A stretch of 64,000 nt of DNA from Patescibacteria group bacterium. GTDB taxonomy: Bacteria; Patescibacteriota; Patescibacteriia; UM-FILTER-42-10. The notes beneath the pieces were generated by a model, which did not search any database, was not told the origin of the DNA, and saw only the letters and a program-made list of their open reading frames with translations. The stretch lies in NCBI GenBank assembly GCA_041664365.1, contig JBAYKW010000002.1, positions 85,961 through 149,960 of the forward strand, written 5' to 3'. How positions within the stretch are numbered: the stretch's first letter is position 1; every line of letters starts with the position of its first letter. Below are positions 1 through 64,000 of this stretch, piece after piece. The position numbers were made by a program, and so were the translations under genes.

Positions 1-2
1 AG

Positions 3-1031
3 ATGATCGCTGAAATCAGAAGGAATCTGGATTTCCAGGAAGAGCATGACATGGTTCAGCATAAGTGGACTTTAGGTTTGGAAAGTTTTGGTGAAGCGCT
101 TGATTCCGGGGTGAGGACAATAGAAATGGATATCCGTTCCACCAAAGACGGTCATCCGGTGGTATCACATGCCTTAAAATTGAAAGAAAATATTTTCCAA
201 GGGAAGAAGGTAAGCGAAATGACGCTTGATGAAATTAAAGAAAAATTTCCGGATACATCGAGCATGGATGAAATTTTTGCATTTTTCCAAAAGTACCGCG
301 AAGATCATGAATTAGTACTCGAGTTAAAAGACATAAGCAGTGTGGATGGGATTGTTGAATTGATAAAAAAGTATGATTTAGCGGATGCAGTAAGAATCGC
401 ATCACTGTCACCGGCAATTATTGAAGCAGCATACGAAAAATGCCCCGAGATTAAAGGTTTTCTATTGAATGGTGGGATAACGCCGTTCCTAACTGTCCCA
501 ATCGAAGATGGAGCTGATGGGGATATAGAAAGTAGATTAGAAAAATTTTTATTAAAAGGCACGGATGGTTGGAGGGCGGGCAAGATGGGTTCGGTAGAAA
601 TAGTCTTTTCCGGTGGGACCTACCCAAGCCCCAAGGAAGCAAAATTAAGAGGTGAGGGGGTGCATGCGCAAACAGGTTATGCCTTTTTCCGTATTCCGGA
701 AGAAATGAAAGAAATTTTAGGAGGGGATAGAAGTTCAATTTCACTATCAGCAGTTTTAATCGCCAGCAATATAATTTCACTTTTTTCTAAAAAAACCGGT
801 GAGGAAATGATGCGCTCATACGCGGCTTTGGCGGAGCAGGCCGGTTTAAAAACTATGGCAACGACTTGGATGGAAAAGGCCGGCAAAGTTATCAAACCTC
901 TGCGGCCGGAGGAGCAGTTTAAGCTTCTAAAAAAATTAGGAGTTAATACAATCTATACTTTAAATCCGGCTGAACTGGCTAGGAAAGCTAGAAGTGGTAC
1001 CGATAGTAAAAATGATTCTTCTGCAAGGTAA
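3..1031 (+). CDS. Hypothetical protein, 5' partial. N-terminal half resembles a glycerophosphodiester phosphodiesterase (GDPD) / PI-PLC-X-like TIM barrel.
   Basis: ORF is open from the window edge. ESFGEALDSGVRTIEMDIRSTKDGHPVVSHA follows the GDPD pattern E(N)T..A......G.D.iE.D...TkDG..Vv.HD, but the catalytic HD is replaced by HA. C-terminal 150 aa unrecognised. Confidence 0.4.
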   Translation: MIAEIRRNLDFQEEHDMVQHKWTLGLESFGEALDSGVRTIEMDIRSTKDGHPVVSHALKLKENIFQGKKVSEMTLDEIKEKFPDTSSMDEIFAFFQKYREDHELVLELKDISSVDGIVELIKKYDLADAVRIASLSPAIIEAAYEKCPEIKGFLLNGGITPFLTVPIEDGADGDIESRLEKFLLKGTDGWRAGKMGSVEIVFSGGTYPSPKEAKLRGEGVHAQTGYAFFRIPEEMKEILGGDRSSISLSAVLIASNIISLFSKKTGEEMMRSYAALAEQAGLKTMATTWMEKAGKVIKPLRPEEQFKLLKKLGVNTIYTLNPAELARKARSGTDSKNDSSAR

Positions 1032-1143
1032 TCTGATTGACATCATGTACTGAATAAGTATAATAGAACCATGGGAGTCCTCTTGGCAGGGTCAGGGCAT
1101 TTACTCTGTAAATGCAGCTGGCACCGCCTGAACGGGGACTTTT

Positions 1144-2616
1144 TTGATGGGAAAATCAAGAATATTTCTATACTTTCTGGTCAGCTTTATCTGCGGAATT
1201 GGCATCGCATCATTTGGAGCAGATATCGATCCTTTTTTTACTTATGTTTTATTTTTTGGTTTGACTGTTGTTTTAGTATTCATTTGGCAAAAAAAGTTAT
1301 GGCGGTTATTACTGCTTTGTTTGCTTGGAATTATAATTGGAATTTGGCGTTTTAATTTATCAAAGCCAAATATCAGTGAACAGCACATTGCTTTTTATAA
1401 CGGATCGGAAAAGGAATTCAGGGGAATAATCATTGAAGAACCCGATGTCCGCAAAGAACAGGTAAAGCTGACAGTCAGACCCGAATCGCATGCCGGCAAG
1501 GTGTTGCTTAATACGCAACTGTTTCCGGAATATCAATACGGAGATCGCTTAGAAATAAAATGCAATTTGGAAGCACCGGAAAAAATAGAGGATTTTGCCT
1601 ATGACAAATATTTATCCCGTTTTGGTGTTTATTCAATTTGTTATCGTCCGAAAATAAAAGTTATATCCCAAAATAACGGATCGAGAGTTCTGTCCCATAT
1701 GTTCGGGATAAAAAATAAATTTATCCAAAATATCAACCGGCAGTTGCCGGAACCACAGTCATCATTTCTCGGCGGATTGCTACTGGGTGCGAAGCGGGGA
1801 ATTCCCGATGATCTGATGGAGAATTTTAACCGGACCGGCACAACGCATATCGTGGCGATCTCCGGTTACAATATCACAATCATCGCAGTCCTCTTGCTTT
1901 CTGCGTGCAAAAATTTGAGTATACCGCGCAAAAGAGCGTTCTGGTTGATTGTTACCGCATTGTTGTTTTTTATGCTGATTACCGGCGCGCAGTCTTCAGT
2001 CGTGCGGGCGGTTGTAATGGGAATCGTTATGCTGATTGCCAAACAGCTGGGACGCCTTTCGCGAATTACTAATACCTTGGTACTAACCGCTGTGATTATG
2101 CTGGTTATTAATCCGAAGGTGCTGATATTTGATGCGGGATTTCAGCTTTCATTTTTGGCAACAATGGGATTAATCTATTTATCGCCGATGCTGGAAAAAA
2201 TATTTACCCGCCTGCCGAACATTTTCCAAATCAGGGAGTCATTTATTGCAACAACGTCAGCCACAATATTTACATTACCCCTGATACTTTTTCAATTTGG
2301 CAGATTGTCTGTTGTAGCGATCTTGGTTAACATATTGATTCTGCCGATAATCCCGTTTGCTATGGGTGTCGGTTTTTTAACCGGATTATTATCATTTATT
2401 TTTCCTCCGCTAGCAACCGTGTTTTCGTGGATAGTCTGGCTGATGCTTGCCTATATTATTAAGGTTGTGGAATTATTTTCTGATCTACAATTTGCTTCCA
2501 TCAATATTTCTGAATTTTCCCTGGCAATGCTGATCGCCGGTTATTTATTAATTGCTGTTTTGATGATCATTGTTGCAAGAAGACAAAAGCGATTTGATGA
2601 ACTTCAAATGACATAA
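1144..2616 (+). CDS. comEC: ComEC/Rec2-family DNA internalisation channel. Carries the N-terminal DUF4131-like region and the polytopic competence domain, but no metallo-beta-lactamase domain.
   Basis: 490 aa with many TM helices. GTTHIVAISGYNITIIAVLLL matches the ComEC competence-domain motif (HLLAISGLHV...). Soluble OB-like segment between the first and later TM helices. Confidence 0.75.
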   Translation: MMGKSRIFLYFLVSFICGIGIASFGADIDPFFTYVLFFGLTVVLVFIWQKKLWRLLLLCLLGIIIGIWRFNLSKPNISEQHIAFYNGSEKEFRGIIIEEPDVRKEQVKLTVRPESHAGKVLLNTQLFPEYQYGDRLEIKCNLEAPEKIEDFAYDKYLSRFGVYSICYRPKIKVISQNNGSRVLSHMFGIKNKFIQNINRQLPEPQSSFLGGLLLGAKRGIPDDLMENFNRTGTTHIVAISGYNITIIAVLLLSACKNLSIPRKRAFWLIVTALLFFMLITGAQSSVVRAVVMGIVMLIAKQLGRLSRITNTLVLTAVIMLVINPKVLIFDAGFQLSFLATMGLIYLSPMLEKIFTRLPNIFQIRESFIATTSATIFTLPLILFQFGRLSVVAILVNILILPIIPFAMGVGFLTGLLSFIFPPLATVFSWIVWLMLAYIIKVVELFSDLQFASINISEFSLAMLIAGYLLIAVLMIIVARRQKRFDELQMT

Positions 2617-2714
2617 AAATTAATTGACTTTTTAAGTAAATATTATATGCTTGATGTAGAAAAATGCGACTTTTTAAGTAATTTTGTTGTTGATTCAATA
2701 ACTATAATAAGTGT

Positions 2715-3920
2715 ATGAAAAATATCGGAATTATCACCGGTGGTGGCGACGGAGGAGGACTAAATGCGGTTATTAAAGGTGCCGCGCAAATGGCCGGCCG
2801 GAAAGGCGTCAAAACTTTTGCCATACCTAACGGCTATGCCGGATTATATAATTTGATTGATATGGATTCATTGGTTGAATTGACGCCGTCCAGGTTGGAT
2901 GTTTTTAGTATAAATTTAGCGGGATCAGAAGCCGGTCATTCACGGGTGAAAATTGCCAAGATTGAAGACGAGAATAAATATGAGCGAATTAAAGCAGGTC
3001 TTGCAAAATTTGAAATTGACGGCCTGGTAATCAGTGGTGGTGACGATACGGGCAGTGTGATATTGGACCTGGATAAGCACGGTATAAAATGCGTGCACGC
3101 TCCAAAAACTATGGATTTGGACCTGATGTCATATTCTGTCGGTGGAGATTCAGCTATTGAGCGCCTGGCCGGATTTATCCGCGACATTGAAACAACCGGC
3201 CGTACGCATAATCGGATTATGGTTTTGGAAACATTCGGCCGTTATGCCGGGCACAATGCTTTCCGCGGAGGCGTGGCTGGTGAATGCGATGCAATCTTGA
3301 TTCCGGAAATTCCGGTGGATTTTGACGAGCTTTACCGCCACATGAAAAAAGTATTCACCAAAAGGATTATCGAAAGTGATATCAATGCCGGTACTTATAT
3401 TATTGTGGTTGCGGAGGGTTTTAAAGACGCATCCGGAGAAGACATTCATGATTCTTCTGTTGGACTTGATTCGTTCGGGCATAAAAAACTTACCGGGGCC
3501 GGTAAATACGTCGCAAAGGAGTTGGAGCGAAGACTGGAAAGTGATCCGGAAATCAAACAGTTTATGCAGGAGCAGGGAATGTATGTGGAAGGAATATACG
3601 ACACACCCGAAGTCAGAGCCGTTGTACCTAGTCATTTGGTGCGTAGTGGATTTACGTCTGCCTATGACGCTAATTTTGGCATAGAGGCGGGTGCAGGGGC
3701 AGCATATCTGCTTTTGGAGGGAGTACACAATGTTACAGTGACCGGATTCAAAGATGGAGTATTTCACTATATGGATGTTGCAGAGGCTATCAAACGCCGT
3801 TCGGTTGATCTGGAGCAAGTTGCTTTATATGAGCAGGTAGGTTTCTGTTTCGGGCGAGTACGACAAGATTTCACAGCTAAACACAAGAAGGTAACGGGTA
3901 AAATAGATCGGATTTATTAG
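2715..3920 (+). CDS. 6-phosphofructokinase, PfkA family. The GGDD motif suggests the PPi-dependent type.
   Basis: N-terminal IGIITGGGDGGGLNAVIKG. Active-site ISGGDDTGS (ATP-PFKs have GGDGS; PPi-PFKs have GGDD). MVLETFGRYAGH resembles the PFK MGR motif. Confidence 0.8.
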   Translation: MKNIGIITGGGDGGGLNAVIKGAAQMAGRKGVKTFAIPNGYAGLYNLIDMDSLVELTPSRLDVFSINLAGSEAGHSRVKIAKIEDENKYERIKAGLAKFEIDGLVISGGDDTGSVILDLDKHGIKCVHAPKTMDLDLMSYSVGGDSAIERLAGFIRDIETTGRTHNRIMVLETFGRYAGHNAFRGGVAGECDAILIPEIPVDFDELYRHMKKVFTKRIIESDINAGTYIIVVAEGFKDASGEDIHDSSVGLDSFGHKKLTGAGKYVAKELERRLESDPEIKQFMQEQGMYVEGIYDTPEVRAVVPSHLVRSGFTSAYDANFGIEAGAGAAYLLLEGVHNVTVTGFKDGVFHYMDVAEAIKRRSVDLEQVALYEQVGFCFGRVRQDFTAKHKKVTGKIDRIY

Positions 3921-3943
3921 ATTTAAATATAAAGAATTTTATT

Positions 3944-5281
3944 ATGAGCGAAACATTACAGACTGATAATCAGAAGTTCGACGTAGATACTTTGGTTAAA
4001 GATTTGGTTATGACCGACAGTATCGATGAGAAGCAGAAGATTACTTCTGATATTTTCAAGATAGCAAAGTCAAAAGGAATTTATTTAAGCTCAATTAATG
4101 ATCTGTATAGAGCATACGGAGAGGGGAAATGTTCCGGGTTTACTGTTCCGGCAATTAATTTAAGAAGCCTGACGTATTATCTGGCGAAATCGGTTTTTCG
4201 AGTGGCAAAAAATAATAATACCGGATCATTTATTTTTGAGCTTGCGAAATCTGAAATGGGTTATTCGCATCAAACGCCCGTTGAATATGTTGGAGTAATC
4301 CTGGCAGCTGCAATAAAAGAAGAATATTCCGGACCGGTATTCATCCAGGGAGACCACTTTCAGGCAAAACTCGAAAATTTTATTGCCGACAGAGAAAACG
4401 AGATACAGTCATTAAAAAGCATTATCGATGATTCTGTTGCCGCCGGTTTTATGAATATTGATATCGATTCGTCTACACTTGTAAATCTTGATAGAGAAAG
4501 CATCGTTGAACAACAGCGCGATAATTTTGAAATCTGCGCAATATTAACAAAATATATCCGAGATATTCAGCCGGAAGGGGTTAATATATCCATTGGCGGG
4601 GAGATCGGCGAGGTTGGAAAAAAGAACAGTACAGCGGAAGAGCTAAAAGTATTTATGGAAGGGTATAACGAAGCATTAGGATCTGATCGGGAAGGTATCA
4701 GTAAAATCAGCATTCAAACCGGCACTTCGCATGGTGGTGTCGTTTTGCCGGACGGTTCGATTGCGCAGGTAAAGGTGGATTTTGCCACGCATAAAGAGCT
4801 GTCGGTATTCGCCCGGGAAAAATACAATTTAGGCGGTACCGTACAGCACGGCGCATCCACACTGCCCGATTCAGCGTTTCACAATTTGCCGGAGAATGAA
4901 TGTTTGGAGGTTCATTTGGCCACGAATTTTCAGAATATGATATACGATAGTGCAATTTTCCCCAGTGAACTAAGGGATAAAATGTATAAATGGATTTGGG
5001 ATAATATGTCCGATGAAAAAAAGGAAGATCAAACGGATGATCAGTTCATTTATAAATCCAGAAAAAAGCCCCTGGGAATATTCAAAAAAGAAATCATGAA
5101 CTTACCGGAAGCAGTGAAAGAGGGTATTGCAAAAGAAATTGAAGAAAAGTTTGATTTTCTGTTCAAACAGTTAAAAGTAAATGATACAAAGGATATTGTA
5201 AATGAATTCATCAAACCGAATAATTTTGAATTCAATTTCAAGCCGTCAGAATCAAAATTAGACGGCGAGGGTGCCGATTAA
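3944..5281 (+). CDS. fba: Class II fructose-bisphosphate aldolase, long form.
   Basis: FTVPAINL, IQGDHF, GTSHGG and VQHGASTLPD are hallmark class II FBA/tagatose-bisphosphate aldolase motifs. Lies directly downstream of the PFK gene. Confidence 0.75.
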   Translation: MSETLQTDNQKFDVDTLVKDLVMTDSIDEKQKITSDIFKIAKSKGIYLSSINDLYRAYGEGKCSGFTVPAINLRSLTYYLAKSVFRVAKNNNTGSFIFELAKSEMGYSHQTPVEYVGVILAAAIKEEYSGPVFIQGDHFQAKLENFIADRENEIQSLKSIIDDSVAAGFMNIDIDSSTLVNLDRESIVEQQRDNFEICAILTKYIRDIQPEGVNISIGGEIGEVGKKNSTAEELKVFMEGYNEALGSDREGISKISIQTGTSHGGVVLPDGSIAQVKVDFATHKELSVFAREKYNLGGTVQHGASTLPDSAFHNLPENECLEVHLATNFQNMIYDSAIFPSELRDKMYKWIWDNMSDEKKEDQTDDQFIYKSRKKPLGIFKKEIMNLPEAVKEGIAKEIEEKFDFLFKQLKVNDTKDIVNEFIKPNNFEFNFKPSESKLDGEGAD

Positions 5282-5340
5282 ATTTATCAAATATCTTTTA
5301 TAATTGAATAGTAGTTGGGCGTCCGCGTGTTGAGGATGCA

Positions 5341-6207
5341 ATGATCAAAAAAATCAGTTTAATAACACTATCCATCGGGGTAGTGTTATTTTTGGCAATT
5401 TATATTTTTGGTAAAAATAATTCAGAGCTGAAAATATATTTTCTGGATGTCGGTCAAGGGGATGCCATCCTGATTCGTACGCCGGAAAATCAGGATATTT
5501 TAATTGATGGCGGGCCGGGCAATATGGTTGTAAATGAAATAGGCAAATTCTTGCCGTTTTATGACCGTGATATTGAACTGATGATTCTGACGCACGCTCA
5601 TTCCGATCATGTTTCCGGGCTAGTGGAAGTGCTTAAACGCTACGAGGTCGATCAAGTGCTTTTTTCCGGGGACGTTATACATAATGCGCCAGATTATTTA
5701 GCATGGCTTGATATTATTTTAGAAAAATCAATTCCGCTAAAAGTTGCAACCTGTTGTGAAACATATAAATTGGGTGATCAGCTGGAATTACAAATCCTTT
5801 ATCCCTTCGAAGATTATTCCGGGAAAGAGCCTGAGGATCTTAATGAAAGCTCTGTTGTATCCCGTCTGGTGTATAAAGATAGAGAGTTTCTGTTTACTGG
5901 TGATGCGCCGATTGAGGTGGAGGAAAAGCTGATTGAAAAAATGATACATATTGAATCGGATATTTTGAAAGTTGGGCATCATGGCAGTAAATATTCCTCC
6001 GGTGAACTATTTTTGGATGCTGTAAGTCCTGACTATGCGGTTATTCAATCCGGGGAGGGAAATAGTTTCGGTCATCCGCATTTTAAATCAATTAATAATC
6101 TGCAAAAACTTAATATAGAAATAATTCGAAATGACCAGTGCGGGACAATTACTATGGAGACCGATGGTATTGATCTGGAACTAAGCAGCGAAAGGTGTGA
6201 TTTATGA
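5341..6207 (+). CDS. Membrane-anchored metallo-beta-lactamase domain protein. Corresponds to the C-terminal MBL domain of ComEC, here encoded as a separate gene.
   Basis: N-terminal TM helix, then YFLDVGQGDAILI (the typical start of the ComEC beta-lactamase domain). ILTHAHSDHVSGL is an HxHxDH zinc motif. KVGHHGS. Confidence 0.75.
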   Translation: MIKKISLITLSIGVVLFLAIYIFGKNNSELKIYFLDVGQGDAILIRTPENQDILIDGGPGNMVVNEIGKFLPFYDRDIELMILTHAHSDHVSGLVEVLKRYEVDQVLFSGDVIHNAPDYLAWLDIILEKSIPLKVATCCETYKLGDQLELQILYPFEDYSGKEPEDLNESSVVSRLVYKDREFLFTGDAPIEVEEKLIEKMIHIESDILKVGHHGSKYSSGELFLDAVSPDYAVIQSGEGNSFGHPHFKSINNLQKLNIEIIRNDQCGTITMETDGIDLELSSERCDL

Positions 6208-6719
6208 AGCGTTATAATATTCCAGGGTATGTGCATTTTGTGACCACGAGAACATATAACAGTGTCCCGTATTTTGGTGATGATGTTTGCTGTCAGATTT
6301 TGTTGGATGTTATCAATCGATTGAGATATGAATTAAAATTCCATCTGGTTGGGTTCGTATTTATTCCGAATCATGTGCATTTATTGCTAAAACTTTGGAT
6401 AGGTTCGAATTTATTCGAACCGGAAGCGAATGAATTCGCTTCTACCCGTGGTAATATATCTTACGTTGTTCAACGAATAAAAGGGACAAGCGCCAGAGAA
6501 ATAGATAGGTATCTTAAAAGAACAGGGAATGTTTGGCAAAAAAGCTTTTACGACTTCAACATCTATTCAGAAAGAAAATTTATCGAAAAACTGGACTATA
6601 TTCATAACAACCCGGTCAAGCACGGGTATGTGCAAAATCCGGAGGATTGGAAATATTCTTCATGGCATAATTACTACCAGGACGATGATTCAATAATGAT
6701 AATTGATAAAATTGATTGA
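6204..6719 (+). CDS. IS200/IS605-family Y1 (HUH) transposase of the REP-associated tyrosine transposase (RAYT, YafM-like) type.
   Basis: FIPNHVHLLL is the HuH motif. YIHNNPVKHGYV...W.YSSW is the conserved RAYT C-terminal catalytic-Tyr region. About 170 aa. Overlaps the upstream gene by 4 nt. REP-like hairpins follow it. Confidence 0.75.
   Translation: MKRYNIPGYVHFVTTRTYNSVPYFGDDVCCQILLDVINRLRYELKFHLVGFVFIPNHVHLLLKLWIGSNLFEPEANEFASTRGNISYVVQRIKGTSAREIDRYLKRTGNVWQKSFYDFNIYSERKFIEKLDYIHNNPVKHGYVQNPEDWKYSSWHNYYQDDDSIMIIDKID
6396..6445. repeat. Copy of the twin-hairpin miniature repeat, lying inside the RAYT ORF in frame. Encodes WIGSNLFEPEANEFAST.
   Basis: ttggataggttcgaatttattcgaaccggaagcgaatgaattcgcttct. 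Hairpin 1 is ggttcgaat-tt-attcgaacc and hairpin 2 is aagcgaat-ga-attcgctt. Near-identical to 6843-6900 and shares hairpin 2 with 49000 and 49955. Confidence 0.6.
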
Positions 6720-6737
6720 TTGTGATTATTGGTTAGC

Positions 6738-6757
6738 TCGGGTGACGTCACCCGAGA
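6738..6757. repeat. Perfect 20-bp palindrome ctcgggTGACGTCAcccgag (REP-like hairpin) immediately downstream of the RAYT gene.
   Basis: Self-complementary by inspection. Shares its TGACGTCA core with the palindromes at 28076-28107 and 28161-28178. Confidence 0.7.
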
Positions 6758-6842
6758 TACCCGAGGTCAGATTCATTCAAATCTTGATTATCATTGGATA
6801 GGTTCGAATTAATCAATTCTAGAATAATTATTACAGTATAGT

Positions 6843-6900
6843 TTTTGGATAGGTTCGAATTTATTCGAACCGGGCGCGAATGAATTTGCTTTTACCCAAA
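6843..6900. repeat. Intergenic copy of the twin-hairpin miniature repeat. A partial copy lies at 6793-6815.
   Basis: tttttggataggttcgaatttattcgaaccgggcgcgaatgaatttgcttttaccc is about 85% identical to 6396-6445. ttggataggttcgaat occurs three times between 6396 and 6860. Confidence 0.65.
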
Positions 6901-6917
6901 TAGGATATCATTCGCTA

Positions 6918-6961
6918 TAAAATAAATAAAAAACACCCGTCCCATGTTAGTCTGGGACGGG
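6918..6961 (-). terminator. Rho-independent terminator for the minus-strand GC-rich gene.
   Basis: Hairpin cccgtccca-tgttagtc-tgggacggg at 6936-6961. The flanking plus-strand A-run aaataaataaaaaac is a U-tract on the minus strand. Confidence 0.6.
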
Positions 6962-7007
6962 CCACGAATGGAAGGCTCAAGCCTTCAACGTGTCCGACGC
7001 GTGTCGG

Positions 7008-7535
7008 TTACGCGCGGATCACGCCGCTCGTGTTCGCCGTCTTGGCGTCCTGCGTCTTGGTCGTCTTCTTGGCCACCACGGCCGACTTGGGGACTTCGAG
7101 ACTGCTGGTGATGATCACGTGCTCGGCCAGGAGAATTCCACTGGCATCACGAGTTCTCCCCTCGAAGGCGCTGTGGTCATCTCGACTACTGCTCGTCGTC
7201 GCTTCGTGCTTCGTCAGTGACGCATAGTCCGTCGTCTGGAGGACCAGCGTCGAGTTCGCCTCGATGATCGCGGTCGCGCTGATGAACATGAGCACATCGG
7301 CGTTTTCCGCATACTTCGCATCCGCGATCGCCGTCGTCTTGTTGTTGACGTGCGCGATCGTGCCGTCGTTCTGCGCAAAGGCCCAAGCGAGGGTCGTTGC
7401 GCTGCTCAGCTCGTCGGTCCGCGGGGCCGTAGCATACGCGTTGCTCGCGCTCGCGTTGGCCGCCGCCGTCATGATCACGAGAGTCGCCATGATCGTCACG
7501 AAGACCGCGAATCGCGGCCGATGTAGTCGTCTCAT
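7008..7535 (-). CDS. Secreted protein of unknown function, encoded in a GC-rich islet.
   Basis: Start MRRLHRPRFAVFVTIMATLVIMTAAANASA is a signal peptide. GGAGG RBS 8 nt upstream (7544-7548). Region is about 60% GC, against an AT-rich background. Ala/Thr/Ser-rich. Confidence 0.55.
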   Translation of the reverse strand: MRRLHRPRFAVFVTIMATLVIMTAAANASASNAYATAPRTDELSSATTLAWAFAQNDGTIAHVNNKTTAIADAKYAENADVLMFISATAIIEANSTLVLQTTDYASLTKHEATTSSSRDDHSAFEGRTRDASGILLAEHVIITSSLEVPKSAVVAKKTTKTQDAKTANTSGVIRA

Positions 7536-7915
7536 GACAGTTTCCTCCATCCATGAAGGTTTTGTCGCGTCAGTGACGACAAGCTAGGATGTGCGACATT
7601 GTGATGAGCCGCGCAAACAAAAGACCTCCTTTCGGTCAGAAGTGGTAACAAGCATCCCTTTCCGAAGCTTGTTTGGTAGGTGCAATGAAATGCCCAAGGA
7701 AGGGCACTTTATTTATACCACTTGGCTAATCTTAGGTCAAATAGTTAAGATAGTAACTAGTAACAAGTAGCTAGCAATCGGACGGATAATCATTAAATCA
7801 GAATAGGTTTCCAGTTACTGATTACATGTTCCTGCTTACTAATAAATAGATTATTCTAAAATTAACATCCTATATCTCTCTATATAAAAAATGTAAAATT
7901 TGATAAAATACAAAA

Positions 7916-8482
7916 ATGAAAGGATCAACACACGCCGTTATCGGCGCAAATACTGTCTGGGTGCTGGCATTGTTTTCCGGTTTTTCCTGGAACCCTTTTT
8001 TAATTTTAATGGGGGCCCTGGGTGGTTTACTACCTGATTTGGACGCGTCTGATTCCAAAATTAAACACTTGGAAGTCGGTTACGGAAAAGGAAAAAATCG
8101 AATCGCGCTGAAACCTTTTTATTTGATCAGCTGGATTGTGTCATCCATTTTTAAACATAGGGGAGCTTTCCATTCCATACTGGCTGTGATCTTGGTGGGG
8201 TGGGGAAGTTTTTTCCTGTTTTTGTTTTTGAGTCAGTGGGTAGAAATTCTCGGCCACGAGTTTTGGTTAGTATTAACCTTGGGTTATGCGAGTCATATCA
8301 TTGCTGACGGCATGACTCATCATGGCGTTCCTCTACTTTGGCCCTGGAAGTGGAATTTTCACATGTTGCCCAAACCGCTTAGGGTTAGAACGGGAGGAAT
8401 CACTGAGAGGATTCTATATGTTGTATTATTGCTTACCCTGGCATTATTTGTCATCAATAGTTATTCATTTATTCAAATATGA
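7916..8482 (+). CDS. Membrane-bound metal-dependent hydrolase, YdjM/DUF457 family.
   Basis: His/Asp-bearing TM helices: HAVIGA...LPDLDA...GAFHS...ASHIIADGMTHHGVPLLWPW, typical of the LexA-regulated YdjM family. Confidence 0.5.
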   Translation: MKGSTHAVIGANTVWVLALFSGFSWNPFLILMGALGGLLPDLDASDSKIKHLEVGYGKGKNRIALKPFYLISWIVSSIFKHRGAFHSILAVILVGWGSFFLFLFLSQWVEILGHEFWLVLTLGYASHIIADGMTHHGVPLLWPWKWNFHMLPKPLRVRTGGITERILYVVLLLTLALFVINSYSFIQI

Positions 8483-8517
8483 TATAATACAAACAGCTTA
8501 TCAATAACGTAAATACA

Positions 8518-9225
8518 GTGGAAGAAGAACTAAGTCCGAGCGCGATTATACCGACGCCGGCACCAAAAAAGAAAAGATGGTTTAAGAGGTGGTGGGGAAT
8601 TACAATAATTGTATTTATTTTACTGACAATCGTATTTGCTGCGGTGTTAATATTCCAGATATATGCATTAATTAACAATCCTGAAAATGAAGTAAGTGAT
8701 TTAAAGGTTTATGATGTCAGCGCTGATAATGACCCGTATTTAGGTTCGCCGGATGCAAAAGTTAAAATTATCGCTTTTGAGGATTTTGAATGCCCATTCT
8801 GCGGTGAAGCATTCTCCATAATCAGAGAACTGACATCAACTTATGGTGATCAGATCCAATTTGTTTTTCGTGACTTTCCTATTGTCGAAAACCATCCGAA
8901 TGCGCCGAAAGCACATGAAGCGGCTGAATGCGCGAACGCACAAGGTAAATTCTGGCAGATGCATGATAAGCTGTATCAGAATCAGGAAAATCTATCCGTC
9001 GCTGATTTAAAACAATTTGCCATAGGAATCGGACTTGATGCAAAGTCATTTGATACATGTTTAGACAGCGGCCGTTTTGCAGCTGAAATAGAAAAAGACA
9101 GAACCGACGGTATCGCGGTTGACGTCAGGGGTACTCCAACCTGGTTTTTAAACGGTTATCGTATCGAAGGTGTAGTTCCGCTGGAAGACTTTAAGGCGTT
9201 AATAGATCTGTTACTAGCTAATTAA
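8518..9225 (+). CDS. DsbA-family thiol:disulfide oxidoreductase with an N-terminal TM anchor.
   Basis: TM helix, then FEDFECPFCGEAF (thioredoxin-fold CPxC active site) and the DsbA-like helical insertion. The cis-Pro region GTPTWFLNG is present. Confidence 0.75.
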   Translation: MEEELSPSAIIPTPAPKKKRWFKRWWGITIIVFILLTIVFAAVLIFQIYALINNPENEVSDLKVYDVSADNDPYLGSPDAKVKIIAFEDFECPFCGEAFSIIRELTSTYGDQIQFVFRDFPIVENHPNAPKAHEAAECANAQGKFWQMHDKLYQNQENLSVADLKQFAIGIGLDAKSFDTCLDSGRFAAEIEKDRTDGIAVDVRGTPTWFLNGYRIEGVVPLEDFKALIDLLLAN

Positions 9226-9341
9226 TCGGTTTAGTCCAATGATGTGATAAATTATCGGCTTTTTGTTTGGGGGTAATTTTTATTTGCCTCTGGTTTGTAA
9301 TCTGTTTCTGCTTAATTCATTAAAATTCCAATTACAAAATT

Positions 9342-9998
9342 ATGATTCAACTCAGCGAGCATTCTTTTAAAAAATTAATTATTGCGATGGCTGTTTACCT
9401 GACATCGCTATTTGCAGCAAATACACTCGGACTGAAAATAATGCCTTTTATTTTCGGTTCGCATCTCTCCGCGGCTGTTTTTTCTTTCCCGATCGTATTT
9501 TTGACCACGGATGTTATCGGAGAAATTTACGGCAAACGTGTTGCAAAGTTATTTGTACTGGCGGGTTTTGTCAGTACGGCAATATTTATTGGCTTTTCAT
9601 TTTTATCACTGGCTGTACCCTGGTCTCCGGATGGTGAGTGGGCAAAAGCGGGCTATAATCAGATTTTCGGGATTTCGATCCGAATAGCCATCGCTTCACT
9701 CGCCGCTTTCTTAATCGCGGAATATCAGGATGTGCTGTCGTTCTTTTTCTTCCGTGATAAACTGAAAATTAAATTATTTTGGTTGCGTTCTATATTATCT
9801 AATCTTTGGTCACAACTGCTGGATTCGGTAATATTCATGGTGATTGCATTCGCAGGTATTTATTCTACCGGCACACTGATCAGCATTATTATTTCCTGGT
9901 GGTTGTACAAAGTTGTTATGGGTATCCTTTATACGCCGCTTTCGTATATTGGCTTACATTTATTGCGTGAGCGAAAAGAAGAGCAATCAGTTAAATAA
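9342..9998 (+). CDS. Polytopic membrane protein. Resembles the YhhQ/DUF165 (VUT) queuosine-precursor transporter family.
   Basis: About 6 TM helices. FPIVFLTTDVIGEIYGKRVAKL matches the conserved DUF165 motif (FP..F...DvltEvYG). Confidence 0.45.
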   Translation: MIQLSEHSFKKLIIAMAVYLTSLFAANTLGLKIMPFIFGSHLSAAVFSFPIVFLTTDVIGEIYGKRVAKLFVLAGFVSTAIFIGFSFLSLAVPWSPDGEWAKAGYNQIFGISIRIAIASLAAFLIAEYQDVLSFFFFRDKLKIKLFWLRSILSNLWSQLLDSVIFMVIAFAGIYSTGTLISIIISWWLYKVVMGILYTPLSYIGLHLLRERKEEQSVK

Positions 9999-10012
9999 TT
10001 TTATACATAATT

Positions 10013-10384
10013 ATGAAAAAAAGTGTAGCGATTATTGGTGCGTCACAAGACCGGTCAAAATATGGCAACAAGGCGGTCCGGGCATATCTCAATCAAGGAT
10101 GGAAAGTTTTTCCAGTCAACCCGACCGAAAAAATGATTGAGGGATTAAAGGTTTATGGCTCAATATTGGAGATTAAAAAAAATATTGATCGTGTAAGCAT
10201 TTATCTGCCCCCGTTTATTGGTATGGGAATTATTGAGGACGTTGCTAAAAAAGAACCTAAGGAAGTATTTTTTAATCCCGGGTCTGAAAGTGATGAGTTG
10301 ATTATCAAAGCAAAAAAACTGGGAATTGACCCGTTATTAGCCTGTAGTATCGTTGATATTGATGTGCAGCCGGATACGCTCTGA
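10013..10384 (+). CDS. CoA-binding domain protein, YccU/YneT-like.
   Basis: SVAIIGASQDRSKYGNKAVRAYLNQGWKVFPVNP is the hallmark N-terminus of the small CoA-binding Rossmann proteins (PF13380). Confidence 0.65.
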   Translation: MKKSVAIIGASQDRSKYGNKAVRAYLNQGWKVFPVNPTEKMIEGLKVYGSILEIKKNIDRVSIYLPPFIGMGIIEDVAKKEPKEVFFNPGSESDELIIKAKKLGIDPLLACSIVDIDVQPDTL

Positions 10385-10461
10385 GGCGATATTTACAACT
10401 TTATTCAATTCATTTATACTATTAACACTATATAATTAATTACTAGAAGGGAATTAAATAA

Positions 10462-11223
10462 ATGAGTGAGCAAGAAACAAAAGGATTTTTTGGCAACATG
10501 TCTCCAAAGGCAAGTTTTGTTTTTGGTTTGACGGTTGGTGTCGCGATTATCAGCATTGTCGGTTTTATAACAGTATTAACAATGTCCGGCGATGGAGACA
10601 AAGTAGCAACCAATAAGAATACAAACACAAATACCAATACTGCAGTAGCAAATACAAATACAGCGGCAGCTGCAGCGCCGGTTGATATTAAGTTGACTGC
10701 AATAACAGATACCGACCACATTCGTGGTGATAAAAATGCGTCAGTTACTTTAGTGGAATTTTCAGATTTTGAATGTCCTTATTGTTCAAGAGTAGCTCCG
10801 ACTTTGGATGCGCTACTTGATAAGTATGAAGGTGATATCCGACTGGTCTACAAACATTTTCCGTTAACTTCAATCCATCCGCAGGCAGTACCGGCGGCAG
10901 AAGCAGCAGAATGTGCAAATGACCAGGGTAAGTTCTGGGAATACCACGATGCACTTTACGCAGATCAGTCAAAGTTAGCTGAAGGATATTATTCGGAACT
11001 GGCAGTGACACTGGGATTAAATAAAGCTCAATTTGATGAATGTTTTGATTCACGAAAATATCAAGACAAGGTTACTGCGCAATCTGTAGAAGCACAGGCA
11101 GCCGGCGGAAAGGGTACGCCTTATACGGTCATGATTGACGCTGATGGAAATACAACACCTTTGAGTGGTGCCATACCTCAGGCAAATTTTGAAGCTGCCA
11201 TTGATCAGGCGTTGGCTAACTAA
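10462..11223 (+). CDS. DsbA-family thiol:disulfide oxidoreductase (second paralog) with TM anchor and a low-complexity TNTNTNT linker.
   Basis: FSDFECPYCSRVAP is the CPYC active site. GTPYTVM is the cis-Pro loop. Architecture parallels 8518 and 12018. Confidence 0.75.
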   Translation: MSEQETKGFFGNMSPKASFVFGLTVGVAIISIVGFITVLTMSGDGDKVATNKNTNTNTNTAVANTNTAAAAAPVDIKLTAITDTDHIRGDKNASVTLVEFSDFECPYCSRVAPTLDALLDKYEGDIRLVYKHFPLTSIHPQAVPAAEAAECANDQGKFWEYHDALYADQSKLAEGYYSELAVTLGLNKAQFDECFDSRKYQDKVTAQSVEAQAAGGKGTPYTVMIDADGNTTPLSGAIPQANFEAAIDQALAN

Positions 11224-11247
11224 TCCTTGATCTAGAAATAGGCTGGT

Positions 11248-12021
11248 ATGATTCCATATTTTCAGGTTACCAGTATAGAAATCGGACCAATTACTTTGCA
11301 AGCATGGGGGACCATGCTTGCTTTGGCATTTGCCGTCGGGATATATTTTTCGGCTGGTGAACTGAAAAAAAGAGGTGGCGATCCGGAAAAGATTATTGAC
11401 GCAAGCTTTTGGGTAATCATCTCTGCAATCTTGGGCGCAAGATTCTTCTATGTTTTAGGAAATCTGGATTTATTCCGTGAAAATTGGCTCTCAGTTTTCA
11501 AATTATGGGAGGGTGGCGCGACGCTGATCGGCGGTGTATTCGGTGCTATATTAGCGTTTCTGATTTATACTAGAAAGAAGAAATTTAGTTTTTGGGAGCT
11601 AGCGGAACCGGTTGTATTTATTCTCCCGCTTAGCATCTTCATAGGCAGAATCGGGTGCTTTCTGATCCATGACCATATGGGAAAGATAACCAGCGTGCCC
11701 TGGGGTATGGAGTATGTGGATGGGACAATCCGGCACGAAACAACAATATACAATGCTCTGAGCATGTTGTTGCTTTTTATTCTGTTCTTAATTCTAAAAA
11801 AATATCCTTGGTCAAGAAAAGAAGGATTCTTTACTACGATACTTTTGTTTTGGTATGGGATTAGCAGATTTATAGCGGATTTTTTCCGCGCGGATGATCT
11901 GCCAATGTCAGATGCTCGTTGGTATGGATTAACACCTAATCAATACATAGCTATTGTCATGATTGCTGTTAGCCTGTATCTTTATAATCACTATCAAACC
12001 ATTAATTTAAAAAAAACATGA
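11248..12021 (+). CDS. lgt: Prolipoprotein diacylglyceryl transferase (Lgt)-like, divergent.
   Basis: N-terminus IGPITLQAWGTMLALAFAVG matches the Lgt start (GP...YG.M). GRIGCFLIHDHMG is a degenerate version of the Lgt signature GR.GNF.N.E..G. Seven predicted TM helices. Confidence 0.55.
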   Translation: MIPYFQVTSIEIGPITLQAWGTMLALAFAVGIYFSAGELKKRGGDPEKIIDASFWVIISAILGARFFYVLGNLDLFRENWLSVFKLWEGGATLIGGVFGAILAFLIYTRKKKFSFWELAEPVVFILPLSIFIGRIGCFLIHDHMGKITSVPWGMEYVDGTIRHETTIYNALSMLLLFILFLILKKYPWSRKEGFFTTILLFWYGISRFIADFFRADDLPMSDARWYGLTPNQYIAIVMIAVSLYLYNHYQTINLKKT

Positions 12022-12620
12022 AAAAAGGAACCAAGCTGACAGTGAGTATAATTGGTATAGCAGTTGTTGCAGTTATTGCTATACTCTGGTCACTACCAAA
12101 CGATAAAGTAGCATACAATAATGTGGAATCAGCCAGGCCGTTTCGTGGTAACGCCGATGCCAGAATAGTTATACAGGAATACTCTGATTTCCAGTGTCCT
12201 GCCTGTCAGTCCGGGGCAAAATATATGGATTCAGTATTAGCAAAATTTAGTGATCAAATACGGTTTGAATTTAAACATTTTCCCTTAACAACCATTCATG
12301 AGAATGCATTTAATTCGGCTCTTGCATCAGAGTGTGCTAATGACCAGGGAAAATTTTGGGAATTGCATGATATCATGTTTGACAACCAGAATAACCTGAA
12401 AAAAGATGATCTGAAAAATTATGCAAGTCAGATTGCAGGAATTGATGCGGCATCTTTTAGTGCCTGTCTCGATAATCGGGCAGAAAAGGATATCGTAAAT
12501 GCGGATATTAAAAACGGGAATAATCTTGGTGTTCAAGGAACGCCGACATTCTATATCAACGGTAAAGAGCTGGAAAACTACACTCTGCTGGAGCAGGAAA
12601 TTCAGAGAGAGATTTTATAG
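12018..12620 (+). CDS. DsbA-family thiol:disulfide oxidoreductase (third paralog).
   Basis: TM anchor, YSDFQCPACQSG CPAC active site, GTPTFYINGKEL cis-Pro loop. Start overlaps the lgt stop by 4 nt. Confidence 0.75.
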   Translation: MKKGTKLTVSIIGIAVVAVIAILWSLPNDKVAYNNVESARPFRGNADARIVIQEYSDFQCPACQSGAKYMDSVLAKFSDQIRFEFKHFPLTTIHENAFNSALASECANDQGKFWELHDIMFDNQNNLKKDDLKNYASQIAGIDAASFSACLDNRAEKDIVNADIKNGNNLGVQGTPTFYINGKELENYTLLEQEIQREIL

Positions 12621-12633
12621 GAGAATAAAAAAA

Positions 12634-12668
12634 CAAAAAAGTGAACTGTATGTTCACTTTTTTGTTTA
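12634..12668 (+). terminator. Rho-independent terminator after the dsbA-lgt-dsbA cluster.
   Basis: aaaaagtgaac-tgtatg-ttcacttttttgtttatgg: a 7-bp stem followed by a T-run. Confidence 0.6.
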
Positions 12669-12708
12669 TGGTAAAATGAGTGTGTATTTAATTCCTTAAT
12701 AAAACATT

Positions 12709-15700
12709 ATGTATATAAGCCAAAAACGCATACTTTTAGCCTTTTCCGCGCTATTATTCATAATATCCCTCATAACACCCGGTTCAGTTAATGCGGCATA
12801 TGGAGATACTACTACGTATGTCGGAAAGATATACGATGGTGACGGGGGTTCGGCGGTCAACGCCTACTTTGATTTTCCGGAAGATATTACTGTGGATTCA
12901 TCCGGTAATTTTTATATTGCCGATACGTATAACAACGTAATCAGAAAAATAAACACATCTAACATTGTATCAACAGTTGCCGGCACCGGATCTTATGGTG
13001 ACGTAATCGGTTCAAAATCAGTAGCCGAATTTGCTCTGCCACGCGGAGTAGCAGTGGATGGTTCCGGTAATGTCTATGTTGCTGACACGGGTAACAATAA
13101 AATAAAGAAAATTTCTGCCGGCGGATCGGTGACTACGCTGGTCAGTGCTGATCTAAGTAACCCTGAGGGCGTTTCTGTATACGGGAGTACACTTTATATT
13201 GCCGATACGGGAAATAATGCGCTGAAAAAAGTTTCAACATCCGGCGGTACAGTAACAACATTAACATCCGGATTAAGCAGTCCAAAAAAAATGGCGATCA
13301 ATTCATCCGGATCTGTCATTTATGTTGCAAGCAGCGGTGATTATAAAGTTGTCAGTGTCGGAGCGTCAAGCGGAACCATAACGACAATCGCCGGGTCAGG
13401 CACGCCAGGGTACAAGGAGGGTGTCGGATCTGACGCTCAGTTTGAAAATATTTGGGGTGTCGCGCTTGCTGATGATAACACGTTGTTTGTTTCGGATGGT
13501 GACGGGTATACGGATCTGATTAGAGAAATTAATCTGACAACAAAAACCACCTCGGCATTTGCCGAGGATACGAACATGGCTTCAATCAATTATCCTTCAG
13601 GGCTGGTTTCTTATGGAGATTATATTTATGTTTCAAATATGGGGATCGGTACGATTGAAAAATTCAATAATATTTCGGGTGATGCGGAAAGAGGAGCCAG
13701 TGTTACATTCGCTGGGAAAGAACGTTTTGGCAATAAAAACGGATCATCATCCGCCGCATTATTCGGCAGACCTTACGACATGGTTTTATCCGCTGACCGA
13801 AAATATATTTATGTGGCGGAGAATAATAAAATAAGGAAGATAACTGTGGCAACTGGCGCAGTCTCCCATGTAATCGGGAGTAGCGTTGATAATTACCGTG
13901 AGGGCACAGATAACAACCCGGCTGTCAGATTCAGCGCCATCCAGGGGATCACAATCAATTCCGATGGAACTGCATTATACGTGGCCGACCGGTGGAATAA
14001 CCGGATTAGGAAGGTTGATCTTACGGCTTCTCCTTTTGAGTCATCATTAATCTCAGGAGCCGGTTTAATCAATACGACCGGTACAGATGATAACGGATAT
14101 CAGGAAGGAACTAAATGTGTCGGGGAATATGAATTGGATGTTGACGGTTGCGCTTACTTCAAAAGCCCGTCGGGAATTGTTATTTCTCCGGACAATGCAT
14201 ATTTGTATGTTACAGACAGCGGGAACAACAGAATAAGAAAAGTCCGCATCTCGAACGGTCAGACCAGTTTAATCGCTGGATCCGGTGTGGAAGGATTTGC
14301 GGACGGCACCGGAGCGTCGGCGAAGTTTAACAGGCCATTCGGCATTACTATTGATTCAGACGGCAAGAACCTTTATGTTGCGGACACCAATAACCATCGC
14401 ATCAGAAAAATAGTAATTACAACCGGTGTGGTATCAACGGTGGCTGGATCCGGAAATGCCGGCTACGTGGATGCAATCGGAACAAAGGCAGTATTCTCTT
14501 ATCCGGAATATGTGAAATGGGCTCCGGACGGCAATCTATATGTAACAGAGGTTGGCTCGCATCGCATACGGGTTATCAATACAAGCACGGGAGTAACAAA
14601 GCTGGTCGCGGGATCAGGCAATAGAGGTTTTAAAAATGGCGACAAGAGCCTGGCTGAGTTTAATAATCTTAAAGGGGTGGCGGTTGATCTGATCGGCAAA
14701 CGTCTATATGTGGCTGATTCATGGAATGATCTGATTCGTTCTGTTGATATAACAGGAGATGCGCCATTCACAAATCCCGCACCACAAATCTCCGCGTCTT
14801 ACCCGGATGTTCAGGAAATAGCTGGAAGCACGTCCGAAACCAAAATGATTCTTGTTTCTGGCAGTAATTTCCGCCATGGAGCGACGGTTGCTTTTGGCGA
14901 ACATAATGCCAACGCGGCGTATATCCAATCCAGCGGAAAAATAGCGGTTGAAATTCCTTTTGGCAATATGGCAGGGGGGTATTATGACATTAGTGTAACA
15001 AATACAGACGGACAGGTAGGGATTCTGGAGCGGGGATTTGCCATATCAGTGGGAGGGGAAATACCGAAAATCGAGCATACAATTGACGGACCGGTTCCAT
15101 TTACCGGTGACCGGCCGGTTGTAGCTGGTGGAGGATTTTTTACCCATGATGAAGCGTATCGGGGCGGTTTCTTTTCCGCATCAGCTGATTTGAGCGGTGA
15201 TAGCAGAGCGGAAATTGTTGTTGGTGCGGGGGAGGGTTTTGGACCACAAGTGAAAATATTTGACGCTGATGGAAATCTTCTGGCATCTTTCTTCGCGTAT
15301 GCTACTCATCTGCGTTCCGGTGTCAGGGTGGCGATCGGGGATGTTGACGGCAATGGTACAAAAGAAATTATCACAGCCCCGGGACCAGGCGGGAGACCGC
15401 ATATTAGAATTTTTAATTCTGATGGTACTTTATATGACACTGGGTTCTTTGCTCTGGACGGGTTGTTTAAGGGTGGTGCATTTATTGCCGGAGGGGACGT
15501 CAACGGAGATGGTAAAGATGAGATTGTAGTTACGGCCGGTCCGGGCGGTGGAGCACAAGTAACAGTGCATAATGCAAAAGGTACAATTCTGGCAAATTTC
15601 TTTGCCTATGACAAAAATACGTTCAGATACGGGATAATGCCCATTACCCTGGATTTCGATAATGATGGCCGCTTCGAGATTCTTACCGGGCCGGTTACAG

Positions 15701-16056
15701 GCGCACCGCATATTCAAATGTTTAGCATCCAGCCTAATCTGGTAAAAAAATTAAATCCGGGGTTCTACGCCTTTAGTCCGAATTATCGAGGTGGTGTTTC
15801 ACTGACCGGCGGTGATGTTGACGGAGACGGCAAGGACGAGATTATCGTAGGTGTGGGTTCCGGCGCTGTACCGATTGTCCGTGTATTCAATAAAACTGCA
15901 ACCGAAATACTGAAGGAATTTCTGGTCTATAGTGAGAGTTTCCAAAGTGGTGTTAATATCAGTTCCGGTGATACGGATGCCGACGGACGGGATGAACTGC
16001 TTGTTTTACCCCGGGATGACGGCGGACCTAACTTAAGAATAATTGACGCGGATTAA
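12709..16056 (+). CDS. Large secreted protein with an NHL-repeat beta-propeller, an IPT/TIG-like Ig domain and C-terminal FG-GAP repeats.
   Basis: Signal peptide ending VNA. Repeated G..YVADTGNN.I.KI units are NHL repeats. ISASYPDVQEIAGS..ILVSGSNFRHGATVAFGE is IPT/TIG-like. Repeated GDVDGDGKDEIIV / GDVNGDGKDEIVV units are FG-GAP/VCBS-like calcium-binding repeats. Confidence 0.7.
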   Translation: MYISQKRILLAFSALLFIISLITPGSVNAAYGDTTTYVGKIYDGDGGSAVNAYFDFPEDITVDSSGNFYIADTYNNVIRKINTSNIVSTVAGTGSYGDVIGSKSVAEFALPRGVAVDGSGNVYVADTGNNKIKKISAGGSVTTLVSADLSNPEGVSVYGSTLYIADTGNNALKKVSTSGGTVTTLTSGLSSPKKMAINSSGSVIYVASSGDYKVVSVGASSGTITTIAGSGTPGYKEGVGSDAQFENIWGVALADDNTLFVSDGDGYTDLIREINLTTKTTSAFAEDTNMASINYPSGLVSYGDYIYVSNMGIGTIEKFNNISGDAERGASVTFAGKERFGNKNGSSSAALFGRPYDMVLSADRKYIYVAENNKIRKITVATGAVSHVIGSSVDNYREGTDNNPAVRFSAIQGITINSDGTALYVADRWNNRIRKVDLTASPFESSLISGAGLINTTGTDDNGYQEGTKCVGEYELDVDGCAYFKSPSGIVISPDNAYLYVTDSGNNRIRKVRISNGQTSLIAGSGVEGFADGTGASAKFNRPFGITIDSDGKNLYVADTNNHRIRKIVITTGVVSTVAGSGNAGYVDAIGTKAVFSYPEYVKWAPDGNLYVTEVGSHRIRVINTSTGVTKLVAGSGNRGFKNGDKSLAEFNNLKGVAVDLIGKRLYVADSWNDLIRSVDITGDAPFTNPAPQISASYPDVQEIAGSTSETKMILVSGSNFRHGATVAFGEHNANAAYIQSSGKIAVEIPFGNMAGGYYDISVTNTDGQVGILERGFAISVGGEIPKIEHTIDGPVPFTGDRPVVAGGGFFTHDEAYRGGFFSASADLSGDSRAEIVVGAGEGFGPQVKIFDADGNLLASFFAYATHLRSGVRVAIGDVDGNGTKEIITAPGPGGRPHIRIFNSDGTLYDTGFFALDGLFKGGAFIAGGDVNGDGKDEIVVTAGPGGGAQVTVHNAKGTILANFFAYDKNTFRYGIMPITLDFDNDGRFEILTGPVTGAPHIQMFSIQPNLVKKLNPGFYAFSPNYRGGVSLTGGDVDGDGKDEIIVGVGSGAVPIVRVFNKTATEILKEFLVYSESFQSGVNISSGDTDADGRDELLVLPRDDGGPNLRIIDAD

Positions 16057-16110
16057 GAATATAAAAAAAGGTGCGGTTAACAGATCGCATCTTTTTTGAT
16101 TCTAGATGAA

Positions 16111-16983
16111 TTATTTTGGTAACATAAACCGTACCACGCCAGGTATGGTTTTAATAGTCATGTTTTTAAGAGTGCTTTGTTCCGAATCCAGTCTGGTAGA
16201 AGAATTTTTTGTGATCAGTGATAGTGATTTGGTTTCATAAAACTGAGAACCTTTTGGCGCAAGTTTTCCCTGTATAAATATTGATGTAAAAAGTTGGGCA
16301 ATCTCTTTAGCACCGATTGCATCTACTATTAAAACATATAGTTTGGAAGAAAATAAATTCATATTAGAAAATGTTCCACGCGAAATTTTGGGCATGCCGT
16401 TAAAGACAAAAACAGAACTCGCTTTCCCCTGGATAGTTTTTTTATTATCCAATGTTATCTGATATTCATGTTGAATGATATTCGCCAGATCGAGCGGCAG
16501 TCTTAAGTAGTATGCGGCTGCACCGATAATTTTTTTACTCCAGCGCGGAGTTTTTTCCATGATTTGCGCATGCACCCCGGTAGTAACGCTGATCATGAAA
16601 AGGTGTTTATCATTTACGATTCCGAGTGGGATTCTTTTCGGTTTTCCATGAAGCGCAGTTTTGATTGCTTTATTGATAGTAATCGGGATACCAACGGTCA
16701 GTGCAAATATATTGCCCGATCCGGTTGGGATTACGGCAATTGGAATATCAATTTTTTTATTATATAAATATTGAGTGACAAAATGCAGGGTCCCGTCGCC
16801 ACCCAAAACGATCACCTTGTCCAGCGGGCTTTTTAATATCTTGCCGGGCACCTGTTCGATTGTTTCATAAATCTGATAAAAAACAGCTTCTTTTTTCAGA
16901 CGGTTAAGCAGACTAATTTTAGCTAGCATAAATAATGCTTCTACTCCGGCGTTTGGATTGGCAAGTATGAGTACGTTCTTCAT
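16111..16983 (-). CDS. Diacylglycerol/lipid kinase, catalytic-domain family (YegS/BmrU-like).
   Basis: NVLILANPNAGV and VIVLGGDGTLHFV are DAGK_cat signature motifs. Confidence 0.65.
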   Translation of the reverse strand: MKNVLILANPNAGVEALFMLAKISLLNRLKKEAVFYQIYETIEQVPGKILKSPLDKVIVLGGDGTLHFVTQYLYNKKIDIPIAVIPTGSGNIFALTVGIPITINKAIKTALHGKPKRIPLGIVNDKHLFMISVTTGVHAQIMEKTPRWSKKIIGAAAYYLRLPLDLANIIQHEYQITLDNKKTIQGKASSVFVFNGMPKISRGTFSNMNLFSSKLYVLIVDAIGAKEIAQLFTSIFIQGKLAPKGSQFYETKSLSLITKNSSTRLDSEQSTLKNMTIKTIPGVVRFMLPK

Positions 16984-17220
16984 GGATATATTGTATCACT
17001 TTGTTTTAAAAACAAAAAACGTCAAAAAATTGGGGTCTAGCTACAGCTTTAATTATTACCAAAATAACTATGTAAAACTCTCTTATTAAATTAGGCGATA
17101 GGGAATATAGGGTAAAGTGAAATAATAATTATTCTGAATCTATTTTTTTCTTTTTCATCTCTGTAAAACATAAAAAGCGTTCCTTTCCGAGGACGCCCCT
17201 TTTAAGTTTATTCAATTAAC

Positions 17221-17298
17221 TGGCGGGCTCGACCGGATTCGAACCGGCGATCTTCTCCGTGACAGGGAGACGTGTTAGGCCATCTACACCACGAGCCC
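17221..17298 (-). tRNA. tRNA-Asp (anticodon GUC) with encoded CCA.
   Basis: Reverse complement GGGCTCGTGGTGTAGATGGCCTAACACGTCTCCCTGTCACGGAGAAGATCGCCGGTTCGAATCCGGTCGAGCCCGCCA folds as a cloverleaf. The 7-bp acceptor stem is GGGCTCG/CGAGCCC. Anticodon stem TCTCC/GGAGA with loop CTGTCAC. T-loop is TTCGAAT. Confidence 0.85.
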
Positions 17299-17313
17299 AG
17301 GGTAAAAAAATTG

Positions 17314-17892
17314 CTAGTAGACTAGCGCCCCTAATACTACAACAACAAATAAAATTTGTAAACCTAGGGCGAATTTGGGGGAAATATCGCCTTTTTTGAA
17401 ATACCTGGTCAGGAGTGTATGCAACCAAATATGAAAACGCTCAAACTTATTTAACCATTTCCATCTGACAAAATAATTAATGCTGCTAATAATATCAAAA
17501 ATTACCGCTCCCAGTATTCCCCAGAATAGCAATCCCAGATCCATTTTTTTTGAAAATATTAAAACAGCAAGCACGGAAAGTGAACAAGTGGCATCGATGA
17601 AAGCAAATAGGAAGAATTCTCTTTTTTTATCAATTTTGGCATGAAGCGGTTCTTCCATATCATTACCCATCAGAATATTGTCTCCGTGTGGCAGGATATC
17701 TATTATAATGTGAGAAATAAGAGATACACTAAAAATGGCCGGGACTGAAGGTATGTTCTGGCTAATAACGGCACCGGTAATTACATGAGTTGTGAACCAC
17801 ATACGAAAGACTATAACACAAAAAAGTGCAGTAGTTAAGTAAATGCACTTGCCAAAATCAACATAATGTGATATACTAACGAAGTAAAACAA
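17314..17892 (-). CDS. Polytopic membrane protein, possibly a second YdjM/DUF457-like metal-dependent hydrolase.
   Basis: Six TM helices. THVITGAVIS and ISHIIIDILPHGD are His/Asp motifs that echo the 7916 ORF. Confidence 0.35.
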   Translation of the reverse strand: MFYFVSISHYVDFGKCIYLTTALFCVIVFRMWFTTHVITGAVISQNIPSVPAIFSVSLISHIIIDILPHGDNILMGNDMEEPLHAKIDKKREFFLFAFIDATCSLSVLAVLIFSKKMDLGLLFWGILGAVIFDIISSINYFVRWKWLNKFERFHIWLHTLLTRYFKKGDISPKFALGLQILFVVVVLGALVY

Positions 17893-18012
17893 AAATAAAC
17901 ATAAGTTAAATATGAATCCATGATTCTATTTTTATTAAATAAGATAGAAATCGAAAAATGCCCTCTCTTTTTGAGTTAGGGTATTTATTTTTAAATTATT
18001 TCAAAAAACAAT

Positions 18013-18342
18013 ATGAATAATAATACAAATCAGCAGACCGGGGAAAATTTAGAGGAAGAAGCGCGCGCGCTTGGGAAAAAGATAGTGCTTTTATTACAAT
18101 CATCCGATCTACCGGAAGATGTACAGATTTCAATAATTCAGCTGATACCAGATATGACTTTGGAACAAATAGACGAATTGGTTAGTTTATTGACCGAAAA
18201 TGTAGCGCGTGGTGGTGATATAGATAAAGAACTGGCAATGAAGCTCAGTGAGGTTAAAGAAAAATATGATTCTAAACGGGATGATTTGTCCGGTTCTATT
18301 ATGAAAGATCTTGATAATATTGAAAAAGAAATTGACCAATAA
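18013..18342 (+). CDS. Small acidic, predicted all-helical protein of unknown function.
   Basis: 109 aa. No TM helix or signal peptide. Rich in E/D/K/L (heptad-like). Confidence 0.5.
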   Translation: MNNNTNQQTGENLEEEARALGKKIVLLLQSSDLPEDVQISIIQLIPDMTLEQIDELVSLLTENVARGGDIDKELAMKLSEVKEKYDSKRDDLSGSIMKDLDNIEKEIDQ

Positions 18343-18353
18343 CTATTAATAAA

Positions 18354-18701
18354 ATGCAAGCAACTCCTGATTCAAAATTACTTGTTAAGGCGGCGGAAAT
18401 GATTAAAAGTGCTCCGCTGGACGCTGATTTGAAATTGATGCTAATAGAAATGATATTACGTATTGATGATGATAAACTGAAAGAGGTTTTGGCACAGATC
18501 GAACAATATACAGAAGGTAGTAATGAAGACACTCAAAAGCTACGTGCGGTCTTATTTGACATAAAGAAAAATTATGCAGCAAAAATGCAGGAACTAGAAG
18601 TTAAAACAGAACAAGAGCTTCAGACGCTAGAGGCTGAAATAGGAAATGAAGAAGGTGCTGAAAAGATTAAACAAATTCAAAAAAAGATACAAGACATTTA
18701 A
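18354..18701 (+). CDS. Small acidic, helical protein; apparent paralog of the 18013 ORF.
   Basis: 115 aa with similar composition. LIEMILRIDDDKLKEVL and QIEQY loosely parallel IIQLIPDMTLEQIDELV in the upstream ORF. Lies immediately upstream of the giant acidic ORF. Confidence 0.5.
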   Translation: MQATPDSKLLVKAAEMIKSAPLDADLKLMLIEMILRIDDDKLKEVLAQIEQYTEGSNEDTQKLRAVLFDIKKNYAAKMQELEVKTEQELQTLEAEIGNEEGAEKIKQIQKKIQDI

Positions 18702-18711
18702 TTATAAAAAT

Positions 18712-21700
18712 ATGCCAGAACCAACAAGCCCATATAATCCAAGAAATTCATCTATCATTGATGCGGATTTTAATGATATAAAAGATGAGAATGATATTGT
18801 TCCAGGGGGAGATCAAGCTCGAGGGGAGGAATCCGGTACGTCTAATTCGCAAGCTACGCCGGCAGCGGATCGAGGTGGGAGTAAATTGAGAAGAATTTTT
18901 TCTAGAAAAAAAGGTGCGCCAGTATCTGCAGATGCAGTAACGCCGGATCCTGTTGTCCCAACTCCGGATGGTAGTGGAGCGCCTGAAGCAGAGACGGTTC
19001 CAGAATTAAATGCTACGGCAAGAGATTATTTGATGTTTTTGGATATGATTCCTGAAAATGCAGATGATGTTTCGCCTGAAACAATAGCACAAGCAAATGC
19101 CTATGCAACAACACTGGAATCCATCAAGGATGATCCAAATTTTGAACCGATTGTTACTCAAATCCGAGAGAAATTTAATGATATAATGTATCGTTTACAT
19201 CTGGAACCCAGTACCCACAGCAAGAGCGAGTCTTGGACGTACTGGGATATGGCTAAACAGAAATATATAAATGACCATCCGGATCAACAGGACACCAGAT
19301 ATCGTATTGGGGACCCGCTTAAAGACGAAGTGCTTCAGGATCAAATTGCTAGCAGGCAACTGGGATGGGAAATATATAGCAAAAATTCTGTTGGTGTAGA
19401 TCATGGCGACGGATCCGGACTTGTTAGAAAATTTCAGGAGAACGTGTCAATGAATATATTGGATAAAGATAATCCCAATTATCCGGAGATAATGGAATTG
19501 CTAAAGAAAGATGCTAAACCGGAAAACGACACTTTAAGTTCCGTGGATTTAACCCGACTAGGAGCACTAATCAGGCAAAATTTAGGAGAAGAGAATGTCA
19601 GTGTACCTGAAAAAAAGGGTGCAATTTTGGGTAGAATGTGGAAAGGTGAATACATAAGTCAAAAAGAAAAAGATCATGCGAGCGCATGGGAGGAGACCGC
19701 CTGGAACGCCGGTAAATTTGCAGCTGGAGTTACTAAATTATTTGGTGCCGGAACGGCTTTTCGACTTGCTGATCGATGGGCAAAAAGAAATGCCAGATTA
19801 AGCGAAGCTGGAAGGATTATGGGGATACTTGCAGAGGAGAAAAATTTGAGGAAGAGATTAGATTCAACGACAGATGAAGATGAGAAAAAACAGATCAGGG
19901 CGAGATTAGATCAGCTGAATGTAGGTGAATCAGAAACAGGAGATGTTAGAATTCAACAAAGAATGAATTCAATGAGAAAAGAAATTAAAGAATCCAAATT
20001 TCTTTCTCAAGAAAAAAAAGTAAAGCTGGAAGAAAGACTTAGATTATTGGAAGAAAGGTGGATCAAAGGTGAAGCAGAAATACATGCTCAAATGGCGGCA
20101 GATATTGATATTGAACTTGATCGCCGTGACGCTGAAAAAGCAAGAAGGTTAAATGCCTTACAACATGCAATTGAAGGTGAGATCAGCAGTGATTTGGATG
20201 AAAATGTAGGGGAAAAAGCAAAGAAGATGGATTATGTTAAAGAGACGGTGGTGGGTGGAGTGGGTGTTGTGTCAGGTGCATTTACAATTCGTCTCGCCGC
20301 AAGTGGTGCAATTGCTTTAGGTGAAAGATTCAAAAATCTACACGATGCAAAAAAAGATGGTGAAAGAGTAACACCAAAAGAACTGATTGTTGATGGGCTC
20401 TGGGATATGGCTCGGGAGATGTTTGGCCAAGGCAGACTGAAAGGTATGGAGAAAGGAAGAAAGAAAAATATGGCTGTAGCGGGTACTTGGGCAAAGGCAA
20501 TGGTACCGGCAATGATTGCATTGGCTGGTTTTGATGAAGTGAGAGACTATGGTTCGGGTACATTCAGTAAATCAATTCAGCATGCGATAGAAAGGTCAGA
20601 AGAGGTTCAGAAAGCATGGACTGCTGTAATGAACGGTAGCGGTGATGCTGCTAAAGCCGTTTTATTAACACTAAATTGGCAAGAAACATTCCACCGAACT
20701 TTTGGATTATTTAAAGGTTTACATGGTCATGCACCGGATGCTGCACAATCAGAGAATTTGGCAAAGGGCGTGGCTCCTTCAGCAGGGGCATTCACTCCAG
20801 AAGACACTGCGGCACTTAATACACCGCACGCAGAACACTCGGGTGCAATATCAGCGGCGGAAGCTAGCAGAGTTGCCCAGGTTGCTGAGGTAGAGCCTAC
20901 ACCAGGACCGATTACAGCGGAGACTTTGAAATATGACGCACTTAAAAATGCGGGAGTCCAAGGGGGAGCGGTTCCTGACGCGCAGGTGGAACCCAGCGCT
21001 CCGGCTGAAACCAATATTCCTAAATCCGGTGAAAATTTGAGTGCACCGCGTGAGGCAGTTGCTTCAAATGCCGTGGCAGGAACAGATTCTATCCCTCCTA
21101 AGGTAGAACCGCTGGTTGGAGCAGAACAACCTACATCCTGGATGTTAAATGAACAAAGAATAATAAATTTAGAATCAAGCTTTGGAGTAGATTCAGCGGA
21201 TGGTATAACTCCTGAAGATGTGCAAAAGGTAGCAGCTCAATTGCAGGGAGTAAATGCCGATTCGGCGGATGAACTGCTTAAATCCTGGCAGGGCACGCAT
21301 CCCGAAATTGCTAATTCTATTCAGGAGTCTCGAGCGCTTGTTGGATTAGAGAAAGCATTAGGAGTAAACTCATTTGAAGGCCAGGTTTCGCCGGAAGAAT
21401 TGAAAAAGGTTATTGCCGAACTTGCCGGAGAAAATAAAGAAAACGCAGACAAGCTTTTAGCAGCCTGGGAGAGTAAAGGACTGATTGGACACGATGCTGT
21501 TTTAGCCGGACGTTTCCCAATTGAACACCCGTCAATTGAGCATGCCGGATTCCAGACGGAAACCGCGGATGCCAAAGTTGACCTTGCGCTTGATCTAGGC
21601 AAGGAAGGGGCTCCTAAATTTTTGGAGCAGGTGTTTTACCGTATGGCGCTGGATGATGCAAATATCGGTGGTGAGATTACGAACCTGGAAGGAGCTAGAA

Positions 21701-23538
21701 TTTTAAATGTCGGTGCAAACATGACTGCGCTGTCAGAAGGGCATGATATAGCAGGAGTTTCTGCGGAAACCTTTGCAAAATACGTAACGGTTGCGGATGG
21801 AAAATTAGCAATCACAAACTTTGCCGGGTTTCATGAGGAAGTTCTGTCAAAATTAACGGCTCATGCGGAGCAACTTATTACAGCAGATAATGTAGGTAAC
21901 TCCGGTGCAATAGAATATTTAAATAATATTAAAAATGAAACATGGGCGGATATGGCTAAGCCGATTGGTGCGGAAGTAAATCTGGATCAGGCGCAGATTG
22001 AGCATGCAGAAGCCCGTGCGTTTAACGATTTGGTTGATGATACGGGAGAGCAAACTGGTCTTGATAAAAACATTACTAATATTGAAGTCAACGACGAAAA
22101 TACTGGATCATTTAAACTCGCGGGTGAACTTGTACCTGTAGATCACGGTATGATATCTGGAATCGGCGATACGCATTTTGATCAACCAATACCACTGGAC
22201 AGCGAAGCCGGGCATGCGAAACTGCTGGAAGAGGCAAATAGGATTGAGGCACAAAGGATTGAAGCGAATAATTTGGATGACACTGACGATGATATTATTG
22301 GGGATGCGAGTGTTGGAACTGATGCAGATGATGACGATGAATTGTTGGACTTGAAAACTACCGATAATGCAGTAACGCCTGATAATAATACCACTGATAC
22401 CAAACCAGCCGAAAGCACTGACAGCGCGCGCGAAATTCCACGCAGCAGTCTCAACCCTATTCCTAAGACCGAAATACCGGAAGGTATGACGATCAAAGCC
22501 ACGCCGGAAGCGGATCATTTTATGAGGCAGAATGGCATAAGAATTTTTAACGGGCAAATTATCGGTGATAAGTTGCTTCATAAGATTGACTTTATACCTG
22601 AACCGGGGCCAGATATGAATGCCGGTACGACACAAGCAGTGGATTTTAAGATGACGGAAAATGGAAATATGAGAGTTATTGTTACAGATACGGATGGTTT
22701 AAAAGCTATACAAGAAGTCACATCCGCGGGCAAGATAATACATATTCAGGGCGCAGAGAATCTAGGCACAACGCCACCTGAAATCCCGGTTGCACCTGAC
22801 GCAAGTTCAGCAGCTGAAACAGCCGGTGATCAGTTAGAAACAGTAAAAACACCAGACGGAATTACAGCGCGTTTTACTTATGATAATACCGGTAATGTGA
22901 CGGGTGTTAATGTAGAAGGATCTACAAGCGGTGAATCCGGTTCTCTGCAGGATAATTTCAGGGAAAAAATTAAAAGCGCTTGGGAAGCGGCAGGTAAAAA
23001 AGGTGATATTCAATTAAATATTGATAAAGTTGAAATGGAAGCCGGGAAGATTGATCTGCATCGCAGTGTATTGAGTTCAATGCAAGCAGCTGGTCAGGGT
23101 AATTCGCCAGAAGCGGAATTCATGAGACAGCAGATTGAAAGAGCGATCGAGCACACAGAAAAAATATATGGAGATGTATTCAAAAATTCACCGGCTGAAA
23201 GCATCCCTACCAACATAGAATCAAGTGTAGAAATTCCGGCATCACCGCTGGATGTCAAACTTGCCATGGAAAACCTGGTAACCGGTATTCTATCAGATAT
23301 GGACAATGTTTCGCCGGAAGTATTAAAGGCGCTTGACGGTATTGGTCTGGATGATATTGCAAAAATTAACAACACGACTTTGCTGGAAAATATTAGGGAA
23401 GGAGCCAGGGGAGTGATTGAAGAAATTAAAGCTAACCCTCCTTATGGATCCGATACGGAAGTGTTAGCAGCTGTTACTAGGGGGAATAACGCGATTATTG
23501 AAGTGATTGATGCCAGGTTGAGTAAACTGAAAGCATAA
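18712..23538 (+). CDS. Giant (about 1609 aa) acidic, low-complexity, repeat-containing protein of unknown function. No TM helix or signal peptide.
   Basis: Continuous ORF. The start at 18712 directly follows the stop of the upstream gene; an alternative in-frame ATG lies at 18646. Coiled-coil stretch EKKVKLEERLRLLEERWIKGEAEIHAQ. Roughly 50-aa tandem repeats (GITPEDVQKVAAQLQGVNADSADELLKSWQG / GQVSPEELKKVIAELAGENKENADKLLAAWESKG). D/E-rich tracts such as DDTDDDIIGDASVGTDADDDDELLD. Confidence 0.6.
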   Translation: MPEPTSPYNPRNSSIIDADFNDIKDENDIVPGGDQARGEESGTSNSQATPAADRGGSKLRRIFSRKKGAPVSADAVTPDPVVPTPDGSGAPEAETVPELNATARDYLMFLDMIPENADDVSPETIAQANAYATTLESIKDDPNFEPIVTQIREKFNDIMYRLHLEPSTHSKSESWTYWDMAKQKYINDHPDQQDTRYRIGDPLKDEVLQDQIASRQLGWEIYSKNSVGVDHGDGSGLVRKFQENVSMNILDKDNPNYPEIMELLKKDAKPENDTLSSVDLTRLGALIRQNLGEENVSVPEKKGAILGRMWKGEYISQKEKDHASAWEETAWNAGKFAAGVTKLFGAGTAFRLADRWAKRNARLSEAGRIMGILAEEKNLRKRLDSTTDEDEKKQIRARLDQLNVGESETGDVRIQQRMNSMRKEIKESKFLSQEKKVKLEERLRLLEERWIKGEAEIHAQMAADIDIELDRRDAEKARRLNALQHAIEGEISSDLDENVGEKAKKMDYVKETVVGGVGVVSGAFTIRLAASGAIALGERFKNLHDAKKDGERVTPKELIVDGLWDMAREMFGQGRLKGMEKGRKKNMAVAGTWAKAMVPAMIALAGFDEVRDYGSGTFSKSIQHAIERSEEVQKAWTAVMNGSGDAAKAVLLTLNWQETFHRTFGLFKGLHGHAPDAAQSENLAKGVAPSAGAFTPEDTAALNTPHAEHSGAISAAEASRVAQVAEVEPTPGPITAETLKYDALKNAGVQGGAVPDAQVEPSAPAETNIPKSGENLSAPREAVASNAVAGTDSIPPKVEPLVGAEQPTSWMLNEQRIINLESSFGVDSADGITPEDVQKVAAQLQGVNADSADELLKSWQGTHPEIANSIQESRALVGLEKALGVNSFEGQVSPEELKKVIAELAGENKENADKLLAAWESKGLIGHDAVLAGRFPIEHPSIEHAGFQTETADAKVDLALDLGKEGAPKFLEQVFYRMALDDANIGGEITNLEGARILNVGANMTALSEGHDIAGVSAETFAKYVTVADGKLAITNFAGFHEEVLSKLTAHAEQLITADNVGNSGAIEYLNNIKNETWADMAKPIGAEVNLDQAQIEHAEARAFNDLVDDTGEQTGLDKNITNIEVNDENTGSFKLAGELVPVDHGMISGIGDTHFDQPIPLDSEAGHAKLLEEANRIEAQRIEANNLDDTDDDIIGDASVGTDADDDDELLDLKTTDNAVTPDNNTTDTKPAESTDSAREIPRSSLNPIPKTEIPEGMTIKATPEADHFMRQNGIRIFNGQIIGDKLLHKIDFIPEPGPDMNAGTTQAVDFKMTENGNMRVIVTDTDGLKAIQEVTSAGKIIHIQGAENLGTTPPEIPVAPDASSAAETAGDQLETVKTPDGITARFTYDNTGNVTGVNVEGSTSGESGSLQDNFREKIKSAWEAAGKKGDIQLNIDKVEMEAGKIDLHRSVLSSMQAAGQGNSPEAEFMRQQIERAIEHTEKIYGDVFKNSPAESIPTNIESSVEIPASPLDVKLAMENLVTGILSDMDNVSPEVLKALDGIGLDDIAKINNTTLLENIREGARGVIEEIKANPPYGSDTEVLAAVTRGNNAIIEVIDARLSKLKA

Positions 23539-23563
23539 TAAAAAGCAGGGCTCAAAATAATAA

Positions 23564-23598
23564 GTAGGCGCGAATACGTATTCGCGCCTACTGTTTTT
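23564..23598 (+). terminator. Rho-independent terminator, probably bidirectional (ends the giant ORF and the minus-strand GC-rich gene).
   Basis: gtaggcgcgaat-acgt-attcgcgcctac followed by tgtttttgg. An A-run upstream serves the opposite strand. Confidence 0.65.
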
Positions 23599-23734
23599 GG
23601 TAAAGAAAAAAGGTTCCGATCATCTGCAAGTTGCCAAGACGTAATGCTTGGTATAGATGGGAACCTTTCTATGGAACGAGGGGTGGTCGAACGAGGTTCG
23701 ACCGAAAGAGCGGTGCTGCGAATCGGATTCGCAG

Positions 23735-24583
23735 CTACTCGGTGTCGTTCTCGGGGAACGTCACCGGCTGGGTGTTCGCCTTCGCATTGGCGACGAATTT
23801 CGCCGCATGCTTGGCGTTCTCTGGCGACCCATTGTACTTGGCGTACTTGAGGGCCTCCATACAGGCCGCGATATTCACGCGGCCGGCGTTTGCGGTGTTC
23901 AGCAGAATTTCGAACTTGGAATCTGCGGAGGTCTGCCAGGTCTTGATCTCGGCGATCTGGGCCTGCAGGTCGACGACCTCCTCGTTGAGGTTGCCGATGA
24001 TCTGGGCCAGTTTGACGTCAGCGTCGGCGCCGGCGTTAATCTTCTCCTCCAGGTCGGCCCGCAGGGGATTGATCGCGGCCCGCACGCGCGTGTCGATCTC
24101 GATGCGCTGCTTGGCAGCGGCGCGACGTTCGTTGACCTGGAACCACATGGAATCCAGGACTTCATCCAGGGTTGCTTTCTCGTCGAAGGTCTTGAAGCCG
24201 TACCTTTCGACCCAACGGTTGTTGAGCCAGCCCAGCTTCTCCTCTTGACTTCCGGTGGAATCGTCAGCCGCCCACTGCATGCTCTCCTCGAAGGTGAGCT
24301 TGCTGACGGCCTTGGCCCAAACGGCTTCCCGTTCGGACTGCTTCTTGGCCGCGAGCTTCCTGAGCTCGGCTCTGGCAGCTGCCTTCTGCAGGTCGAGCGT
24401 GGTCTGGGCAGTGAATACAGCCTTCAGACTGTCGGCCTGGGTGATCTTGCCGGCGGCCTGCAGCTGGAGCACTTGCTCCTGCTGTGCGGTGGTCAGTGTG
24501 ACCTCCGGCGTCGCGGCGAAGACGTTGGCGATGGACAGGGCGGCCATCAGGGTGACGGCCATGGTCAGAGTGCGGAACTTCAT
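23735..24583 (-). CDS. Secreted Ala/Gln/Glu-rich helical protein, encoded in a GC-rich islet.
   Basis: Signal peptide MKFRTLTMAVTLMAALSIANVFA. RBS gggaggaaacgaagATG. Region is roughly 60% GC. The overlapping opposite-strand ORFs are GC-driven artefacts. Confidence 0.55.
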   Translation of the reverse strand: MKFRTLTMAVTLMAALSIANVFAATPEVTLTTAQQEQVLQLQAAGKITQADSLKAVFTAQTTLDLQKAAARAELRKLAAKKQSEREAVWAKAVSKLTFEESMQWAADDSTGSQEEKLGWLNNRWVERYGFKTFDEKATLDEVLDSMWFQVNERRAAAKQRIEIDTRVRAAINPLRADLEEKINAGADADVKLAQIIGNLNEEVVDLQAQIAEIKTWQTSADSKFEILLNTANAGRVNIAACMEALKYAKYNGSPENAKHAAKFVANAKANTQPVTFPENDTE

Positions 24584-24643
24584 CTTCGTTTCCTCCCAGA
24601 GAGGGCGGTTGTCAATGGCGATCCAGGAATAGGACCGCCGCGT

Positions 24644-24958
24644 TCACTTGCCGAAGAGTCTCGAAAACAGCTTCATGATCAGTATGATGCAGATCGCCAC
24701 AACGTTACCGAAGGCCATTATTATCAGAGCTATTATAGCTGCCTCCATAAAAAATGTATAAGTTGATGGGACCGCATCTCTATCGATCACCCGAATTGTG
24801 ATCGTCATGGAATCGGCCGTGGCGACGTTGCCGGAGTTCAGGATCTGCTCTAGCTGAGCGTTGGTCAATGTGACCTCCGTGTCGGCAGAAGCGGTGACGG
24901 TGATGAACATGACGGCCATCAGGATGACGGCCATGAGAATCGTGCGGAACTTGAACAT
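24644..24958 (-). CDS. Short secreted/membrane protein; N-terminal paralog of the 23735-24583 gene.
   Basis: MFKFRTILMAVILMAVMFITVTASADTEVTLTNAQLEQ aligns with MKFRTLTMAVTLMAALSIANVFAATPEVTLTTAQQEQ. C-terminal TM helix. RBS gggaggaaaataATG. Confidence 0.5.
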   Translation of the reverse strand: MFKFRTILMAVILMAVMFITVTASADTEVTLTNAQLEQILNSGNVATADSMTITIRVIDRDAVPSTYTFFMEAAIIALIIMAFGNVVAICIILIMKLFSRLFGK

Positions 24959-25283
24959 TATTTTCCTCCCAGGGTGGGGTAGGTTGTCAAAGGCAGTGCT
25001 GGTGAATTGCCACTGCCGCGCGTCTATCGTTAAAGGCGGTTTCTCGTTGTTTGTTGGACAACTTACAAGAAAAAGGCCTTACGTCTGCATACTATAATTT
25101 GAGGTTGCAATATCCAGACGTAAGGCGATTTTTGCTAAAGATTCTCTCCTCTACCTATTCAATTGTTAACCGCGTAGTATATACCTAAATCTGCATTTTG
25201 TCAATACTTAAGAAGATAATTTTGGCTATTATTAGCTAAAATGCTTGCAATATTATTTTGTTAACATATAATGAAATGGTCAT

Positions 25284-25700
25284 ATGAACAGATATAAGAA
25301 ACTTATTTACTATTACCTTCCGCCGCTGCTTTTGGCCGGGCTAATTTTCTATTTATCATCAATCCCTGATTTACAGAGCGGATTGCCGAATACTTTTGAT
25401 TTGGTTTTGAGGAAAATAGCCCACATGGCGGAATACGGGCTTTTGGTAATTTTACTGCTGAGAATGTTTTTTAATAATGATGAAATTAAAAGAGACCTGA
25501 AAACCGGAACGGTTAAACATCAGAATATGTTATACCTGGAAATTATCGCGGCCGGGATACTGGTATCATTACTTTATGCTTTGTCTGACGAGTTCCACCA
25601 GGTTTTCGTGCCGGGCAGAAGCGGTTCGCTGTGGGATGCCGGGATTGATTTTATCGGGATTGTTATTGGAACCATCATCTACGACCGCAAACGATGGTAA
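25284..25700 (+). CDS. VanZ-like family membrane protein.
   Basis: LRKIAHMAEYGLLVILL...DEFHQVFVPGRSGSLWDAGIDFIGIVIG matches the conserved VanZ motifs. Confidence 0.6.
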   Translation: MNRYKKLIYYYLPPLLLAGLIFYLSSIPDLQSGLPNTFDLVLRKIAHMAEYGLLVILLLRMFFNNDEIKRDLKTGTVKHQNMLYLEIIAAGILVSLLYALSDEFHQVFVPGRSGSLWDAGIDFIGIVIGTIIYDRKRW

Positions 25701-25709
25701 TTTGAATAA

Positions 25710-25756
25710 AACAAAAACGTAGGCGCGAATTCGAATTCGCGCCTACGTTGTTTATT
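25710..25756. terminator. Bidirectional rho-independent terminator between the VanZ-like gene (+) and rplT (-).
   Basis: aacgtaggcgcgaattcgaattcgcgcctacgtt is a 14-bp stem. Flanked by an A-run and gtttattt. The stem sequence resembles the hairpin at 23564. Confidence 0.65.
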
Positions 25757-25762
25757 TAGAAA

Positions 25763-26110
25763 CTATTTTTGCACCAGTTTGACGATTGCCTTGAAAACTT
25801 CCGGATTCTTCTGCGCCAGTTCCGAAAGAACTTTGCGGTCGATTTCCACTTTGGATTTTTTCAGCAGGTCGATGAATTTGGAATAAGACAATCCTTCTTC
25901 TCTGACGGCGGCGTTGATTCGAATCTGCCAGACACTGCGGGCGGATCTTTTTTTGGCGCGTCGGTCACGGAATGCGTGAGCGCCGGCTTTTAAGACCGCG
26001 GTCTTGGCTTCTTTAATCTTTTTCTTGCGTCCCCATTTGTAACCCTTGGTGCGTGCTAAAAGGTTTTTTCTCCTTTTTACATGCGCGGTTCCTCTTTTTA
26101 CTCTAGGCAT
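25763..26110 (-). CDS. rplT: 50S ribosomal protein L20.
   Basis: MPRVKRGTAHVKRRKNLLARTKGYKWGRKK..AHAFRDRR is canonical bL20. Confidence 0.9.
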   Translation of the reverse strand: MPRVKRGTAHVKRRKNLLARTKGYKWGRKKKIKEAKTAVLKAGAHAFRDRRAKKRSARSVWQIRINAAVREEGLSYSKFIDLLKKSKVEIDRKVLSELAQKNPEVFKAIVKLVQK

Positions 26111-26139
26111 TATTTTGTATCAGTTATATTTTATAAAGT

Positions 26140-26358
26140 TTATCGATAGGGCATCAATTTTTCAATTGATTTGACATTGGTCTTGTGAATGACTTTGTCT
26201 CTTCGTTTCCGAATAGTTTCCTCGCCTGAATCACGAGAGTTGAAATGATCCTGTCCGGAAGTGCGCTGAATCATTTTAATTGATTTCTTACCTCTCTTGC
26301 TTGGCTTGGTTACTCTGATTCGTTTGCTTGTTGCTTTATGAGTTTTGATTTTCGGCAT
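26140..26358 (-). CDS. rpmI: 50S ribosomal protein L35.
   Basis: MPKIKTHKATSKRIRVT..G is canonical bL35. Sits in the conserved infC-rpmI-rplT order. Confidence 0.85.
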   Translation of the reverse strand: MPKIKTHKATSKRIRVTKPSKRGKKSIKMIQRTSGQDHFNSRDSGEETIRKRRDKVIHKTNVKSIEKLMPYR

Positions 26359-26371
26359 TTGGTTTGTTTAG

Positions 26372-26454
26372 TAGTTGGTAATTCGTAATTAGTAATTAGT
26401 AATTTGTAAGTGGTAACTGGTAATTGGTGATTAGTAATTGGTAATTAGTAATTT
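26372..26454. repeat. Heptameric tandem repeat (GTAATTN) x about 11 in the infC-rpmI spacer.
   Basis: gtaattc gtaatta gtaatta gtaattt gtaagtg gtaactg gtaattg gtgatta gtaattg gtaatta gtaattt. Abuts the infC stop codon. Confidence 0.8.
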
Positions 26455-26983
26455 ACTTTTTTGCAATGATACTGATCAATTTTGCGCCTTTTCTGACAAT
26501 CGGCTGTTCAATCAAAATGGTATCACCTAAACTCGCATGAAAATTTTCAAATATTTCTTTAGCCAGGTCAAAATGGGCTTTCTCTCTACCTTTGAGCATC
26601 ATTTCAATCTTTACTTTATCACCCTGGTCCAGGAACTTTGAGGCTTGTTTCAGCCTGACATCAATATCGTGTTTGCCGATTTTTAAGGTTAGCCTGATTC
26701 CTTTGATCTCTACCTTTTTCTGTTTGGCTTTTTGTTTACGTTCCGCTTTATCTTTCCGGTACTGGTATTTTCCGAAATCAACCAATTTACATACCGGAGG
26801 GGTGGCTCCGGTTGAAACTTCAACAAGATCAATTCCCTGATCTATAGCCATCTGCTGTGCTTCTGCAATCGGAACGGTGCCCAACTTATTTCCCTGTTCA
26901 TCAATTAATAGAACTTCGGTGGCTCGAATAAAACTGTTTTTTCTCGGCCCTCGATCAATCGGTTTGTTGAATTTGTTGTAAAT
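26453..26983 (-). CDS. infC: Translation initiation factor IF-3, with a probable AUU start codon.
   Basis: C-domain motifs. The ORF stays open upstream of the first ATG, and the extension (IYNKFNKPIDRGPRKNSFIRATEVLLIDEQGNKLG) matches the IF-3 N-domain (INxEIRAxEVRLI..G). An in-frame ATT sits at 26981-26983, the conserved autoregulatory start. Confidence 0.75.
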   Translation of the reverse strand: MYNKFNKPIDRGPRKNSFIRATEVLLIDEQGNKLGTVPIAEAQQMAIDQGIDLVEVSTGATPPVCKLVDFGKYQYRKDKAERKQKAKQKKVEIKGIRLTLKIGKHDIDVRLKQASKFLDQGDKVKIEMMLKGREKAHFDLAKEIFENFHASLGDTILIEQPIVRKGAKLISIIAKK

Positions 26984-27065
26984 AGTTGTGATGCTTAATT
27001 ATTAATTGTATTAATGAAAGTGGTCGAAGACCACGAGCGAATCACGCAAAGCGTGATGAGTCGAG

Positions 27066-27454
27066 TGGTGGAGATGAGGGGCTTTTCACCCCTGTCTAGC
27101 AAGAAACCATAAAACCTTCTACAAATATAGTTTGCTCTAAGTTTAAATACTTACGTATAGAGCAAACAAAGCCGTAAGTATCGGTCTCCATTTTGGTGTC
27201 CTGATTCATCTGGAGCGCTTGAACCAGTAATCTCGATAATATGACACCCGTTATTTGCCCATCGAGCATCAGCAAAACGGATGGCAGTAGGTTTTAGGCT
27301 ACTGCGGGTGCCAAAGATAAAGATGCAAATGCAGTCTTTACTCTGGACATAAATGATTTGGCATTTATGATTGTTCCAGGATTGATAACGGAGTTCCCGG
27401 AGCTCCGATTTGCTGGTTCTATAATGAACTTACTGTCGATTTTGTAACATCCCC
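27066..27454 (-). ncRNA. ssrA: tmRNA (ssrA) candidate.
   Basis: Immediately downstream of smpB on the same strand. 5' GGGGATG pairs with 3' CATCTCC-ACCA to give a 7-bp acceptor stem with G3:U70 and a terminal CCA. ATCGACAG resembles the tmRNA UUCGACGG region. Internal tag ORF ...AFASLSLAPAVA ends in TAA. T-arm is GGGG-TGAAAAG-CCCC, a non-canonical loop. Confidence 0.6.
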
Positions 27455-27464
27455 ATGATGTTTA

Positions 27465-34672: not shown

Positions 34673-37627
34673 ATGGATAAAAATAAACAGAAACCCGAAT
34701 TTATTGGTGTGAATTTCCCCAAACTAGAAGAGGAGATTCTTTCGTTTTGGCAGGAGAAGAGCATATTTGAGAAAAGCATTGAAAAGAACAAAGAAAAAGA
34801 GTTTATTTTCTTTGAAGGACCGCCGACCGCCAATGGAAAACCGGGAATCCATCATGTATTAGCCAGGGCTTTTAAGGATCTGATTCCGCGTTACAAAACG
34901 ATGCAGGGGTTCCGGGTCAACCGCAAAGCGGGCTGGGATACTCAAGGGTTGCCTGTAGAACTGGAGATTGAAAAGAAACTGGGTATTTCCGGCAAACCGG
35001 ACATTGAAAAATACGGCATTGAAAAATTCAACAAAAAATGCAAAGAAAGCGTCTGGGAGTATAAAGATGAGTGGGAAAAGATGACGGAGCGGATCGCTTT
35101 CTGGGTTGATTTGAAAAATCCGTACGTGACCTACGACAACGGCTACATTGAAACGCTCTGGTGGATTATTAAACAGATTTGGGATAAAGAACTTTTGTAT
35201 CGTGATTATAAAGTTGTTCCATACTGTTCCCGTTGCGGGACGTCATTATCTTCGCACGAACTGGCCCAGGGGTATAAGGAAAATACGGAGGACCCTTCAG
35301 TTTTCATCAAATTTAAAGTTAAGGGAAAAAAGGATAACGAATATTTCCTGGTCTGGACCACTACGCCGTGGACTCTGCCTTCCAACGTGGCGCTTGCAGT
35401 CGGAGAAAAGGTGGATTATGTCAAAGTTGAACACCACAAAGAGATATTGATCTTGGCGGAAGCGCGTCTGGGAGTTTTGCGTGGCAATTATAAAGTAATC
35501 AAAAAAATAAAAGGGAAAGACCTGGTAAATTTAGAGTACGAACCGCTCTATAATTTTGTTCAGCATAAGGAAAAATCGCATTACGTCCTGCCGGCGGATT
35601 TTGTTTCCGTTGATGACGGTACGGGGATTGTGCATACCGCGGTAATGTACGGAGTTGATGACTTTGAACTGGGCAAGGAATATAATCTGCCGAAACATCA
35701 TCTGATTGATCTGGAAGGAAAATTTACTGAAGAAGCCGGGTCATTCGCGGGACTGTTTGTTAAAACCGCTGATCCCAGAATCGTCTCCGACTTGAAAGAC
35801 CGCGGGCTGATGTATTGGGCGGAAACAATTAAACATACTTATCCGTTCTGCTGGCGCTGTAATACCCCACTGCTATATTATGCGAAAGATTCCTGGTTTA
35901 TCAAAATGACCGCAGTACGCGATCAGCTGATTAAAAACAACCAGGCGATTAACTGGGTACCGAACCATATTAAAGAAGGGCGCTTCGGCGAGTGGATTAA
36001 TGAAGTAAAAGACTGGGCACTTTCCCGTGAACGTTATTGGGGCACACCGCTGCCGATCTGGGAGTGTGACAAATGCGTGCATAGAATCTGTATCGGATCA
36101 TATGAAGAGCTGGCGAAATATTCCGGTAAAAAACTGCCGAAATCATTTGACCCGCACCGTCCGTTTATTGATAAAGTTACTTTTAAATGCGAAAAATGTG
36201 ACGGCGAAATGAAACGTGTACCGGAGGTTCTGGATGCCTGGTTTGATTCCGGTTCCATGCCTTATGCCCAGTGGCATTATCCTTTTGAGAATAAAAATTT
36301 TATTGATGCCAATGAAGCATTTCCCGCAGATTATATTTCCGAAGCGATTGACCAGACCCGCGGTTGGTTTTATACATTGCTGGCGGTATCCACACTTTTA
36401 GGTAAGGGAGCGCCTTATAAAAATGTGATTTGTTTAGGCTTGATTCTGGACAAGAAGGGTCAGAAAATGAGCAAGTCCAAAGGCAATACGGTTAATCCCA
36501 TGGAGATAATAAATAAATACGGCGTTGATGCTTTGCGCTGGTATTTGTATACCATGAACCAGCCGGGCGAATCGAAAAATTTTGATGAAATTGGTGTGAA
36601 CGAAGTCGTAAAAAAACAGCTTTTGATTCTTTGGAATGTGGTTGTATTCTTCAAAACTTTTGCCAAAGAAGGCATGCCCGAAAAGAAGATTCTTTCCAAG
36701 CACATTATGGATCATTGGATATTGGCCAGAATGCACAAACTGGTTGGTGAGGTAACTGATTCGCTGGATAAATACCAGATCACCGAAGCGGGCAGGAAAA
36801 TAGAAAGTTTTGTCCAGGATTTATCAACCTGGTATGTCCGCAGATCCCGAGATCGGTTCAAACAGCCGAAAGATTCCGCAGACCGCATGGTGGCACTCGA
36901 AACACTGAAAGAAGTTTTGCTGACGTTGACCAAAATACTGGCGCCGTTTATGCCGTTTATTGCCGAGACACTTTATCAAGAACTGAAATCTGTTTTGAAT
37001 AAAGACAAATACGAATGGAAGGAATCGGTACATCTCGAGGATTGGCCGGCAAAAGATAAAGCGCCGGTTGATCAGGGGTTGATCGAAGAAATGCAGCGCA
37101 TCAGGGATATTGCGGAACTTGCTCATTCCGCCCGTGCGGAAGCAAAAATAAAAGTCAGACAGCCTTTAAGTCAGCTGGTTATCGCTTCAGAATTCAAGGA
37201 GGAGTTTTCTGATATTCTTCAGGATGAACTGAATGTAAAAGAGGTTACGAAATTACATCAGAAACATGACGGCAAACTGCCCGGGGGTTCGGATTGGATC
37301 AAAAAAGATGAAACAGAAATCAAAATTTCCCTGGACATTACCCTGACGGACGAGCTGGTGGAAGAAGGAATCCTGCGAGAGATTGTCCGGCAGATCAATA
37401 GTGTCAGAAAGAAAGCGGGGTTAACCATCCAGGATCGTATCGCTGTTTATTATCAAACCGACAGTGAATATCTGAAGAAATTTTTTGAATTTTTTGAAAG
37501 TAACTTGCTGAAAGAAACTCTGGCAATATCCGTCCAGGAATATGACAAAAAGAAAAAAGCAAAGTTTGAAAAAGTGGTGAATGTAAACGGCAAGCTAATC
37601 ACGGTAGGTATCGAAAAGAAAAGTTAA
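34673..37627 (+). CDS. ileS: Isoleucyl-tRNA synthetase.
   Basis: PPTANGKPGIHHVLAR (HIGH), WALSRERYWGTPLPIW, KMSKSKGN (KMSKS), editing domain, C-terminal Zn-binding CxxC pairs. 984 aa. Confidence 0.85.
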   Translation: MDKNKQKPEFIGVNFPKLEEEILSFWQEKSIFEKSIEKNKEKEFIFFEGPPTANGKPGIHHVLARAFKDLIPRYKTMQGFRVNRKAGWDTQGLPVELEIEKKLGISGKPDIEKYGIEKFNKKCKESVWEYKDEWEKMTERIAFWVDLKNPYVTYDNGYIETLWWIIKQIWDKELLYRDYKVVPYCSRCGTSLSSHELAQGYKENTEDPSVFIKFKVKGKKDNEYFLVWTTTPWTLPSNVALAVGEKVDYVKVEHHKEILILAEARLGVLRGNYKVIKKIKGKDLVNLEYEPLYNFVQHKEKSHYVLPADFVSVDDGTGIVHTAVMYGVDDFELGKEYNLPKHHLIDLEGKFTEEAGSFAGLFVKTADPRIVSDLKDRGLMYWAETIKHTYPFCWRCNTPLLYYAKDSWFIKMTAVRDQLIKNNQAINWVPNHIKEGRFGEWINEVKDWALSRERYWGTPLPIWECDKCVHRICIGSYEELAKYSGKKLPKSFDPHRPFIDKVTFKCEKCDGEMKRVPEVLDAWFDSGSMPYAQWHYPFENKNFIDANEAFPADYISEAIDQTRGWFYTLLAVSTLLGKGAPYKNVICLGLILDKKGQKMSKSKGNTVNPMEIINKYGVDALRWYLYTMNQPGESKNFDEIGVNEVVKKQLLILWNVVVFFKTFAKEGMPEKKILSKHIMDHWILARMHKLVGEVTDSLDKYQITEAGRKIESFVQDLSTWYVRRSRDRFKQPKDSADRMVALETLKEVLLTLTKILAPFMPFIAETLYQELKSVLNKDKYEWKESVHLEDWPAKDKAPVDQGLIEEMQRIRDIAELAHSARAEAKIKVRQPLSQLVIASEFKEEFSDILQDELNVKEVTKLHQKHDGKLPGGSDWIKKDETEIKISLDITLTDELVEEGILREIVRQINSVRKKAGLTIQDRIAVYYQTDSEYLKKFFEFFESNLLKETLAISVQEYDKKKKAKFEKVVNVNGKLITVGIEKKS

Positions 37628-38403
37628 TGGCTACTTATCGCTCTGAAGCAATTGTGCTGAAAAAAAGAGCCGGCAGGGAATATGATCAGCTACTGACAAT
37701 CTTCACCAAGGAAAAAGGCAAGGTGGATCTGGTTGTGAAAGGTACCAGAAAGATCGGCAGTAAGATGGCCGGTCATCTGGAACCGTTTGGTGTTGTCGAT
37801 ATCATGGTTGCACAGGGAAAGATCCAGGACCGGATTGCCGGTACGAAACTTTTGGATAATTTCCCCAGTTTGAAATCGAATTTAGAAAGCATTGCTTTGT
37901 CAGTATATTTTAATGAAGCGGTGGACAGCATTATTCATGGTCATCAGTCCGATCCGAAAGTATTCACCCTGATCAAAGACGCCTACTCTTCCATCGATCA
38001 ATACCTCTTAAGGAATCGGGAAAGCGCAAATATTCATGATCTGGTTCTGATCACGCTCTCCTATATTTTATTGCTCTGTTCTTCACAGGGGTTTGCTCCG
38101 GCATTCGGCGCCTGTTTCTACTGTAAAAAAGACGTGCAGGAAGAAAAAAATTATATCAGCGACCGGCACCTTAGCGTAGTTTGCCCGTCGTGCAGGCAAA
38201 AAGAAGAATCATTATATCCGGTTTCTTCCACCGCCATTAAGGTACTGCGCCTGATGAGCCAGAAAACACTTGCCAATACAAAGCTGAAAAATCTGGAACT
38301 GGGGACTCTTTCGGAAGTGAGAAAAATAGTTAACAATTTTATCCTAATGATCGGTGAGCGACAAATCCGTTCCTATTCATTTCTTTCATCCCTTATCGTT
38401 TAA
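37627..38403 (+). CDS. recO: DNA repair protein RecO.
   Basis: N-terminal OB-fold: SEAIVLKKRAGREYDQLLTIFTKEKGKVDLVVKG. C-terminal zinc motif CFYCKK...CPSC. The ileS stop and recO start overlap. Confidence 0.75.
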   Translation: MATYRSEAIVLKKRAGREYDQLLTIFTKEKGKVDLVVKGTRKIGSKMAGHLEPFGVVDIMVAQGKIQDRIAGTKLLDNFPSLKSNLESIALSVYFNEAVDSIIHGHQSDPKVFTLIKDAYSSIDQYLLRNRESANIHDLVLITLSYILLLCSSQGFAPAFGACFYCKKDVQEEKNYISDRHLSVVCPSCRQKEESLYPVSSTAIKVLRLMSQKTLANTKLKNLELGTLSEVRKIVNNFILMIGERQIRSYSFLSSLIV

Positions 38404-38417
38404 TAATCCGATATTAT

Positions 38418-40406
38418 ATGGCAGATAAAAAAATAAAAATCAATTATAATAAACCGACTAATAACGGCGGTTTGAAGAAGTCCGGTAAGGTTAGCAGTGA
38501 AAAAAATGATACTGTTCAGGAAGGGCTGGAAACAATCACATCTATTTATCGGGAAGATCAGCCGGAAAAAACAGATATGACTAAAATGGACCGCAAAAAG
38601 CTTACAAAAAAGAGATTATTAAGTTATTTCATAATTGCTTTCTTATTCATGCTGGCTGTTGCCAGCGTCGCGGGTTTTTTCATTTTCAACAGAGGAAAGA
38701 ATGATGGAGGAGCAAGTATCGAATTAAAAATTACAGCGCCAAAGGAAATCTCATCCGGGGAAGAAATACTGTTTGAGATTTCATATTTGAATAAAGAAAA
38801 CGTAGCGATTAATGAAGCGGATCTGACAATACAATATCCCGAAGGATTTCATTTTTCCCGCTCCGAACCCGAGGCGAATAACGAAGCGCATACTTTCTGG
38901 CAGTTAAAAAGCATCCCAAGTGGTATGGGCGGAAAAATAAAAATTTACGGTCAAGTGATCGGCGAAATTGATGAAACAAAAACTTTCCAAGCGACCATGG
39001 ATTATATGCCTGCCAATTTTAGCTCTTCATTTAAAGAAAAGGCGTCGCACTCCCTGGAAATCACATCGTCAATATTTGATCTGGATTTGAAAGCCCCGCT
39101 TCGGATTGTCAGCGGGCAGGAAACAGACATAGAGATTTCAGTAAAGAATAATTCTGAAATTAATCTGACAAATGTCAGAGTTGCCGCGACTTTGCCGGAT
39201 GGTTTTGAGATAAAAAGTTCAGAACCGGAAATGCAGGATGACAAACAATCCTGGCTGATCAAGGAGCTAAGTAGTGAAGCGGAACAGATTATCAAACTAA
39301 AGGGGGTTTTCACAGGAAATCCCGGCGATACGCAGGAGCTGAAAATGCAGTTGGGGATTGTTATGAAGAATGGTGACTTCCGACTGCAGAATGAAAAGAC
39401 GGCAATAATATATATTGTAAAACCGGAGCTGATTGTTCAGTTCACTGTCAATGAATATAATCAGGAACATTTGGTCAATTCGGGCGATCTGCTGGAATTT
39501 AAAGTTTCCTATCAGAATGCCAGTGATCTCAAACTGTCCAATGTGGCTGTTCAGGCAGTATTCAATTCTGATACGCAAATTCTGGATTTTGGTTCGATTG
39601 AAGATGATAACAAAGGAGTATTTGATGAAGAAAATAAAACAATCACCTGGCGATCGGATGAAATAAAGGACCTGGAGTCCGTAATTCCCGGAAAGGAAGG
39701 CAGTTTTATTTTCAAAATTCCGGTTGTTGCTTCGCTTTCCCCGCAGAAGTCAACTGACAATAATTTTTCCGTAGAAACATTTATTAAGGCTGATTCACTG
39801 GTGGCGGAAGATACTGGTAACTTTGAAGCAAAGAGCGAAAGCAACCATGTTACCATTAAACTGAACAGCATGGTAACGCTCGAAACAGAGGCGCGCTTCT
39901 ATTCAGATGATCTGGAAAAACTGGGTACGGGACCGATCCCTCCGATGGTGGGTGAGGCGACAACGTATCGGGTATTTTGGACTGCCGCAAATTTATATAA
40001 TGATATCAAAAATGTAAAAGTCACTGCCTTATTGCCGGAAGATGTCAGTTGGAACAGTAATGCAATCGGCAGTTCCGATACCAAAATAACATTTGACAGT
40101 GCAACTCGGATTGTGACCTGGGAAATAAAGAGCTTACCCGCCAATTCGGGTACATTAAAGCCGATTGCACAGGCAACATTTGATATCAGTATTACGCCGA
40201 CTGTTGAGCAGGTGGGAAAACTGGTCATGCTGACACAGGAAAGTATTTTAAGTGCCCGCGACAGCTTCACCGGTTTTGACATATTAGTGAAAGACCGTGC
40301 CATCACATCGGATCTTGAAAATGATGTTGCGGCCAGAGGAAGAGGGGTAGTTGTGGAAGAGCTGGCAATTCCTGACATGAATATCAATACCAACACCAGT
40401 ATATAA
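38418..40406 (+). CDS. Membrane-anchored surface protein with repeated DUF11/CARDB-like beta-sandwich domains.
   Basis: N-terminal TM helix after a basic cytoplasmic segment. Four or more repeats contain LTIQYPEGFHFSRSEP, VAATLPDGFEIKSSEPE and VTALLPEDVSWNSNAIG (conserved-repeat-domain pattern). Confidence 0.5.
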   Translation: MADKKIKINYNKPTNNGGLKKSGKVSSEKNDTVQEGLETITSIYREDQPEKTDMTKMDRKKLTKKRLLSYFIIAFLFMLAVASVAGFFIFNRGKNDGGASIELKITAPKEISSGEEILFEISYLNKENVAINEADLTIQYPEGFHFSRSEPEANNEAHTFWQLKSIPSGMGGKIKIYGQVIGEIDETKTFQATMDYMPANFSSSFKEKASHSLEITSSIFDLDLKAPLRIVSGQETDIEISVKNNSEINLTNVRVAATLPDGFEIKSSEPEMQDDKQSWLIKELSSEAEQIIKLKGVFTGNPGDTQELKMQLGIVMKNGDFRLQNEKTAIIYIVKPELIVQFTVNEYNQEHLVNSGDLLEFKVSYQNASDLKLSNVAVQAVFNSDTQILDFGSIEDDNKGVFDEENKTITWRSDEIKDLESVIPGKEGSFIFKIPVVASLSPQKSTDNNFSVETFIKADSLVAEDTGNFEAKSESNHVTIKLNSMVTLETEARFYSDDLEKLGTGPIPPMVGEATTYRVFWTAANLYNDIKNVKVTALLPEDVSWNSNAIGSSDTKITFDSATRIVTWEIKSLPANSGTLKPIAQATFDISITPTVEQVGKLVMLTQESILSARDSFTGFDILVKDRAITSDLENDVAARGRGVVVEELAIPDMNINTNTSI

Positions 40407-40450
40407 TAAAACCGCCTGAACAAAGCGGTTTAAGAAAAAATCCCCGTTGT

Positions 40451-41080
40451 TTATACCAGTGGGGATTTTGGTATCCTCTTTACTGCCAAAAGGTGACCAA
40501 GGATGCTTAACGCACTGAACAAAGAAGCGATACTGAAAATTACAGTAACCGGGGTTGTGCCGGCATCTAACATCAAAGTGATAAACAAGGCAATCGTACC
40601 GACGGTTTGAAACAGCATTTTTATTTTCCCGTACACATTCGCGCCCAGCTGAAATTCTATTCCTATTTTCTTCGCTAAGGGTGCAAAAATGACGACGAGC
40701 AGAACCAGAAACACTTCCAGTCCGATAATGATATAAATCAGGGAATGGGGCAGGGATTGCCATCCCAAGATAATTAGTACAGTTATAAAAACAACTTTGT
40801 CCGCTGTCGGATCAAATACTTTACCGAATTCACTCACTTGATTTTTAACCCGCGCCAGGGGACCGTCCAGAATATCGAGGAGATAGGCAAAAAGGAACAG
40901 TACTGTAGCCAGAATGTAGCGTTCCTGCTGGATCGCCAGAATAATCGGGGCCAAAAAAAGTATCCGCAGAAGGGTAAGAAAATTCGGAGTGATCATATCG
41001 GGAATAAGCCTGGCAATTTTTTGCAAACCTAAATCGACATGTTTCAAAATACCCTGCAGAAATCTGGTCAATGCGTTCAT
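40451..41080 (-). CDS. CDP-alcohol phosphatidyltransferase family protein (PgsA/PssA-like).
   Basis: DILDGPLARVKNQVSEFGKVFDPTADKV matches D(x)2DG(x)2AR(x)8G(x)3D(x)3D. Six TM helices. Confidence 0.75.
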   Translation of the reverse strand: MNALTRFLQGILKHVDLGLQKIARLIPDMITPNFLTLLRILFLAPIILAIQQERYILATVLFLFAYLLDILDGPLARVKNQVSEFGKVFDPTADKVVFITVLIILGWQSLPHSLIYIIIGLEVFLVLLVVIFAPLAKKIGIEFQLGANVYGKIKMLFQTVGTIALFITLMLDAGTTPVTVIFSIASLFSALSILGHLLAVKRIPKSPLV

Positions 41081-41841
41081 CTTTTTTTAATATTTCTTTT
41101 TATTTGGTTAGCAAGAATTTTTATTCCTTCTTTTCTGGAAATCAGGTGCATCTCTTTCACCAGGGTTGTTAATTTATTTTTCCATCCGCCAATTTCTAAT
41201 CCGGTTGACTGACTGCTGTTTTTTAAATTGTGGAAGATTTCTTCTGTGTTATTACCAGTAACCTCGGATGCCACCGTGCCAATCTGCCAGATCACATGTC
41301 CGTCGCTTCCGGCCAGCATCGGCTTATTCATTTTTTTTGCCCAATTAATTGCACTTTGGTTCTGCTCTCGTGTGGCCATGCCGTTGATACCTTCAATAAT
41401 ATCCACATTTTCTGCAATGAATGATTGTTCAATCGTGCCGGCAGTTATCGCCCGTTGCACTCCGCCTTTACCAAGTACGAACGGATGGGGCATCGAGATA
41501 ATGCAATTAAAGCCCCTCGCTTTTTCAATCAGTTCTTTTGGTAGGAGATTAATCACAAATGCGCCGGGTTGCTTGTTCGGTTTTATCACCGAATCGAAAA
41601 AATACCTAAGTTCACCCTGTGTTTTAAAATACAAAAGTACATGTGTTCCGTTACTGCAGTTAACTTCAATGCCGGGTATAATTACAACATCAGACTGCTG
41701 ACTCGCCTCCATTGATCCTCTTATTTCATTATGATCGCAGATCGCCAATCCCAGGTCCATTTTCCTGGCTGTTTTTAGTAGTTTTGCAACCGAGATGGTT
41801 CCGTCTAGCGAATAGTTTGAATGTACATGAAAGTCAACCAT
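41077..41841 (-). CDS. PHP-domain metal-dependent phosphoesterase.
   Basis: MVDFHVHSNYSLDGT is the PHP motif I. LAICDHN and further His/Asp motifs. 4-nt overlap with the downstream phosphatidyltransferase gene. ORF extension to 41985 is unlikely. Confidence 0.65.
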   Translation of the reverse strand: MVDFHVHSNYSLDGTISVAKLLKTARKMDLGLAICDHNEIRGSMEASQQSDVVIIPGIEVNCSNGTHVLLYFKTQGELRYFFDSVIKPNKQPGAFVINLLPKELIEKARGFNCIISMPHPFVLGKGGVQRAITAGTIEQSFIAENVDIIEGINGMATREQNQSAINWAKKMNKPMLAGSDGHVIWQIGTVASEVTGNNTEEIFHNLKNSSQSTGLEIGGWKNKLTTLVKEMHLISRKEGIKILANQIKRNIKKR

Positions 41842-41946
41842 TTTTTGGTTACTTTTTAGATTAACGGGAAGCTTTGGATTTGTAAAAAAAATTGTTGACA
41901 TAAGCCAATTATTACAATTGTATCTGATATTAATCGCCAGTACAAG

Positions 41947-42960
41947 TTGCTTTATCAATTTGTAGAAAAAGGTTATAATATACACAAGATTATGGCTAAA
42001 TTCAACACATCAAAACTTCTTGAATTTCTTCTGAAAAAATACGTTGTTTTTGCGCCGGTTGAGAGGGAGAATGAACTTTTATTTCAGCGGGTATATAATC
42101 CGGGTGAAATGTCAGCTTCATTGCGTCTGCCGAAGAATTCTTTTAAACAGTTTTTACTGCCTCATGAAGAGGTTCTTTTTGATTTTACCAGTCCCAAGGT
42201 CAAGAAAACTATAACACCGCAAGTTATTTTTGGTTTGTCGCTGGTGGATCTGAAGGCGCTGATCCTGTTTGACCAGATGTTCGCAAAGGATCCGCATTAT
42301 CAGGCTCACCGTCAAAATACACTGATTGTCGGCCAATGTGTTGTCCCAGAAGATGCCAAATTTCTGAGTATCTTTGAAGAAAACGTTTTGGAAAGACTGA
42401 AATTTGATATACTGCTGGATCACCGCAAAAAAGGGGAGCCAAAGATTTTTACCGGATCCAGGCTTGGCCAAAAGACTTTGGAAAAATTTGGTTTTAATGA
42501 ATATGAGCATATTGATTTCAAAGGTTCGATCGAAGGTGGGGTGCTTGATCCTAAATCGCAGAAGCTGAAGGAACAGATGAAAAAAGTGATTAATGATAAA
42601 AAATTCTGGGAAGAATTTGCCAAGGACTGCATCATGTGCGGAAAATGCACAGTGGCCTGTCCGACCTGCTATTGCTTCGATCTGGTGGACGAGGGCGGTG
42701 AAATTGGCGATGATAAAGCGGGTGTCCGCAAGCGCCGACTGAGTTCTTGTTTTTATGATGACTTCGCGTCAATCGCCGGAGGGGAAAATTTTCTGAAAAC
42801 AAAGGCCGAGCGATTAAGAAACTATTATATCCATAAATTCATCAGAACACCGGAAAGAGAACAGATACTAGGTTGTGTCGGATGTCTGCGCTGTTTTCAG
42901 GTTTGTCCGGTGGGAATTGATATCAGAAAAATATTAGATGCGGCTTTGAAATACAAATAA
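41947..42960 (+). CDS. hydB: Iron-sulfur subunit of the sulfhydrogenase type (HydB/AsrA-like beta subunit). Alternative start at 41995.
   Basis: CIMCGKCTVACPTCYCFDL...CVGCLRCFQVCPVGIDI: two ferredoxin-like Cys clusters in the arrangement seen in the sulfhydrogenase beta subunit. Followed by a PyrK-like gamma subunit. Confidence 0.55.
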   Translation: MLYQFVEKGYNIHKIMAKFNTSKLLEFLLKKYVVFAPVERENELLFQRVYNPGEMSASLRLPKNSFKQFLLPHEEVLFDFTSPKVKKTITPQVIFGLSLVDLKALILFDQMFAKDPHYQAHRQNTLIVGQCVVPEDAKFLSIFEENVLERLKFDILLDHRKKGEPKIFTGSRLGQKTLEKFGFNEYEHIDFKGSIEGGVLDPKSQKLKEQMKKVINDKKFWEEFAKDCIMCGKCTVACPTCYCFDLVDEGGEIGDDKAGVRKRRLSSCFYDDFASIAGGENFLKTKAERLRNYYIHKFIRTPEREQILGCVGCLRCFQVCPVGIDIRKILDAALKYK

Positions 42961-43785
42961 ATGAAAAATCCTTACGAAAGTTATCCGGCTATAATCACAA
43001 AAATAGTATTAGATGCTCCTGACACCAGAGGCTTCACTTTAAAGTTCAAAGATAAAAAACGTCAGAGTAATTTTGGTTTTATTCCGGGACAGTTTATAGT
43101 CGTTGGTTTGCCCGGGATTGGTGAAATTCCGGTTGGGATAAATTCTGCAACGACGGAAAAGAAATTTGTCCAGATAACTGTTCGCGGAGTTGGGAAAGTC
43201 AGCCGAGCCATCCAGCAGAAAGCAGTCGGTTCGACGATCTATATCCGCGGACCGTACGGCAACGGCTGGCCGATGAAGGAAATTGAAAAACGGGATTTAC
43301 TGGTAATAGCCGGCGGGCTTGGGATAATCCCGCTCAAACCTTTGATTGACGAGGCTTGCCGAAAGGACTGGGGACGTCAGAACCAGGTACAGGTTTTTTA
43401 CGGTTCAAGGAATTTTAAAAACCTTTTATTTGAAACGCAATATAAAAAATGGTGTACTTTTCATGATACGCAGATAGTTCTGGATATGGCCGGTCCGCGC
43501 TGGCATGGCGAGGTCGGCAATATTACCGATCTTCTGGCAAAACACAGTACGCCGAAAAATGCGATTGTCACTGTCTGCGGTCCGCCGATTATGTATAAAT
43601 TTGTAATTCCCAAACTGCTCGAGAAAGGTTACAAGCCGGAAGATATTTACCTTTCACTGGAGCGAAAAATGTACTGTGCAATCGGAATGTGCGAGCACTG
43701 CGCGATCGGAGAAAAATATGTCTGCAAGGACGGCCCGGTATTTAGCTTAGCCGAGATTAAGGATATGCCGGAGGCTCTGGAATAA
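42961..43785 (+). CDS. hydG: FAD/NAD(P)-binding oxidoreductase with a C-terminal 2Fe-2S cluster (sulfhydrogenase gamma / PyrK-like).
   Basis: FIPGQFIVVGLPGIGEIPVG (FAD-binding), VCGPPIMYKFV (NAD-binding), C-terminal CAIGMCEHCAIGEKYVCKDGPVF Cys cluster. Confidence 0.65.
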   Translation: MKNPYESYPAIITKIVLDAPDTRGFTLKFKDKKRQSNFGFIPGQFIVVGLPGIGEIPVGINSATTEKKFVQITVRGVGKVSRAIQQKAVGSTIYIRGPYGNGWPMKEIEKRDLLVIAGGLGIIPLKPLIDEACRKDWGRQNQVQVFYGSRNFKNLLFETQYKKWCTFHDTQIVLDMAGPRWHGEVGNITDLLAKHSTPKNAIVTVCGPPIMYKFVIPKLLEKGYKPEDIYLSLERKMYCAIGMCEHCAIGEKYVCKDGPVFSLAEIKDMPEALE

Positions 43786-43789
43786 ATAT

Positions 43790-43996
43790 ATGTGTATTAC
43801 TTTACCTGGAAAAATATTATCAAAAATCGGAACTATTGCGGTCGTGGAAGCAAACGGAAGAAAAATGGAAATAAAGATTGATGCTGTGCCGGGCGTCGTC
43901 AAGGGGGACTGGATACTGGTGTATGGGGATTTGGCATTAAAAAAAATATCAAAAAAGGAAGCGGAAGAAACAATTAAAATATTATCGGATGATTAA
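43790..43996 (+). CDS. hypC: HypC/HybG-family hydrogenase maturation chaperone.
   Basis: Starts MCITLPGKI (MC[LI]xxP N-terminal Cys motif). About 68 aa OB-fold size. Confidence 0.6.
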   Translation: MCITLPGKILSKIGTIAVVEANGRKMEIKIDAVPGVVKGDWILVYGDLALKKISKKEAEETIKILSDD

Positions 43997-44936
43997 ATAC
44001 TTCAAAGCACTGCCGACGATTCAAAAGGGAATATTGTTTGCTATAGGTGCGGCGCTGGTCAGCGGAGTTGCCAATTTTGTAAACAAAAACGGAGTGTCGG
44101 CAGTCGGTGAACCGTTCGTTTATACTGCTATGAAAAATGCCGTAACGGCAATATTACTTTTAGGGGTTATATTTGCTTTTAAAAACATTCAGCAGATCAG
44201 AAGCTTAACAAAGAGAGACTGGATGAAGCTCGGCATTATTGGTTTGATCGGGGGTGGTATCTCTTTTCTGCTTTTCTTCAAAGGGCTAAGTCTTACTTCC
44301 GCATCCAGTGCTTCATTAATCCATAAGACATTATTCATCTGGGTTGCTCTGTTAGCCGTACCGTTTTTAAAAGAAAAATTCCGCTGGTACCAGTACGGCG
44401 CGCTTATTATGCTTCTGGTTGGTAATTTTATTATTGCCGGGCCGAAATCTTTTAACTGGGGGCAGGGAGAAACGCTGGTATTTATTGCAACATTGCTCTG
44501 GTCGGTAGAATTTATTGTGGCCAAAAAAGTATTGAAGACAATTCATCCCAATATTGTCGCATGGGCAAGACTATCAATTGGCGTTGTATTTATTTTGTTG
44601 TTCCTGGCATTAACTGGACGATTTGATAATTTATTGTCAGCTTCTTCTACCGGATGGGGATGGTCAATGCTAACTGGTGCTATTTTATTTCTGTTTGTAT
44701 TAACCTGGTTCCATGCTCTAAAAAGAGCTCCGGCTACGCTGGTTACAAGCGTTCTGGTTTTTGCCTCTCCGATCACAACATTTTTGGATGAGGTATTTCA
44801 GAAAAAAGCACTGGATTGGGACAGCGCGGTCGGGTCATTGCTGATTATTTCTGGTATTGCAGTTTTAACACTAAGTTTCATTCGGAATGTACGTTACAGG
44901 ATGTCCTCGCCATCTACCCTAAAACCTACTCCCTAA
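43989..44936 (+). CDS. EamA/DMT-superfamily transporter.
   Basis: Ten TM helices in two 5-TM halves, with Gly-rich helices typical of EamA repeats. Confidence 0.6.
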   Translation: MIKYFKALPTIQKGILFAIGAALVSGVANFVNKNGVSAVGEPFVYTAMKNAVTAILLLGVIFAFKNIQQIRSLTKRDWMKLGIIGLIGGGISFLLFFKGLSLTSASSASLIHKTLFIWVALLAVPFLKEKFRWYQYGALIMLLVGNFIIAGPKSFNWGQGETLVFIATLLWSVEFIVAKKVLKTIHPNIVAWARLSIGVVFILLFLALTGRFDNLLSASSTGWGWSMLTGAILFLFVLTWFHALKRAPATLVTSVLVFASPITTFLDEVFQKKALDWDSAVGSLLIISGIAVLTLSFIRNVRYRMSSPSTLKPTP

Positions 44937-44962
44937 CCCCTAATCCCTAACCCCTAATCCCT
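44916..44962. repeat. Telomere-like C-rich microsatellite (ccctaacccctaat)n spanning the stop codon of the EamA gene.
   Basis: ccctaaaacctactccctaacccctaatccctaacccctaatccctaataataa. Confidence 0.8.
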
Positions 44963-44969
44963 AATAATA

Positions 44970-45701
44970 ATGGAAGGAATCATTGCCTGCGCCCGATACG
45001 CCTATATGCCGAATAATTTGGGATATTGCGGACCTGATGAAAATGAAAACTTAATCGGGTACATTGCGAACAATGAACAGGATGACGGATTGAAAGAAAT
45101 ATTGACAGATTTTCAGACTCTGAAGCCGTATCTGAATTTTATCGCCAGAACCAACAGAATCCCTGATCCTTTTCACAAACAGGTGGTAGAAGCCTATTGG
45201 ATCGGCAACAGTTTATTAGAAAACATTTCCGCCAAGCAGTATTACAAATATTTAACTGACGAATTTTCCCTGCAGAAAAAAATTGACCGCAAATCACTGC
45301 AGTACGTGTACGGCAAACTGCCGATGGGAGCCAAACCGCATCATTCATTCCATGTTTTAAATATTTTCCGCCGGACCGGACACCTTTCCATCAACCACAC
45401 CGTTGAAACTATGGACAATTGTTGTATCAGTTATGGAAGGGTAATAAAAAAAATGACGGATAGATTGTTAGTTGAATATTCACCCTTAGAAATAATTGAA
45501 GGCAAGCTGGCAAAAGGCGGAAAAAAACAAAAAGAAATACTGCTAGAGGTTGACGGGCAGTTAATGGAAACTGAAATTAGCCCTGGTGATCTGGTAACGT
45601 TTCATTGGAATGCGGTTTGTGAAAAAATAACGCCCATGCAGGCAAATAATCTTAATATTTATACCAATCAAGCAATTACCTTAGCCAATCTATCATTATG
45701 A
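44970..45701 (+). CDS. Hypothetical protein embedded in the hydrogenase locus.
   Basis: 243 aa ORF, no motif recognised by eye. Translationally coupled to the downstream small subunit (4-nt overlap). Confidence 0.4.
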   Translation: MEGIIACARYAYMPNNLGYCGPDENENLIGYIANNEQDDGLKEILTDFQTLKPYLNFIARTNRIPDPFHKQVVEAYWIGNSLLENISAKQYYKYLTDEFSLQKKIDRKSLQYVYGKLPMGAKPHHSFHVLNIFRRTGHLSINHTVETMDNCCISYGRVIKKMTDRLLVEYSPLEIIEGKLAKGGKKQKEILLEVDGQLMETEISPGDLVTFHWNAVCEKITPMQANNLNIYTNQAITLANLSL

Positions 45702-46495
45702 CCAAGAAAATAGTAACAAAAAAAATAACAAAGAAAAAAAAGAAACCGGTTGTTGCTTTCCTGAGTCTTTCCGGCTGTGAAGGCTGCTCGTTTGCCATGC
45801 TTGATCTGGGCGGGGAATTTTTTAACGCCCTGGTGCATCATTATAAATTAGGGGAGCACCATTTCCTGGAAGAAATGAAGGGGAAGAGGCATTATGATAT
45901 CACATTTGTGGACGGCGCGCCTTTAACATTAGAAAACGCGAAAGTTTTAAAAGAAATGAGAAAAAAAACTGACTTCATGGTGGCGGTAGGCAGTTGTGCG
46001 GCTTTAGGGGTTGTACCGGGGATAAAAAACTATGTTGATAAAAAGAAGAAAGCCAGTTATGTCTACCCAAAAAATAAAACAGCATATAATCCGGATATCC
46101 ATCCTATTTCCCGCTACGTAAAAGTAGATCTGGTGATCCCCGGTTGCCCGATTGATAACAAAGAATTTTTGAAAGTGTTTACGGATGTTGCACAAGGTAT
46201 TGAACCACAGCTTTCCCACCGTCCGGTCTGTTATGAATGTCAGAGCAACGGCAATCCGTGCCTCCTGCAACAGGGTCAACCCTGTCTCGGTCCGGTGATT
46301 CAGGGCGGATGCAATGCTGTCTGCCTGAACAGCCGTTATTATTGCCGGGGCTGCCGGGGTATTTTAAAAGAGGATACAATGGATGATGCGGTAAAGACAC
46401 TCAATGCGAAGATAGAAAAGATGATCGGAAAGAAAGCACTGCATCACATTTTACAAATTTACGGGATCCAAGAAGACTGGTTGAATAGGTTGTAG
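45698..46495 (+). CDS. hydD: [NiFe]-hydrogenase small (delta) subunit, group 3-like.
   Basis: VVAFLSLSGCEGCSFAMLDLG (proximal cluster CxxC motif of the NuoB/hydrogenase small-subunit fold), plus GSCA..G and C-terminal Cys clusters. Confidence 0.7.
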   Translation: MTKKIVTKKITKKKKKPVVAFLSLSGCEGCSFAMLDLGGEFFNALVHHYKLGEHHFLEEMKGKRHYDITFVDGAPLTLENAKVLKEMRKKTDFMVAVGSCAALGVVPGIKNYVDKKKKASYVYPKNKTAYNPDIHPISRYVKVDLVIPGCPIDNKEFLKVFTDVAQGIEPQLSHRPVCYECQSNGNPCLLQQGQPCLGPVIQGGCNAVCLNSRYYCRGCRGILKEDTMDDAVKTLNAKIEKMIGKKALHHILQIYGIQEDWLNRL

Positions 46496-46639
46496 GTAGG
46501 GTAGAGGGCAAAGGGGTTAGGTTTAAGATTAGAAGTTAATGATTCAATTAGTAACTCGTAACATGTAATTCATAATTGTTGATCCTTACTCTTAATTAGC
46601 ATTCATTGCCAGAAAAAATAAATTAAAGTATAAAAAACT

Positions 46640-47611
46640 ATGCGTATCCAAATTGAGGCGGTTGAGAAATTATTAAAAAATAAACTGCGCAAAATGGGCT
46701 TTACGGCGGAAGAAGCGAAAGCAATTACTTTTGAATACATTGCCGGTGAACTTAAAGAAAAACGATCACACGGTGTCTTCGGGTTTATCAATGCTTACGA
46801 GAGACTCAAACAGACTAAGAGAGGCCATTATAAGATCGCAATCGATAAGCCGGCGTACGCATTTATTGAAGGCAACCGGGATATCGGCCAAATTGTGGCT
46901 TACAAAGCAATTGAAATGGCGATTAAGAAAGCGAAAAAAACCGGTATTGCCATGGTGGGCGGTAACAACATTCATTCGTTCTTAAGACCGGGTACCTGGG
47001 CGGAAGTGGCAGCGCGTAAAGGCATGATTGCTTTGTGTTTTAACTACGGCGGCGGTCCGTTATTGGCCCCGACCGGATCCAGAGAAGCGATCCTTTCCAC
47101 TAACCCGATCGGGATCGGCATTCCTTATAAGGAATATCCGTTTGTGATTGATATGGCGGTTTCGGAAAGAGCCTTCAATCAAATTAAACTGGCAAAAACA
47201 TTAGGTAAAAAAATACCTAGTGGCTGGGCAATTGATAAAAACGGAAAAAATACCAATGATCCGGATAAAGTTACGGCGGTTTTGCCGTTCGGCGGGTATA
47301 AGGGATATATTTTGGCGCTGGCATTGGAAATACTGACCGGGCCTTTTGTCAGGACAAAAGTTGGTAAGAAAACAAAGAATGTCCGCGGGCTTCTGTTTAT
47401 TGTAATTGATCCTTATGTATTTACGACTAAAAAAGATTTCAGCAGTGACATGAATCAACTGATTAAAGAAGTGGATGAGGCTAAAAAGATTAAAGGAGTA
47501 AAGGATATACATATACCCGGAGAAAGTGCGGCAAAAAATGAAATTAAAAAAATGAAGTCAGGATATTTTGACATTGATAAAAATATTATTGATCAGATCG
47601 AAAAACTATAA
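46640..47611 (+). CDS. Ldh_2 family (malate/L-lactate/sulfolactate dehydrogenase-like) oxidoreductase.
   Basis: ALCFNYGGGPLLAPTGSREAILSTNPIGIGIP parallels the Ldh_2 active-site region (…PWGG.E..LGTNPIA.A.P). Inserted between the hydrogenase small- and large-subunit genes. Confidence 0.55.
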   Translation: MRIQIEAVEKLLKNKLRKMGFTAEEAKAITFEYIAGELKEKRSHGVFGFINAYERLKQTKRGHYKIAIDKPAYAFIEGNRDIGQIVAYKAIEMAIKKAKKTGIAMVGGNNIHSFLRPGTWAEVAARKGMIALCFNYGGGPLLAPTGSREAILSTNPIGIGIPYKEYPFVIDMAVSERAFNQIKLAKTLGKKIPSGWAIDKNGKNTNDPDKVTAVLPFGGYKGYILALALEILTGPFVRTKVGKKTKNVRGLLFIVIDPYVFTTKKDFSSDMNQLIKEVDEAKKIKGVKDIHIPGESAAKNEIKKMKSGYFDIDKNIIDQIEKL

Positions 47612-47635
47612 ACTCTGTCGGATAATAAAATGAAT

Positions 47636-47710
47636 CCCGTTAGAAATCAATAAAAATAGCGGGAGACAAAGTTAAAATTCAATTGGATAATTCACATAAT
47701 TTCTAACGGG
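47636..47710 (+). promoter_or_regulatory. 12-nt inverted repeat pair cccgttagaaat ... atttctaacggg whose right arm abuts the hydA start codon.
   Basis: tcccgttagaaat-(about 50 nt)-atttctaacggg then ATG at 47711. The same arms recur at 52208-52304 upstream of an unrelated gene. Confidence 0.5.
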
Positions 47711-48973
47711 ATGAAAAGACGAATCAAATTTGATCATGTAGCAAAAATTGAAGGACATGCCAGCCTGATCACGGATTTGGAATCCGGCGAGATTAACCGT
47801 GCCCGGTTCAAAACGCTGGAAGGCTCCAGATTTATTGAGGGTATTTTGGTTGGTCGGAATTATCAAGAAGCACCTTTAATAACCGCGCGAATTTGTGGTG
47901 TTTGCCCCGTTGTGCACAATCTGGGCAGTATATTGGCGATTGAAGATGCGATGAAAGTAAAAGTCAGCGAGAAAACCGTTGTTTTGAGAAAACTGATGAT
48001 GTGGGGCCAGTTCATTCAGAGTCACAGCTTGCATCTTTATTTTCTCACCTTACCGGACTATTTTAAAATGCAGAACAGTCTGAAACTTCTAAAGGATTTT
48101 CCTGAAGAAACAAAACAGGCGCTGGAGATTCGTGCATTCGGTAATAAGCTGATTGAAGTGATCGGCGGACGGTCAATCCACCCCATGAATTCCGCTGTGG
48201 GTGGGTTCATGAAAAATCCTGATGAGCGGGAATTGACAATCCTTTTAAAACAGATTGACCCTTTACTTGAAATCGGAGCAAAGATTACAGGAATATTTAA
48301 TTCCTTGAAGTATCCCAAATTCTCCCGTAAAACCGAGTTTATTTCATTGACCAATAAAAAAGAATATCCGATCTATCAGGGCACGCTTACTTCTACTATA
48401 GATAAAGCGATAACCAAAGAAAAATTTATTAAGGAAGTAGAGGAAGAATACAGTAACTGGCAGAGAATTAAAAAGACCAAACTTTACGGCAAGATCTATA
48501 TGGTCGGCGCATTGGCGCGTCTCAACGTGAACCGGAATCTTTTAAAACCGAAAGCCAAAGCACTACTGAACGCATCTGGGATTGAGTTTCCTTCATACAA
48601 TACCTTCCATAATATTTTGGGGCAAATGATTGAGACGGTTAACGGTTTGGAAGAATGTAAAACACTGATCAATCAGTATTTGAAGATGAAGGGATCCTGC
48701 CTGGTAAGAAAGTACGAAATAAAAGCCGGTACCGGAATAGGTGTAATTGAGGCACCACGCGGAACCCTCTTTCATGTATACGAAATAGATAAACTGGGTT
48801 TCCTAAAGAACGTGAATATTATTACCCCTACCGCTCAGTTTGTGAATAACTTGGAGGAAGATATCAAAGCATTTCTTCCGGACATACATAATGTATCCTC
48901 TCAAGCGTCCAGAAGAAAAATTAAAATGCTGGTGCGTGCTTATGATCCATGCATGACTTGCGCCACTCATTAG
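47711..48973 (+). CDS. hydA: [NiFe]-hydrogenase large (alpha) subunit, group 3b-like. No C-terminal extension.
   Basis: N-terminal RICGVCPVVH (RxCGxC Ni-Fe ligand motif). C-terminal DPCMTCATH (DPCxxCxxH) followed immediately by the stop. Confidence 0.8.
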   Translation: MKRRIKFDHVAKIEGHASLITDLESGEINRARFKTLEGSRFIEGILVGRNYQEAPLITARICGVCPVVHNLGSILAIEDAMKVKVSEKTVVLRKLMMWGQFIQSHSLHLYFLTLPDYFKMQNSLKLLKDFPEETKQALEIRAFGNKLIEVIGGRSIHPMNSAVGGFMKNPDERELTILLKQIDPLLEIGAKITGIFNSLKYPKFSRKTEFISLTNKKEYPIYQGTLTSTIDKAITKEKFIKEVEEEYSNWQRIKKTKLYGKIYMVGALARLNVNRNLLKPKAKALLNASGIEFPSYNTFHNILGQMIETVNGLEECKTLINQYLKMKGSCLVRKYEIKAGTGIGVIEAPRGTLFHVYEIDKLGFLKNVNIITPTAQFVNNLEEDIKAFLPDIHNVSSQASRRKIKMLVRAYDPCMTCATH

Positions 48974-48974
48974 C

Positions 48975-49062
48975 GTGTCGCGTGTAGGTTCGAATTTATT
49001 CGAACGATTAAAATAAAAGCGAATGAATTCGCTTCTGCTCGGTAAAAATTGTAAGAGCAAAA
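48975..49062. repeat. Twin-hairpin miniature repeat copy (left flank of the LOG gene).
   Basis: gtaggttcgaatttattcgaac ... aaagcgaatgaattcgcttctgctcggtaaaaattgtaagagcaaaatcagaagaaataat. A 60-nt tract is near-identical to 49955-50015. Confidence 0.7.
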
Positions 49063-49139
49063 TCAGAAGAAATAATACAAACTCATTAAATATATAATTA
49101 ATCCATAGGGTTATATTCGAATTCATTTAAAATAAACAC

Positions 49140-49895
49140 ATGATAAATGAAAAATATATGAAAAGCAGAGAAGGCGAACAGCCCGAATTATTTTTTGAAC
49201 AAGATGCCGAATTAAAAGATTTAGCTCAAAGGGTTAAATATAGAGTTAGTTTATTAGGCGGTGGTAACTCTGAAGAATCTGCTAGAATTTTGGGTCATGA
49301 TTTAACTGAGAGATTTTATCCTATTCAAACGGGTGGTTATGATACAGGAGCGATGAAAGGTGGGCTAGAAGGCGCTAATCAGGCAATCAATGAAATGAGG
49401 CAAGATACACACACTAAGGAACTTTTATCTCTAGTTTATCCATACCCAAAGGGTATTACGGCTGAACGATTTGCACCTGCTTGGGTGCCAAAAGGTGAAC
49501 ACATAAAGATTGAAGTAGCTGAAGGCAATAAGGATATGTATTTGAGACTAGGGATATTAATGGAAGATTCGTCAGCAACAATTGTTTTACCAGGCGATGC
49601 GGGCACAGAACTGGAAGTATTTGCAAATTTGCATTTCGACAAAAAATTAAAACCTAAGTTTCAAGTAGAATCTAAACCGCTGATTGTCATAGGTGATTCT
49701 CATATTGAATTAATGAGAAAATTTGAAACTGTAATTAATGATAGTGATAATGTTTATATAGTACAGGATGAAACAGAGGCTCTGGAACTCGTAGACGTTT
49801 TACGAAAATTGGATAATCAATCAGATTTGGATGAAGGTGAAGTAGAGCAATTGAATGAATTTAGAATTCAGCGTCGATTAAAATTTGAAAAATAA
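49140..49895 (+). CDS. LOG/TIGR00730-family Rossmann-fold protein (cytokinin riboside 5'-monophosphate phosphoribohydrolase-like).
   Basis: TGGYDTGAMKGGLEGA and VLPGDAGTELEVF resemble the LOG GGGxxGxM and PGGxGTxEE motifs. Confidence 0.45.
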   Translation: MINEKYMKSREGEQPELFFEQDAELKDLAQRVKYRVSLLGGGNSEESARILGHDLTERFYPIQTGGYDTGAMKGGLEGANQAINEMRQDTHTKELLSLVYPYPKGITAERFAPAWVPKGEHIKIEVAEGNKDMYLRLGILMEDSSATIVLPGDAGTELEVFANLHFDKKLKPKFQVESKPLIVIGDSHIELMRKFETVINDSDNVYIVQDETEALELVDVLRKLDNQSDLDEGEVEQLNEFRIQRRLKFEK

Positions 49896-49917
49896 AATGT
49901 ATAATTAATCAATATGG

Positions 49918-50015
49918 GTAGTTTCGAATTCATTCGAAACATGTTAACAAAAAGCGAATGAATTCGCTTCTGCTCGGTAAAAATTGTAAGAGAAAAATCA
50001 GAAGAAATAATTAAA
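49918..50015. repeat. Twin-hairpin miniature repeat copy (right flank of the LOG gene), in direct orientation relative to 48975.
   Basis: gtagtttcgaattcattcgaaac ... aaagcgaatgaattcgcttctgctcggtaaaaattgtaagagaaaaatcagaagaaataat. Confidence 0.7.
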
Positions 50016-50087
50016 ATTCTAACAACGATTATCAAAAATTCAAAAAAATAATTATTAATTATACATAATAAATTTTACATTAAAACC

Positions 50088-50342
50088 ATGCATGATCTAA
50101 TGACGGCCAAAGACATCTGCGATGCAGTGCAGAAAAAAGCCAAAGAAAATAAAATGAAAACAGTTTCTGAGATTGTTATCGATCTGGGAGAGATGGAGGA
50201 TCATGGTGAAATCGTGTCGGAAGAAAATTTGCGGTTTCATCTGGATTATCTTTTAAAAGGAACACTGGCAGAAAAAGCAAAGCTAGTTTTTAATAAAGTT
50301 CCCGGCGATACAATAATTCTGCGGGAAATAGAAGGCGAGTAG
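50088..50342 (+). CDS. hypA: HypA-like hydrogenase nickel-insertion protein, N-domain only (no zinc-finger Cys).
   Basis: Starts MHDLM (the MHE Ni-binding motif). ...IDLGEMEDHGEIVSEENLRFHLDYLLKGTLAEKAKL parallels the HypA N-domain. Ends at residue 84 without the CxxC...CxxC motifs. Confidence 0.5.
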   Translation: MHDLMTAKDICDAVQKKAKENKMKTVSEIVIDLGEMEDHGEIVSEENLRFHLDYLLKGTLAEKAKLVFNKVPGDTIILREIEGE

Positions 50343-50403
50343 GATAATATAATGCATAATGCAAAATTGATAATGTATAATTTTTGTTCTAAGGAAATAT
50401 TGT

Positions 50404-51054
50404 ATGATAGAAAAAACTGATAAAAATAAAGATCGACTTTTTTTATTTGACTTTGACGGAGTAATTGTGGACAGCCTGAAGGAAGCCACGGATGCGATCG
50501 GAATATTTTTAAGCTCTTTTGATATTAAAAAACCGACTATTGATGAAGTCAGGCGGATGTATCATAAAAACATTTTTGATTCTTTCCGAGAATTGGGTGT
50601 ACCAGATGATGGATATCCGAAACTATATTCCATAATCAAAGAAAGAAGCGTGCAGTATAACAGCCGGATCCCGCTGTATGAAGGAGCTAATGATTTATTA
50701 TCGGCACTAAAAGATGAGACAATATATATCGTCAGTTCCAGTTCAACGAGAGCGATGAAAAAATACTTAAAAAAATATAATCTATTAGGTCATTTTAAGG
50801 AAATACTAGGCGCAGAAAACGGCACGTCAAAAGTAGAAAAGATAAGTAAAATTTTGGCAAAGGAAAATCCTGATCTGGAGAGAACCTATTTTGTAACTGA
50901 TACAACCGGCGACATTAAAGAGGGGAAAAAAGCAGGAGTAAAAACAATAGCTGTTGGTTGGGGTTATCACTTTCCGGAAGATCTTCAAGCAGAAAACCCG
51001 GACTATTTATTTTTGACTATGGAAGACTTTATCAAGGCAATACCGGGATTATGA
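50404..51054 (+). CDS. HAD-superfamily hydrolase, subfamily IA (phosphoglycolate phosphatase-like).
   Basis: LFLFDFDGVIVDS (motif I DxDG), VSSSS (motif II), K...DTTGD (motifs III/IV). Confidence 0.7.
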   Translation: MIEKTDKNKDRLFLFDFDGVIVDSLKEATDAIGIFLSSFDIKKPTIDEVRRMYHKNIFDSFRELGVPDDGYPKLYSIIKERSVQYNSRIPLYEGANDLLSALKDETIYIVSSSSTRAMKKYLKKYNLLGHFKEILGAENGTSKVEKISKILAKENPDLERTYFVTDTTGDIKEGKKAGVKTIAVGWGYHFPEDLQAENPDYLFLTMEDFIKAIPGL

Positions 51055-52151
51055 ACAATTTTAAACTGATCAAGAAAGACAAAAAGACTCTTGCCAGAAA
51101 AGGAATCTTGCATACCGCGCACGGTGAATTAGAAACCCCGTTTTTCATGCCGATTGCTACCAAAGCTTCGGTCAAAGCGCTGAGCAGTGAAGACATTCTG
51201 GATCTCAAATCAGGAATTATTTTGAGCAACACATATCATCTGTATTTAAGGCCGGGCATGCCTGTGATCAAAAAGGCCGGCGGTTTGCACAAGTTTATGA
51301 ACTGGCCAGGGGCGATCCTGACTGACTCCGGCGGATATCAGGTATTCTCTCTGGGTTCCAGAAAAAATCCTGACAAAAACATGGTGAAGCTTTCCAGAAA
51401 AGGCGTGGAATTCCGGTCAACCTACGACGGATCAAAACACATGCTGACTCCAGAAAAAGTGATTAAAATTCAGGAAACAATCGGCTCGGATATCATGATG
51501 GTTCTGGATGAATGTCCGGCTTATCCGGCGACAAAAGAAAAAGCCAGAATATCCATGGAGCTGACAACTCACTGGGCGGGGCGTGCAAAAAAATCCCACA
51601 AAAAAAATAAGCAGATGCTGTTCGGTATTGTACAAGGCTCTTCCTATAAAGATCTGCGTATTCAGCACGCAAATGATCTGAAAAATATTGGCTTTGACGG
51701 TTATGCCATCGGGGGTTTAGCGGTAGGTGAGCCGACAGAAAAAATGTACGAAGTGCTGGACTGGGTGATTCCGGAACTGCCGGAAGATAAACCGCGCTAT
51801 CTGATGGGTGTCGGCAAACCGGAACAGATTTATGAAGCGGTGAAAAGGGGAGTAGATATGTTTGATTGTGTGATCCCAACCCGCAATGCTAGGCACGGCC
51901 TTATATATGCATGGCGCAATAAAAATTTGAAAGGAAAATTTTACGAGGAGATAAGAATCAAGCAGTCGAAGTATCGTTTGGATATGAAGCCGGTTGATCA
52001 GCAATGTGATTGTGTCACCTGCAAAAATTATTCCAGGAGTTATTTAAGACATCTTTTTTCGGCTGAAGAGCCTTTAGCTTACCGGCTCGCCACAATCCAC
52101 AACGTGAATTTTTATCTGGAATTGATGCAAAGAATAGCTAAAACAATTTAA
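51051..52151 (+). CDS. tgt: Queuine tRNA-ribosyltransferase.
   Basis: LHTAHGELETPFFMPIATKASVK, DSGGYQV and zinc site CDCVTCKNYSRSYLRHL are canonical Tgt. Start overlaps the HAD stop (ATGA). Confidence 0.85.
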   Translation: MNNFKLIKKDKKTLARKGILHTAHGELETPFFMPIATKASVKALSSEDILDLKSGIILSNTYHLYLRPGMPVIKKAGGLHKFMNWPGAILTDSGGYQVFSLGSRKNPDKNMVKLSRKGVEFRSTYDGSKHMLTPEKVIKIQETIGSDIMMVLDECPAYPATKEKARISMELTTHWAGRAKKSHKKNKQMLFGIVQGSSYKDLRIQHANDLKNIGFDGYAIGGLAVGEPTEKMYEVLDWVIPELPEDKPRYLMGVGKPEQIYEAVKRGVDMFDCVIPTRNARHGLIYAWRNKNLKGKFYEEIRIKQSKYRLDMKPVDQQCDCVTCKNYSRSYLRHLFSAEEPLAYRLATIHNVNFYLELMQRIAKTI

Positions 52152-52207
52152 GATGATAAATATTTAAAAATATGCTATACTTTAAATATCAAAATTAAAA
52201 TAAATTT

Positions 52208-52304
52208 ATGAACCCCGTTAGAAATTGAGTGTTGTCTGTCTAATAGGGTATGGTATCAATTTAGCTTGTTAAAATCATTTATTTAATTATTTATTTCTAA
52301 CGGG
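52208..52304 (+). promoter_or_regulatory. Second copy of the cccgttagaaat ... atttctaacggg inverted repeat, ending at the GTG start of the lipoprotein gene.
   Basis: aaccccgttagaaatt-(about 70 nt)-atttctaacgggGTGaag. Confidence 0.5.
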
Positions 52305-52766
52305 GTGAAGATAAAGAAATTAATCTCAATTAGCATTATTCTACCCGCTGTCTTCTTTATGACCGGCTGTGGTACGACAAAAACCAATACTAATACAGCG
52401 CCTGTCGCCAATACCAATACAGCTGTTGAAGAAAACACTAACGCGGTTACGAATGAAAATACTAATACCGACAATACTGTTACAGAGCAGGATGTTGTCG
52501 CAACCGGGATGGTGTATTTGAAGGGATACAATACGCCAAGTGAATCATACGGGATAACTACTGCATCAGGAAATGAAATAGGTCTGGGAAAATACGATAC
52601 AATGAAGGAACAGTTCAGAGCCTATATCGGAGAAAGAATTACCGTTACTTTTTCCAATGTGTGTAAAACTTCCAATCAGGATTGTTGCCGGACTCTGTTC
52701 CCATACTGTGGAACGGTTAAAGACTGGGTGCCGGTAGAAGACACAAATACCAATTCTACAGAATGA
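52305..52766 (+). CDS. Lipoprotein of unknown function (GTG start).
   Basis: Lipobox VFFMTGC after a signal peptide. TNTNTA low-complexity linker (also seen in the DsbA at 10462). C-terminal Cys-containing domain. Confidence 0.55.
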   Translation: MKIKKLISISIILPAVFFMTGCGTTKTNTNTAPVANTNTAVEENTNAVTNENTNTDNTVTEQDVVATGMVYLKGYNTPSESYGITTASGNEIGLGKYDTMKEQFRAYIGERITVTFSNVCKTSNQDCCRTLFPYCGTVKDWVPVEDTNTNSTE

Positions 52767-52906
52767 GAATAAGGTAGAATGCACAAGAAAAGCTGGATTG
52801 ATTATCCAGTTTTTTGTTGTCAACATATTGTTGACATAATGTAAAATTTGTGCTAAAATTATATGGTATAATAAAACAAAAGCAGGACAATAACCGAGAG
52901 CGTAAT

Positions 52907-55900
52907 ATGTCCGAATTTTCGGGTAAAAATAAAAGAAAATCAAAAACCAAAAAGAAACTCGTGTTTCTGATTGCTAGAAAATCGAAAAAGAAACCACAAA
53001 GGAGTAAGTCTTGGGGTATGTTAAATAAAGAAAAAAAGCATGCCTTTTTTGTTAGAAAAAAGAAAAAGGATCAAACAGCGGATTGGAAAAAATTATACCA
53101 AAAGAAATCATTTCAATTGGCGACGATTATATCAGTAGCGGTTCTGGCTGGAGCATACTGGATCTACCATGTTGTTGTGATCAATGCTGTCGCGGCAACT
53201 TATACTATTGATACAAAAGCAGAATGGGAAGCGGGCGAATTTTATCCGAATACAGTTGATACAACATCGAGCGCCAATCAGATCAAGATTAATGACGGCG
53301 GTGGCGGAACCTGGGATGGAGATACGGCCGGTTATTTAACAGATACTGCCGGCTATGACTATTGGACATATGACGGACCTTCCTACGGAGCGGATCTGAC
53401 CACTGATGGAACATATATATACCAGATTGTCGGTAACAGAAGGCCATATCTTTTTCGCTACAATCCTGAGACCAATACCTGGAAGCAACTGGCAAATGCA
53501 CCGACCGCATTTTACTATGGCGGTTCGATAACTTATGATGCTTATACTAAATCTCTCTTCGCGATTGACGGCGGTGAACAAAATGAAACGGAACAGGCAA
53601 CCAAACATGTTTATCGTTATGATATTGCCTCGGACACCTGGACAAAAGTAACTGATGCTCCTGACACCTGGGGACTTGGCTCATCTATTGCGTCCAATGG
53701 TACTGGGAAGCTGTACGCAGTGCGCGGAAGGAATACCGATGAATTATGGGAGTATGATATTAATGATCAAAATTATGATACGGGAATATGGGATCAGAAT
53801 TACTCCCAGTTGCCAACCCCGTATTTTGTCTATACGACAAACGGGCAGGCATTGGAGTTTGTTAATGAGGAATATGACGGAAAATGTACTCAAGGATGTT
53901 TATTTACATTGTATGGCAACGGAAACAGAAATTTTTTCCGTTTTGATATCGCGGAAAAAACCTGGTACCACAATTCACCAACCGATCTGACGATCCCGGT
54001 TGCACTGGGTGGGGTGAACTACGGTTCATCATTCGCTTATGACAATGACCGGGGTAATTTATTTTTACTGCATGGCGCTACTCAGTATCCTGCCAATACC
54101 ATTGCTGATAATTTTTCCAAATATGATGTATCGGGTGAAATATGGGATGTAGCGGATACTACCACTCCGGACGCTCCGGGATGGGTGACATATGGGGGGT
54201 CCTCTGTTTATCTGGATGATTTTGTTTATTCGCAGCAGGGGTATAATGGAACCCGTCCGGGACTCTGGAAGTTTGACGTCATCAATAATCGCTGGGATTC
54301 TATATCCACTCCGGACAAGGCCAATGCGGCAGTTCCGGCACTCGGACAAGGATCAACCGGCAATGGCGGAGAAAACGGGCATGTTTTGTATGTACCGAGC
54401 GGGACATATTGCGCGGATGCGGATGGTTGTCTATTTGTTTTTCGCGGAGCAAATTCTACTAGTTTTTGGAGGCGTAATATTGCTGCCAGAACCTGGACTT
54501 CCGATCTGTCGGTTACAAATTTTGGCGCACTGCAACAGGGATCATCTATGTGTTATAACGGCGCTAACCGGATATATGCACTGCATGGTGAAAGTTCACT
54601 GGCATTTTATCAGTATGAAATAAATAGCGAAGATCCTGACACTACTAATACATGGGAGGTATTGACCAGTATGCCGTCGGACCATACGGATGCGGATGAC
54701 TACCCGGATGCCGCTGCCAATGCTTCATATGGTAGTTCTATTACCTGCATGGGTACTACGGTCTATGCCTTAAAGGGTGCAGCATCCGCTGCGGGAAGTA
54801 ATCACTTCTTCAGTTATAACGGTGCTGCTTGGACTCATCTGGAACCATTGCCGCAAAGAGTGTATGCCGGTGCTGCACTTGTAAACGTTCCCTATAATGC
54901 CGGACATCCGGAGTGGTGCGCGGATACTAGCGGATGTGTTTATGCATTTACCGGGAATTTAAGAGGGGATTGGTACAGGTACAATGTCAGTGCAAATACC
55001 TGGACCGCTTTAACTGGCGACAATCTGCCGACAGCCACAATTAATACCGCATCTTTATCCTATGACGGCCAAGGTAATATTTATGCCACGGATGGAAACT
55101 TTGATACTAGAATGTGGAAATACGATATTAATGGTGATGATGGCACATGGTATCAGATTGCGGATTTGCCGGCGCGAGTTGGTTATAATAATGCCTTGGC
55201 TTATGACAGTGTTCACAATAAGATGTATTTCCAGCAGGGTATGGGCACAACTACGATCAGTAGTTTTACCCCGACCGCTAATGCCTACATTGCTTCTGCA
55301 GATTGGATTTCAGAACCGATTGATCTTGGGTTTGTAAACACGTTCACCAGTTTGGTTTCATCAGCGACAACCCCGGGTACTACTAGTGTCGCATTTCAAA
55401 CCAGAACATCTTCGGATAAAGTCAGCTGGTCCGACTGGGCAAATATCGGGGGCGGTGACACGATTCAATCTGATGAAGCACAATATATCCAGGTTAAAGC
55501 AGCTTTAACTTCAGATGGTGTTAATACCCCAACCCTGACCAGTATTACGATAAATTACGATAAGGACGGTACTTCGCCGACAAACCCCTCTGTGAGTGGC
55601 TATGCAGATAGTTTAAAAGCGACCACGCTGACTTCCGGATATGCCAACGGGTATCACTATACTAATCCGTACTTTGAATGGACAGCGCCGACTGATGATT
55701 CCGGGATTGCCGGTTATTATGTCGCCTGGACAACCAATAGTGCTTTTAATCCATCGGACGATGAGGATTATTTTCAAACCGGAACATCATTTGAAGTAAA
55801 TACTGACATGGTCACTGCCGCTCCCGGACCGAATTATTATTTACGAATTCAGGTGAAAGACAATTCCGGCAACACGGCTGCAACCACGACAGCGTTTACT

Positions 55901-58900
55901 TACACATATACTGGTATTGCTTCAGCAACTGAAACAATATGGGATGACCAGGCTGAATTTTCACTTGGTACGGACAGCAATATTAATACCGCAGCGAACG
56001 GCAATTTAGACATGACTCTGGATGCAATCAGTCCTGGTACCTGGATGGATCTGCCGGCAGTCGGGACTAATGCATTGGGCGGATTGACGATGTATAATGA
56101 CACATCGCTTGCCTGGGACGGTAACGATACAGTTTATGTTTTGCGTTCAATCAACACACAAACATTTTTGAAATATACTATATCCACAAAAACATGGACT
56201 GCTTTAGCTAATACCGGTGCCAATGCATATACAGGTTCAGCGATTGTATACGTTCCGGACGGAATCAGTAGTGGTTGTACGGATGACGGCGGTTGTATTT
56301 TTGCCACCATGGGTAATGGAACCGGATTTCGGCGTTATGATATTTTGGCAAATACTTGGACTGGGCTAACGGTAGTGCCATTATCAGTTGGCTATGGAGG
56401 GGGGCTAATCTGGACAGGGGGAGATTATATTTTTGCTTCCCGTGGCGCCGGACAAGTTAATTTTTACCGCTACTCAATCTCAGCAGGCACGTGGTCCGAT
56501 CCGGCGGCGGCTGATCCGGATATTGCATTCAACTATGGTGCTTCTTATTCTTATGTTCCTAATGGCGATTACTGTCTTGATCTTCAAGGTTGTATCTTTG
56601 CTACACGTGGTGGCGGATCCAACCATTTTTGGCGCTATGATATTCAAAACGGGGCTTGGACATTTTTAACCGCCGTGCCTTCCTCAGCACCTTCCAAGAC
56701 GAATTATGGCGCAACTATGACATTTGATAATGGCTATTTGTACTATGTTGGCGGTACCTATACAACAGATTTTCTGAAGTACGATATTATCAATGATTTG
56801 TGGAGCAATATGCCGGATCTGCCTGCAACACACAATTATGGTTCTACAAATGGGATGGTGTATGACACAACGAGTGATATTATCTATATCATGCGAAGTT
56901 ATAATGAATACAGCTTCCTAAGCTTTGATGTATTAGAAAATGAATGGCGCAATCCAACCATGCCACATGGCGGTTCCAGCAATGGATTCTACTATGGTGG
57001 TGTGGCTTATGACGGTAATGATACTTTATATATTACGCGAGGTAATCCAGGAGCGACTGCTGATTTCTATAAATATACCATCTCAACTAAAGCATGGCAG
57101 AGAATGATGGATGTGCCGATGCGTATGAATACCGGATCTGACCTGATTTATGTTGGCGGCAAAGTATACGCACTAACCGGTGCGCCGCCTTATGGTGAAG
57201 TTATATCCCGATTTTATGAATATGATCCCGCGACCAATATGTGGACGCGTAAGGGGGACACGCCGGCGGCAGTCGGTGATGGAGCGAAGTTGGTATTTGA
57301 CGGTAATAACACAATATATACCGCGCGTGGCGCTGGGCAGACGCAGTTTTATTCTTATAAAATTTCTGGCACATCCAGTGGAGCATGGACAACTCAAATT
57401 GAAGCTACGCCAGCGGCAATTAATCAAGGTGCCTGCGCAGTTTGGGATAGTGACGCGGCTGACAAGCTCTATATGATTCGCGGGTCAAACCAACGCGATA
57501 TTTATTATTGTAATTTATCAACTGACGTAAATGGAGTAGGGACTTGCGACTGGCAGTTGGACACGCTGACCGACATTACACTTGGCTATGCTGCTCAATT
57601 TGGTAATGCCTGTACTTATGATAGTGGAAATATTTTTGTACCACGCGGTAATACAAATAATACCGATTTCCTGGTTTATGATATTGACGGCGCAGCCAAC
57701 GGCTCTTGGTCGGTCCGATCGCTCAATAATTTCTACTATGGTGGTCGTCTGATTACCGGTCCGGATAATATTCTTTACGGATTCCGCGGTTATAACACAT
57801 CTACTATGGACCGCTATGTTCAGCAGACTGCCACGACCAGTTTTCAAAGAACCGGTACCTGGACTTCACAAATCGTCAGCGTACCTAGTATTTATAGTTT
57901 CGGTGGATTGACCGTTAATGACACTGTCGCAGAAAATACTTCACTTATTTATCAAACACGCACCTGTTCCAACAGCGGTTGTTCAGCAGATGAAGGTAAT
58001 GTTAACTGGTCTACATGGACGGATGTTTCCAATGCTCAGATCAGCGGAACAACTGACCATTATACTATCGAATCAACTCCAGCTCAATATATTCAGGTTA
58101 GAGCTACCTTCAATTCAGATCGGGTCTATACGCCAACGGTCAATGATTTCAGCATCAGCTATTACACGGATGGGGTAGATCCGAATAACCCGGCAGTTCC
58201 GGTGAATGGGTATACCAACAACAGTAAAACAACCGGAATTACCAATAATACTTGGACGAATGACTCGACACCTTATTTTGAGTGGACTTCGTCTGATAAT
58301 GTCGGAGGGATTGGAATTGAAGGTTATTATGTTTACTTTGGGACAGATATTACAAAAGATCCTGTTGACAATGCTAGCGACCCGACAAATTTAGCTTATA
58401 ATAGTGGAACAAATTATTATAATGTTGCCTCTGACCATATAACCGGTTCATGGAATGCCGCTACGCAAAGCAGTGCTGCGATTACAAATGGAAATTATTA
58501 CTTAAGAATAAAAACAAAAGATATCAACGGCAATATCACTGACAGTGCAGTAGATGGATTTACATTCTTAATTGATAATAGTCTACCGAATAACATTACG
58601 GATTTGTCTGTTGGAACTTATATGTCTTCAGCTGACGATTTTGATTTTACCTGGACTAATGTTAATGATGAGGGATCATCCGGCATTGCCCAGTATTGCT
58701 ATCATACCGGCAGCTCAGGTGATACATGTGTCAATGATGAAACAATCTGCAGTGGCGGAACATGTACGCTTAGTAATGTCCCGCACTATCAGACCCGTGT
58801 AAATACTTTTTATGTCCGTGCGCGAGATACAGCTAATAATGATGCTGCGAGCTATGCATCTACCGGTTATTTTTATACCGGAGGTCCGCCAAATGCACCG

Positions 58901-61771
58901 GCATCAATAACAGTTGATCCGCTTGCGCAGGTGGATAATAATACGTTTTCCATTTCTTGGGAGTTGCCAACAACCTGTTTGGGCGCGACACCATGTGCTG
59001 CTAGCGATATTTTACAATACTGCTATACCATAAATGAAGAACCAAGTGCAGAGACTTGCGGTGCAAATTATAGCGGTAGCCCGACACCGTCATCGGATGG
59101 GGGGTGGACTACCACAACCCAGTCGGCTAGCCGTGTCTTGCCATCATTCTCGGCAGCGACTTTGCAGGGAGAAAATACAATATATGTCGTAGCAATGGAT
59201 GTAGTCAGTAATATTGATTATTCCAGCCGTCAGACTGCAACTTATGATTTTACTTCTAATGCACCGGGTGTACCAGCCAGTCTACAGGCCAGTGATACAT
59301 CCGACCGCGCAACCAATAAGTATTCGGTCGTGTTAACCTGGGATGAACCTTCGGATGTTGGGAGCGGAGTGGAATCCTATAAAGTTTACCGGTGCGAAGC
59401 GGACTGTGAAAACCCGTCAACAACTGATGATCCCCCTGCTAATTACACAAACATTGCTGAAGTAAATACACTGGGCTATCTTGACACCAGTCTGGATAAC
59501 ACAATTACCTACTCATATTTTGCGCGTTCAACCGGTACCGGCGGAACGCAGTCCGGTAACTCGGCTGTTGTGGCAATCAAACCGGAAGGTAAGTTTAAAT
59601 TTGCTCCGACTATAAGCGGTTTGCCGACCGCAACCGCCTATATCCGTTCGGCGACAGTTGAATGGCTGACTTTAAATGATCAGGATCAATACGGCAATAT
59701 CATTGAACATCCGGCCACATCTTTTGTGGAATACGGTACGTCCGCTGCATATGGTGATGAGGATGGCGATTCGGTACTAACCACTGACCATGCTGTGACC
59801 CTGGTAAATCTGACACCTGATACCACCTACCATTACCGCTGCCGATGGCAGGATCAGGACGGCAATATCGGTTATTCTACTGATTTTACATTTACCACCA
59901 AAGGGGCGCCATCCGCACCAATCAATTTGTTAGTGACCCCGGAGTCTAATACGACGAATAGCTTTACATTTACATGGGATGCTCCGACTGATGAAGGTGT
60001 AACAGTTGCAGGTTACTATTATTCTATCAATACGATTCCGAATGAGTCGAACTCTACGAATACGGTTGCAAGGAGTGTCGGTCCGATTGATGCCGCGACA
60101 CAGCAGGGTGCAAATACATTTTACGTAGTGGCGATTGATGATGGTGGGAATATTAATTATGCCAACTATGCTTCAGTAGATTTCGAAGCATACACCACAC
60201 CGCCAAGTTCACCGCAGGCGATTACCATAACTGACTCTTCGGACCGGGATGCTTCCCGTTACTCTATTACAAACACCTGGGATCCTCCCGAAGGTTATGC
60301 GATTGGCGATGAAATTTATTATACGATTTACCGCAAAGATGCAACTTCTACAGCACAGTCTGATGATGTAAATAAACAGGCGGATGAATTGGATGGTTAT
60401 GAAGAAATCGCCACTATCACCTCAACCGGGTATTTGGATACAGGTCTCGATAATTCAACAGAATATTTTTATCAAGTAACAGCACGTGATAAAGCCCAGG
60501 CTACTTCCGAGCCGACACAGGTTGTTTCTGAAATTCCTGAAGGACGGTTCACTCAGCCAGCTGCGATTACTGAAGCGCCTAGTGTTACTCCAGACTCTTT
60601 CTCTGCATTAGTGACATGGCGTACCGAACGTATCACCACTTCGTTTGTGGAATATGGGACAAGCGCGTCTAACTTAACCGAAGAACAGGGGACTTCCGAT
60701 CAGGTTGAAAGTCACGAAGTTAAGGTAACTGGTTTAAAACCGGAAACCAAATACTATTTCCGGATAAAGAGTATTGATAATGATGAGAATGTGGCCTATT
60801 CAGAAGTTGATGATTTTACAACACTGGAAGCTCCGCGCGTTTTGGATGTAACGGTGTCCGATGTCAAACTTTACGACGCAATCATTCAGTGGAATACCAA
60901 TAAAGAAGTAACTTCTGTAGTTCAATATGGTACGACCACCGATTATGGGCTTTCTTATACCGACATATCTGGCTCCTTCGCGCTCACTCATACGATTAAA
61001 CTGGAAGGACTTTCGGACAGTACGACATATAATATCAGGATCGGCGGAGTGGACCGGAACGGCAATCCTGTCACTTCCGATAATTACACATTCAGCACGC
61101 TGACATTCCCAACCGTCCTTGATGTTTCGTATGAAAATCAATCAGAGGGCCAAACGGAAATATTTTGGACAACGAACGTACCGACAACATCTGAGGTAGA
61201 ATATTATTCAGAAAAAATTCCGCCGAAGACACAGGGAAACACGGCGCAGGTTACGGAACATAAAATTCTGCTGTTCGGACTGGAAGATGCTACCCTCTAT
61301 AATTTTAAAGTAAGAGGTTCTGATGTATTCGGTTATGAGGCTATTTCAGATGAAAGGGAGTTCACAACACTTGAGGATACGACACCGCCGACAATCAGCG
61401 GAGTGAAATCAGAATCAAATACGATCGGAGCGGGTGAAGATTCAAAAGTACAGATTATTATTTCGTGGAAAACTGACGAGCCGACAACTTCCCAGGTCGA
61501 TTACGGTGTCGGGCTTTCCGGCGCAGATTACACGGATCAAACCGAAGAGAATGCCGAATTGGTTATGGACCATCTCGCGGTAGTCAGCGGGTTGTCCCCG
61601 GCTAAAACATACCACTTTAGAGCGGTATCTTCTGACAAAGCGGGGAATCAGACCAAGTCAGGATCTTATACTGTATTAACTTCGCGAAAACGAGAGTCTT
61701 TCCTACAACTGATCATATCTAATTTAGAAGAAACCTTCTCCTGGATCGGAAGATTGGGCGGTACTTTCTAG
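52907..61771 (+). CDS. Giant (about 2954 aa) cell-surface protein with an N-terminal TM anchor, Kelch-type beta-propeller repeats and multiple fibronectin-III / PAP-N-like domains.
   Basis: Basic N-terminus, then TM LATIISVAVLAGAYWIYHVVVINAVAA. Dozens of W/Y-rich approximately 50-aa repeats (NTWT, GG.Y.YD...LY..GG) are Kelch-like. The C-terminal half has repeated FN3-like units of the TSFVEYGTS....HAVTLVNLTPDTTYHYR type. The alternative start at 52850 would add 19 aa. Confidence 0.7.
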   Translation: MSEFSGKNKRKSKTKKKLVFLIARKSKKKPQRSKSWGMLNKEKKHAFFVRKKKKDQTADWKKLYQKKSFQLATIISVAVLAGAYWIYHVVVINAVAATYTIDTKAEWEAGEFYPNTVDTTSSANQIKINDGGGGTWDGDTAGYLTDTAGYDYWTYDGPSYGADLTTDGTYIYQIVGNRRPYLFRYNPETNTWKQLANAPTAFYYGGSITYDAYTKSLFAIDGGEQNETEQATKHVYRYDIASDTWTKVTDAPDTWGLGSSIASNGTGKLYAVRGRNTDELWEYDINDQNYDTGIWDQNYSQLPTPYFVYTTNGQALEFVNEEYDGKCTQGCLFTLYGNGNRNFFRFDIAEKTWYHNSPTDLTIPVALGGVNYGSSFAYDNDRGNLFLLHGATQYPANTIADNFSKYDVSGEIWDVADTTTPDAPGWVTYGGSSVYLDDFVYSQQGYNGTRPGLWKFDVINNRWDSISTPDKANAAVPALGQGSTGNGGENGHVLYVPSGTYCADADGCLFVFRGANSTSFWRRNIAARTWTSDLSVTNFGALQQGSSMCYNGANRIYALHGESSLAFYQYEINSEDPDTTNTWEVLTSMPSDHTDADDYPDAAANASYGSSITCMGTTVYALKGAASAAGSNHFFSYNGAAWTHLEPLPQRVYAGAALVNVPYNAGHPEWCADTSGCVYAFTGNLRGDWYRYNVSANTWTALTGDNLPTATINTASLSYDGQGNIYATDGNFDTRMWKYDINGDDGTWYQIADLPARVGYNNALAYDSVHNKMYFQQGMGTTTISSFTPTANAYIASADWISEPIDLGFVNTFTSLVSSATTPGTTSVAFQTRTSSDKVSWSDWANIGGGDTIQSDEAQYIQVKAALTSDGVNTPTLTSITINYDKDGTSPTNPSVSGYADSLKATTLTSGYANGYHYTNPYFEWTAPTDDSGIAGYYVAWTTNSAFNPSDDEDYFQTGTSFEVNTDMVTAAPGPNYYLRIQVKDNSGNTAATTTAFTYTYTGIASATETIWDDQAEFSLGTDSNINTAANGNLDMTLDAISPGTWMDLPAVGTNALGGLTMYNDTSLAWDGNDTVYVLRSINTQTFLKYTISTKTWTALANTGANAYTGSAIVYVPDGISSGCTDDGGCIFATMGNGTGFRRYDILANTWTGLTVVPLSVGYGGGLIWTGGDYIFASRGAGQVNFYRYSISAGTWSDPAAADPDIAFNYGASYSYVPNGDYCLDLQGCIFATRGGGSNHFWRYDIQNGAWTFLTAVPSSAPSKTNYGATMTFDNGYLYYVGGTYTTDFLKYDIINDLWSNMPDLPATHNYGSTNGMVYDTTSDIIYIMRSYNEYSFLSFDVLENEWRNPTMPHGGSSNGFYYGGVAYDGNDTLYITRGNPGATADFYKYTISTKAWQRMMDVPMRMNTGSDLIYVGGKVYALTGAPPYGEVISRFYEYDPATNMWTRKGDTPAAVGDGAKLVFDGNNTIYTARGAGQTQFYSYKISGTSSGAWTTQIEATPAAINQGACAVWDSDAADKLYMIRGSNQRDIYYCNLSTDVNGVGTCDWQLDTLTDITLGYAAQFGNACTYDSGNIFVPRGNTNNTDFLVYDIDGAANGSWSVRSLNNFYYGGRLITGPDNILYGFRGYNTSTMDRYVQQTATTSFQRTGTWTSQIVSVPSIYSFGGLTVNDTVAENTSLIYQTRTCSNSGCSADEGNVNWSTWTDVSNAQISGTTDHYTIESTPAQYIQVRATFNSDRVYTPTVNDFSISYYTDGVDPNNPAVPVNGYTNNSKTTGITNNTWTNDSTPYFEWTSSDNVGGIGIEGYYVYFGTDITKDPVDNASDPTNLAYNSGTNYYNVASDHITGSWNAATQSSAAITNGNYYLRIKTKDINGNITDSAVDGFTFLIDNSLPNNITDLSVGTYMSSADDFDFTWTNVNDEGSSGIAQYCYHTGSSGDTCVNDETICSGGTCTLSNVPHYQTRVNTFYVRARDTANNDAASYASTGYFYTGGPPNAPASITVDPLAQVDNNTFSISWELPTTCLGATPCAASDILQYCYTINEEPSAETCGANYSGSPTPSSDGGWTTTTQSASRVLPSFSAATLQGENTIYVVAMDVVSNIDYSSRQTATYDFTSNAPGVPASLQASDTSDRATNKYSVVLTWDEPSDVGSGVESYKVYRCEADCENPSTTDDPPANYTNIAEVNTLGYLDTSLDNTITYSYFARSTGTGGTQSGNSAVVAIKPEGKFKFAPTISGLPTATAYIRSATVEWLTLNDQDQYGNIIEHPATSFVEYGTSAAYGDEDGDSVLTTDHAVTLVNLTPDTTYHYRCRWQDQDGNIGYSTDFTFTTKGAPSAPINLLVTPESNTTNSFTFTWDAPTDEGVTVAGYYYSINTIPNESNSTNTVARSVGPIDAATQQGANTFYVVAIDDGGNINYANYASVDFEAYTTPPSSPQAITITDSSDRDASRYSITNTWDPPEGYAIGDEIYYTIYRKDATSTAQSDDVNKQADELDGYEEIATITSTGYLDTGLDNSTEYFYQVTARDKAQATSEPTQVVSEIPEGRFTQPAAITEAPSVTPDSFSALVTWRTERITTSFVEYGTSASNLTEEQGTSDQVESHEVKVTGLKPETKYYFRIKSIDNDENVAYSEVDDFTTLEAPRVLDVTVSDVKLYDAIIQWNTNKEVTSVVQYGTTTDYGLSYTDISGSFALTHTIKLEGLSDSTTYNIRIGGVDRNGNPVTSDNYTFSTLTFPTVLDVSYENQSEGQTEIFWTTNVPTTSEVEYYSEKIPPKTQGNTAQVTEHKILLFGLEDATLYNFKVRGSDVFGYEAISDEREFTTLEDTTPPTISGVKSESNTIGAGEDSKVQIIISWKTDEPTTSQVDYGVGLSGADYTDQTEENAELVMDHLAVVSGLSPAKTYHFRAVSSDKAGNQTKSGSYTVLTSRKRESFLQLIISNLEETFSWIGRLGGTF

Positions 61772-61908
61772 CTTCGATTTAATATACAAAAATTAGCGAG
61801 CCCAAGCGAAAGCTAGTTGATACAACTGGGCTTTTGTTGTATAATAAATCCATAATAGTGGATAATTATTTCCGCAATCTTTTGCGTTTTATACGCACAA
61901 AATGCGTA

Positions 61909-64000
61909 ATGAAAAAAACAAAAGTAGCCAATAAAACAGCTAGAAAAGCAATAAAAAGGCGAAAAAGCTTCCTTCGTAAGTTAGCTTTTTTTCTTTTTCA
62001 GCAGAAAATTACAATTGCTAAATGGGAGTTGAATCTATTTGGTGTTTTGCTATTTGGATTTGGGTTAATAACTGGAGGGTATTTTGCTGTTACAAATTTT
62101 CTTACGGTATTTGCTGCACCGCTTCTGGCATCAGAATCTGTTTCAACCGATGAGGATTGGAATCAGGGTACGCTAGATGATGTGTCGGTAAGTTCCGGCT
62201 CAATTCAAATTAACGGCAGTGGCGGTGTCGGATGGCTTGCCGGATGGCAGTACCGACAGCCGGTTACGGTTACGAATGCAGGGGCGGTGCAAACAAACTA
62301 TCAGGTGAGATTAGCAATTACATATGACGCACAGATGCAGGCTGATTTTGACGATCTTCGCTTTACAAATTCTGGAGGCACTGCGCTTGATTATTGGTTA
62401 CAAACAAAAGTTGATAGTACTTCCGCAATTGTTTGGGTGGAAGTTGATTCTTTAGCCGGATCCGGTACGACAGTTATTAATATGTACTACGGCAATGCCG
62501 GTGTGTCATCTGGTTCAAACGGTACAAATACTTTTGCATTGTTTGATGATTTTGAAGATGGCAGTATCAACGTTGCAAAATGGACAGAAGTTGATCCGTC
62601 TTCAAAAATTTCTGAAAGTGGTGGAAAATTGCGTTTTATTTACGGAAGCGGCAGTGGCGCATGGAATGCTGGTGTCTATGGTGTCACAACATTTGCTCGT
62701 GGAGATTTAGTATTTGACTGGGATCAGCGTTGGACCAGTGACTATAGCCCGTATGATGCATTTATGTTCGGTTGGAAAGATAGTACTAGCAGTATTAGTT
62801 ATACGGAACTTGTTTATGGATATTACATACAAGGAGATGGATTCTGCACAACTAATTGCGCTGGAAATGTATATGAAGATGGTAGTCCTCGCGGAGCTGC
62901 CGGTACTTGGTCAAATAATACTGACTATAATCTCCGCGTAAGAATGCGCAGTACCGGTGGAGCATATTACGAAAAAAGTATTAACTATGGCGCTAGTTGG
63001 ACAACCGATTATACCAGTGCTTATTCAGTAGAAACAAATCTACGTCCGGCTTGGTCACATTATTCTGGTGATTATCTTATCGATAATGCCCGTGTCAGGA
63101 AATGGATGGCGACAGAACCTACTGCAGTTTTCGGTTCCGAAGAATCCGCCCTCCAGTCCCCGGGTACCTACACTTCCCATAATCTGGATTTGCAGTACAT
63201 CTACAAATGGGGAGACTGTTCCGGTGTGTGCATCGGAGCATCCACTGCGTTTACCACCAATGTAACAATCCCTGCAAACACTTCCGCTTTGTTTGAAGTA
63301 AGACACGGAGCTAACGGTTCATCCGGCTGGTCTGCTTGGACGACTATAGATACTTACACATCATCCGGAACCAAGACCAAAAACAGAACAGAGATGGTTG
63401 CACTAACGGGAGATATTACAAACAGATATCTGCAGACTAGAATTACCCTGACATCAACAGATGGAGTAGCTAATCCATCGGTGGCAGATTACCGATATGA
63501 CTTTACTACAGATGTTGACCCTCCTTCCAATATATCCGGTGCTTTAGCATACTCCGCAAGCGGTGGAGACTTATTAACTACAGATACCTGGTACAACCAC
63601 AGTGCCCCGTACTTTACTTTATCCGGCGCAGTAGATCCTGATTCTGGCATGACCGGCGGGTATTCCGGTTACTGGGTTTGTTTTGGTCTGGTTAATTGTG
63701 AGCCTACTGCCGGAACTTTTAGAACCACAGCAAATTACACTGCATCTTCTCTTTCCTCCGGAACTACATATTACTTAAGAGTCAAAGCAGTCGATGCAGT
63801 CGGCAATGTAGCAGATACTGCCTTCGACGCCTTCACTTACAAGTATGACGCCACCGACCCTGGTAATCCGTCCGGCATTTTGCCGAACCCGGCGGGCTTC
63901 ACCAATGATAACAGTTTCTCCTTTACCTGGAATGCCGGTACCGATGCTCATTCTTTAATCGATGAGTACTGCTACAAAACGGGTGCAGATGGAGCGGTAG
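61909..64000 (+). CDS. Second giant surface protein, 3' partial. Has an N-terminal TM helix, a DUF2341 domain, a LamG/ConA-like lectin domain and the same FN3-like repeat type as the upstream giant.
   Basis: Hand-translated frame, open from the ATG at 61909 to the window end; not in the supplied ORF track. GWQYRQPVTVTN...DFDDLRFTNSGGTALDYWLQ...AIVWVEVDSL..TTVINMYYGN is the DUF2341 signature. Later, YNHSAPYFTLSGAVDPDSGMTGGYSGYWV parallels repeats in the 52907 protein. Confidence 0.65.
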   Translation, partial: MKKTKVANKTARKAIKRRKSFLRKLAFFLFQQKITIAKWELNLFGVLLFGFGLITGGYFAVTNFLTVFAAPLLASESVSTDEDWNQGTLDDVSVSSGSIQINGSGGVGWLAGWQYRQPVTVTNAGAVQTNYQVRLAITYDAQMQADFDDLRFTNSGGTALDYWLQTKVDSTSAIVWVEVDSLAGSGTTVINMYYGNAGVSSGSNGTNTFALFDDFEDGSINVAKWTEVDPSSKISESGGKLRFIYGSGSGAWNAGVYGVTTFARGDLVFDWDQRWTSDYSPYDAFMFGWKDSTSSISYTELVYGYYIQGDGFCTTNCAGNVYEDGSPRGAAGTWSNNTDYNLRVRMRSTGGAYYEKSINYGASWTTDYTSAYSVETNLRPAWSHYSGDYLIDNARVRKWMATEPTAVFGSEESALQSPGTYTSHNLDLQYIYKWGDCSGVCIGASTAFTTNVTIPANTSALFEVRHGANGSSGWSAWTTIDTYTSSGTKTKNRTEMVALTGDITNRYLQTRITLTSTDGVANPSVADYRYDFTTDVDPPSNISGALAYSASGGDLLTTDTWYNHSAPYFTLSGAVDPDSGMTGGYSGYWVCFGLVNCEPTAGTFRTTANYTASSLSSGTTYYLRVKAVDAVGNVADTAFDAFTYKYDATDPGNPSGILPNPAGFTNDNSFSFTWNAGTDAHSLIDEYCYKTGADGAV

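Follow-up and report, generated by a model that had tools for sequence, protein, structure and literature searches.

An in-frame REP inverted dimer inside its presumed cognate RAYT gene in a Patescibacteria genome

Our analysis of a 64-kb stretch of a Patescibacteria genome (hereafter the window) confirmed that a REP element lies in-frame inside its presumed cognate RAYT (REP-associated tyrosine transposase) gene, a new example of a phenomenon described in 2018. We are highly confident in reading the locus as a vertically inherited RAYT of the subclass 2.4 type carrying an ancestral in-frame insertion of a cognate REP dimer. The reading draws on the observed family assignment, insertion site, repeat identity, synteny, nucleotide conservation and insertion polymorphisms, and from these we infer that the REP was moved by the RAYT or by recombination and that the loop it encodes is functionally neutral.

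The RAYT gene (6204..6719, + strand) is an intact open-reading frame of 171 aa whose start overlaps the stop of an upstream metallo-beta-lactamase-fold gene (ATGA); with one copy in the 64-kb window, it appears to be single-copy. A preliminary description of this DNA had named it a YafM-like HUH transposase and a RAYT, and the RAYT assignment holds: the HVHLLL and YIHNNPVKHGY motifs are present, the protein scores 112.9 bits against the NCBIfam RAYT model NF047646 (cut-off 80; residues 2–152 on profile positions 3–146), and 4ER8 is its sole PDB sequence match and also its best fold match (TM 0.72). The IS200 model gave 21.9 bits, below its cut-off of 55, and Pfam Y1_Tnp aligns with residues 82–136 only, because the insert interrupts the alignment, so that NCBIfam was required to place the protein. 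The HuH motif lies at H57-V-H59, followed by W111-Q112 and the catalytic Y132 in YIHNNP; H57/H59, W111 and Y132-IHNNP are invariant or nearly so in the protein alignment. The AF2 model (pLDDT 86.9) predicts the fold of the core confidently. We therefore identify the gene as a RAYT, a domesticated homologue of the HUH/Y1 single-strand DNA transposases.

The inserted element occupies 51 nt, or 17 codons, at 6397..6447 (+ strand), and consists of a foot (GGATAG), two hairpins, H1 (6402–6421) and H2 (6423–6442), and a second foot (CTACCC). It begins in codon 65 and finishes in codon 82, encoding the loop W65–T81 (peptide WIGSNLFEPEANEFAST), which bears out the earlier claim of a near-identical, in-frame copy of about 17 aa and of a ca. 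50-nt twin-hairpin unit, the coordinates first given being off by 1–2 nt. The repeat at 6394–6447 aligns with 6844–6897 over 54 nt at 93% identity (92–93% for the 51-nt elements themselves), and the exact 26-mer TGGATAGGTTCGAATTTATTCGAACC occurs twice vs. 0 expected (100 shuffles). Both hairpins fold as single-stranded DNA on either strand (−15.5 and −14.9 kcal/mol, z ~ −4.9), with 0 of 200 shuffles equally stable. Their stems differ and each folds on itself, pairing between the halves being confined to the 6-nt feet; we rejected the label of REPIN in the sense of Bertels and Rainey, since neither hairpin pairs with the other. The element works as a REP dimer would, but ‘double foot’ describes it better. 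In the relatives L001, L004, L134 and L127 the feet read GGGTAG...CTACCC, therefore GTAG is readable on both strands, and the L004 element folds as a three-way junction (−20.1 kcal/mol, z −6.7). The window's three local copies carry a top-strand ATAG instead of GTAG, with the bottom-strand GTAG intact. The element consists of two GTAG-tagged REPs in inverted orientation (‘double foot’), and it has the mark of a REP, a stable hairpin with the conserved GT[AG]G tetranucleotide at its base. It had been put forward as a novel repeat family, a claim our analysis does not support: it is a GTAG/CTAC-tagged REP inverted dimer, and a scan of genome contigs found the H1 motif in multiple copies in Gammaproteobacteria, and also in Syntrophomonadaceae and others, among the matches listed, with no CPR genome among them; the motif is therefore not lineage-specific.

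The linker between the HuH strand and the following helix is 22 aa long here vs. 7 aa, the mode, in 103 of 172 relatives, as expected from the earlier claim that it is normally shorter, and inserts of 17–119 aa occur at the same site in 22 of these 172 RAYTs. Exact deletion of 6397–6447 keeps the frame open (...HVHLLLKLCGNISYVV...), and AF2 pLDDT falls below 50 only for residues 69–82, between a strand (57–64) and a helix (85–104). These sequence comparisons support the 17-aa stretch as an insertion relative to the RAYT family, and the inserted DNA as a copy of the extragenic repeat. On a rough tree the insert was gained or lost at least 13 times, with ‘no insert’ as the inferred ancestral state. 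Hairpins within such inserts, mostly with GTAG, GATAG or CTAC tags, were confirmed on the DNA of L125, L126, L139, L140 and L141, in L125 with an extragenic copy ~93% identical to the in-gene one, and the REP types at this codon position differ between lineages. A conserved insertion target was considered and rejected, as the 5′ flanks are only T-rich or GG-adjacent, without a common tetranucleotide.

Downstream of the gene lies the perfect 20-bp palindrome CTCGGGTGACGTCACCCGAG (6737..6756) that had been reported there, followed by ATACCCGAGG; the corresponding sequence is divergent in L004, and an ACCCGAG-type motif is found again within the RAYT of L126. A partial 5′ REP copy, TTGGATAGGTTCGAATTAAT (6794..6813, + strand), follows, of which the first 17 nt (TTGGATAGGTTCGAATT) are the same in the other two local copies, and the orthologous sites in L134 and L001 differ. 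An extragenic REP dimer (6847..6897, + strand), 450 nt from the in-gene copy, has orthologues in L134, L004 and L001. The preliminary description had ascribed two hairpins to each copy, but here H1 (6852–6871) is intact and H2 decayed. Between this cluster and a convergent GC-rich ORF sits a conserved GC-rich hairpin, CCCGTCCCATGTTAGTCTGGGACGGG (6936..6961), probably a terminator judging by its conservation and fold. A protein search with the GC-rich ORF matched only the ORF itself and its syntenic orthologue.

Elsewhere in the window, a variant REP unit (48985..49084, + strand) has GTAG and H1 (48988–49005), an 11-nt spacer, H2 (49017–49034) and a tail, and a second (49892..50019, + strand) starts with TGTATAATTAA, then GTAG and H1 (49921–49940), H2 (49952–49969) and the tail; in these units the hairpins are 11–12 nt apart and a ~50-nt tail is held in common. 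The second unit and a degenerate half-unit (49085–49132) bracket a LOG-like ORF (49140–49895), so copies do flank this gene ca. 42 kb away as first described, albeit variant ones, and ‘LOG’ is a sub-threshold Pfam match only (Lysine_decarbox, 20.3 bits vs. cut-off 27). A single-hairpin ‘double foot’ REP, (A)GTAGGCGCGAAT-ACGT-ATTCGCGCCTAC(T) (23563..23592), has the same CGAAT/ATTCG core and is part of the same REP population, and a second one, AACGTAGGCGCGAATTCGAATTCGCGCCTACGTT, lies at 25716..25749. Altogether the 64 kb contain ~11 core hairpins, grouped in 5 clusters; apart from the pair in the RAYT copy, every one is intergenic. RAYTs are usually flanked by REPs on both sides; here a REP cluster lies downstream (6794–6897) and none upstream, where the start overlaps the preceding gene. 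At Rfam gathering thresholds the window yielded one tmRNA and one tRNA, and the repeats and GC-rich islands were without a match. A metagenome scan for H2 plus tail found 11 stretches, of which five belong to two related genomes and the other six to unrelated organisms whose REPs are similar, the 1.18-Mb relative being absent from them; there were seven matches in ~181 kb of related contigs. Copy number thus looks low for a REP family, which counts against our preferred explanation.

The order of metallo-beta-lactamase-fold gene, RAYT, GC-rich ORF and YdjM is identical in the window, L001 and L004, and the L134 contig holds the RAYT, REP cluster and GC-rich stretch. The RAYT is a syntenic single gene in L001, L004 and L134 and is, as part of our preferred explanation, vertically inherited. 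Across the four syntenic orthologues no other 51-nt stretch of the gene varies as little as the in-gene copy, which has 4 variable columns vs. a mean of 17. In five more distant pairs, 0–1 of its 17 third codon positions differ vs. 36–41% elsewhere in the gene (Fisher p 2e-4 to 8e-3, the pairs not being independent), whilst in the closest pair, with 19% third-position difference elsewhere, the contrast is not significant. The change of GGGTAG to GGATAG is specific to the window, where it is common to the in-gene copy and both nearby copies, and is missing from the ~49–50 kb copies and from L134, L004 and L001. L004 carries an extra REP dimer, not in the other three genomes, which adjoins the palindrome counterpart and is identical to the L004 in-gene copy at 55 of 55 positions. 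Between L140 and L142, blocks of 21 and 27 nt were gained or lost in-frame, one of them a whole REP hairpin unit, and the common hairpin cores are identical whilst the spacers have diverged. These patterns are signs of local gene conversion between the in-gene and nearby copies, and of gain or loss of REP units among relatives. Wholesale concerted evolution was rejected: an in-gene copy is more like the in-gene copies of other genomes than like the copy downstream of it, which supports conversion of short tracts only. Because its synonymous sites are conserved and it has exchanged sequence with its neighbours, the in-gene REP is an active member of the repeat population, not a dead insertion.

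We propose that the cognate repeats of this RAYT would be GTAG-tagged REP hairpins with a common CGAAT..ATTCG core, and that an ancestor of this Patescibacteria lineage would have received one REP inverted dimer (GGGTAG, two hairpins, CTACCC; 51 nt, 17 codons) in the DNA for the surface loop between the HuH beta-strand and the next helix. The REP would then be translated into a disordered 17-aa loop, the enzyme core staying intact because the insert is divisible by three in length and lies in a peripheral loop. On this reading the in-gene copy still takes part in the REP population: the nucleotide sequence of its hairpins is preserved, and it trades short tracts with REP copies a few hundred bases downstream, whilst in relatives REP units are gained and lost around and inside such genes. 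Conservation beyond coding needs is not accounted for by a purely neutral loop and requires gene conversion or selection on the hairpins, either of which fits the data. Besides this conservation and the low-looking copy number, the missing upstream REP and the mutation of the window's top-strand GTAG to ATAG count against this explanation.

The same conservation leaves some room for a rather unlikely alternative, that the in-gene REP is kept for a role in cis, either as a putative self-recognition or autoregulatory site or as a protected master copy which re-seeds the extragenic copies. The RAYT would bind its own gene or mRNA, or the hairpins would putatively throttle translation or mRNA stability. 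Synonymous sites more conserved than in the rest of the gene fit such a role, as does an in-gene copy better kept than the orthologous extragenic copy, whose H2 is decayed or changed in the window, L134 and L001; so do the new L004 copy, identical to the in-gene one, the L125 in-gene REPs, which match the REP type of their own genome, and the conserved hairpin cores between diverging spacers in L140 and L142. However, 232 of 278 related proteins examined have linkers of 11 aa or less, and the insert is therefore not needed for function; the gains and losses on the rough tree also fit a tolerated, recurrent insertion, and recurrent gene conversion from extragenic copies accounts for the conservation equally well. 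The fuller claim, that the in-gene REP, here and perhaps throughout subclass 2.4, is a selected cis element serving as master copy and/or putative sensor or limiter of RAYT self-expression, we hold to be a little less likely again; if true, it would explain frozen synonymous sites alongside decaying extragenic orthologous copies.

We consider it very improbable that the direction was the reverse, with the 17-aa segment native to the RAYT coding sequence and the extragenic copies derived from it, for example by partial gene duplication or copying out. The segment is found in every close orthologue (P0001–P0004, L134), and the extra extragenic copy in L004 equals the in-gene one, as this would predict. 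Yet the in-gene and downstream copies are alike over precisely the extent of the element (54 nt) and no remnant of the gene flanks the latter, on which ground we rejected the idea that it is left over from a duplicated gene; the element is built like a REP, with a GTAG foot on each strand; among the matches listed, its H1 motif recurs as an extragenic, multi-copy repeat in unrelated phyla; different REP types occupy the same codon position in other lineages; and the ancestral state on the rough tree is ‘no insert’. Seeding of the repeat by the transposase from its own coding sequence, as had been suggested, is the less likely direction, most relatives being insert-free and other lineages carrying other REP types; in L125, the one lineage checked, the genome holds a further REP that matches the in-gene copy. 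There is a negligible probability that the feature is a chance similarity or was created in assembly, for instance by a chimeric join at a repeat. The sequence does come from a metagenome-assembled genome, and in the relative L127 the 5′ end looks chimeric and a TGA lies in frame, but the same in-frame arrangement recurs in assemblies made independently from several samples and sources (JGI 3300037046, ENA ERZ27249449, JGI Ga0172379 contigs), the shuffle expectation is 0, and the ORF is unbroken, with a confidently predicted core fold.

An in-frame insertion of a transposase's own REP, or seeding from it, had been regarded as unusual, but in Quentin et al. 2018 (BMC Genomics 19:475, PMC6006769) REPs inserted in-frame into the loop that follows the HuH strand are given as the hallmark of TnpA-REP subclass 2.4, which corresponds to RAYT group 4 of Bertels et al. 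2017, with Cyanobacteria, Bacteroidetes and ‘various phyla’ as hosts. When we searched the literature for REPs or RAYTs of Patescibacteria, no pertinent work and no earlier report came up. As it stands, the finding mostly confirms existing knowledge and is of modest interest, extending a published peculiarity of a RAYT subclass to Patescibacteria, here with a genome of about 1 Mb, to judge from a relative whose contig measures 1.18 Mb. If the conservation reflects selection, it would indicate self-regulation in REP–RAYT systems.

Amongst known systems, subclass 2.4 is the one whose type this RAYT appears to share, an assignment made by motifs rather than by the authors' HMMs. The motifs NH[IFV]H, WQ and YIxNNP in Table 1 of PMC6006769 correspond to NHVH (56–59), WQ (111–112) and YIHNNP (132–137) here, and both show a variable beta3/alphaC loop insertion from in-frame REPs, ‘double foot’ REPs (5′ GT[AG]G and 3′ C[TC]AC; here GGGTAG...CTACCC, and GTAGGCGCGAAT..ATTCGCGCCTAC at 23563 and 25716) and the lack of a long C-terminal extension. 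Our case differs in its Patescibacteria (CPR) host and in its insert, a compact dimer of two different short hairpins, and the paper, in the part available to us, reports neither synonymous-site conservation nor local homogenisation of in-gene REPs. E. coli TnpA-REP (4ER8; Messing et al. 2012, PMC3479197; Ton-Hoang et al. 2012) shares the HUH/Y1 fold (TM 0.72) and GTAG-tagged hairpin substrates, but belongs to subclass 2.2 (DHLH, WE, YIHYNP), and E. coli REPs/BIMEs are long and bulged, present in hundreds of copies, with none inside the gene. In the REPINs of Pseudomonas fluorescens (Bertels & Rainey 2011, PMC3116915) the unit is likewise two inverted REPs and the RAYT is single-copy and vertically inherited, as appears to be the case in the window, whereas here the two REPs are different self-complementary hairpins separated by 1 to ~13 nt, only the 6-nt feet pair, and copy number seems low. 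The Rickettsia RPEs and intragenic GTAG/CGTC REPs (Di Nocera et al. 2013, PMC3733652) are also in-frame monomers or dimers, of ~20–30 aa in presumed permissive loops, but in unrelated genes (uvrA, uvrB, polymerases), with no term for transposase in the available supplementary files, whereas here the host is the cognate RAYT. The IS200/IS605 TnpA proteins (IS608, ISDra2) share the fold and catalytic motifs and, presumably, the recognition of single-stranded DNA hairpins; IS608 and ISDra2 occur as mobile insertion sequences in multiple copies, with hairpins on either side of the gene, whereas the gene described here keeps its place among its neighbours, overlaps the one upstream and does not form a mobile unit.

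The RAYT gene (REP-associated tyrosine transposase, TnpA-REP) occupies 6204-6719 on the plus strand and encodes 171 aa, including HVHLLL and YIHNNPVKHGY, its ATG overlapping the stop of an upstream metallo-beta-lactamase-fold (MBL) gene. The curated RAYT model NF047646 matched residues 2-152 at 112.9 bits (cut-off 80), the IS200 model scored below its cut-off against this protein, and the Pfam Y1_Tnp match was confined to residues 82-136. E. coli TnpA-REP (4ER8) was both the sole PDB sequence match and the best fold match of the AlphaFold model (pLDDT 86.9, TM 0.72); the database record of an identical protein reads 'MAG: transposase [Patescibacteria group bacterium]'. The window and two related genomes, L001 (1.18-Mb contig) and L004, have the gene order MBL, RAYT, small GC-rich ORF (minus strand), YdjM in common, and in a third, L134, RAYT precedes the REP cluster and GC-rich stretch also seen in the window. 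The four orthologous proteins share 76-88% identity. Outside the repeat, third codon positions diverge by 36-41% in most orthologue pairs, more than first and second positions do (about 11% between the window and L004), a sign of purifying selection on RAYT. The gene thus behaves as expected of RAYTs, being probably vertically inherited and apparently single-copy.

GC-rich ORFs occur in two islands, both bordered by GTAG REP hairpins: 7008-7550 (island 6960-7600), and 23735-24583 with 24644-24958 (island 23600-25000), all on the minus strand. They are small, with N-termini that by eye resemble hydrophobic signal peptides, and have a GC content of 0.50-0.62 and GC3 of 0.70-0.84, against 42% GC in the genome and GC3 of 0.35-0.44 in neighbouring genes. 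None of these ORFs gave a Pfam match, and the sole homologue of ORF 7008-7550 in 5.8 billion proteins was the syntenic ORF of L001 (54% identity). At gathering thresholds, Rfam matched only a tmRNA (27066-27454, minus, 113 bits) and a tRNA (17224-17298, minus) in the window.

Within the RAYT ORF, a 54-nt stretch (6394-6447) is repeated at 6844-6897 with 93% identity, and an exact 26-mer from its first half occurs twice, against none expected from shuffles. The element itself spans 51 nt (6397-6447), from within codon 65 into codon 82, and comprises two hairpins, H1 (GGTTCGAAT-TT-ATTCGAACC, 6402-6421) and H2 (GAAGCGAAT-GA-ATTCGCTTC, 6423-6442), which fold as single-stranded DNA on either strand (z about -4.9). 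A perfect 20-bp palindrome (6737-6756) and a partial 5' copy (6794-6813) lie downstream; the preliminary description of repeat and palindrome was correct to within 1-2 nt. Variant REP units with hairpins 11-12 nt apart and a common tail are found at 48985-49084 and 49892-50019, and the CGAAT..ATTCG core recurs in other REPs of the window, e.g. GTAGGCGCGAAT-ACGT-ATTCGCGCCTAC at 23563 and 25716.

In relatives the element reads GGGTAG-H1-CGGA-H2-TCTACCC, placing GTAG at the hairpin foot on both strands, and the 6-nt feet pair to close a three-way junction (L004: -20.1 kcal/mol, z -6.7). The element thus consists of two GTAG-tagged REPs in inverted orientation. Among the matches listed in a genome-contig scan, H1 with its TAG foot was multi-copy in Thiopseudomonas and many other Gammaproteobacteria, whilst in unrelated metagenomic contigs H2 with its CTAC foot adjoins further GTAG hairpins. 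Because core, H1 and H2 all recur elsewhere, the repeat is an ordinary GTAG-type REP and not the novel family initially proposed. Its copy number appears low, judging from the window and the 11 stretches returned by a metagenome scan with H2 and tail. The foot and H1 motif TAGGTTCGAATNNATTCGAAC, again among the matches listed, was multi-copy in Thiopseudomonas denitrificans X2 and many Gammaproteobacteria MAGs, often as tandem arrays or inverted pairs, and was also present in Syntrophomonadaceae and Desulfotomaculaceae MAGs, so that nearly identical REP sequences occur in distant phyla.

The ORF 49140-49895, which has the NiFe-hydrogenase large subunit on one side and HypA on the other, is bracketed by two units of about 130 nt that carry REPs (48985-50019). 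This bracketing had been noted before and stands; the label LOG gene does not, the Pfam Lysine_decarbox score being 20.3 bits against a cut-off of 27. The relative L135 (8950-9210) lacks the LOG-like ORF and has the two units side by side, which points to a gene presence/absence polymorphism at this REP cluster. Upstream of the longer REP units stands a conserved (T)GTATAATTAA or ATATAATTAA (49892-49915 and 49085-49105, and in L133 and L135), similar to an extended -10 promoter element; such units may carry or overlap promoters of downstream genes.

The 17-aa stretch encoded by the element is an insertion relative to the RAYT family, as had been suggested: the linker from HxHLL(L/I) to the ISxxxxxIKG helix is 22 aa here, against 7 aa in 103 of 172 related proteins and 6-11 aa in 148. 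Exact removal of 6397-6447 leaves the frame open (...HVHLLLKLCGNISYVV...), and pLDDT (AF2) falls below 50 only at residues 69-82, between the HuH strand (57-64) and helix 85-104. All close orthologues (P0001-P0004 and L134) carry the insert, so the insertion is older than their divergence.

The site after the HuH strand is an insertion hot-spot. Inserts of 17-119 aa occupy it in 22 of the 172 proteins, and of up to 141 aa in 45 of 278 once a second search was added, a sample biased by seeding with insert-bearing proteins. The insert peptides are recognisable translations of palindromes (ANEFA, ANSFA, PNEFGVT, AEDESSATR, VGENSFSP, GVGSGLSRTE). DNA checks in five relatives revealed four hairpins with GGGTAAC/GTTACCC feet in L125, where an extragenic copy on the same contig, at a distance of about 2 kb, is about 93% identical to the in-gene copy; GC-rich hairpins in L126, with an ACCCGAG motif resembling window 6737-6766; CTAC- and GTAG-tagged hairpins in L139; hairpins, some GGATAG-tagged, in L140; and GTAG-tagged hairpins in L141, where adjoining genes carry Por_Secre_tail domains. 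On a rough neighbour-joining tree, indicative only, Fitch parsimony required 13 or more gains or losses and placed no insert at the root.

No other 51-nt stretch of the gene varies as little among the four orthologues as the element does (4 variable columns; the mean is 17). Only 0-1 of its 17 third codon positions differ, whilst among the five more distant pairs, which are not independent, 36-41% differ elsewhere (Fisher p 2e-4 to 8e-3); in the closest pair (window-L134) the figure elsewhere is 19% and the contrast is not significant. A neutral loop insert would not be expected to behave in this way. The in-gene copy is also the better preserved, as H2 of the orthologous extragenic copy just downstream is decayed or altered in the window, L134 and L001.

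Exchange between copies is suggested by a window-specific change, GGGTAG to GGATAG, found in the in-gene copy as well as in the two copies lying 400-450 nt downstream of it, including the partial one, whose L134 and L001 orthologues read differently; it is absent from the copies near 49-50 kb and from all relatives, a pattern consistent with local homogenisation. L004 has an extra copy, identical to its in-gene copy (55/55) and adjoining the counterpart of the 20-bp palindrome, which the other three genomes lack. Turnover also occurs within genes. In the orthologues L140 (8590-9291) and L142 (172-894), with almost identical protein cores, three in-frame indels (27, 27 and 21 nt) distinguish the REP arrays, and one of them comprises an entire REP hairpin unit; inter-hairpin spacers diverge faster than the enzyme core, whilst common hairpin cores are identical. 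The in-gene variant of L127 combines a 13-nt spacer with a compensated H2 stem (GAGGCG..CGCCTC). In this RAYT relative (1-625) a conserved Trp codon is replaced by an in-frame TGA, and the 5' end is GC-rich and unrelated; either the gene is a pseudogene or the assembly is chimeric.

The best supported reading is that a REP dimer inserted into the DNA for a peripheral loop of its own RAYT. As RAYT genes lie in REP clusters, they would likely be frequent local targets, with only in-frame events in permissive loops surviving; the in-gene copy would then remain in the REP population, with short-tract gene conversion and/or re-copying keeping it uniform. Additional selection acting directly on the in-gene hairpins, for autoregulation or as a master copy, is improbable. 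The reverse direction, also raised in the preliminary description, in which the transposase seeded the repeat from its own coding sequence, is unlikely given an ordinary GTAG-type REP found elsewhere, an insertion relative to the family, and a hot-spot site with an insert-free root in the rough tree.

Earlier work had already reported in-frame REPs in other genes (Rickettsia RPEs; Di Nocera et al. 2013, PMC3733652, in whose available supplementary files no transposase terms occur), and our literature search yielded no study of REP or RAYT in Patescibacteria. The initial interpretation of a RAYT with an in-frame REP holds, but its novelty does not: in-gene REP insertions are a unique feature of TnpA-REP subclass 2.4 (Quentin et al. 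2018, PMC6006769), located in the beta3/alphaC loop and modelled as a peripheral extension. This subclass, equivalent to Bertels group 4 and hosted by Cyanobacteria, Bacteroidetes and various phyla, is listed (Table 1 of that study) with the motifs NH[IFV]H, WQ and YIxNNP and REP types 'long', 'double foot' and 'inserted in tnpAREP'. The window protein likewise has NHVH, WQ and YIHNNP and its element is double-foot, a resemblance to subclass 2.4 based on motifs and architecture rather than the authors' profiles. This Patescibacteria genome adds a further case of the known in-gene REP, to which maintenance of the in-gene copy at the nucleotide level is a modest addition.

Follow-up and report, generated by a model that had tools for sequence, protein, structure and literature searches.

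What do two small acidic proteins and the giant acidic protein encoded directly downstream of them do in a patescibacterial chromosome, and is their association more than a matter of gene order? The initial annotation had described an operon of two related small proteins and a giant one. In the whole stretch of DNA analyzed (64 kb, here called the window), the open reading frames of A (109 aa), B (115 aa), and C (1608 aa) were confirmed as a single operon whose 3′ end lies at a strong terminator hairpin:

17803..18012, + strand: upstream intergenic region with the sole promoter-like site, TTGCCA-17-TATACT with TG, at 17849-17877
18013..18342, + strand: gene A, 109 aa, pI 4.2
18354..18701, + strand: gene B, 115 aa, pI 4.7
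18712..23538, + strand: gene C, 1608 aa, pI 4.7, product identical to NCBI MFA6391619.1 (hypothetical protein, Patescibacteria MAG)
23563..23592, strand not assigned (.): terminator, a 13-bp GC-rich hairpin with T runs on both strands

The signs of an operon are the spacers of 10 to 11 nt, the single promoter-like site upstream, and the strong terminator directly 3′ of C, a bidirectional one that is common to C and the convergent gene. No Shine-Dalgarno-like sequence was found ahead of A, B, or C. The giant ORF had been said to follow without a spacer; the tight packing held, but the gaps are really 11 nt (A-B) and 10 nt (B-C). The mechanical ORF of C (1630 aa) begins at 18646, within B, while the conserved start is at 18712 (MPEP..., 1608 aa), the same as in the NCBI model (P0001) and like that of the homologues. 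The acidic pI reported for the giant was also correct and extends to both small proteins.

All three are real genes under purifying selection, with dN/dS values of ca. 0.10 (A), 0.11 (B), and 0.16 (C), at saturated dS. The trio was kept in all close relatives examined and was intact in at least 10 related loci; thus, loss of the large ORF through frameshifts, which the initial annotation had considered, was not seen in at least 10 related genomes. A and B were more conserved than C. For instance, between the window and the related locus L004, identity was 84% for ArgRS and 97% for L20, ca. 72% for A, ca. 65% for B, and 42 to 48% for C.

BLASTP found no match between A and B, and their proposed paralogy became visible only at the profile level, where residues 26 to 109 of A align with residues 14 to 97 of B (95.8% probability; E value, 6.5e-9; colinear across 84 columns). 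In addition, the HMM of each family matched all members of the other and no other protein in the set. A and B are therefore distant paralogues that originated in an old duplication. The conserved residues of A are G21-K23, L33-P34-E35, P46-x-M-(S/T)-x-E-Q-I-D-E-L, R66-G-G, and a heptad-like C-terminal tail. Profiles of WXG100, LXG, DUF3130, and DUF3958 gave no match at an E value of ≤1 for A, B, C, or the distant A/B homologues. The A and B alignments contain neither a conserved Trp nor a W-x-G turn motif, in place of which A has R-G-G (66 to 68) and B has T-x-x-S (53 to 56), and Pfam and NCBIfam scans revealed no Lap or TPR-chaperone signature in them.

The giant protein C is a mosaic of modules, designated D1, H, R, D2, M, a YD-like module, and CT, arranged as follows:

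18712..18993, + strand: leader of C, aa 1-94, variable and Pro/Gly/Ser-rich, missing in most homologues
18994..19608, + strand: D1, aa 95-299, large unannotated family, AF2 pLDDT 93.4
19609..20718, + strand: H, aa 300-669, long coiled coil bordered by a basic loop and three hydrophobic helices, Gly/Ala-rich and conserved
20719..21135, + strand: linker, aa 670-808, Pro/Ala/Glu-rich, weakly conserved, modeled with pLDDT <30
21136..21498, + strand: R, aa 809-929, two tandem helix-loop-helix repeats (aa 817-860 and 876-920)
21499..22281, + strand: D2, aa 930-1190, best-conserved part of C (GARILNVGANMTALSEGH), large family
22444..22746, + strand: M, aa 1245-1345, preceded by an Asp-rich linker
22804..23211, + strand: YD-like module, aa 1365-1500, one sub-threshold YD/RHS-like motif plus helices
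23224..23538, + strand: CT, aa 1505-1608, conserved C-terminal domain ending in ...RLSKLKA, also found in P0030-32 and P0035

This composition bears on several features that the initial annotation had read from the giant. A long coiled coil is present in H, and the absence of a recognizable enzymatic motif stands, given that neither Walker A nor HExxH is present. Tandem repeats do occur, as the two copies in R, but they measure ca. 45 aa at a 59-aa period rather than 50 aa (42 to 44% identity; E value, ca. 1e-10); relatives have one to three copies, N-terminal to D2 in every case. The poly-Asp tracts reduce to a modest feature, one DDDDE within an Asp-rich stretch (aa 1189 to 1213). The description of C as huge and disordered, on the other hand, had to be abandoned, since at least five modules are conserved, D1 is modeled with a pLDDT of 93, and D1 and D2 are large independent domain families. 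An AF2 model of aa 95 to 1190 built on a six-sequence alignment was poor (pLDDT, 53; pTM, 0.26), and its Foldseek comparison with the PDB was uninformative. M is shuffled, occupying another position in the orthologues P0002 and P0004, the YD-like module accompanies D2 in more distant relatives, and CT ends in a basic tail.

As previously noted, C has neither a signal peptide or hydrophobic N terminus nor a convincing transmembrane helix. The three hydrophobic helices of H lie at aa 334 to 356, 517 to 540, and 587 to 606. The latter two, scored over aa 517 to 537 and 587 to 607, reached Kyte-Doolittle values of ca. 1.5, and their summed Hessa insertion energies were +4.3 and +5.2 kcal/mol, versus −0.8 to −3.4 for real transmembrane helices from neighboring genes on the same scale. 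Classical transmembrane segments were thus ruled out despite the conservation of these helices, and helices that are conserved yet have a positive insertion energy make a partner plausible.

Scans against Pfam, NCBIfam, PHROGs, and PADLOC, the last including the models of antiphage defense systems, provided no significant match for A, B, or C, and profiles of A, B, D1, D2, aa 95 to 1190 of C, and full-length C likewise retrieved nothing significant from the PDB sequences. The impression that this is not a described system was therefore sustained, and no confident homology of the large ORF, for instance to an S-layer protein or adhesin, came to light. Such a surface protein was rejected because of the missing signal peptide or anchor, the positive insertion energies of the best helices, and the lack of Pfam surface domains (SLH, Ig-like, etc.). 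An RHS/YD-repeat protein was also discarded, given the single 26-residue match of 16.6 bits, below the 22-bit cutoff, and the 13 bits for TIGR01643, below 15.8. By novelty we mean that none of the searches tied the trio to a described family, not that a new mechanism has been demonstrated.

An exhaustive HMMER search with trimmed sequences revealed D1 and D2 as large families without Pfam annotation. The residues W175, W178, D179, K182, Q183, Y197, P202, R215, G218, E220, S277, and G284 are invariant in D1, whose model had no fold match in the PDB or BFVD (Foldseek). D1 did not match any Pfam family, among which are the LPD families of the polyvalent-protein study. The D1 core was also detected within giant viral proteins of 2,700 to 6,000 aa that have MuF/portal-like, PARP-like, or tape-measure regions, such as the tape measure protein of viral contig L124 and a MuF/portal-like and PARP-like protein of L113; D1 was absent from GenBank phages. 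D2 was seen in cellular sequences only, with none in plasmids or, by trimmed-alignment scan, in viral contigs, and had no match in Pfam or the PDB. Among 33 D1 and 31 D2 proteins scanned with Pfam, annotated domains turned up only sporadically, each as a single co-occurrence (PP2C, P-domain, FtsK-gamma, YkuD, and TelA). D1-only and D2 genes as operon partners were rejected, as D2 occurred within 10 kb of D1 solely when fused to it.

The phylogenetic distribution of the trio, which the initial annotation had proposed to establish, was confined to Patescibacteria. The neighbors encode a DAG kinase, a membrane protein, VanZ, L20, L35, IF3, SmpB, and ArgRS, and the whole neighborhood is syntenic in close relatives, so that gene order there is weak evidence alone. 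More distant loci provided a better view. In L136, C lacks D1, and A and B are still upstream. In L137, A (E value, 8e-25) and B (1.5e-14) precede a 942-aa H-D2 protein, and A was recognized in L139/L140 (6e-17) and L141 (3e-22), with B missing or unrecognizable in L139 and L141. The flanking synteny (rplT-rpmI-infC-smpB-argS, DsbA/LGT) was kept in L139, where ArgRS is 43% identical to that of the window. Altogether, among seven distant loci, several of them on short contigs, A was directly upstream of the giant, usually with B too, wherever H was present (four of four), and was absent where the giant had D2 but no H (three of three). The A and B HMMs did not match anything in ca. 120 D1-only loci. 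These sequence comparisons support a real link of the small proteins to the large one, which has outlasted deep divergence and follows a single module, H.

The module is vertically inherited and specific to Patescibacteria, and the comparison showed that the ancestral large protein consisted of H, R, D2, and the tail, D1 being a later N-terminal fusion in the clade of the window. Our tentative preference, still short of an even chance, is that A and B are the dedicated partner or chaperone of H within a fast-evolving giant that is probably associated with the membrane. A and B would pair through their C-terminal helices and bind H, covering its poorly soluble small-residue helices, so that the giant would be kept soluble or delivered to the membrane. 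There, to judge from its composition, H might dock or insert peripherally, with D1, R-D2, M, and CT, acidic modules separated by linkers, displayed as interaction or catalytic domains. Against this reading, none of the genes adjoining the module belongs to a secretion system, a pilus, division, or the cytoskeleton.

Modules of C have been gained, lost, and shuffled among relatives, and this fast modular evolution makes a role in the envelope or in host-cell interaction somewhat likelier than a core cytoskeletal one. It also fits an exported effector, in which A and B would act as T7SS Lap/WXG-type partners or T3SS/T6SS effector chaperones, the secretion machine would be encoded elsewhere (e.g., a patescibacterial T4SS), and C would travel to the surface or into a host bacterium, where D1 and D2 would act. 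The paired small acidic proteins directly upstream, following a hydrophobic-helix module, point in the same direction, as do the D1 core in virion proteins that phages inject into cells (those of L124 and L113), the conserved C-terminal domain with its basic tail, and the epibiont lifestyle and T4SS that PMC12102498 describes for Patescibacteria. However, no secretion ATPase or channel gene, including an EssC/EccC FtsK-like ATPase, is found in the window or in any of the related loci, A and B lack WXG, LXG, Lap, and TPR-chaperone signatures, no immunity-like gene lies 3′ of C, and the fixed chromosomal position amid housekeeping genes across deep divergence is unlike typical effector islands. 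We consider this reading somewhat unlikely.

That same fixed position, next to rplT-infC, VanZ, and the LGT/DsbA genes even at 43% ArgRS identity, would suit a vertically inherited cytoplasmic scaffold or polar hub. C would then be an acidic coiled-coil organizer of the HubP/FimV or DivIVA type, peripherally anchored by H and with A and B as small adaptors, serving a housekeeping function in division, polarity, or envelope organization. The lack of a signal peptide, the acidity and long helices of C, and a Band_7/SPFH gene immediately upstream in L139 are consistent with it. Nevertheless, C is much less conserved than the housekeeping proteins of the same genomes, its domains come and go, and D1 also occurs in proteins that phages inject. 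No filament-forming feature was found, and profile and PDB sequence searches retrieved no known cytoskeletal or hub family similar to C. We regard a scaffold as unlikely. A domesticated phage tail module, with A and B as tail assembly chaperones and C as the tape measure protein, is largely refuted and very improbable, since its G/GT-like gene order (two small acidic proteins and then a long helical one with Gly/Ala-rich hydrophobic helices) and the D1 core in a bona fide tape measure protein are outweighed by the lack of PHROG or Pfam tail matches to C, the separate A and B genes with their own stop codons 11 nt apart and no frameshift-linked overlap, the absence of nearby tail, head, lysis, or integrase genes, the absence of the core domain D2 from viral contigs, which together with the missing PHROG matches led us to reject a prophage tail remnant, and the late arrival of D1, unlinked to A and B.

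Returning to the preferred partnership of A and B with H, a further-reaching proposal, which we consider improbable, is that Patescibacteria have a new mechanism of their own for dealing with a giant protein that inserts into the membrane or is exported. The paralogous helical chaperone pair would recognize a new hydrophobic-helix module in a cargo with two new domain families, and D1 would be a new fold with an invariant D-K-Q...R-H-x-G-W-E, acting as an effector-type domain and delivered into cells by phages as well. Patescibacteria account for much of bacterial diversity, and little is known about their envelope assembly and their interaction with host cells. Here, three hypothetical proteins become a defined module in which a specific partnership of A/B with H can be checked, together with two large domain families without annotation, one of which (D1) is a confidently predicted domain without structural relatives, encoded on chromosomes of Patescibacteria and also present in giant virion proteins of phages. 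Should A and B turn out to be the chaperones of a giant bound for the membrane or for export, this would suggest a route of protein handling particular to the lineage; a catalytic D1 would be a new enzyme fold used by phages and ultrasmall bacteria alike.

Among known systems, the polyvalent proteins of phages and conjugative elements (PMC5512222) resemble C in that the D1 core is one domain of giant viral proteins, but C is chromosomal and vertically inherited, has no known polyvalent-protein domain, and lies in a conserved locus without mobile-element genes. In L143, a 112-aa DUF5663-like protein holds the position of A before a D2 giant, and L142 has a DUF5663 gene in the vicinity of its own D2 giant. 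However, PF18908 was not matched by A, B, or the distant A homologues, and hhalign of A with the two DUF5663-like proteins gave a probability of 0.2%, so that a relationship of A to this family was rejected. LXG effectors of T7SSb have small helical Lap partner proteins, and WXG100 proteins act in pairs. The present locus is similar in having two paralogous acidic proteins of ca. 100 aa, presumed helical, directly upstream of a large multidomain protein and linked to one region of it. It differs in the absence of WXG100, LXG, DUF3130, or DUF3958 matches, of the W-x-G turn, and of an EssC-type ATPase in the window, and in its partner module H, which lies internally or near the N terminus and has hydrophobic helices in place of an LXG helical domain. 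In phages, the G and GT tail assembly chaperones precede the tape measure protein and share their N terminus through a programmed −1 frameshift. Gene order, composition, the Gly/Ala-rich hydrophobic helices in a long helical protein, and the D1 core in a real tape measure protein are alike, but the trio occupies a conserved chromosomal locus without homology, frameshift, or phage context. Finally, the Eag chaperones of T6SS and the class II chaperones of T3SS shield hydrophobic helices of effectors and translocators. The trio has no DUF1795 or TPR signature and no accompanying T6SS or T3SS genes, and the comparison is an analogy only, in which the same logic might apply: a small acidic partner would cover the hydrophobic helices of a large protein until it reaches a membrane.

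A, B, and C form an operon, and the three ORFs lie where the initial annotation had placed them.

Genes of the operon
18013-18342, +, gene A (109 aa)
18354-18701, +, gene B (115 aa)
18712-23538, +, gene C (1608 aa; start shared with its homologues and with P0001, the NCBI model of C)

A mechanical ORF list had the giant ORF start at 18646, overlapping B. The ATG at 18712 is the start kept in all homologues and in P0001 (1608 aa, 100% identical), and therefore the spacers are 11 nt (A-B) and 10 nt (B-C). No Shine-Dalgarno-like sequence was found before the starts of A, B, or C; the 210-nt region 5' of A contains one promoter-like site, and a bidirectional, GC-rich 13-bp hairpin (23563-23592) lies 3' of C.

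The only match in the Rfam scan was a tRNA gene (17224-17298, -; RF00005, 63.6 bits), just 3' of a gene divergent from A (17314-17802, -) that encodes a multi-pass membrane protein of 162 aa, which has an H..D..PHGD motif and no Pfam match. This protein is a conserved neighbor in close relatives and is also found at the distant locus L143 (168 aa). Two convergent genes lie downstream of C, one (23735-24583, -) for a protein of 282 aa whose N terminus resembles a signal peptide and the other (24644-24958, -) for a protein of 104 aa with a transmembrane (TM) helix at its C terminus. The two proteins have their first ca. 50 residues in common (50% identity; E value, 3e-11), and their genes are kept in relatives, with the antisense strand called as genes at L008 and L010. 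Also present are a protein of 1115 aa that has NHL and FG-GAP repeats and a hydrophobic, signal-peptide-like N terminus (12709-16056, +), whose position is kept in all relatives; a cluster for a 4Fe-4S protein, an FAD/NAD oxidoreductase, an Ldh_2 dehydrogenase, and a NiFe-hydrogenase large subunit (41947-48973); and another giant ORF (52850-61771, +; 2973 aa), which has Kelch repeats and fibronectin-III/purple-acid-phosphatase-N-like domains. The window, otherwise housekeeping, also encodes an IS200-like Y1 transposase (6204-6719, +) and a Fic-domain protein (33174-34073, +).

The window belongs to a Patescibacteria (CPR) MAG. All the related genomes or contigs that were retrieved (loci L001 to L015 and L136) have the trio intact, with C ranging from 1557 to 1964 aa; loss of the large ORF through frameshifts, raised in the initial annotation, was not seen in these loci. 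Nonsynonymous divergence from L015 was 0.17 for A, 0.20 for B, and 0.35 for C, and synonymous sites were saturated, so that dN/dS is at most ca. 0.10 to 0.16. All three genes are under purifying selection. Identities to L004 were 84% for ArgRS and 97% for L20, versus 42 to 48% for C, which evolves much faster and more modularly than A/B or housekeeping proteins. The proposed paralogy of A and B held up in profile comparisons, though BLASTP between them detected no similarity: hhalign of the two family alignments gave a probability of 95.8% (E value, 6.5e-9), colinear across 84 columns, and each family HMM matched every member of the opposite family (E values, 1e-10 to 5e-5) and none of ca. 150 other proteins of the set, many of them helix rich. 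A and B are thus true paralogues, though old ones.

An alignment of six homologues, together with module HMMs, divided C as follows.

Modules of C (residue numbers of C)
1-94, leader, variable
95-299, D1, conserved domain
300-669, H, long coiled coil, three conserved Gly/Ala-rich helices, and a basic loop
670-808, linker, Pro/Ala/Glu-rich
809-929, R, two repeats
930-1190, D2, best-conserved region of C
ca. 1189-1244, linker, Asp-rich
1245-1345, M, position differs in two orthologues
1365-1500, YD-like/helical, one subthreshold YD motif and helices
1505-1608, CT, conserved C-terminal domain

The composition described in the initial annotation was recovered: pI values are acidic (4.2, 4.7, and 4.7 for A, B, and C), a motif check found neither Walker A nor HExxH in the trio, the tandem repeat has two copies (aa 817-860 and 876-920; E value, ca. 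1e-10), and the poly-Asp tract is present as a modest Asp-rich stretch (ca. aa 1189-1213). The hydrophobic helices of H reach a Kyte-Doolittle value of 1.5, and the Hessa energies for their insertion sum to +4.3 and +5.2 kcal/mol (-0.8 to -3.4 by the same measure for true TM helices of adjoining membrane proteins); distant relatives have Ser, Thr, Arg, and Lys at these positions. Classical TM segments were rejected; the helices are of the small-residue packing or amphipathic kind. The AF2 model that a shallow alignment gave for 1096 residues of C was of low quality (pLDDT, 53), and a fold search with it was not informative.

Pfam, NCBIfam, PHROGs, and PADLOC returned nothing significant for A, B, or C, the only YD repeat signal being one 26-residue match below the Pfam/NCBIfam threshold. 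Nor did PDB sequences match when searched with profiles of A, B, D1, D2, full-length C, and its residues 95-1190. Confident homology of the large ORF to a known family, which would have spoken against the first reading, did not emerge from these searches. The trio has no detectable relationship to known systems; its newness is this absence rather than proof of a new mechanism.

When 1.84 billion representatives were searched exhaustively by HMMER, C aa 95-1190 matched 338 proteins at E values of ≤1e-3 (152 below 1e-10), which fall into two independent families, D1 and D2. Among the matches listed, D1 occurs without other modules in 70 proteins, and D2 alone or as H-(R)-D2 in ca. 70; by module HMMs, YD-like and CT accompany D2. 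D1 is mostly at the extreme C terminus of proteins of 200 to 1900 aa or stands alone (ca. 200 aa). The complete D1-H-R-D2 order was found only in the close clade of the window. D1 and D2 were fused independently in one further case, a distant protein of 1384 to 1401 aa (L072, 4-4155; L077, 1-4203) with D1 at ca. aa 85-290 and D2 at ca. aa 830-1070; apart from such fusions, D1 and D2 genes were never neighbors. Pfam recognized essentially nothing in 33 D1 or 31 D2 proteins, and C is a mosaic giant from two large unannotated domain families. The AF2 model of D1 (26-sequence alignment; pLDDT, 93.4; pTM, 0.89) is helical with a small beta hairpin, and Foldseek found no match in PDB (best E value, 2.2; TM, 0.25) or BFVD. 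Its 12 invariant residues, D179, K182, Q183, R215, and E220 among them, suggest a defined, putative binding or active site.

Loci with relatives of C and the genes upstream
L136: giant P0030 (1687 aa), H-R-D2, no D1; A and B homologues
L137: giant P0043 (942 aa, ca. 22% identical to C), H-D2; 107-aa A homologue (E value, 8e-25) and 112-aa B homologue (1.5e-14)
L139/L140: giant P0067 (2432 aa), H (5.8e-23) and D2; A homologue (6e-17) and 72-aa coiled-coil protein
L141: giant P0055 (1093 aa), H-D2; A homologue directly upstream
L138 (P0058) and L142 (P0072): D2 without H; no A or B
L143 (P0106): D2 without H; no A or B, a DUF5663-like protein in A's place

In the deeply diverged lineage of L139 (5945-7347), the A homologue is immediately preceded, on its own strand, by a Band_7/SPFH gene and a gene for a 175-aa membrane protein. 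A itself was considered as a DUF5663 relative and rejected, no relationship having been found. Broadened A and B HMMs had no match in ca. 120 D1-only loci. These contexts of distant D2 proteins settle what the pair is linked to: A, joined by B at L136 and L137, is present upstream of H-bearing giants, and both are absent beside D2-without-H giants and from D1-only loci. Flanking synteny at L139/L140 is as in the window, with ArgRS just 43% identical; the chromosomal locus is fixed, and A/B have been co-inherited with H through deep divergence. The pair therefore goes with H in the ancestral H-D2 protein, to which D1 was added later, in the window's clade. We tentatively favor A/B as a putative helical partner that would bind and shield the Gly/Ala-rich helices of H, by which C might stay soluble or be brought to the membrane.

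Pattern scans placed D1 in JGI metagenome contigs (98 stretches, of which the best 80 were taken as loci) and in IMG/VR, on 41 viral contigs, where the D1 core (ca. residues 22-127) occurs in ca. 340-aa proteins or within giants of 2,700 to 6,000 aa. D1 was not found in GenBank phages, nor D2 in viral contigs or plasmids. On the 120-kb viral contig L101 (8513-10399), a DNA methyltransferase gene is directly followed by that of a 341-aa D1-core protein, and four metagenome and viral contigs (L027, L043, L075, and L099) have uninterrupted ORFs of 5,700 to 6,800 aa, largely without annotation along their length, with the D1 core mid-protein.

D1's company among phage effectors and the rapid evolution of C would suit export of C as a host-interaction protein; however, C has no signal peptide, secretion genes were not found nearby, and the locus is fixed and housekeeping-like. 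We regard export as rather doubtful. That C remains as a peripheral scaffold is slightly less probable still. A domesticated tail module is essentially excluded, since the trio has no PHROGs match, D2 is absent from the viral contigs, and neighboring genes include no head, tail, or integrase gene.

Uncharacterized genes are common in CPR genomes; the proposed binding of A/B to H sets the trio apart as a specific, testable partnership, and the trio also brings a new domain, D1, that giant phage proteins carry too. The giant of viral contig L124 starts with a PhageMin_Tail tape-measure domain, and that of viral contig L113 combines a PARP-like region with a match to a PHROG "portal protein"; both D1-core giants fit the virion-delivered theme described for polyvalent proteins (PMC5512222).

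Follow-up and report, generated by a model that had tools for sequence, protein, structure and literature searches.

Compositional islands in bacterial genomes are routinely read as traces of horizontal transfer. Genomic islands acquired in this way have atypical GC content and codon usage, sharp borders and, often, secreted products. Another precedent is the vls system of Borrelia. The vls cassettes have a GC content of 49% against 28.6% for the chromosome and are conserved across species; they form a gene-limited GC-rich island, about 20 points above an AT-rich genome, that encodes an alpha-helical surface protein and undergoes segmental recombination (PMC11499132). GC content has also been connected with recombination through GC-biased gene conversion. 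Lassalle et al. (2015; PMC4450053) describe recombining genes of many bacteria with a higher GC3 than non-recombining genes, mainly through synonymous sites. At the level of expression, BoxA/Nus control of rRNA operons and of a few protein genes such as E. coli suhB (Baniulyte et al. 2017, PMC5725501) uses a short, conserved sequence with which the transcript opens, past a strong promoter and before a terminator and a protein gene; the BoxA consensus in gamma-proteobacteria is GYTCTTTAANA (PMC5725501). Finally, long unbroken helices with a heptad pattern are found in trimeric coiled-coil fibres and needles such as the P22 tail needle gp26, reovirus sigma-1 and the stalks of trimeric autotransporters. 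Apart from the vls percentages and the BoxA consensus, the features just listed are those that each of these systems has in common with islet 2, the GC-rich Patescibacteria locus described here.

Islet 2 lies on the minus strand of a 64,000-nucleotide stretch of DNA (the window). A sequence-only reading had proposed two minus-strand genes in a block of roughly 60% GC. The genes are borne out (23735-24583, 282 aa; 24644-24958, 104 aa) and the block is indeed GC-rich, although its mean of about 58% is slightly below that estimate. Per 100 nt, GC is 0.55-0.69 at about 23650-24650 and 0.50-0.60 at 24750-24950, with a drop to 0.41-0.45 at 24650-24800 (codons 61-80 of the 104-aa gene), and the flanks have 0.24-0.45 at the same resolution. 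GC3 is 0.84 in the long gene and 0.70 in the short one, against 0.23-0.54 in all other called ORFs of the window except those of two further loci, so that the GC3 outliers within 64 kb are confined to 7008-7550, 23735-24958 and 32381-32941. The amino-acid make-up of the 282-aa protein (GARP 0.27, FYMINK 0.24) equals that of the adjoining giant protein (0.28 and 0.25), and therefore the GC shift resides at synonymous sites. Fourfold-degenerate sites of islet 2 are C-rich (C 0.58, G 0.28). This is the style of the family as a whole, with codons of the GCC/ACC/CTG type and C-rich fourfold sites in at least four lineages. The window contains one tRNA gene.

The two products are related. Their N-termini had been called homologous, and BLASTP agrees (50% identity over 52 aa, E = 3e-11); the first 100 nt of the 104-aa gene are 88% identical to the 5' 100 nt of the 282-aa gene, and a profile of the family picks up the 104-aa protein as well (P0018, E = 6e-5). 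A short paralog was found only in the window genome and in the related genome L001 (119 aa, P0013), and is absent at the loci of L005, L007, L011 and L083. The 104-aa gene is a lineage-specific partial duplicate, covering the putative signal peptide and about 50 further residues, fused to a membrane anchor. The C-terminal transmembrane helix proposed for its product corresponds to a visible 25-residue hydrophobic stretch. Signal-like N-termini of the Sec type, with a positive n-region, a hydrophobic h-region and small residues at the cleavage site, can be read in both proteins (MKFRTLTMAVTLMAALSIANVFA/AT and MFKFRTILMAVILMAVMFITVTASA/DT), and the feature is conserved family-wide.

The long product had been described as helical and secreted. 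An AlphaFold2 model (pLDDT 80) is all-alpha with one helix of 95 residues, and together with the hydrophobic, signal-like N-terminal segment it supports that description. For the long helix (residues 139-233), profile comparison points to trimeric coiled-coil fibres, P22 gp26 among them (4lin_A, profile E = 6e-11). The similarity does not extend beyond the coiled-coil segment and may reflect composition. In contrast to those fibres, the flanking motifs (W..W..D...WL..RW and GRVNIAAC..AL.YAKYN) are unique to the family, and no PDB entry matches the 282-aa protein at the level of the whole fold. The protein belongs to an uncharacterised Patescibacteria family that is defined here. A profile search returned 18 members (E from 1e-148 to 1e-4), and a 17-member alignment, with proteins of about 250-340 aa, shows the signal-like N-terminus and the motifs L..Q...L.L.A.GK..ADSL, W...D....WL..RW and N..VN..AC...L..AK. 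All members with a source name or a readable context are from Patescibacteria.

The position of the family gene is constant. Three close orthologs (60-66% identity) each lie between a VanZ-like gene and a giant gene, and the order VanZ-like gene, islet, giant gene occupies a fixed site in six related genomes (that of the window, L001, L005, L007, L011 and L083). In more distant relatives, L013, L014 and L015 (seen as DNA) and P0024 (seen as a gene list only), the family gene again stands beside a homologous giant-gene cluster. All ten of the contexts read place it tail-to-tail with a giant gene of 1400-2100 aa that has small genes ahead of it. In the window this partner cluster is on the plus strand at 18013-23538, convergent with islet 2, and comprises small genes at 18013-18342 and 18354-18701 and a 1630-aa giant at 18646-23538. 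The giant has no Pfam match. Over its last 250 aa it shows homology to the C-terminal end of the L013 giant (31% identity, E = 4e-22). Its GC3 of 0.33 is host-like. Given the putative signal peptide, the long helices and the constant tail-to-tail cluster for a giant membrane or surface protein, the most likely role of the 282-aa protein is an extracellular one, in which an elongated and probably oligomeric molecule would work together with the giant; gene order is the evidence for this function and partnership.

The GC3 excess is as constant as the position. Family-gene GC3 lies 0.3-0.5 above that of the neighbours in nine of nine contexts with DNA: 0.84 against 0.33-0.53 in the window, 0.79 against 0.33-0.52 in L001, 0.91 against 0.26-0.48 in L005, 0.89 against 0.33-0.50 in L007, 0.84 against 0.26-0.42 in L011, 0.76 against 0.31-0.40 in L013, 0.59 against 0.15-0.23 in L014, 0.74 against 0.33-0.49 in L015 and 0.62 against 0.21-0.31 in L083. 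These genomes range in GC from 32 to 44% and the proteins are as little as 22% identical; overall GC is 0.47-0.65 for the family gene and 0.32-0.45 for the locus. A shift of this size far exceeds any that, to our knowledge, has been described for a bacterial gene. Neighbouring host genes (DAGK, VanZ and the giant) are synonymously saturated, with dS from 1 to more than 4. With host synonymous sites saturated, a transferred relic would have ameliorated, and the excess is present in every lineage examined. Therefore, the GC-richness is actively maintained and is not a relic of transfer. Ribosomal-protein genes show no such enrichment (L20, 0.36-0.53; L27, 0.16-0.44 in the three Dus-type loci, L013-L015).

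The protein has meanwhile evolved fast (dN 0.24-0.31, dN/dS about 0.4-0.5), and its gene is a mosaic. The nearest neighbour shifts along the gene, from the window and L001 (0.86 at codons 121-150) to L001 and L005 (0.93 at codons 181-210) and L001 and L007 (0.89 at codons 231-270). Quartet-informative sites split 22/28/28 in the islet gene compared with 286/69/67 in the giant gene, and they are spatially clustered, with 44 adjacent sites of the same class against 25.3 expected (0 of 10,000 permutations). Segments of the 282-aa gene have been swapped between lineages by homologous recombination. Fast protein evolution together with segment exchange is what diversifying selection on an exposed protein would be expected to leave. 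The variation lies between lineages: when one species was assembled independently from four samples, the gene came out 100% identical each time, with no within-population variants visible.

Transcription of the unit would begin at a sigma-70-type promoter, TTGACA-17 nt-TATACT (25176-25204, minus), the top site within 23450-25350 in a consensus scan (11 of 12 positions). The promoter is identical across five related genomes and recognisable in L083. No usable promoter lies immediately 5' of either coding sequence; a TTGACA in the 5' UTR of the short gene comes without a usable -10 box. A 17-mer, GTTAACAATTGAATAGG (25154-25170, minus), that occurs once in the window begins five nucleotides past the -10 box. 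It thus falls on the predicted transcript 5' end or close to it, upstream of the terminator and coding sequences. The 17-mer resembles an rRNA leader element. It has exact matches in about 24 genomes of Dehalococcoidia/Chloroflexota, where the Dehalococcoidia copy lies 21 nt upstream of the 5' end of 23S rRNA, between a hairpin and the processing stem, and it shares the 9-mer TTAACAATT with E. coli rrnH boxA. In scans of genomes and metagenomes the islet leaders were its sole matches in Patescibacteria. Is it a boxA? The leader sequence CGCGGTTAACA fits only positions 6-11, the 3' half, of the gamma-proteobacterial BoxA consensus; the Dehalococcoidia element at the boxA position of the 23S leader matches 8 of the 10 specified positions. 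The 17-mer is boxA-like and a candidate NusB/NusE site. Unlike the known BoxA elements, it is found in the VanZ-type lineages of the family only.

The leader ends in a hairpin with a T-run, an intrinsic terminator or attenuator (25069-25126, minus; arms 25126-25115 and 25087-25076), whose loop carries a conserved TGCAACCTCAA. The hairpin has an MFE of -33 kcal/mol (z = -3.4) and is kept in six genomes, where changes are G-U-compatible or one-sided; no compensatory double changes occur in the stem across these six. It is nearly invariant even in L083, whose protein is just 24% identical, and conservation of the leader as a whole far exceeds that of the downstream protein. The leader terminator is followed directly by the family gene in L005 and L007. 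The leader is missing from the Dus-type lineages L013-L015. These are GC3-rich without it, and therefore the leader is not the cause of the GC-richness.

The remaining non-coding parts are GC-rich as well. The 5' UTR of the short gene (24959-25068, minus; GC 0.50) carries TTGACAACC at 24982-24990 and GGGAGG at 24965-24970. The intergenic 5' UTR of the long gene (24584-24643, minus; GC 0.60) has a hairpin, GGCGGTCC..GGATCGCC (24639-24617), then TTGACAACC at 24607-24615 and GGGAGG at 24592-24597, and this layout of hairpin, motif and Shine-Dalgarno sequence is kept in L005 and L007; the motif ATTGACAAC is present in L011 as well. A GGGAGG ribosome-binding site at 7-8 nt had been proposed for both genes. 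Strong Shine-Dalgarno sequences do precede both ATGs, but at spacings of 6 nt and 8 nt. The proposed shared upstream motif is likewise real: TTGACAAC is present at 24983-24990 and 24608-24615, and the window holds six copies against 2.6 expected, a number reached in 4 of 100 shuffles. GGGAGGAAA has its sole two window copies at 24962-24970 and 24589-24597, an enrichment that is not significant by itself (0.8 expected; two reached in 23 of 100 shuffles). Downstream, a conserved 3' UTR (23606-23734, minus; GC 0.50) contains two hairpins, one REP-like (CTGCGAATCCGATTCGCAG, 23716-23734) and the other a long terminator with a T-run (23606-23665); the terminator part is nearly identical across four close genomes. 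These UTRs, at 50-60% GC, compare with 33% for pooled host intergenic DNA, and the GC step matches the limits of the transcription unit.

Within the coding sequence, the mRNA of most lineages folds more stably than versions with shuffled synonymous codons. Local MFE compared with synonymous-codon shuffles gave z = -3.8, -5.7, -2.7, -3.7, -1.3, -3.9, -6.2 and -2.4 for eight family genes, and -1.7 to +0.35 with one outlier of -3.05 for fourteen host controls. With block-restricted shuffles, z was -2 or lower in six of the eight, against -0.6 to +0.7 in four controls. Palindromic hexamers do not account for the excess, which is diffuse, the structured windows not being at conserved positions. Once again the effect is not universal. 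L011 has no excess folding (z = +0.3, block shuffles), and neither has islet 1 (z = -0.2 and -0.7), though it is just as GC3-rich. Therefore, structure alone cannot explain the GC-richness generally.

Taken together, islet 2 is not foreign DNA but an old transcription unit, inherited vertically and apparently restricted to Patescibacteria. What keeps it GC-rich? The account we favour, tentatively and with confidence a little short of even, is that islet 2 holds a surface-protein gene that has been passed on vertically, is diversifying and is under selection at the level of its transcript. Such selection, the most likely cause of the GC-richness, would produce a GC-rich, heavily base-paired, long-lived mRNA, which would be launched by the strong promoter through the highly conserved leader. 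With a boxA-like element at its start and a terminator hairpin at its end, the leader would set expression through the extent of read-through, whether by antitermination or by attenuation.

The main rival to transcript selection is GC-biased gene conversion. In this scenario the gene is a recombination hot spot at which DNA from relatives is taken up and heteroduplex repair favours G and C, so that neutral sites become GC-rich without selection on RNA. We consider this unlikely, though a serious contender, because the recombination evidence fits it equally well. The intragenic mosaicism yields three equally supported topologies. Some segments reach 87-93% identity in pairs of genomes that agree at 71-78% of nucleotides in their housekeeping genes, and synonymous identity is flat over all pairs (0.64-0.74 at conserved fourfold codons against 0.40-0.47 expected from composition), as it would be for a shared allele pool. 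The UTRs are enriched along with the codons, recombination could be anchored by the flanks, which are highly conserved on both the 5' and the 3' side, and two related species occur together in one sample (ERZ27249449). A higher GC3 in recombining genes is already on record for many bacteria (PMC4450053).

Gene conversion is, however, a strand-symmetric process, and the base usage at fourfold sites is asymmetric, gene-specific and conserved: the family is C-rich and islet 1, on the same strand, is G-rich. Nor does it predict that the GC step should coincide with the limits of a transcription unit, or that mRNA folding should exceed that of synonymous shuffles. We know of no bacterial gene in which gene conversion has raised GC3 by 0.3-0.5.

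Could the codons themselves be the target? GC-ending codons are rare in this genome, and if their reading depended on particular tRNAs or tRNA modifications they might provide a condition-dependent switch, or slow translation for secretion or folding. In mycobacteria, stress regulons are enriched in particular codons that are read via changes in tRNA modification. An extreme, gene-specific GC3 with ribosomal-protein genes left unenriched would suit such control, as would the retention by each islet of its own codon usage across orthologs and the putative signal peptides of all products. However, the non-coding parts of the unit are GC-rich too (0.50-0.60 against 0.33), and the two codon usages would require two different tRNA switches. 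We regard translational control as improbable.

Programmed antigenic variation of the Borrelia vls type, in which a GC-rich expression site is rewritten from silent cassettes and GC is needed for recombination, deserves very little credence here. The precedent is suggestive, since there too a variable surface protein is encoded by a GC-rich island within an AT-rich genome; the variation in the islet gene is segmental, and a partial paralog stands directly upstream in two genomes. Yet that paralog spans only the signal peptide and about 50 residues, and a repeat search of the whole 64-kb window turned up neither an array of silent cassettes nor a second copy of the gene body. The coding strand lacks G-runs, and its GC skew of -0.07 to +0.14 contrasts with about 0.5 in vls (PMC11499132). 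The identity of same-species assemblies from four samples also speaks against rewriting within a strain. In further contrast to vls, the protein comes from an unrelated family and its gene lies on the chromosome, beside housekeeping genes.

The sequence-only reading had suggested a different idea, a family of imported secreted-protein genes, represented by all three GC-rich loci of the window. On this view the loci would be recent, unameliorated arrivals from a GC-rich donor such as a bacterial host, phage or plasmid. In its favour, composition and codon usage are strongly atypical, and all three loci encode proteins with signal-peptide-like N-termini, as had been claimed, a class that is often transferred. 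The three are not a family, though. BLASTP detects no relationship among the islet 1, 2 and 3 proteins, and the supposed match in composition dissolves at the level of codon usage, which is C-rich in islet 2, G-rich in islet 1 and only moderately biased in islet 3.

Islet 1 (6925-7740, minus) has a promoter, TTGACC-17 nt-TATAAA, at 7712-7740, a conserved 5' UTR of about 165 nt, a 180-aa signal-peptide ORF at 7008-7550 with a GC3 of 0.81 and a terminator at about 6925-6965. Its ortholog (P0006) occupies the same site, between a YdjM-like gene and a Y1_Tnp-like gene, in a 1.18-Mb relative (L009), with a GC3 of 0.85 and UTRs about 90% conserved. Fourfold sites are G-rich in both (in islet 1, G 0.56 and C 0.31), with codons of the GCG/ACG type. 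Islet 1 shares with islet 2 a strong promoter, a long conserved 5' UTR, a putatively secreted product, the GC3 bias and vertical inheritance. Islet 3 (32335-33019, minus; promoter TTGACA-17 nt-TAAGCT at 32991-33019, a 186-aa signal-peptide ORF at 32381-32941 with a GC3 of 0.64, and a terminator) is another matter. Its protein is an orphan, with a weak, below-cut-off match to a T9SS-type sorting domain; the sole hit, a fragment of 113 aa with 99% identity, comes from a Patescibacteria assembly at NCBI that probably represents the same organism. It lies in a 3.1-kb segment (31533-34612) that also holds a DUF350 gene, a small gene and a Fic gene, is bounded by 143-nt inverted repeats (31533-31675 and 34470-34612; arms 91% complementary) and is missing in L001 and L011 between a PF1765-like gene and ileS. 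Among the three islets only islet 3 looks like an insertion and fits the genomic-island class, and import is plausible for it alone.

As a general account of the islets, import is accordingly very improbable, and for islets 1 and 2 it is refuted. Islet 2 occupies one and the same site in six genomes and has its partner genes beside it in each of the ten contexts. Its GC3 excess is still seen where the proteins are only 22-35% identical and in genomes whose GC ranges over 32-44%, and the excess outlasts the saturation of host synonymous sites. Islet 1 is syntenic with a GC3-rich ortholog. No donor emerged: among 5.8 billion and 1.84 billion proteins no family homologue was found outside this gene context, and none was found in viral contigs, phages or plasmids. 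The borders of islet 2 carry no mobility gene, integrase or direct or inverted repeats, only REP-like terminator palindromes.

An assembly artefact, in which an AT-rich contig had taken in GC-rich pieces from a different organism, would account for the sharp compositional steps at gene boundaries but is refuted, since the same junctions appear in independent ENA, JGI, Logan and NCBI assemblies from different samples and assemblers (including 100% identity of the window's own locus over 8315 nt in ENA ERZ27249449 and identical assembly of the orthologous locus from four JGI/Logan samples), the locus is built alike in nine genomes and the coding frame has been maintained, with a dN/dS below 1. 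A target of a diversity-generating retroelement was also rejected: no direct repeat in the window involves the islet, and ortholog differences are segmental and not limited to a short C-terminal variable region.

What does this mean for the bacteria concerned? A 20-point GC excess is here a heritable property of a gene family, so that the usual reading of a compositional island as horizontal transfer is wrong, and the case is a warning to annotation pipelines that mark such genes as foreign. The combination of conserved GC-rich synonymous sites with reshuffled alleles in an old gene at a fixed position is unusual. If selection on the transcript is the cause, this would be a rare bacterial instance of selection at the mRNA level reshaping nearly all synonymous sites of a gene. 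If biased gene conversion is the cause, it would be by far the strongest gene-scale case in bacteria known to us. A leader RNA that outlasts its protein in conservation merits attention either way.

Perhaps some Patescibacteria keep a small set of genes for secreted or surface proteins as a separate expression class, made up of GC-rich, strongly base-paired, stable-RNA-like units that, at least in VanZ-type lineages, are launched via an antitermination element of the rRNA-leader type. GC codons would then have been selected throughout the existence of the family because they make the transcript more stable, shield it from AU-directed RNases or uncouple it from translation. This wider proposal is speculative and, as it stands, doubtful; a gene-specific compositional code of this kind would be neither horizontal transfer nor ordinary translational codon bias. 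The family itself adds an uncharacterised, putatively secreted coiled-coil protein as the constant neighbour of Patescibacteria giants, and these giants are candidates for host attachment.

The GC-rich block at 23735-24958 (islet 2) carries two minus-strand genes where the sequence-only reading had placed them, one of 282 aa (23735-24583) and one of 104 aa (24644-24958). GC content is 0.55-0.69 over most of 23650-24950, with a brief dip at 24650-24800, and 0.24-0.45 in the flanks. Third codon positions carry the excess. GC3 is 0.84 in the 282-aa gene and 0.70 in the 104-aa gene, the sole further outliers in the window being 7008-7550 (islet 1, 0.81) and 32381-32941 (islet 3, 0.64). All remaining called ORFs lie at 0.23-0.54. 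The host is a Patescibacteria bacterium, as NCBI annotates the close homologue P0001, and the window also holds infC-rpmI-rplT, smpB, tmRNA, argS and ileS. A plus-strand ORF over the same DNA (23657-24766, 369 aa) was rejected as a real gene because some orthologs do not keep it open; the minus-strand frame is open in every one, with dN/dS below 1.

The proposed homology of the two N-termini is borne out (50% identity over 52 aa, E = 3e-11). The 104-aa protein consists of a signal peptide and about 50 residues in common with the 282-aa protein, followed by a membrane anchor, and the first 100 nt of the two genes are 88% identical. This shorter gene occurs only in the window genome and in one close relative, L001, where it encodes 119 aa (P0013). 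TTGACAACC and GGGAGG do lie upstream of both genes, although the distance from GGGAGG to ATG is 6 nt and 8 nt, not the 7-8 nt first given. What might TTGACAACC be? As no -10 box follows it, it does not serve either CDS as a sigma-70 -35 box. A second boxA is also a weak reading, since both islet-2 copies fail to match the canonical boxA pattern even with one mismatch allowed. In the window as a whole that canonical pattern is no commoner than expected (19 matches vs 21.8).

A profile built from four orthologs and searched against 1.84 billion representative proteins (E below 1e-3) recovers 18 family proteins. They have in common a signal peptide visible in the sequence, an N-terminal motif (L..Q...L.L.A.GK..ADSL), a central motif (W...D....WL..RW) and a C-terminal motif (N..VN..AC...L..AK). 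Only one member carries a source name, and that one too belongs to Patescibacteria. In every readable context the family gene is convergent with a giant gene (1400-2100 aa, no Pfam match) that is preceded by small genes; in the window the giant is a 1630-aa ORF (18646-23538, plus strand). The partnership is a fixed one. L011 and L083 have the VanZ-type synteny of the window, and L013, L014, L015 and the locus of P0024 (no DNA) have a Dus-type synteny in which one small gene encodes DUF5663. The C-terminal domains of the giants in the window and L013 are homologous (31% identity over 254 aligned columns, E = 4e-22). No Pfam or NCBIfam model scored above cut-offs for the four islet proteins, the giant or the small partner genes; PF18908 (DUF5663) is confined to the small gene of the Dus-type lineages. 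A second giant ORF in the window (52907-61771, 2954 aa) has no GC3 outlier adjoining it.

GC3 of the family gene is 0.84 in L011 (neighbours 0.26-0.42), 0.76 in L013 (0.31-0.40), 0.59 in L014 (0.15-0.23; locus GC 32%), 0.74 in L015 (0.33-0.49) and 0.62 in L083 (0.21-0.31). Since it is raised above the neighbours at every locus, the offset of 0.3-0.5 belongs to the gene family itself, and it is retained at 22-35% protein identity. The excess is conserved at synonymous sites, and the GARP versus FYMINK fractions of the family proteins resemble those of the adjacent giants.

What does the 282-aa protein do? An AlphaFold2 model from a 17-sequence alignment is all-alpha (pLDDT 80, pTM 0.43); its helices span residues 47-93 and 139-233. 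A PDB fold search gave no match. By sequence profile the protein matches trimeric coiled coils, namely those of the P22 tail needle gp26 (E = 6e-11), a 'conserved membrane protein' (8qox), reovirus sigma-1 and fibres like them; the match is confined to the long helix. Judging only by gene order and helix pattern, the most economical reading is an elongated, probably oligomeric extracellular rod that would work with the giant.

Why is GC kept high in this gene? Selection on the transcript may be responsible. One clue is that the excess is not limited to codons: downstream of the leader terminator (see below) the UTRs of the islet-2 unit are 50-60% GC, and pooled host intergenic DNA is 33%. The excess ends where the transcription unit ends, and it is gene-specific, conserved and strand-asymmetric, with C at 0.43-0.58 and G at 0.27-0.29 of 4-fold sites in four lineages (0.14-0.28 each in host genes). 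A further clue is folding. Summed local folding energies of native CDSs were compared with those of shuffles permuting synonymous codons, and all eight family genes tested fold more stably than their shuffles (z -1.3 to -6.2). Of fourteen host controls, all but a Fic gene (-3.05) stay within -1.7 to +0.35. When shuffling is confined to 30-codon blocks, six of the eight still score -2 or lower, and four controls lie at -0.6 to +0.7. L011 loses the signal under this stricter shuffle, islet 1 has none throughout, and the positions of structured windows are not conserved across the family. Palindromic hexamers (CTGCAG, GAGCTC and similar) do not explain the excess folding. The RNA-level signal is suggestive, not decisive. 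The exceptional Fic gene (33183-34073) lies within an inverted-repeat segment and is the lone control of host composition that folds far better than its shuffles. Because the GC excess covers the UTRs, stops with the transcript, is asymmetric and is accompanied by excess folding in most lineages, selection on the transcript is the cause we favour, and the whole account built on it is offered tentatively, at a little under even confidence.

The main rival is GC-biased gene conversion, in which recombination itself would drive GC upwards, and the islet-2 gene does recombine. Along the 282-aa gene the nearest relative switches in sliding-window identity. Its quartet-informative sites divide about equally over the three topologies (22/28/28) and are clustered in runs, with 44 adjacent-same pairs vs 25.3 expected (reached in 0 of 10,000 permutations); the giant gene favours a single topology (286/69/67). 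Identity reaches 87-93% in some segments between genomes whose housekeeping genes are 71-78% identical in nucleotides. By DAGK (93% identical) L005 and L007 are closely related, yet their islet proteins are just 62% identical. The switching neighbours, the clustered sites and the L005/L007 contrast thus indicate that alleles have been swapped piecewise between lineages. The gene is a fast-evolving recombination mosaic (dN 0.24-0.31, dN/dS about 0.4-0.5). Conversion of this kind also has a precedent in bacteria (PMC4450053). The strand asymmetry of base usage and the mRNA folding signal speak against it, and we consider it unlikely. The window's species and that of L007 are both present in ENA sample ERZ27249449 (loci L082 and L007), which gives physical opportunity for such exchange. 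Within-species polymorphism was sought, and every same-species copy of the locus is 100% identical.

Codon-based translational control is weakened by the GC-rich UTRs and is a distinctly improbable explanation. The closest precedent for a conserved GC-rich locus is vls of Lyme Borrelia, but its defining features differ: the window holds no cassettes and the family gene has no GC skew (cf. PMC11499132), so that a vls-like system is very improbable and largely excluded.

Is islet 2 imported, as the sequence-only reading had proposed? Among 5.8 billion proteins the 282-aa protein has just three close homologues (60-66% identity), and the gene order at all three loci is L20, VanZ-like gene, islet, giant gene. 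GC3 of the ortholog in these relatives is 0.79-0.91, that of neighbours 0.26-0.52, with a GC step at the gene borders. The housekeeping neighbours are 73-98% identical in protein and saturated at synonymous sites (NG86 dS about 1 to above 4, or undefined), so a foreign composition could not have persisted. No relative of the family was found in the viral contigs, phage genomes or plasmids searched. The gene has been inherited vertically, and recent import is largely excluded, its chance being slight. Assembly chimerism is excluded to the same grade and scarcely credible, since several pipelines produced the same junctions from several samples, the window's own locus included.

Ahead of the islet-2 genes lies a conserved leader. 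The intergenic stretch that separates the islet from the VanZ-like gene (25062-25283, minus) is nearly identical in four close genomes, unlike their coding genes, which are saturated at synonymous sites, and it is kept in L011 and L083. On the minus strand it contains a promoter (TTGACA-17 nt-TATACT, 25204-25176, score 11/12), the 17-mer GTTAACAATTGAATAGG (25170-25154) and a terminator at 25126-25069, a 12-bp hairpin with conserved loop TGCAACCTCAA and a T-run. The loop is kept even where the downstream protein is just 24% identical; the L007 leader has a 42-nt hairpin insertion. The RNA of about 110 nt matches no Rfam family, either at the gathering threshold or with E up to 10. Neither islet-2 CDS has a usable promoter directly upstream, and in L005 and L007 the family gene directly follows the terminator. 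Therefore transcription must read through it. The Dus-type lineages lack the leader and are GC3-rich nonetheless, so it would control expression and is not the cause of GC-richness.

Across the 185,579 species genomes scanned, the 17-mer occurs in the two Patescibacteria relatives and in about 24 Dehalococcoidia/Chloroflexota genomes; other matches are scattered, in about the number expected by chance in roughly 596 Gb (our own estimate). Every Dehalococcoidia copy is placed 21 nt upstream of the 23S rRNA 5' end, with a small hairpin on one side and the processing stem's leader strand on the other; this is where boxA lies. These 23S genes stand alone with their own promoter (L044, 3950-4054, and about 23 other loci among L017-L065), in the order small hairpin, GCACGTTAACAATTGAATAGG, processing stem, the 17-mer of GCACGTTAACAATTGAATAGG being that of the Patescibacteria leader. 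E. coli rrnH boxA (tgctctttaacaatttatca) has TTAACAATT in common with the 17-mer. Of the gamma-proteobacterial boxA consensus GYTCTTTAANA (PMC5725501), it matches only the 3' half. The leader, with its GTTAACAATTG element, may be an rRNA-type antitermination or attenuation element and is a candidate for that class. A metagenome scan with the leader 18-mer returned two known loci and chance matches, nothing more. An rRNA-like processing stem pairing the leader with the 3' UTR was rejected, the duplex energy being no better than that of shuffles.

The tmRNA adjoining smpB (27066-27454, minus) scores 113 bits in Rfam and is not reported by ARAGORN. A degenerate 7-nt tandem repeat (GTAATTR, 26371-26454) occupies the infC-rpmI intergenic region, where an L20-type leader is expected. 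Three copies of the 26-nt motif GTGTAGGGTAGCTTGGATGAAGTTAT at 30-nt spacing (28011-28096), adjoined by a palindrome (28145-28194), lie between smpB and argS. REP-like palindromes (GCGAAT..ATTCGC, GGTTCGAAT..ATTCGAACC) serve as terminators at 6204-6719, 6394-6447, 6844-6897, 23563-23592, 23716-23734, 25713-25759, 49015-49084 and 49922-50019. One copy lies within, and one just downstream of, a Y1_Tnp gene (IS200-like, RAYT-like) adjoining islet 1.

The idea of one family of imported secreted-protein genes fails for islets 1 and 2, as the islet 1 protein has a signal peptide but is unrelated to those of islet 2, and both islets are syntenic in relatives. The islet 1 ortholog at the same site in a 1.18-Mb relative has GC3 0.85, with G-rich 4-fold sites in both genomes. 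A strong promoter precedes the unit's 5' UTR (about 165 nt), and a terminator closes the unit; UTR and terminator are about 90% conserved. This long UTR (7551-7712; about 7830-8000 in L009, the relative's site) is conserved between genomes with saturated synonymous sites, and it may contain a 9-codon upstream ORF (ATG TCG CAC ... TGA) with a conserved stop codon. Islet 3, whose bias is milder, is an orphan and sits within a 3.1-kb segment between 143-nt inverted repeats (31533-31675 and 34470-34612, 91% complementary), along with a DUF350 gene, a small secreted protein gene and the Fic gene. Relatives lack the segment and have other content there, between a PF1765-like gene and ileS. Import remains plausible for islet 3 alone. 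Residues 111-183 of its protein weakly resemble a T9SS type A sorting or FlgD-Ig-like beta-sandwich domain (TIGR04183, E = 0.046, below cut-off). A T9SS-type sorting domain would be unexpected in Patescibacteria.

The literature searched describes no genes like islet 2, no GC-rich genes in Patescibacteria and no DUF5663. Islet 2 is best rated as a compositional island whose maintenance is due to something other than transfer, and with it come a protein family that is uncharacterised and a leader RNA that is undescribed.

Follow-up and report, generated by a model that had tools for sequence, protein, structure and literature searches.

A predicted group-3b-like [NiFe] hydrogenase operon of Patescibacteria with a tail-less large subunit and a zinc-finger-less HypA

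The published list of [NiFe] hydrogenase groups whose large subunits are made without a C-terminal extension comprises 2b, 2d, 4c, 4e, and 4g and does not include any of group 3 (PMC7294309). The normal Hyp machinery is known to serve sensor and Ech-type hydrogenases that lack the extension (PMC7294309). The locus described here lies in the window, i.e. the whole 64-kb stretch of DNA that was analysed, and the best solved relatives of its large subunit are P. furiosus SHI alpha (E 1.5e-57) and T. kodakarensis HyhL. The best NCBIfam matches of the hydrogenase subunits are ShyA/B/C/D. Together with the AsrAB-like beta and gamma subunits these relatives agree with the sulfhydrogenase-like, group 3b enzyme that had been proposed in an earlier note on this DNA.

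Ten ORFs, all on the forward strand, were found where the earlier note had placed them, and their family assignments were upheld by Pfam and NCBIfam (Table 1). The hydB-like product matches Pfam Fer4_22 (E 1.4e-27) and NCBIfam ShyB (E 3.4e-34) and AsrA (E 6.9e-32), that of hydG matches Pfam NAD_binding_1, FAD_binding_6, and DHODB_Fe-S_bind and NCBIfam hydrogenase gamma (E 7.5e-68), and that of hydD matches Pfam Oxidored_q6 (E 6.6e-21) and NCBIfam ShyD (E 2.5e-47). Judging by the homologue in the closest relative (L001), which was called at 322 aa, hydB likely starts at the ATG at 41992. From hydB to hydD the genes are tightly packed: they either overlap (8 nt between hypC and eamA, 4 nt between the DUF6390 gene and hydD) or lie no more than 33 nt apart. 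Since promoter and terminator scans of the locus performed no better than chance, the operon structure was deduced from spacing alone. The gene order recurs in relatives that are about 50% identical, Kerfeldbacteria among them, and in more than 40 GTDB loci, counts that come from sampling via HydA similarity and are not phylogenetically independent. All nine genes common to the window and one relative are under strong purifying selection at saturated dS, with dN/dS between 0.013 and 0.087 (hydB 0.029, hydG 0.020, hypC 0.087, eamA 0.059, DUF6390 0.060, hydD 0.023, the Ldh_2 gene 0.045, hydA 0.017, and hypA 0.013). The locus had been called fragmented, which is at odds with the conserved synteny and the selection on its genes. 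Judged from these sequence comparisons it appears to be an intact, conserved operon for an NAD(P)-linked [NiFe] hydrogenase of the CPR (Patescibacteria), whose structural genes hydB, hydG, hydD, and hydA are those of the CPR-specific, group-3b-like type "hyd1".

Table 1. Positions of genes and repeats of the hydrogenase locus within the window
Feature	Position	Strand	Basis
hydB-like beta subunit (Fe-S, AsrA/ShyB-like)	41947..42960	+	maximal ORF from TTG
hydG gamma subunit (FAD/NAD(P)-binding + 2Fe-2S diaphorase subunit)	42961..43785	+	Pfam, NCBIfam
hypC, Fe(CN)2CO chaperone	43790..43996	+	Pfam HupF_HypC E 1.6e-17; N-terminal MC
EamA/DMT-family transporter, middle gene of the triad hypC-eamA-DUF6390	43989..44936	+	Pfam EamA E 4.3e-37
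DUF6390 protein ("hypothetical" in the earlier note)	44970..45701	+	Pfam DUF6390 E 1.3e-55
hydD delta (small) subunit with Fe-S clusters	45698..46495	+	Pfam, NCBIfam
Ldh_2-family NAD(P)H-dependent 2-hydroxyacid (malate/lactate/sulfolactate-type) dehydrogenase	46640..47611	+	Pfam Ldh_2 E 4.9e-84
hydA alpha (large, catalytic) subunit	47711..48973	+	L1 RICGVCPVVH, L2 DPCMTCATH, then stop codon
Left copy of intergenic direct repeat (70 + 48 nt)	49015..49132	.	contains palindromic hairpin AGCGAATGAATTCGCT
Divergent LOG/TIGR00730-like Rossmann protein, in hydA-hypA spacer	49140..49895	+	weak family matches
Right copy of direct repeat	49892..50019	.	repeat comparison
Zinc-finger-less HypA, 84 aa, Ni-binding alpha/beta domain only	50088..50342	+	Pfam HypA E 6.5e-11

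HydA ends with YDPCMTCATH directly before the stop codon and has no C-terminal extension. The four cysteines and the terminal histidine are invariant among homologues, and this active-site histidine is the last residue in all 118 top homologues. The tail length is zero in 51 fetched loci, compared to 5-24 residues in 35 non-CPR group-3b relatives. In a simple neighbour-joining tree without support values all but one of the tail-0 sequences fall into a single clade. The missing tail thus seems to be a trait of the whole lineage and not a local oddity. Neither a protease nor homologues of hypB/D/E/F were detectable in the 64-kb window, using phmmer with the E. coli proteins and Pfam on the remaining ORFs; in relatives, the absence of these genes covers 10 kb to either side. 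The proposed extension-less large subunit without a local protease was therefore borne out. HycI-like proteases were confined to tailed loci among those examined. The two reductions can occur apart, as in the locus L090, where a zinc-less HypA is encoded along with a HycI protease and a large subunit that has a tail.

The short HypA exceeds the Pfam cutoff (42.7 versus 28.9 bits) and scores below the NCBIfam equivalog cutoffs. In the alignment it starts with MHD and has an additional (E/D)H loop (His39). The zinc finger had correctly been reported as absent, but the protein does not end before it: according to both alignment and model the finger has been cleanly excised internally, and the final beta-strand IILREIEGE, which follows the finger in full-length HypA, is kept. 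The family comprises 75 representative clusters, mostly of 78-95 aa, with CxxC in none and His39 in 34 of 40 short HypAs. Moranbacteria members carry His-rich loops. The AF2 model (pLDDT 85) contains a complete Ni domain, and its best 14 Foldseek matches are all HypA, among them T. kodakarensis HypA (3a43_B, query-normalised TM 0.88). A short HypA gene is located downstream of hydA in 42 of the 51 tail-0 loci. In two of the other nine (L028 and L033) only 688 and 13 nt follow hydA; in L049, L050, L056, L058, L059, L062, and L064 it was not found despite 2-10 kb of downstream sequence. The dN/dS of the gene rules out a pseudogene. A truncation was accordingly rejected in favour of a conserved, selected family with internal excision of the finger.

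The genes for HypC, EamA, and DUF6390 form a recurrent triad with eamA in the middle, found in L087, L089, L090, L091, and many hyd1 loci. The window HypC belongs to a subclass without His51 and has a tyrosine at this position of the E. coli protein. His51 is kept in HypC of all nine loci with HypD and in none of the 14 HypCs adjoining DUF6390, and DUF6390 itself holds an invariant histidine at the corresponding position. DUF6390 consists of an N-terminal helical Cys/His domain (residues 1-150) and a C-terminal HypC-like OB domain (residues 151-240). Its AF2 model (pLDDT 91) matched T. kodakarensis HypC (2z1c_B, target-normalised TM 0.68) in Foldseek, and hhalign against the HypC profile gave a probability of 96.3% (E 1.9e-9) with C151 aligned to HypC Cys2. 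Invariant residues are C20, H125, H128, C151, H212, and C217. By profile and model, DUF6390 carries a HypC-like domain in which the Cys and His positions of HypC are kept, and it is a candidate maturation co-scaffold. There is no similarity to HypD and no recognisable catalytic fold. Only 314 homologues were found in 5.8 billion proteins; most matches have no source name, and those with one are all labelled Patescibacteria or a CPR lineage. All five loci sampled from DUF6390 adjoin hypC and a [NiFe] hydrogenase, and across three hydrogenase types DUF6390 travels with HypC and usually also with EamA, whose NCBIfam matches are of the carboxylate/amino-acid type. In sister loci a HypC fused to a HydE-type radical-SAM enzyme occupies the same position, indicating that this slot holds variable cofactor-chemistry genes. 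The genes between the subunits had been taken for interleaved non-hydrogenase genes. This description is right only in part: because DUF6390 has a HypC-like domain and moves with hypC and eamA beside hydrogenases, DUF6390 and EamA probably are part of the hydrogenase system.

The closest structure to the Ldh_2 protein is M. jannaschii L-sulfolactate dehydrogenase (2x06, E 1.2e-51), and the family is NAD(P)H-dependent. An Ldh_2 gene between hydD and hydA was found only in the window, L001, L003/L004, and L005, which form one sub-clade. Some 40 further CPR loci encode these four subunits, HypC, and a short HypA but have hydA directly after hydD. Conservation of the insertion in relatives is therefore limited to the sub-clade, and this distribution points to a co-expressed NAD(P)H sink and speaks against a core subunit.

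The LOG-like gene is strain-specific and probably outside the hydrogenase system. Its ORF scores 20.3 bits in Pfam, below the cutoff of 27, and it was not found in L001, whose HydA is 96% identical, or in any other locus compared. It is flanked by direct repeats of 70 nt (94% identical) and 48 nt (81%); the window contains just two copies of the 41-nt core, where chance would give 0. PFK and aldolase genes are also present within the window, and the loci of relatives adjoin glycolysis, PFOR, and acetate-kinase genes.

A non-canonical gene order, a repeat-flanked gene inside the cluster, a HypA below the equivalog cutoffs, and the lack of hypB/D/E/F and a protease in 64 kb are what would be expected from a decaying cluster, broken up by insertions and with a truncated, non-functional hypA, whose enzyme could no longer be matured. 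This is hardly credible: dozens of species-level genomes share both the gene order and the short HypA, no catalytic residue varies, the modelled HypA has the entire Ni domain, and decay is already contradicted by the selection and synteny data. The earlier note had further suggested coupling to an organic-acid dehydrogenase. Ldh_2 would then be a fifth subunit or obligate partner of an H2:2-oxoacid oxidoreductase or of a 2-hydroxyacid-driven H2-evolving enzyme. The position between the small- and large-subunit genes, purifying selection, the transporter in the same operon, and a 4-nt overlap with hydA in L003 and L005, which suggests translational coupling, are in line with this. However, the window gene is flanked by gaps of 144 and 99 nt, and physical coupling is not needed given that hydrogenase and Ldh_2 both use free NAD(P)H. 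With the gene missing from about 40 loci that have the same enzyme, the suggestion is weak and an obligate partnership improbable.

It is a serious possibility, at somewhat below even odds, that maturation is canonical throughout: hypB/D/E/F, and possibly a full-length hypA, would lie at other sites in the genome of about 1.2 Mb, and DUF6390 and EamA would be unrelated passengers. HypC, for which HypD is the only known partner, is present here. In the CPR loci L009, L015, L018, L021, L032, L037, and L056 hypC-D-E-F adjoin the same kind of tail-less enzyme, so that the canonical machinery is compatible with it, as it is with the extension-less sensor and Ech-type enzymes. On the other hand, hypD/E/F were not found within 8-10 kb in any of 19 fetched DUF6390 loci (14 obtained via HydA, including the window, and five starting from DUF6390), and the His51 pattern separates their HypCs from all HypD-linked ones. 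A mere passenger would also hardly be expected to have a HypC domain and to stay with hypC next to three types of hydrogenase. Among the best 120 of at least 8000 matches to a HypD profile, the CPR HypDs were all Moranbacteria-type and none was on Mb-scale contigs with window-type loci. That HypC, EamA, and DUF6390 instead replace HypD/E/F in reduced genomes as an alternative Fe(CN)2CO assembly route is rather unlikely, albeit less so than a partnership with Ldh_2. The strict association of the triad with [NiFe] hydrogenases, its local mutual exclusion with hypD/E/F, the complementary histidine pattern, the conserved Cys/His residues of DUF6390, and the HypC-HydE-type fusion in the same slot argue for it. 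Against it, DUF6390 resembles neither HypD nor any recognisable catalyst and offers no obvious source of CN or CO, and L088 and L090 pair the module with a HycI protease.

Overall, the best explanation, at a probability of roughly 70%, is an intact operon of a CPR-specific "hyd1" branch of the group 3b cytoplasmic [NiFe] hydrogenases. In a fermentative cell, the alpha-beta-gamma-delta complex of such an operon would pass electrons back and forth between H2/H+ and NAD(P)(H), with polysulfide as a possible further partner. HydA would be made at mature length, ending at the histidine of DPCxxCxxH, and its active site would close by itself after metal insertion, without an endopeptidase step. As homology and gene linkage suggest, the Fe(CN)2CO unit may be delivered by the His51-less HypC together with DUF6390, which would contribute the second HypC-like domain and the Cys/His-rich helical domain, and EamA may supply or remove some small molecule. 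The 64-kb window has no enzymes for making CN and CO, be it HypD/E/F or a substitute. Nickel insertion would fall to the minimal, Ni-domain-only HypA, with apparently no HypB encoded nearby; the MHD N-terminus and the conserved loop histidine are its putative ligands. Its HypA fold, its motifs, and its adjacency to the hydrogenase genes are all observed. In the sub-clade of the window, the Ldh_2 2-oxoacid reductase inserted between hydD and hydA may be expressed together with the hydrogenase and help to balance redox as a second NAD(P)H sink. The LOG-like gene is a strain-specific gene between duplicated spacer repeats.

With its tail-less HydA, no local protease, and a conserved zinc-finger-less HypA, the locus makes the streamlined maturation proposed in the earlier note a fair inference. 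A tail-less catalytic subunit and cut-down or unstudied helper proteins suggest a simpler assembly of this metal enzyme. The window HydA differs from the HydA of non-CPR group-3b relatives, which have tails of 5-24 aa, and as a group-3b-like protein also from the published extension-less groups, none of which belongs to group 3 (PMC7294309). The protease-free closure of its active site is proposed by analogy with enzymes of groups 2b and 4 that have no extension.

Ten open reading frames make up the hydrogenase locus, and their Pfam and NCBIfam family assignments agree with the gene list of the earlier note. From hydB to hydD neighbouring genes overlap or are separated by at most 33 nt, and gaps of 99-192 nt are found around Ldh_2, hydA, the LOG-like gene and hypA. 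This order had been regarded as fragmented, but it turned out to be conserved synteny. The nearest relative, L001, a 1.18-Mb contig with a 96% identical HydA, has the gene order of the window minus the LOG-like gene, and two loci with about 51% HydA identity, one from Kerfeldbacteria (L003) and one from another Patescibacterium (L005), share the order hydB-hydG-eamA-X-hypC-hydD-Ldh_2-hydA-hypA with a hypA of 85 aa. In total, 80 species-level loci were fetched from GTDB genomes and scored by phmmer. The group-3b relatives outside the CPR (Patescibacteria), namely those from archaea, Planctomycetota, Nitrospirota, Actinomycetota, and Chloroflexota, have contiguous hydB-G-D-A genes, and in the CPR loci accessory genes separate hydG from hydD. 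A comparison of the window with L001 gives dN/dS values of 0.013-0.087 for all nine shared genes, at saturated dS. Therefore, none of the shared genes is a pseudogene, and together with the synteny these values led us to reject a decay of the locus. Homologues of HypB, HypD, HypE, HypF, and HycI are not detectable within the 64-kb window. Over the region from 41 to 51 kb, promoter and terminator counts are no better than those of shuffled sequences, and an Rfam scan found no RNA families.

Genes of the hydrogenase locus, with positions in the window
Gene	Position	Strand	Remark
hydB-like, Fe-S subunit	41947-42960	+	likely true start ATG 41992, compare the 322-aa homologue in L001
hydG, FAD/NAD(P)/2Fe-2S subunit	42961-43785	+	
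hypC, Fe(CN)2CO chaperone	43790-43996	+	
eamA, EamA-family transporter	43989-44936	+	
DUF6390	44970-45701	+	'hypothetical' in the earlier note
hydD, small subunit	45698-46495	+	
Ldh_2, dehydrogenase	46640-47611	+	
hydA, large subunit	47711-48973	+	
LOG-like gene	49140-49895	+	family match weak
hypA-like, 84 aa	50088-50342	+	

The large subunit has intact L1 (RICGVCPVVH) and L2 (DPCMTCATH) motifs, and its residues C62, C65, C414, C417, and H420 are invariant across 16 diverse homologues. Its best solved relative is the alpha subunit of the P. furiosus sulfhydrogenase I (E 1.5e-57). In the ranking against the PDB this subunit (198.8 bits) and T. kodakarensis HyhL (191 bits) are followed by Mvh of group 3c (186 bits), Hox of group 3d (150 bits), and Frh of group 3a (148 bits), and the margin of group 3b over 3c is thus small. 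In NCBIfam, each of the four subunits matches best to a model of the ShyABCD/HydABDG set, with scores far under the equivalog cutoffs, HydA itself reaching 275.8 bits (cutoff 700) and 219 bits (cutoff 880) against the ShyA/HydA models. HydA accordingly appears as a distant branch and not as an orthologue of the Pyrococcus enzymes. The diaphorase subunits are encoded in the same operon by hydB (Fer4_22, with matches to ShyB and AsrA) and hydG (NAD_binding_1, FAD_binding_6, and 2Fe-2S), and of the database proteins with a source name, the nearest bear the label Patescibacteria or Kerfeldbacteria. CPR-specific clades of hydrogenases related to group 3b have already been defined by Jaffe et al. 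2020 (PMC7304191), and Valentin-Alvarado et al. 2024 (PMC10811913) have likewise modelled an enzyme of the CPR hyd1 clade. According to the former paper (PMC7304191), hyd1 loci have a full-length small subunit and the genes for beta, gamma, and a hypC family member nearby, with beta and gamma not always adjacent. The window has the same full-length small subunit, the same neighbouring genes, and beta and gamma genes 'not immediately upstream' of the small subunit, and the enzyme does not differ from those of the CPR hyd1 clade. On this gene content the locus is assigned to hyd1, and the hydrogenase itself is therefore already known. In the portions of PMC7304191 and PMC10811913 that were searched, there is no mention of a missing extension, a zinc-less HypA, DUF6390 and EamA, or an Ldh_2 insertion.

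That HydA lacks a C-terminal peptide, as claimed before, holds not only for the window but throughout the lineage. Of the best 120 homologues, 118 have an L2 motif that can be recognised, and every one of these stops precisely at the histidine of the motif. The fetched loci include 51 with such a tail length of 0 and 35 with tails of 5-24 residues, typically FLDVEWE. In a neighbour-joining tree of the fetched relatives, the tail-0 sequences form a single clade, which is the CPR hyd1 group, with the exception of L058 from Armatimonadota. In this locus (hydA at 9950-11254), the sole non-CPR relative with a large subunit ending at the L2 histidine, the tail loss looks independent because the sequence groups with tailed ones. 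The CPR hyd2-type enzymes (L087 and L089) have kept tails of 7-8 residues. The local absence of a protease gene was likewise confirmed, as no HycI homologue is found in the window or in the tail-0 CPR loci fetched, and HycI-like proteases are present in tailed loci only. The large subunit would thus be matured without a protease. Naturally extension-less enzymes, which do not need a maturation endopeptidase, have been listed for the groups 2b, 2d, 4c, 4e, and 4g but for no group 3 hydrogenase (PMC7294309).

The zinc finger of HypA is indeed absent. However, the protein does not end before it, as had been supposed. When the short HypAs of the CPR are aligned to full-length HypAs, exactly the insert of about 40 residues with the CxxC...CxxC pattern is missing while the final strand is kept, and the finger has therefore been excised internally rather than lost by a 3' truncation. 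In 1.84 billion representatives, searched exhaustively, 75 clusters of short HypAs were found, mostly of 78-95 aa; two very long repeat proteins among the matches (P0361 and P0363) proved on inspection to have accumulated weak repeat matches and were discarded. In 40 representatives M1 and H2 are invariant, D3 is present in 37 (the window protein starts with MHD), a loop histidine (His39, in an (E/D)H motif) in 34, and a CxxC in none. The AlphaFold (AF2) model of the short HypA (pLDDT 85) has the alpha/beta fold of the nickel domain, and the top 14 Foldseek matches in the PDB are all HypAs, with T. kodakarensis 3a43_B at a query-normalised TM of 0.88 and an rmsd of 2.0. The Pfam score is above the gathering threshold (42.7 against 28.9) and the TIGR00100 score below the equivalog cutoff (38.5 against 88.1). 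A short hypA is located downstream of hydA in 42 of the 51 tail-0 loci. In two others, L028 and L033, the contig ends 688 and 13 nt past hydA, and seven (L049, L050, L056, L058, L059, L062, and L064) have no short HypA despite 2-10 kb of downstream sequence. From the adjacency to hydA in the 42 loci, nickel might be inserted by this minimal HypA. A study on H. pylori reports that metal coordination at the zinc site of HypA is important for hydrogenase activity (PMC5557546), and a HypA without this site throughout a lineage is therefore notable. Our literature search found no relevant link between HypA and Patescibacteria. In some short HypAs of Moranbacteria (L018 and L037 in the alignment) the loop with the histidine is expanded to a histidine-rich run, PHDHHHDHAHDEH or PHNHQHEHEHDEH, which is similar to the tracts that store nickel in HypB and SlyD. 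The losses of tail and zinc finger are separable, since the locus L090 combines a 9-residue tail and HycI with a zinc-less MHE HypA. At L090:4777-8723 the 3b large subunit is followed by HycI, this HypA (90 aa), and hypC-eamA-DUF6390, and a gene for a cNMP-binding protein is located between hydB and hydG. It is an apparent intermediate architecture.

HypC of the window starts with MCITLPGK and scores above the thresholds of both Pfam (63.8 against 28.5 bits) and TIGR00074 (51.6 against 48 bits), but has a tyrosine in the column of E. coli His51. This histidine is implicated in binding Fe/CO2. It is present in HypC of all nine loci that also encode HypD versus none of 14 DUF6390-linked HypCs. 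A search of 5.8 billion proteins detected only 314 homologues of DUF6390, most of them without a source name and the named ones all labelled as Patescibacteria or as a lineage of the CPR, and in the literature searched we found no mention of DUF6390. In its model (pLDDT 91), residues 1-150 fold into a helical domain, after which come an OB barrel and a helix. Foldseek matches the barrel to T. kodakarensis HypC (2z1c_B, target-normalised TM 0.68), and hhalign aligns residues 151-233 to HypC residues 2-66, covering the whole of HypC, with a probability of 96.3% (E 1.9e-9). The invariant C151 is thereby aligned to Cys2 of HypC, and the invariant H212 is at the position of His51. However, this cysteine is residue 151 of a 243-residue protein and not the processed N-terminus of a HypC of about 70-90 residues. 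The helical domain had no match among solved structures (Foldseek against the PDB), and DUF6390 as an analogue of HypD was rejected, because hhalign against a HypD profile gave a probability of 0.1%. DUF6390 is always encoded alongside a HypC of normal length. All five loci sampled from DUF6390 adjoin hypC (four of them as hypC-eamA-DUF6390) and a [NiFe] hydrogenase, which belongs to one of three types: hyd1/3b, the small hyd2 type, and an enzyme with a 625-aa large subunit and a NifU/Rieske gene. The last is found in L088 (553-8750), a quite different [NiFe] hydrogenase locus in which DUF6390 and hypC come after the HycI gene. Here, the large subunit is accompanied by a 442-aa small subunit with NiFe_hyd_SSU_C and by a NifU-Rieske protein; a ParA/Mrp-like ATPase is encoded upstream, and the locus also has several small ORFs without annotation. 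Thus, DUF6390 is not tied to group 3b. We infer a role of DUF6390 as a maturation factor together with HypC, and the EamA protein presumably transports a small molecule which that process requires. The Fe unit would then be delivered by HypC and DUF6390. In the Kerfeldbacteria-like loci with the order eamA-X-hypC, the slot of DUF6390 is taken by a protein of about 270 aa that is conserved and has no Pfam match (L003:6066-6896, L005:6961-7773, and L006:8274-9059). Its hhalign comparisons to DUF6390 and HypC are not significant, and it is treated as probably unrelated.

Two further types of loci were observed among the relatives. In group-3b [NiFe] hydrogenase loci of unrelated phyla an N-terminal HypC is fused to a radical-SAM enzyme, and in the CPR this fusion occupies the same slot as hypC-eamA-DUF6390. 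Such fusions are encoded in the CPR at L027:6825-8075, L028:6239-7504, L033:6415-7713, and L036:7944-9206, and also in Scalindua (L047:15583-16878), Saccharibacteria (L059:11794-13044), Nitrospirae (L060:4267-5742), and Woesearchaeota (L063:8362-9711). The five fusions tested (L027, L047, L059, L060, and L063) all exceed the cutoff of TIGR03956, the HydE model for the [FeFe]-hydrogenase maturase (262-289 against 254.6 bits). Nothing was found in the literature on HypC-radical-SAM or HypC-HydE fusions. The second type, the Moranbacteria-type loci (L015:7485-8843 on the reverse strand, similarly L009, L018, L021, L026, L029, L032, and L037), has the order hypC-hypD-hypE-hypF-hydD-hydA-short hypA and lacks hydB and hydG. 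The hypF genes encode only 340-450 aa, which match the Kae1-like C-terminal domains alone (PF17788 and PF22521); compared with the E. coli HypF of 750 aa, they lack the parts for acylphosphatase, zinc finger, and YrdC.

The maturation of [NiFe] hydrogenases is usually described with six Hyp proteins and a protease. The canonical HypD, HypE, and HypF could simply be encoded elsewhere in the genome, which fits some CPR lineages that carry hypC-D-E and a reduced hypF with Kae1-like domains adjacent to the same tail-less enzyme, and we regard this as quite possible though at somewhat less than even odds. On the other side, hypD, hypE, and hypF are absent within 8-10 kb in all 19 fetched DUF6390 loci (14 obtained via HydA including the window, and five via DUF6390). 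A profile of seven CPR HypDs was searched against the 5.8-billion-protein set, and none of the best 120 of at least 8000 matches had a longest contig in common with the HydA or DUF6390 matches, which we do not take as evidence of absence. That the hypC-eamA-DUF6390 triad replaces HypD, HypE, and HypF would agree with the local absence of their genes and with the distribution of His51, and the missing similarity of DUF6390 to HypD speaks against it; we consider such a replacement rather unlikely. The most far-reaching reading is a second, minimal pathway of [NiFe] maturation, in which Fe(CN)2CO would be made without HypD, HypE, and HypF through the His-less HypC, DUF6390, and EamA (or the HypC-HydE radical-SAM fusion in the sister loci), nickel would be inserted by the zinc-less HypA without HypB, and no proteolysis would take place. 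We assign this minimal pathway as a whole a probability of about 0.18.

The Ldh_2 protein matches the Pfam family PF02615 over its full length (residues 3-320, 282.7 bits against 38.8, E 4.9e-84). Its nearest relatives are the L-sulfolactate dehydrogenase of M. jannaschii (ComC, 2x06) and archaeal type-2 malate dehydrogenases, and the best NCBIfam model is that of the sulfolactate dehydrogenase (229.8 bits against a cutoff of 500), with all equivalog cutoffs missed. A gene of this family between hydD and hydA is present only in the window, L001, L003/L004, and L005, and none of the 35 fetched non-CPR relatives has one between its hydrogenase subunit genes. Because the carriers form one sub-clade of the tree, the insertion arose once. 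In L003 and L005 the gene overlaps hydA by 4 nt, which might suggest that Ldh_2 is coupled to the hydrogenase at the subunit level. However, the same enzyme occurs without Ldh_2 in about 40 other CPR loci, which makes such a coupling very doubtful, and the link to an organic-acid dehydrogenase proposed in the earlier note is not supported in this form. For the same reason we read Ldh_2 as a co-transcribed alternative sink of NAD(P)H for redox balancing. In relatives, genes for PGK, enolase, PFOR, PTA, and acetate kinase are found beside Ldh_2. Genetically, the H2 metabolism of these CPR is thus tied to a reductase of 2-oxoacids, and in relatives also to genes for glycolysis, PFOR, and acetate, and these gene links refine models of redox balance in CPR symbionts.

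The LOG-like ORF misses the thresholds of both Pfam (20.3 against 27 bits) and TIGR00730 (21 against 96 bits), and it is absent from L001 and all other loci compared. On either side of it is a copy of a spacer element that spans about 118 nt and contains palindromic hairpins, and related sequence is found in the 207-nt hydA-hypA spacer of L001. The duplicated palindromic elements of the spacer (48973-50088 of the window, and L001) are TTCGAATTCATTCGAA and AGCGAATGAATTCGCT. Among the relatives, with L014 and L030 included, the spacer is between 2 and 3012 nt long, and in L005 it holds a gene of the 23S_rRNA_IVP family (L005:11288-11653). The hydA-hypA spacer is an insertion hot spot taking up unrelated genes, and the LOG-like gene is probably unrelated to the hydrogenase.

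The remainder of the window encodes PFK, aldolase, ComEC, DsbA-like proteins, tRNA synthetases, and giant surface proteins, and looks like a typical Patescibacteria genome. Three giant ORFs are probably surface proteins as they are typical of CPR episymbionts: a 2973-aa ORF (52850-61771), whose homologue in L001 has matches of Kelch, fn3, and PhoD_N type, a 1630-aa ORF without Pfam match (18646-23538), and an NHL/FG-GAP repeat protein of 1115 aa (12709-16056). Three paralogous DsbA/Thioredoxin_4 genes (8518-9225, 10462-11223, and 12018-12620) are interleaved with genes for a Vut_1 vitamin-uptake transporter and a CoA-binding protein and with lgt. After a metallo-beta-lactamase-fold gene there is an ORF (6204-6719) with a match to the C-terminal part of the IS200-like Y1 transposase model (E 3.5e-8), possibly a domesticated or decayed element.

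On the whole, the observation of the earlier note was confirmed and its interpretation was supported in part. The enzyme is of a known kind and the combination of maturation genes would be the new part. A whole lineage of group 3 has neither extension nor a locally encoded protease, a HypA cut to its nickel domain, and DUF6390 and a transporter locked to hypC. With these three properties it therefore offers a natural minimal system in which to ask what the machinery can do without. We did not find this lineage-wide combination (no extension, no zinc finger, and a module of a HypC-domain protein and a transporter) in the literature searched. The loci provide concrete candidate genes for new maturation chemistry, and gene sets as compact as about 8 kb could ease the heterologous production of NAD(P)-linked hydrogenases. 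The HypC-radical-SAM fusions could bear on the anaerobic making of diatomic ligands; how the CO ligand arises under anaerobic conditions is still counted among the unsolved questions in a review (PMC12134894).

In comparison with characterised systems, the window enzyme shares its four subunits with the sulfhydrogenases I and II of P. furiosus (HydBGDA/ShyBCDA) and Hyh of T. kodakarensis, namely alpha with the L1/L2 cysteine motifs, the small subunit delta, an AsrA-like Fe-S subunit beta, and an AsrB-like FAD/NAD(P) subunit gamma. These archaeal enzymes of group 3b (9e15, 9nez, and 5yxy) match it best in structure and sequence, and it differs from them by an identity of only about 30%, by non-contiguous structural genes, and by a HypA without zinc finger. 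The P. furiosus precursor has four residues after the histidine (428 aa versus 424 aa in the mature protein) while the window HydA has none, and because so few residues are concerned the evolutionary step to tail loss is small. The Ldh_2 protein is a full-length family member like ComC (2x06), the type-2 malate/lactate dehydrogenases, and AllD, nearest to the ComC/MdhII type, but remains under every equivalog cutoff (sulfolactate, ureidoglycolate, and malate). The short HypA resembles HypA/HybF (T. kodakarensis 3A43, H. pylori 2KDX/6G81, and E. coli HypA) in its N-terminal Met-His-(Asp/Glu), the fold of its nickel domain, and the position of its gene beside the hydrogenase. It differs in lacking the zinc domain of about 40 residues, in an extra loop with a conserved histidine, in MHD instead of MHE, and in having no hypB nearby. 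DUF6390 has the C-terminal OB barrel and helix of HypC/HybG/HupF with the equivalents of Cys2 and His51, but its cysteine is internal, behind a helical domain of 150 residues with invariant Cys/His of its own. In ending at the L2 histidine, the large subunit is like those of the H2 sensors (2b/2d, R. eutropha HoxC), CooH (4c), Ech (4e), and 4g. However, these enzymes of groups 2 and 4 are sensory or membrane-bound and energy-converting and use the complete canonical Hyp set, whereas the window enzyme belongs to the soluble group 3.
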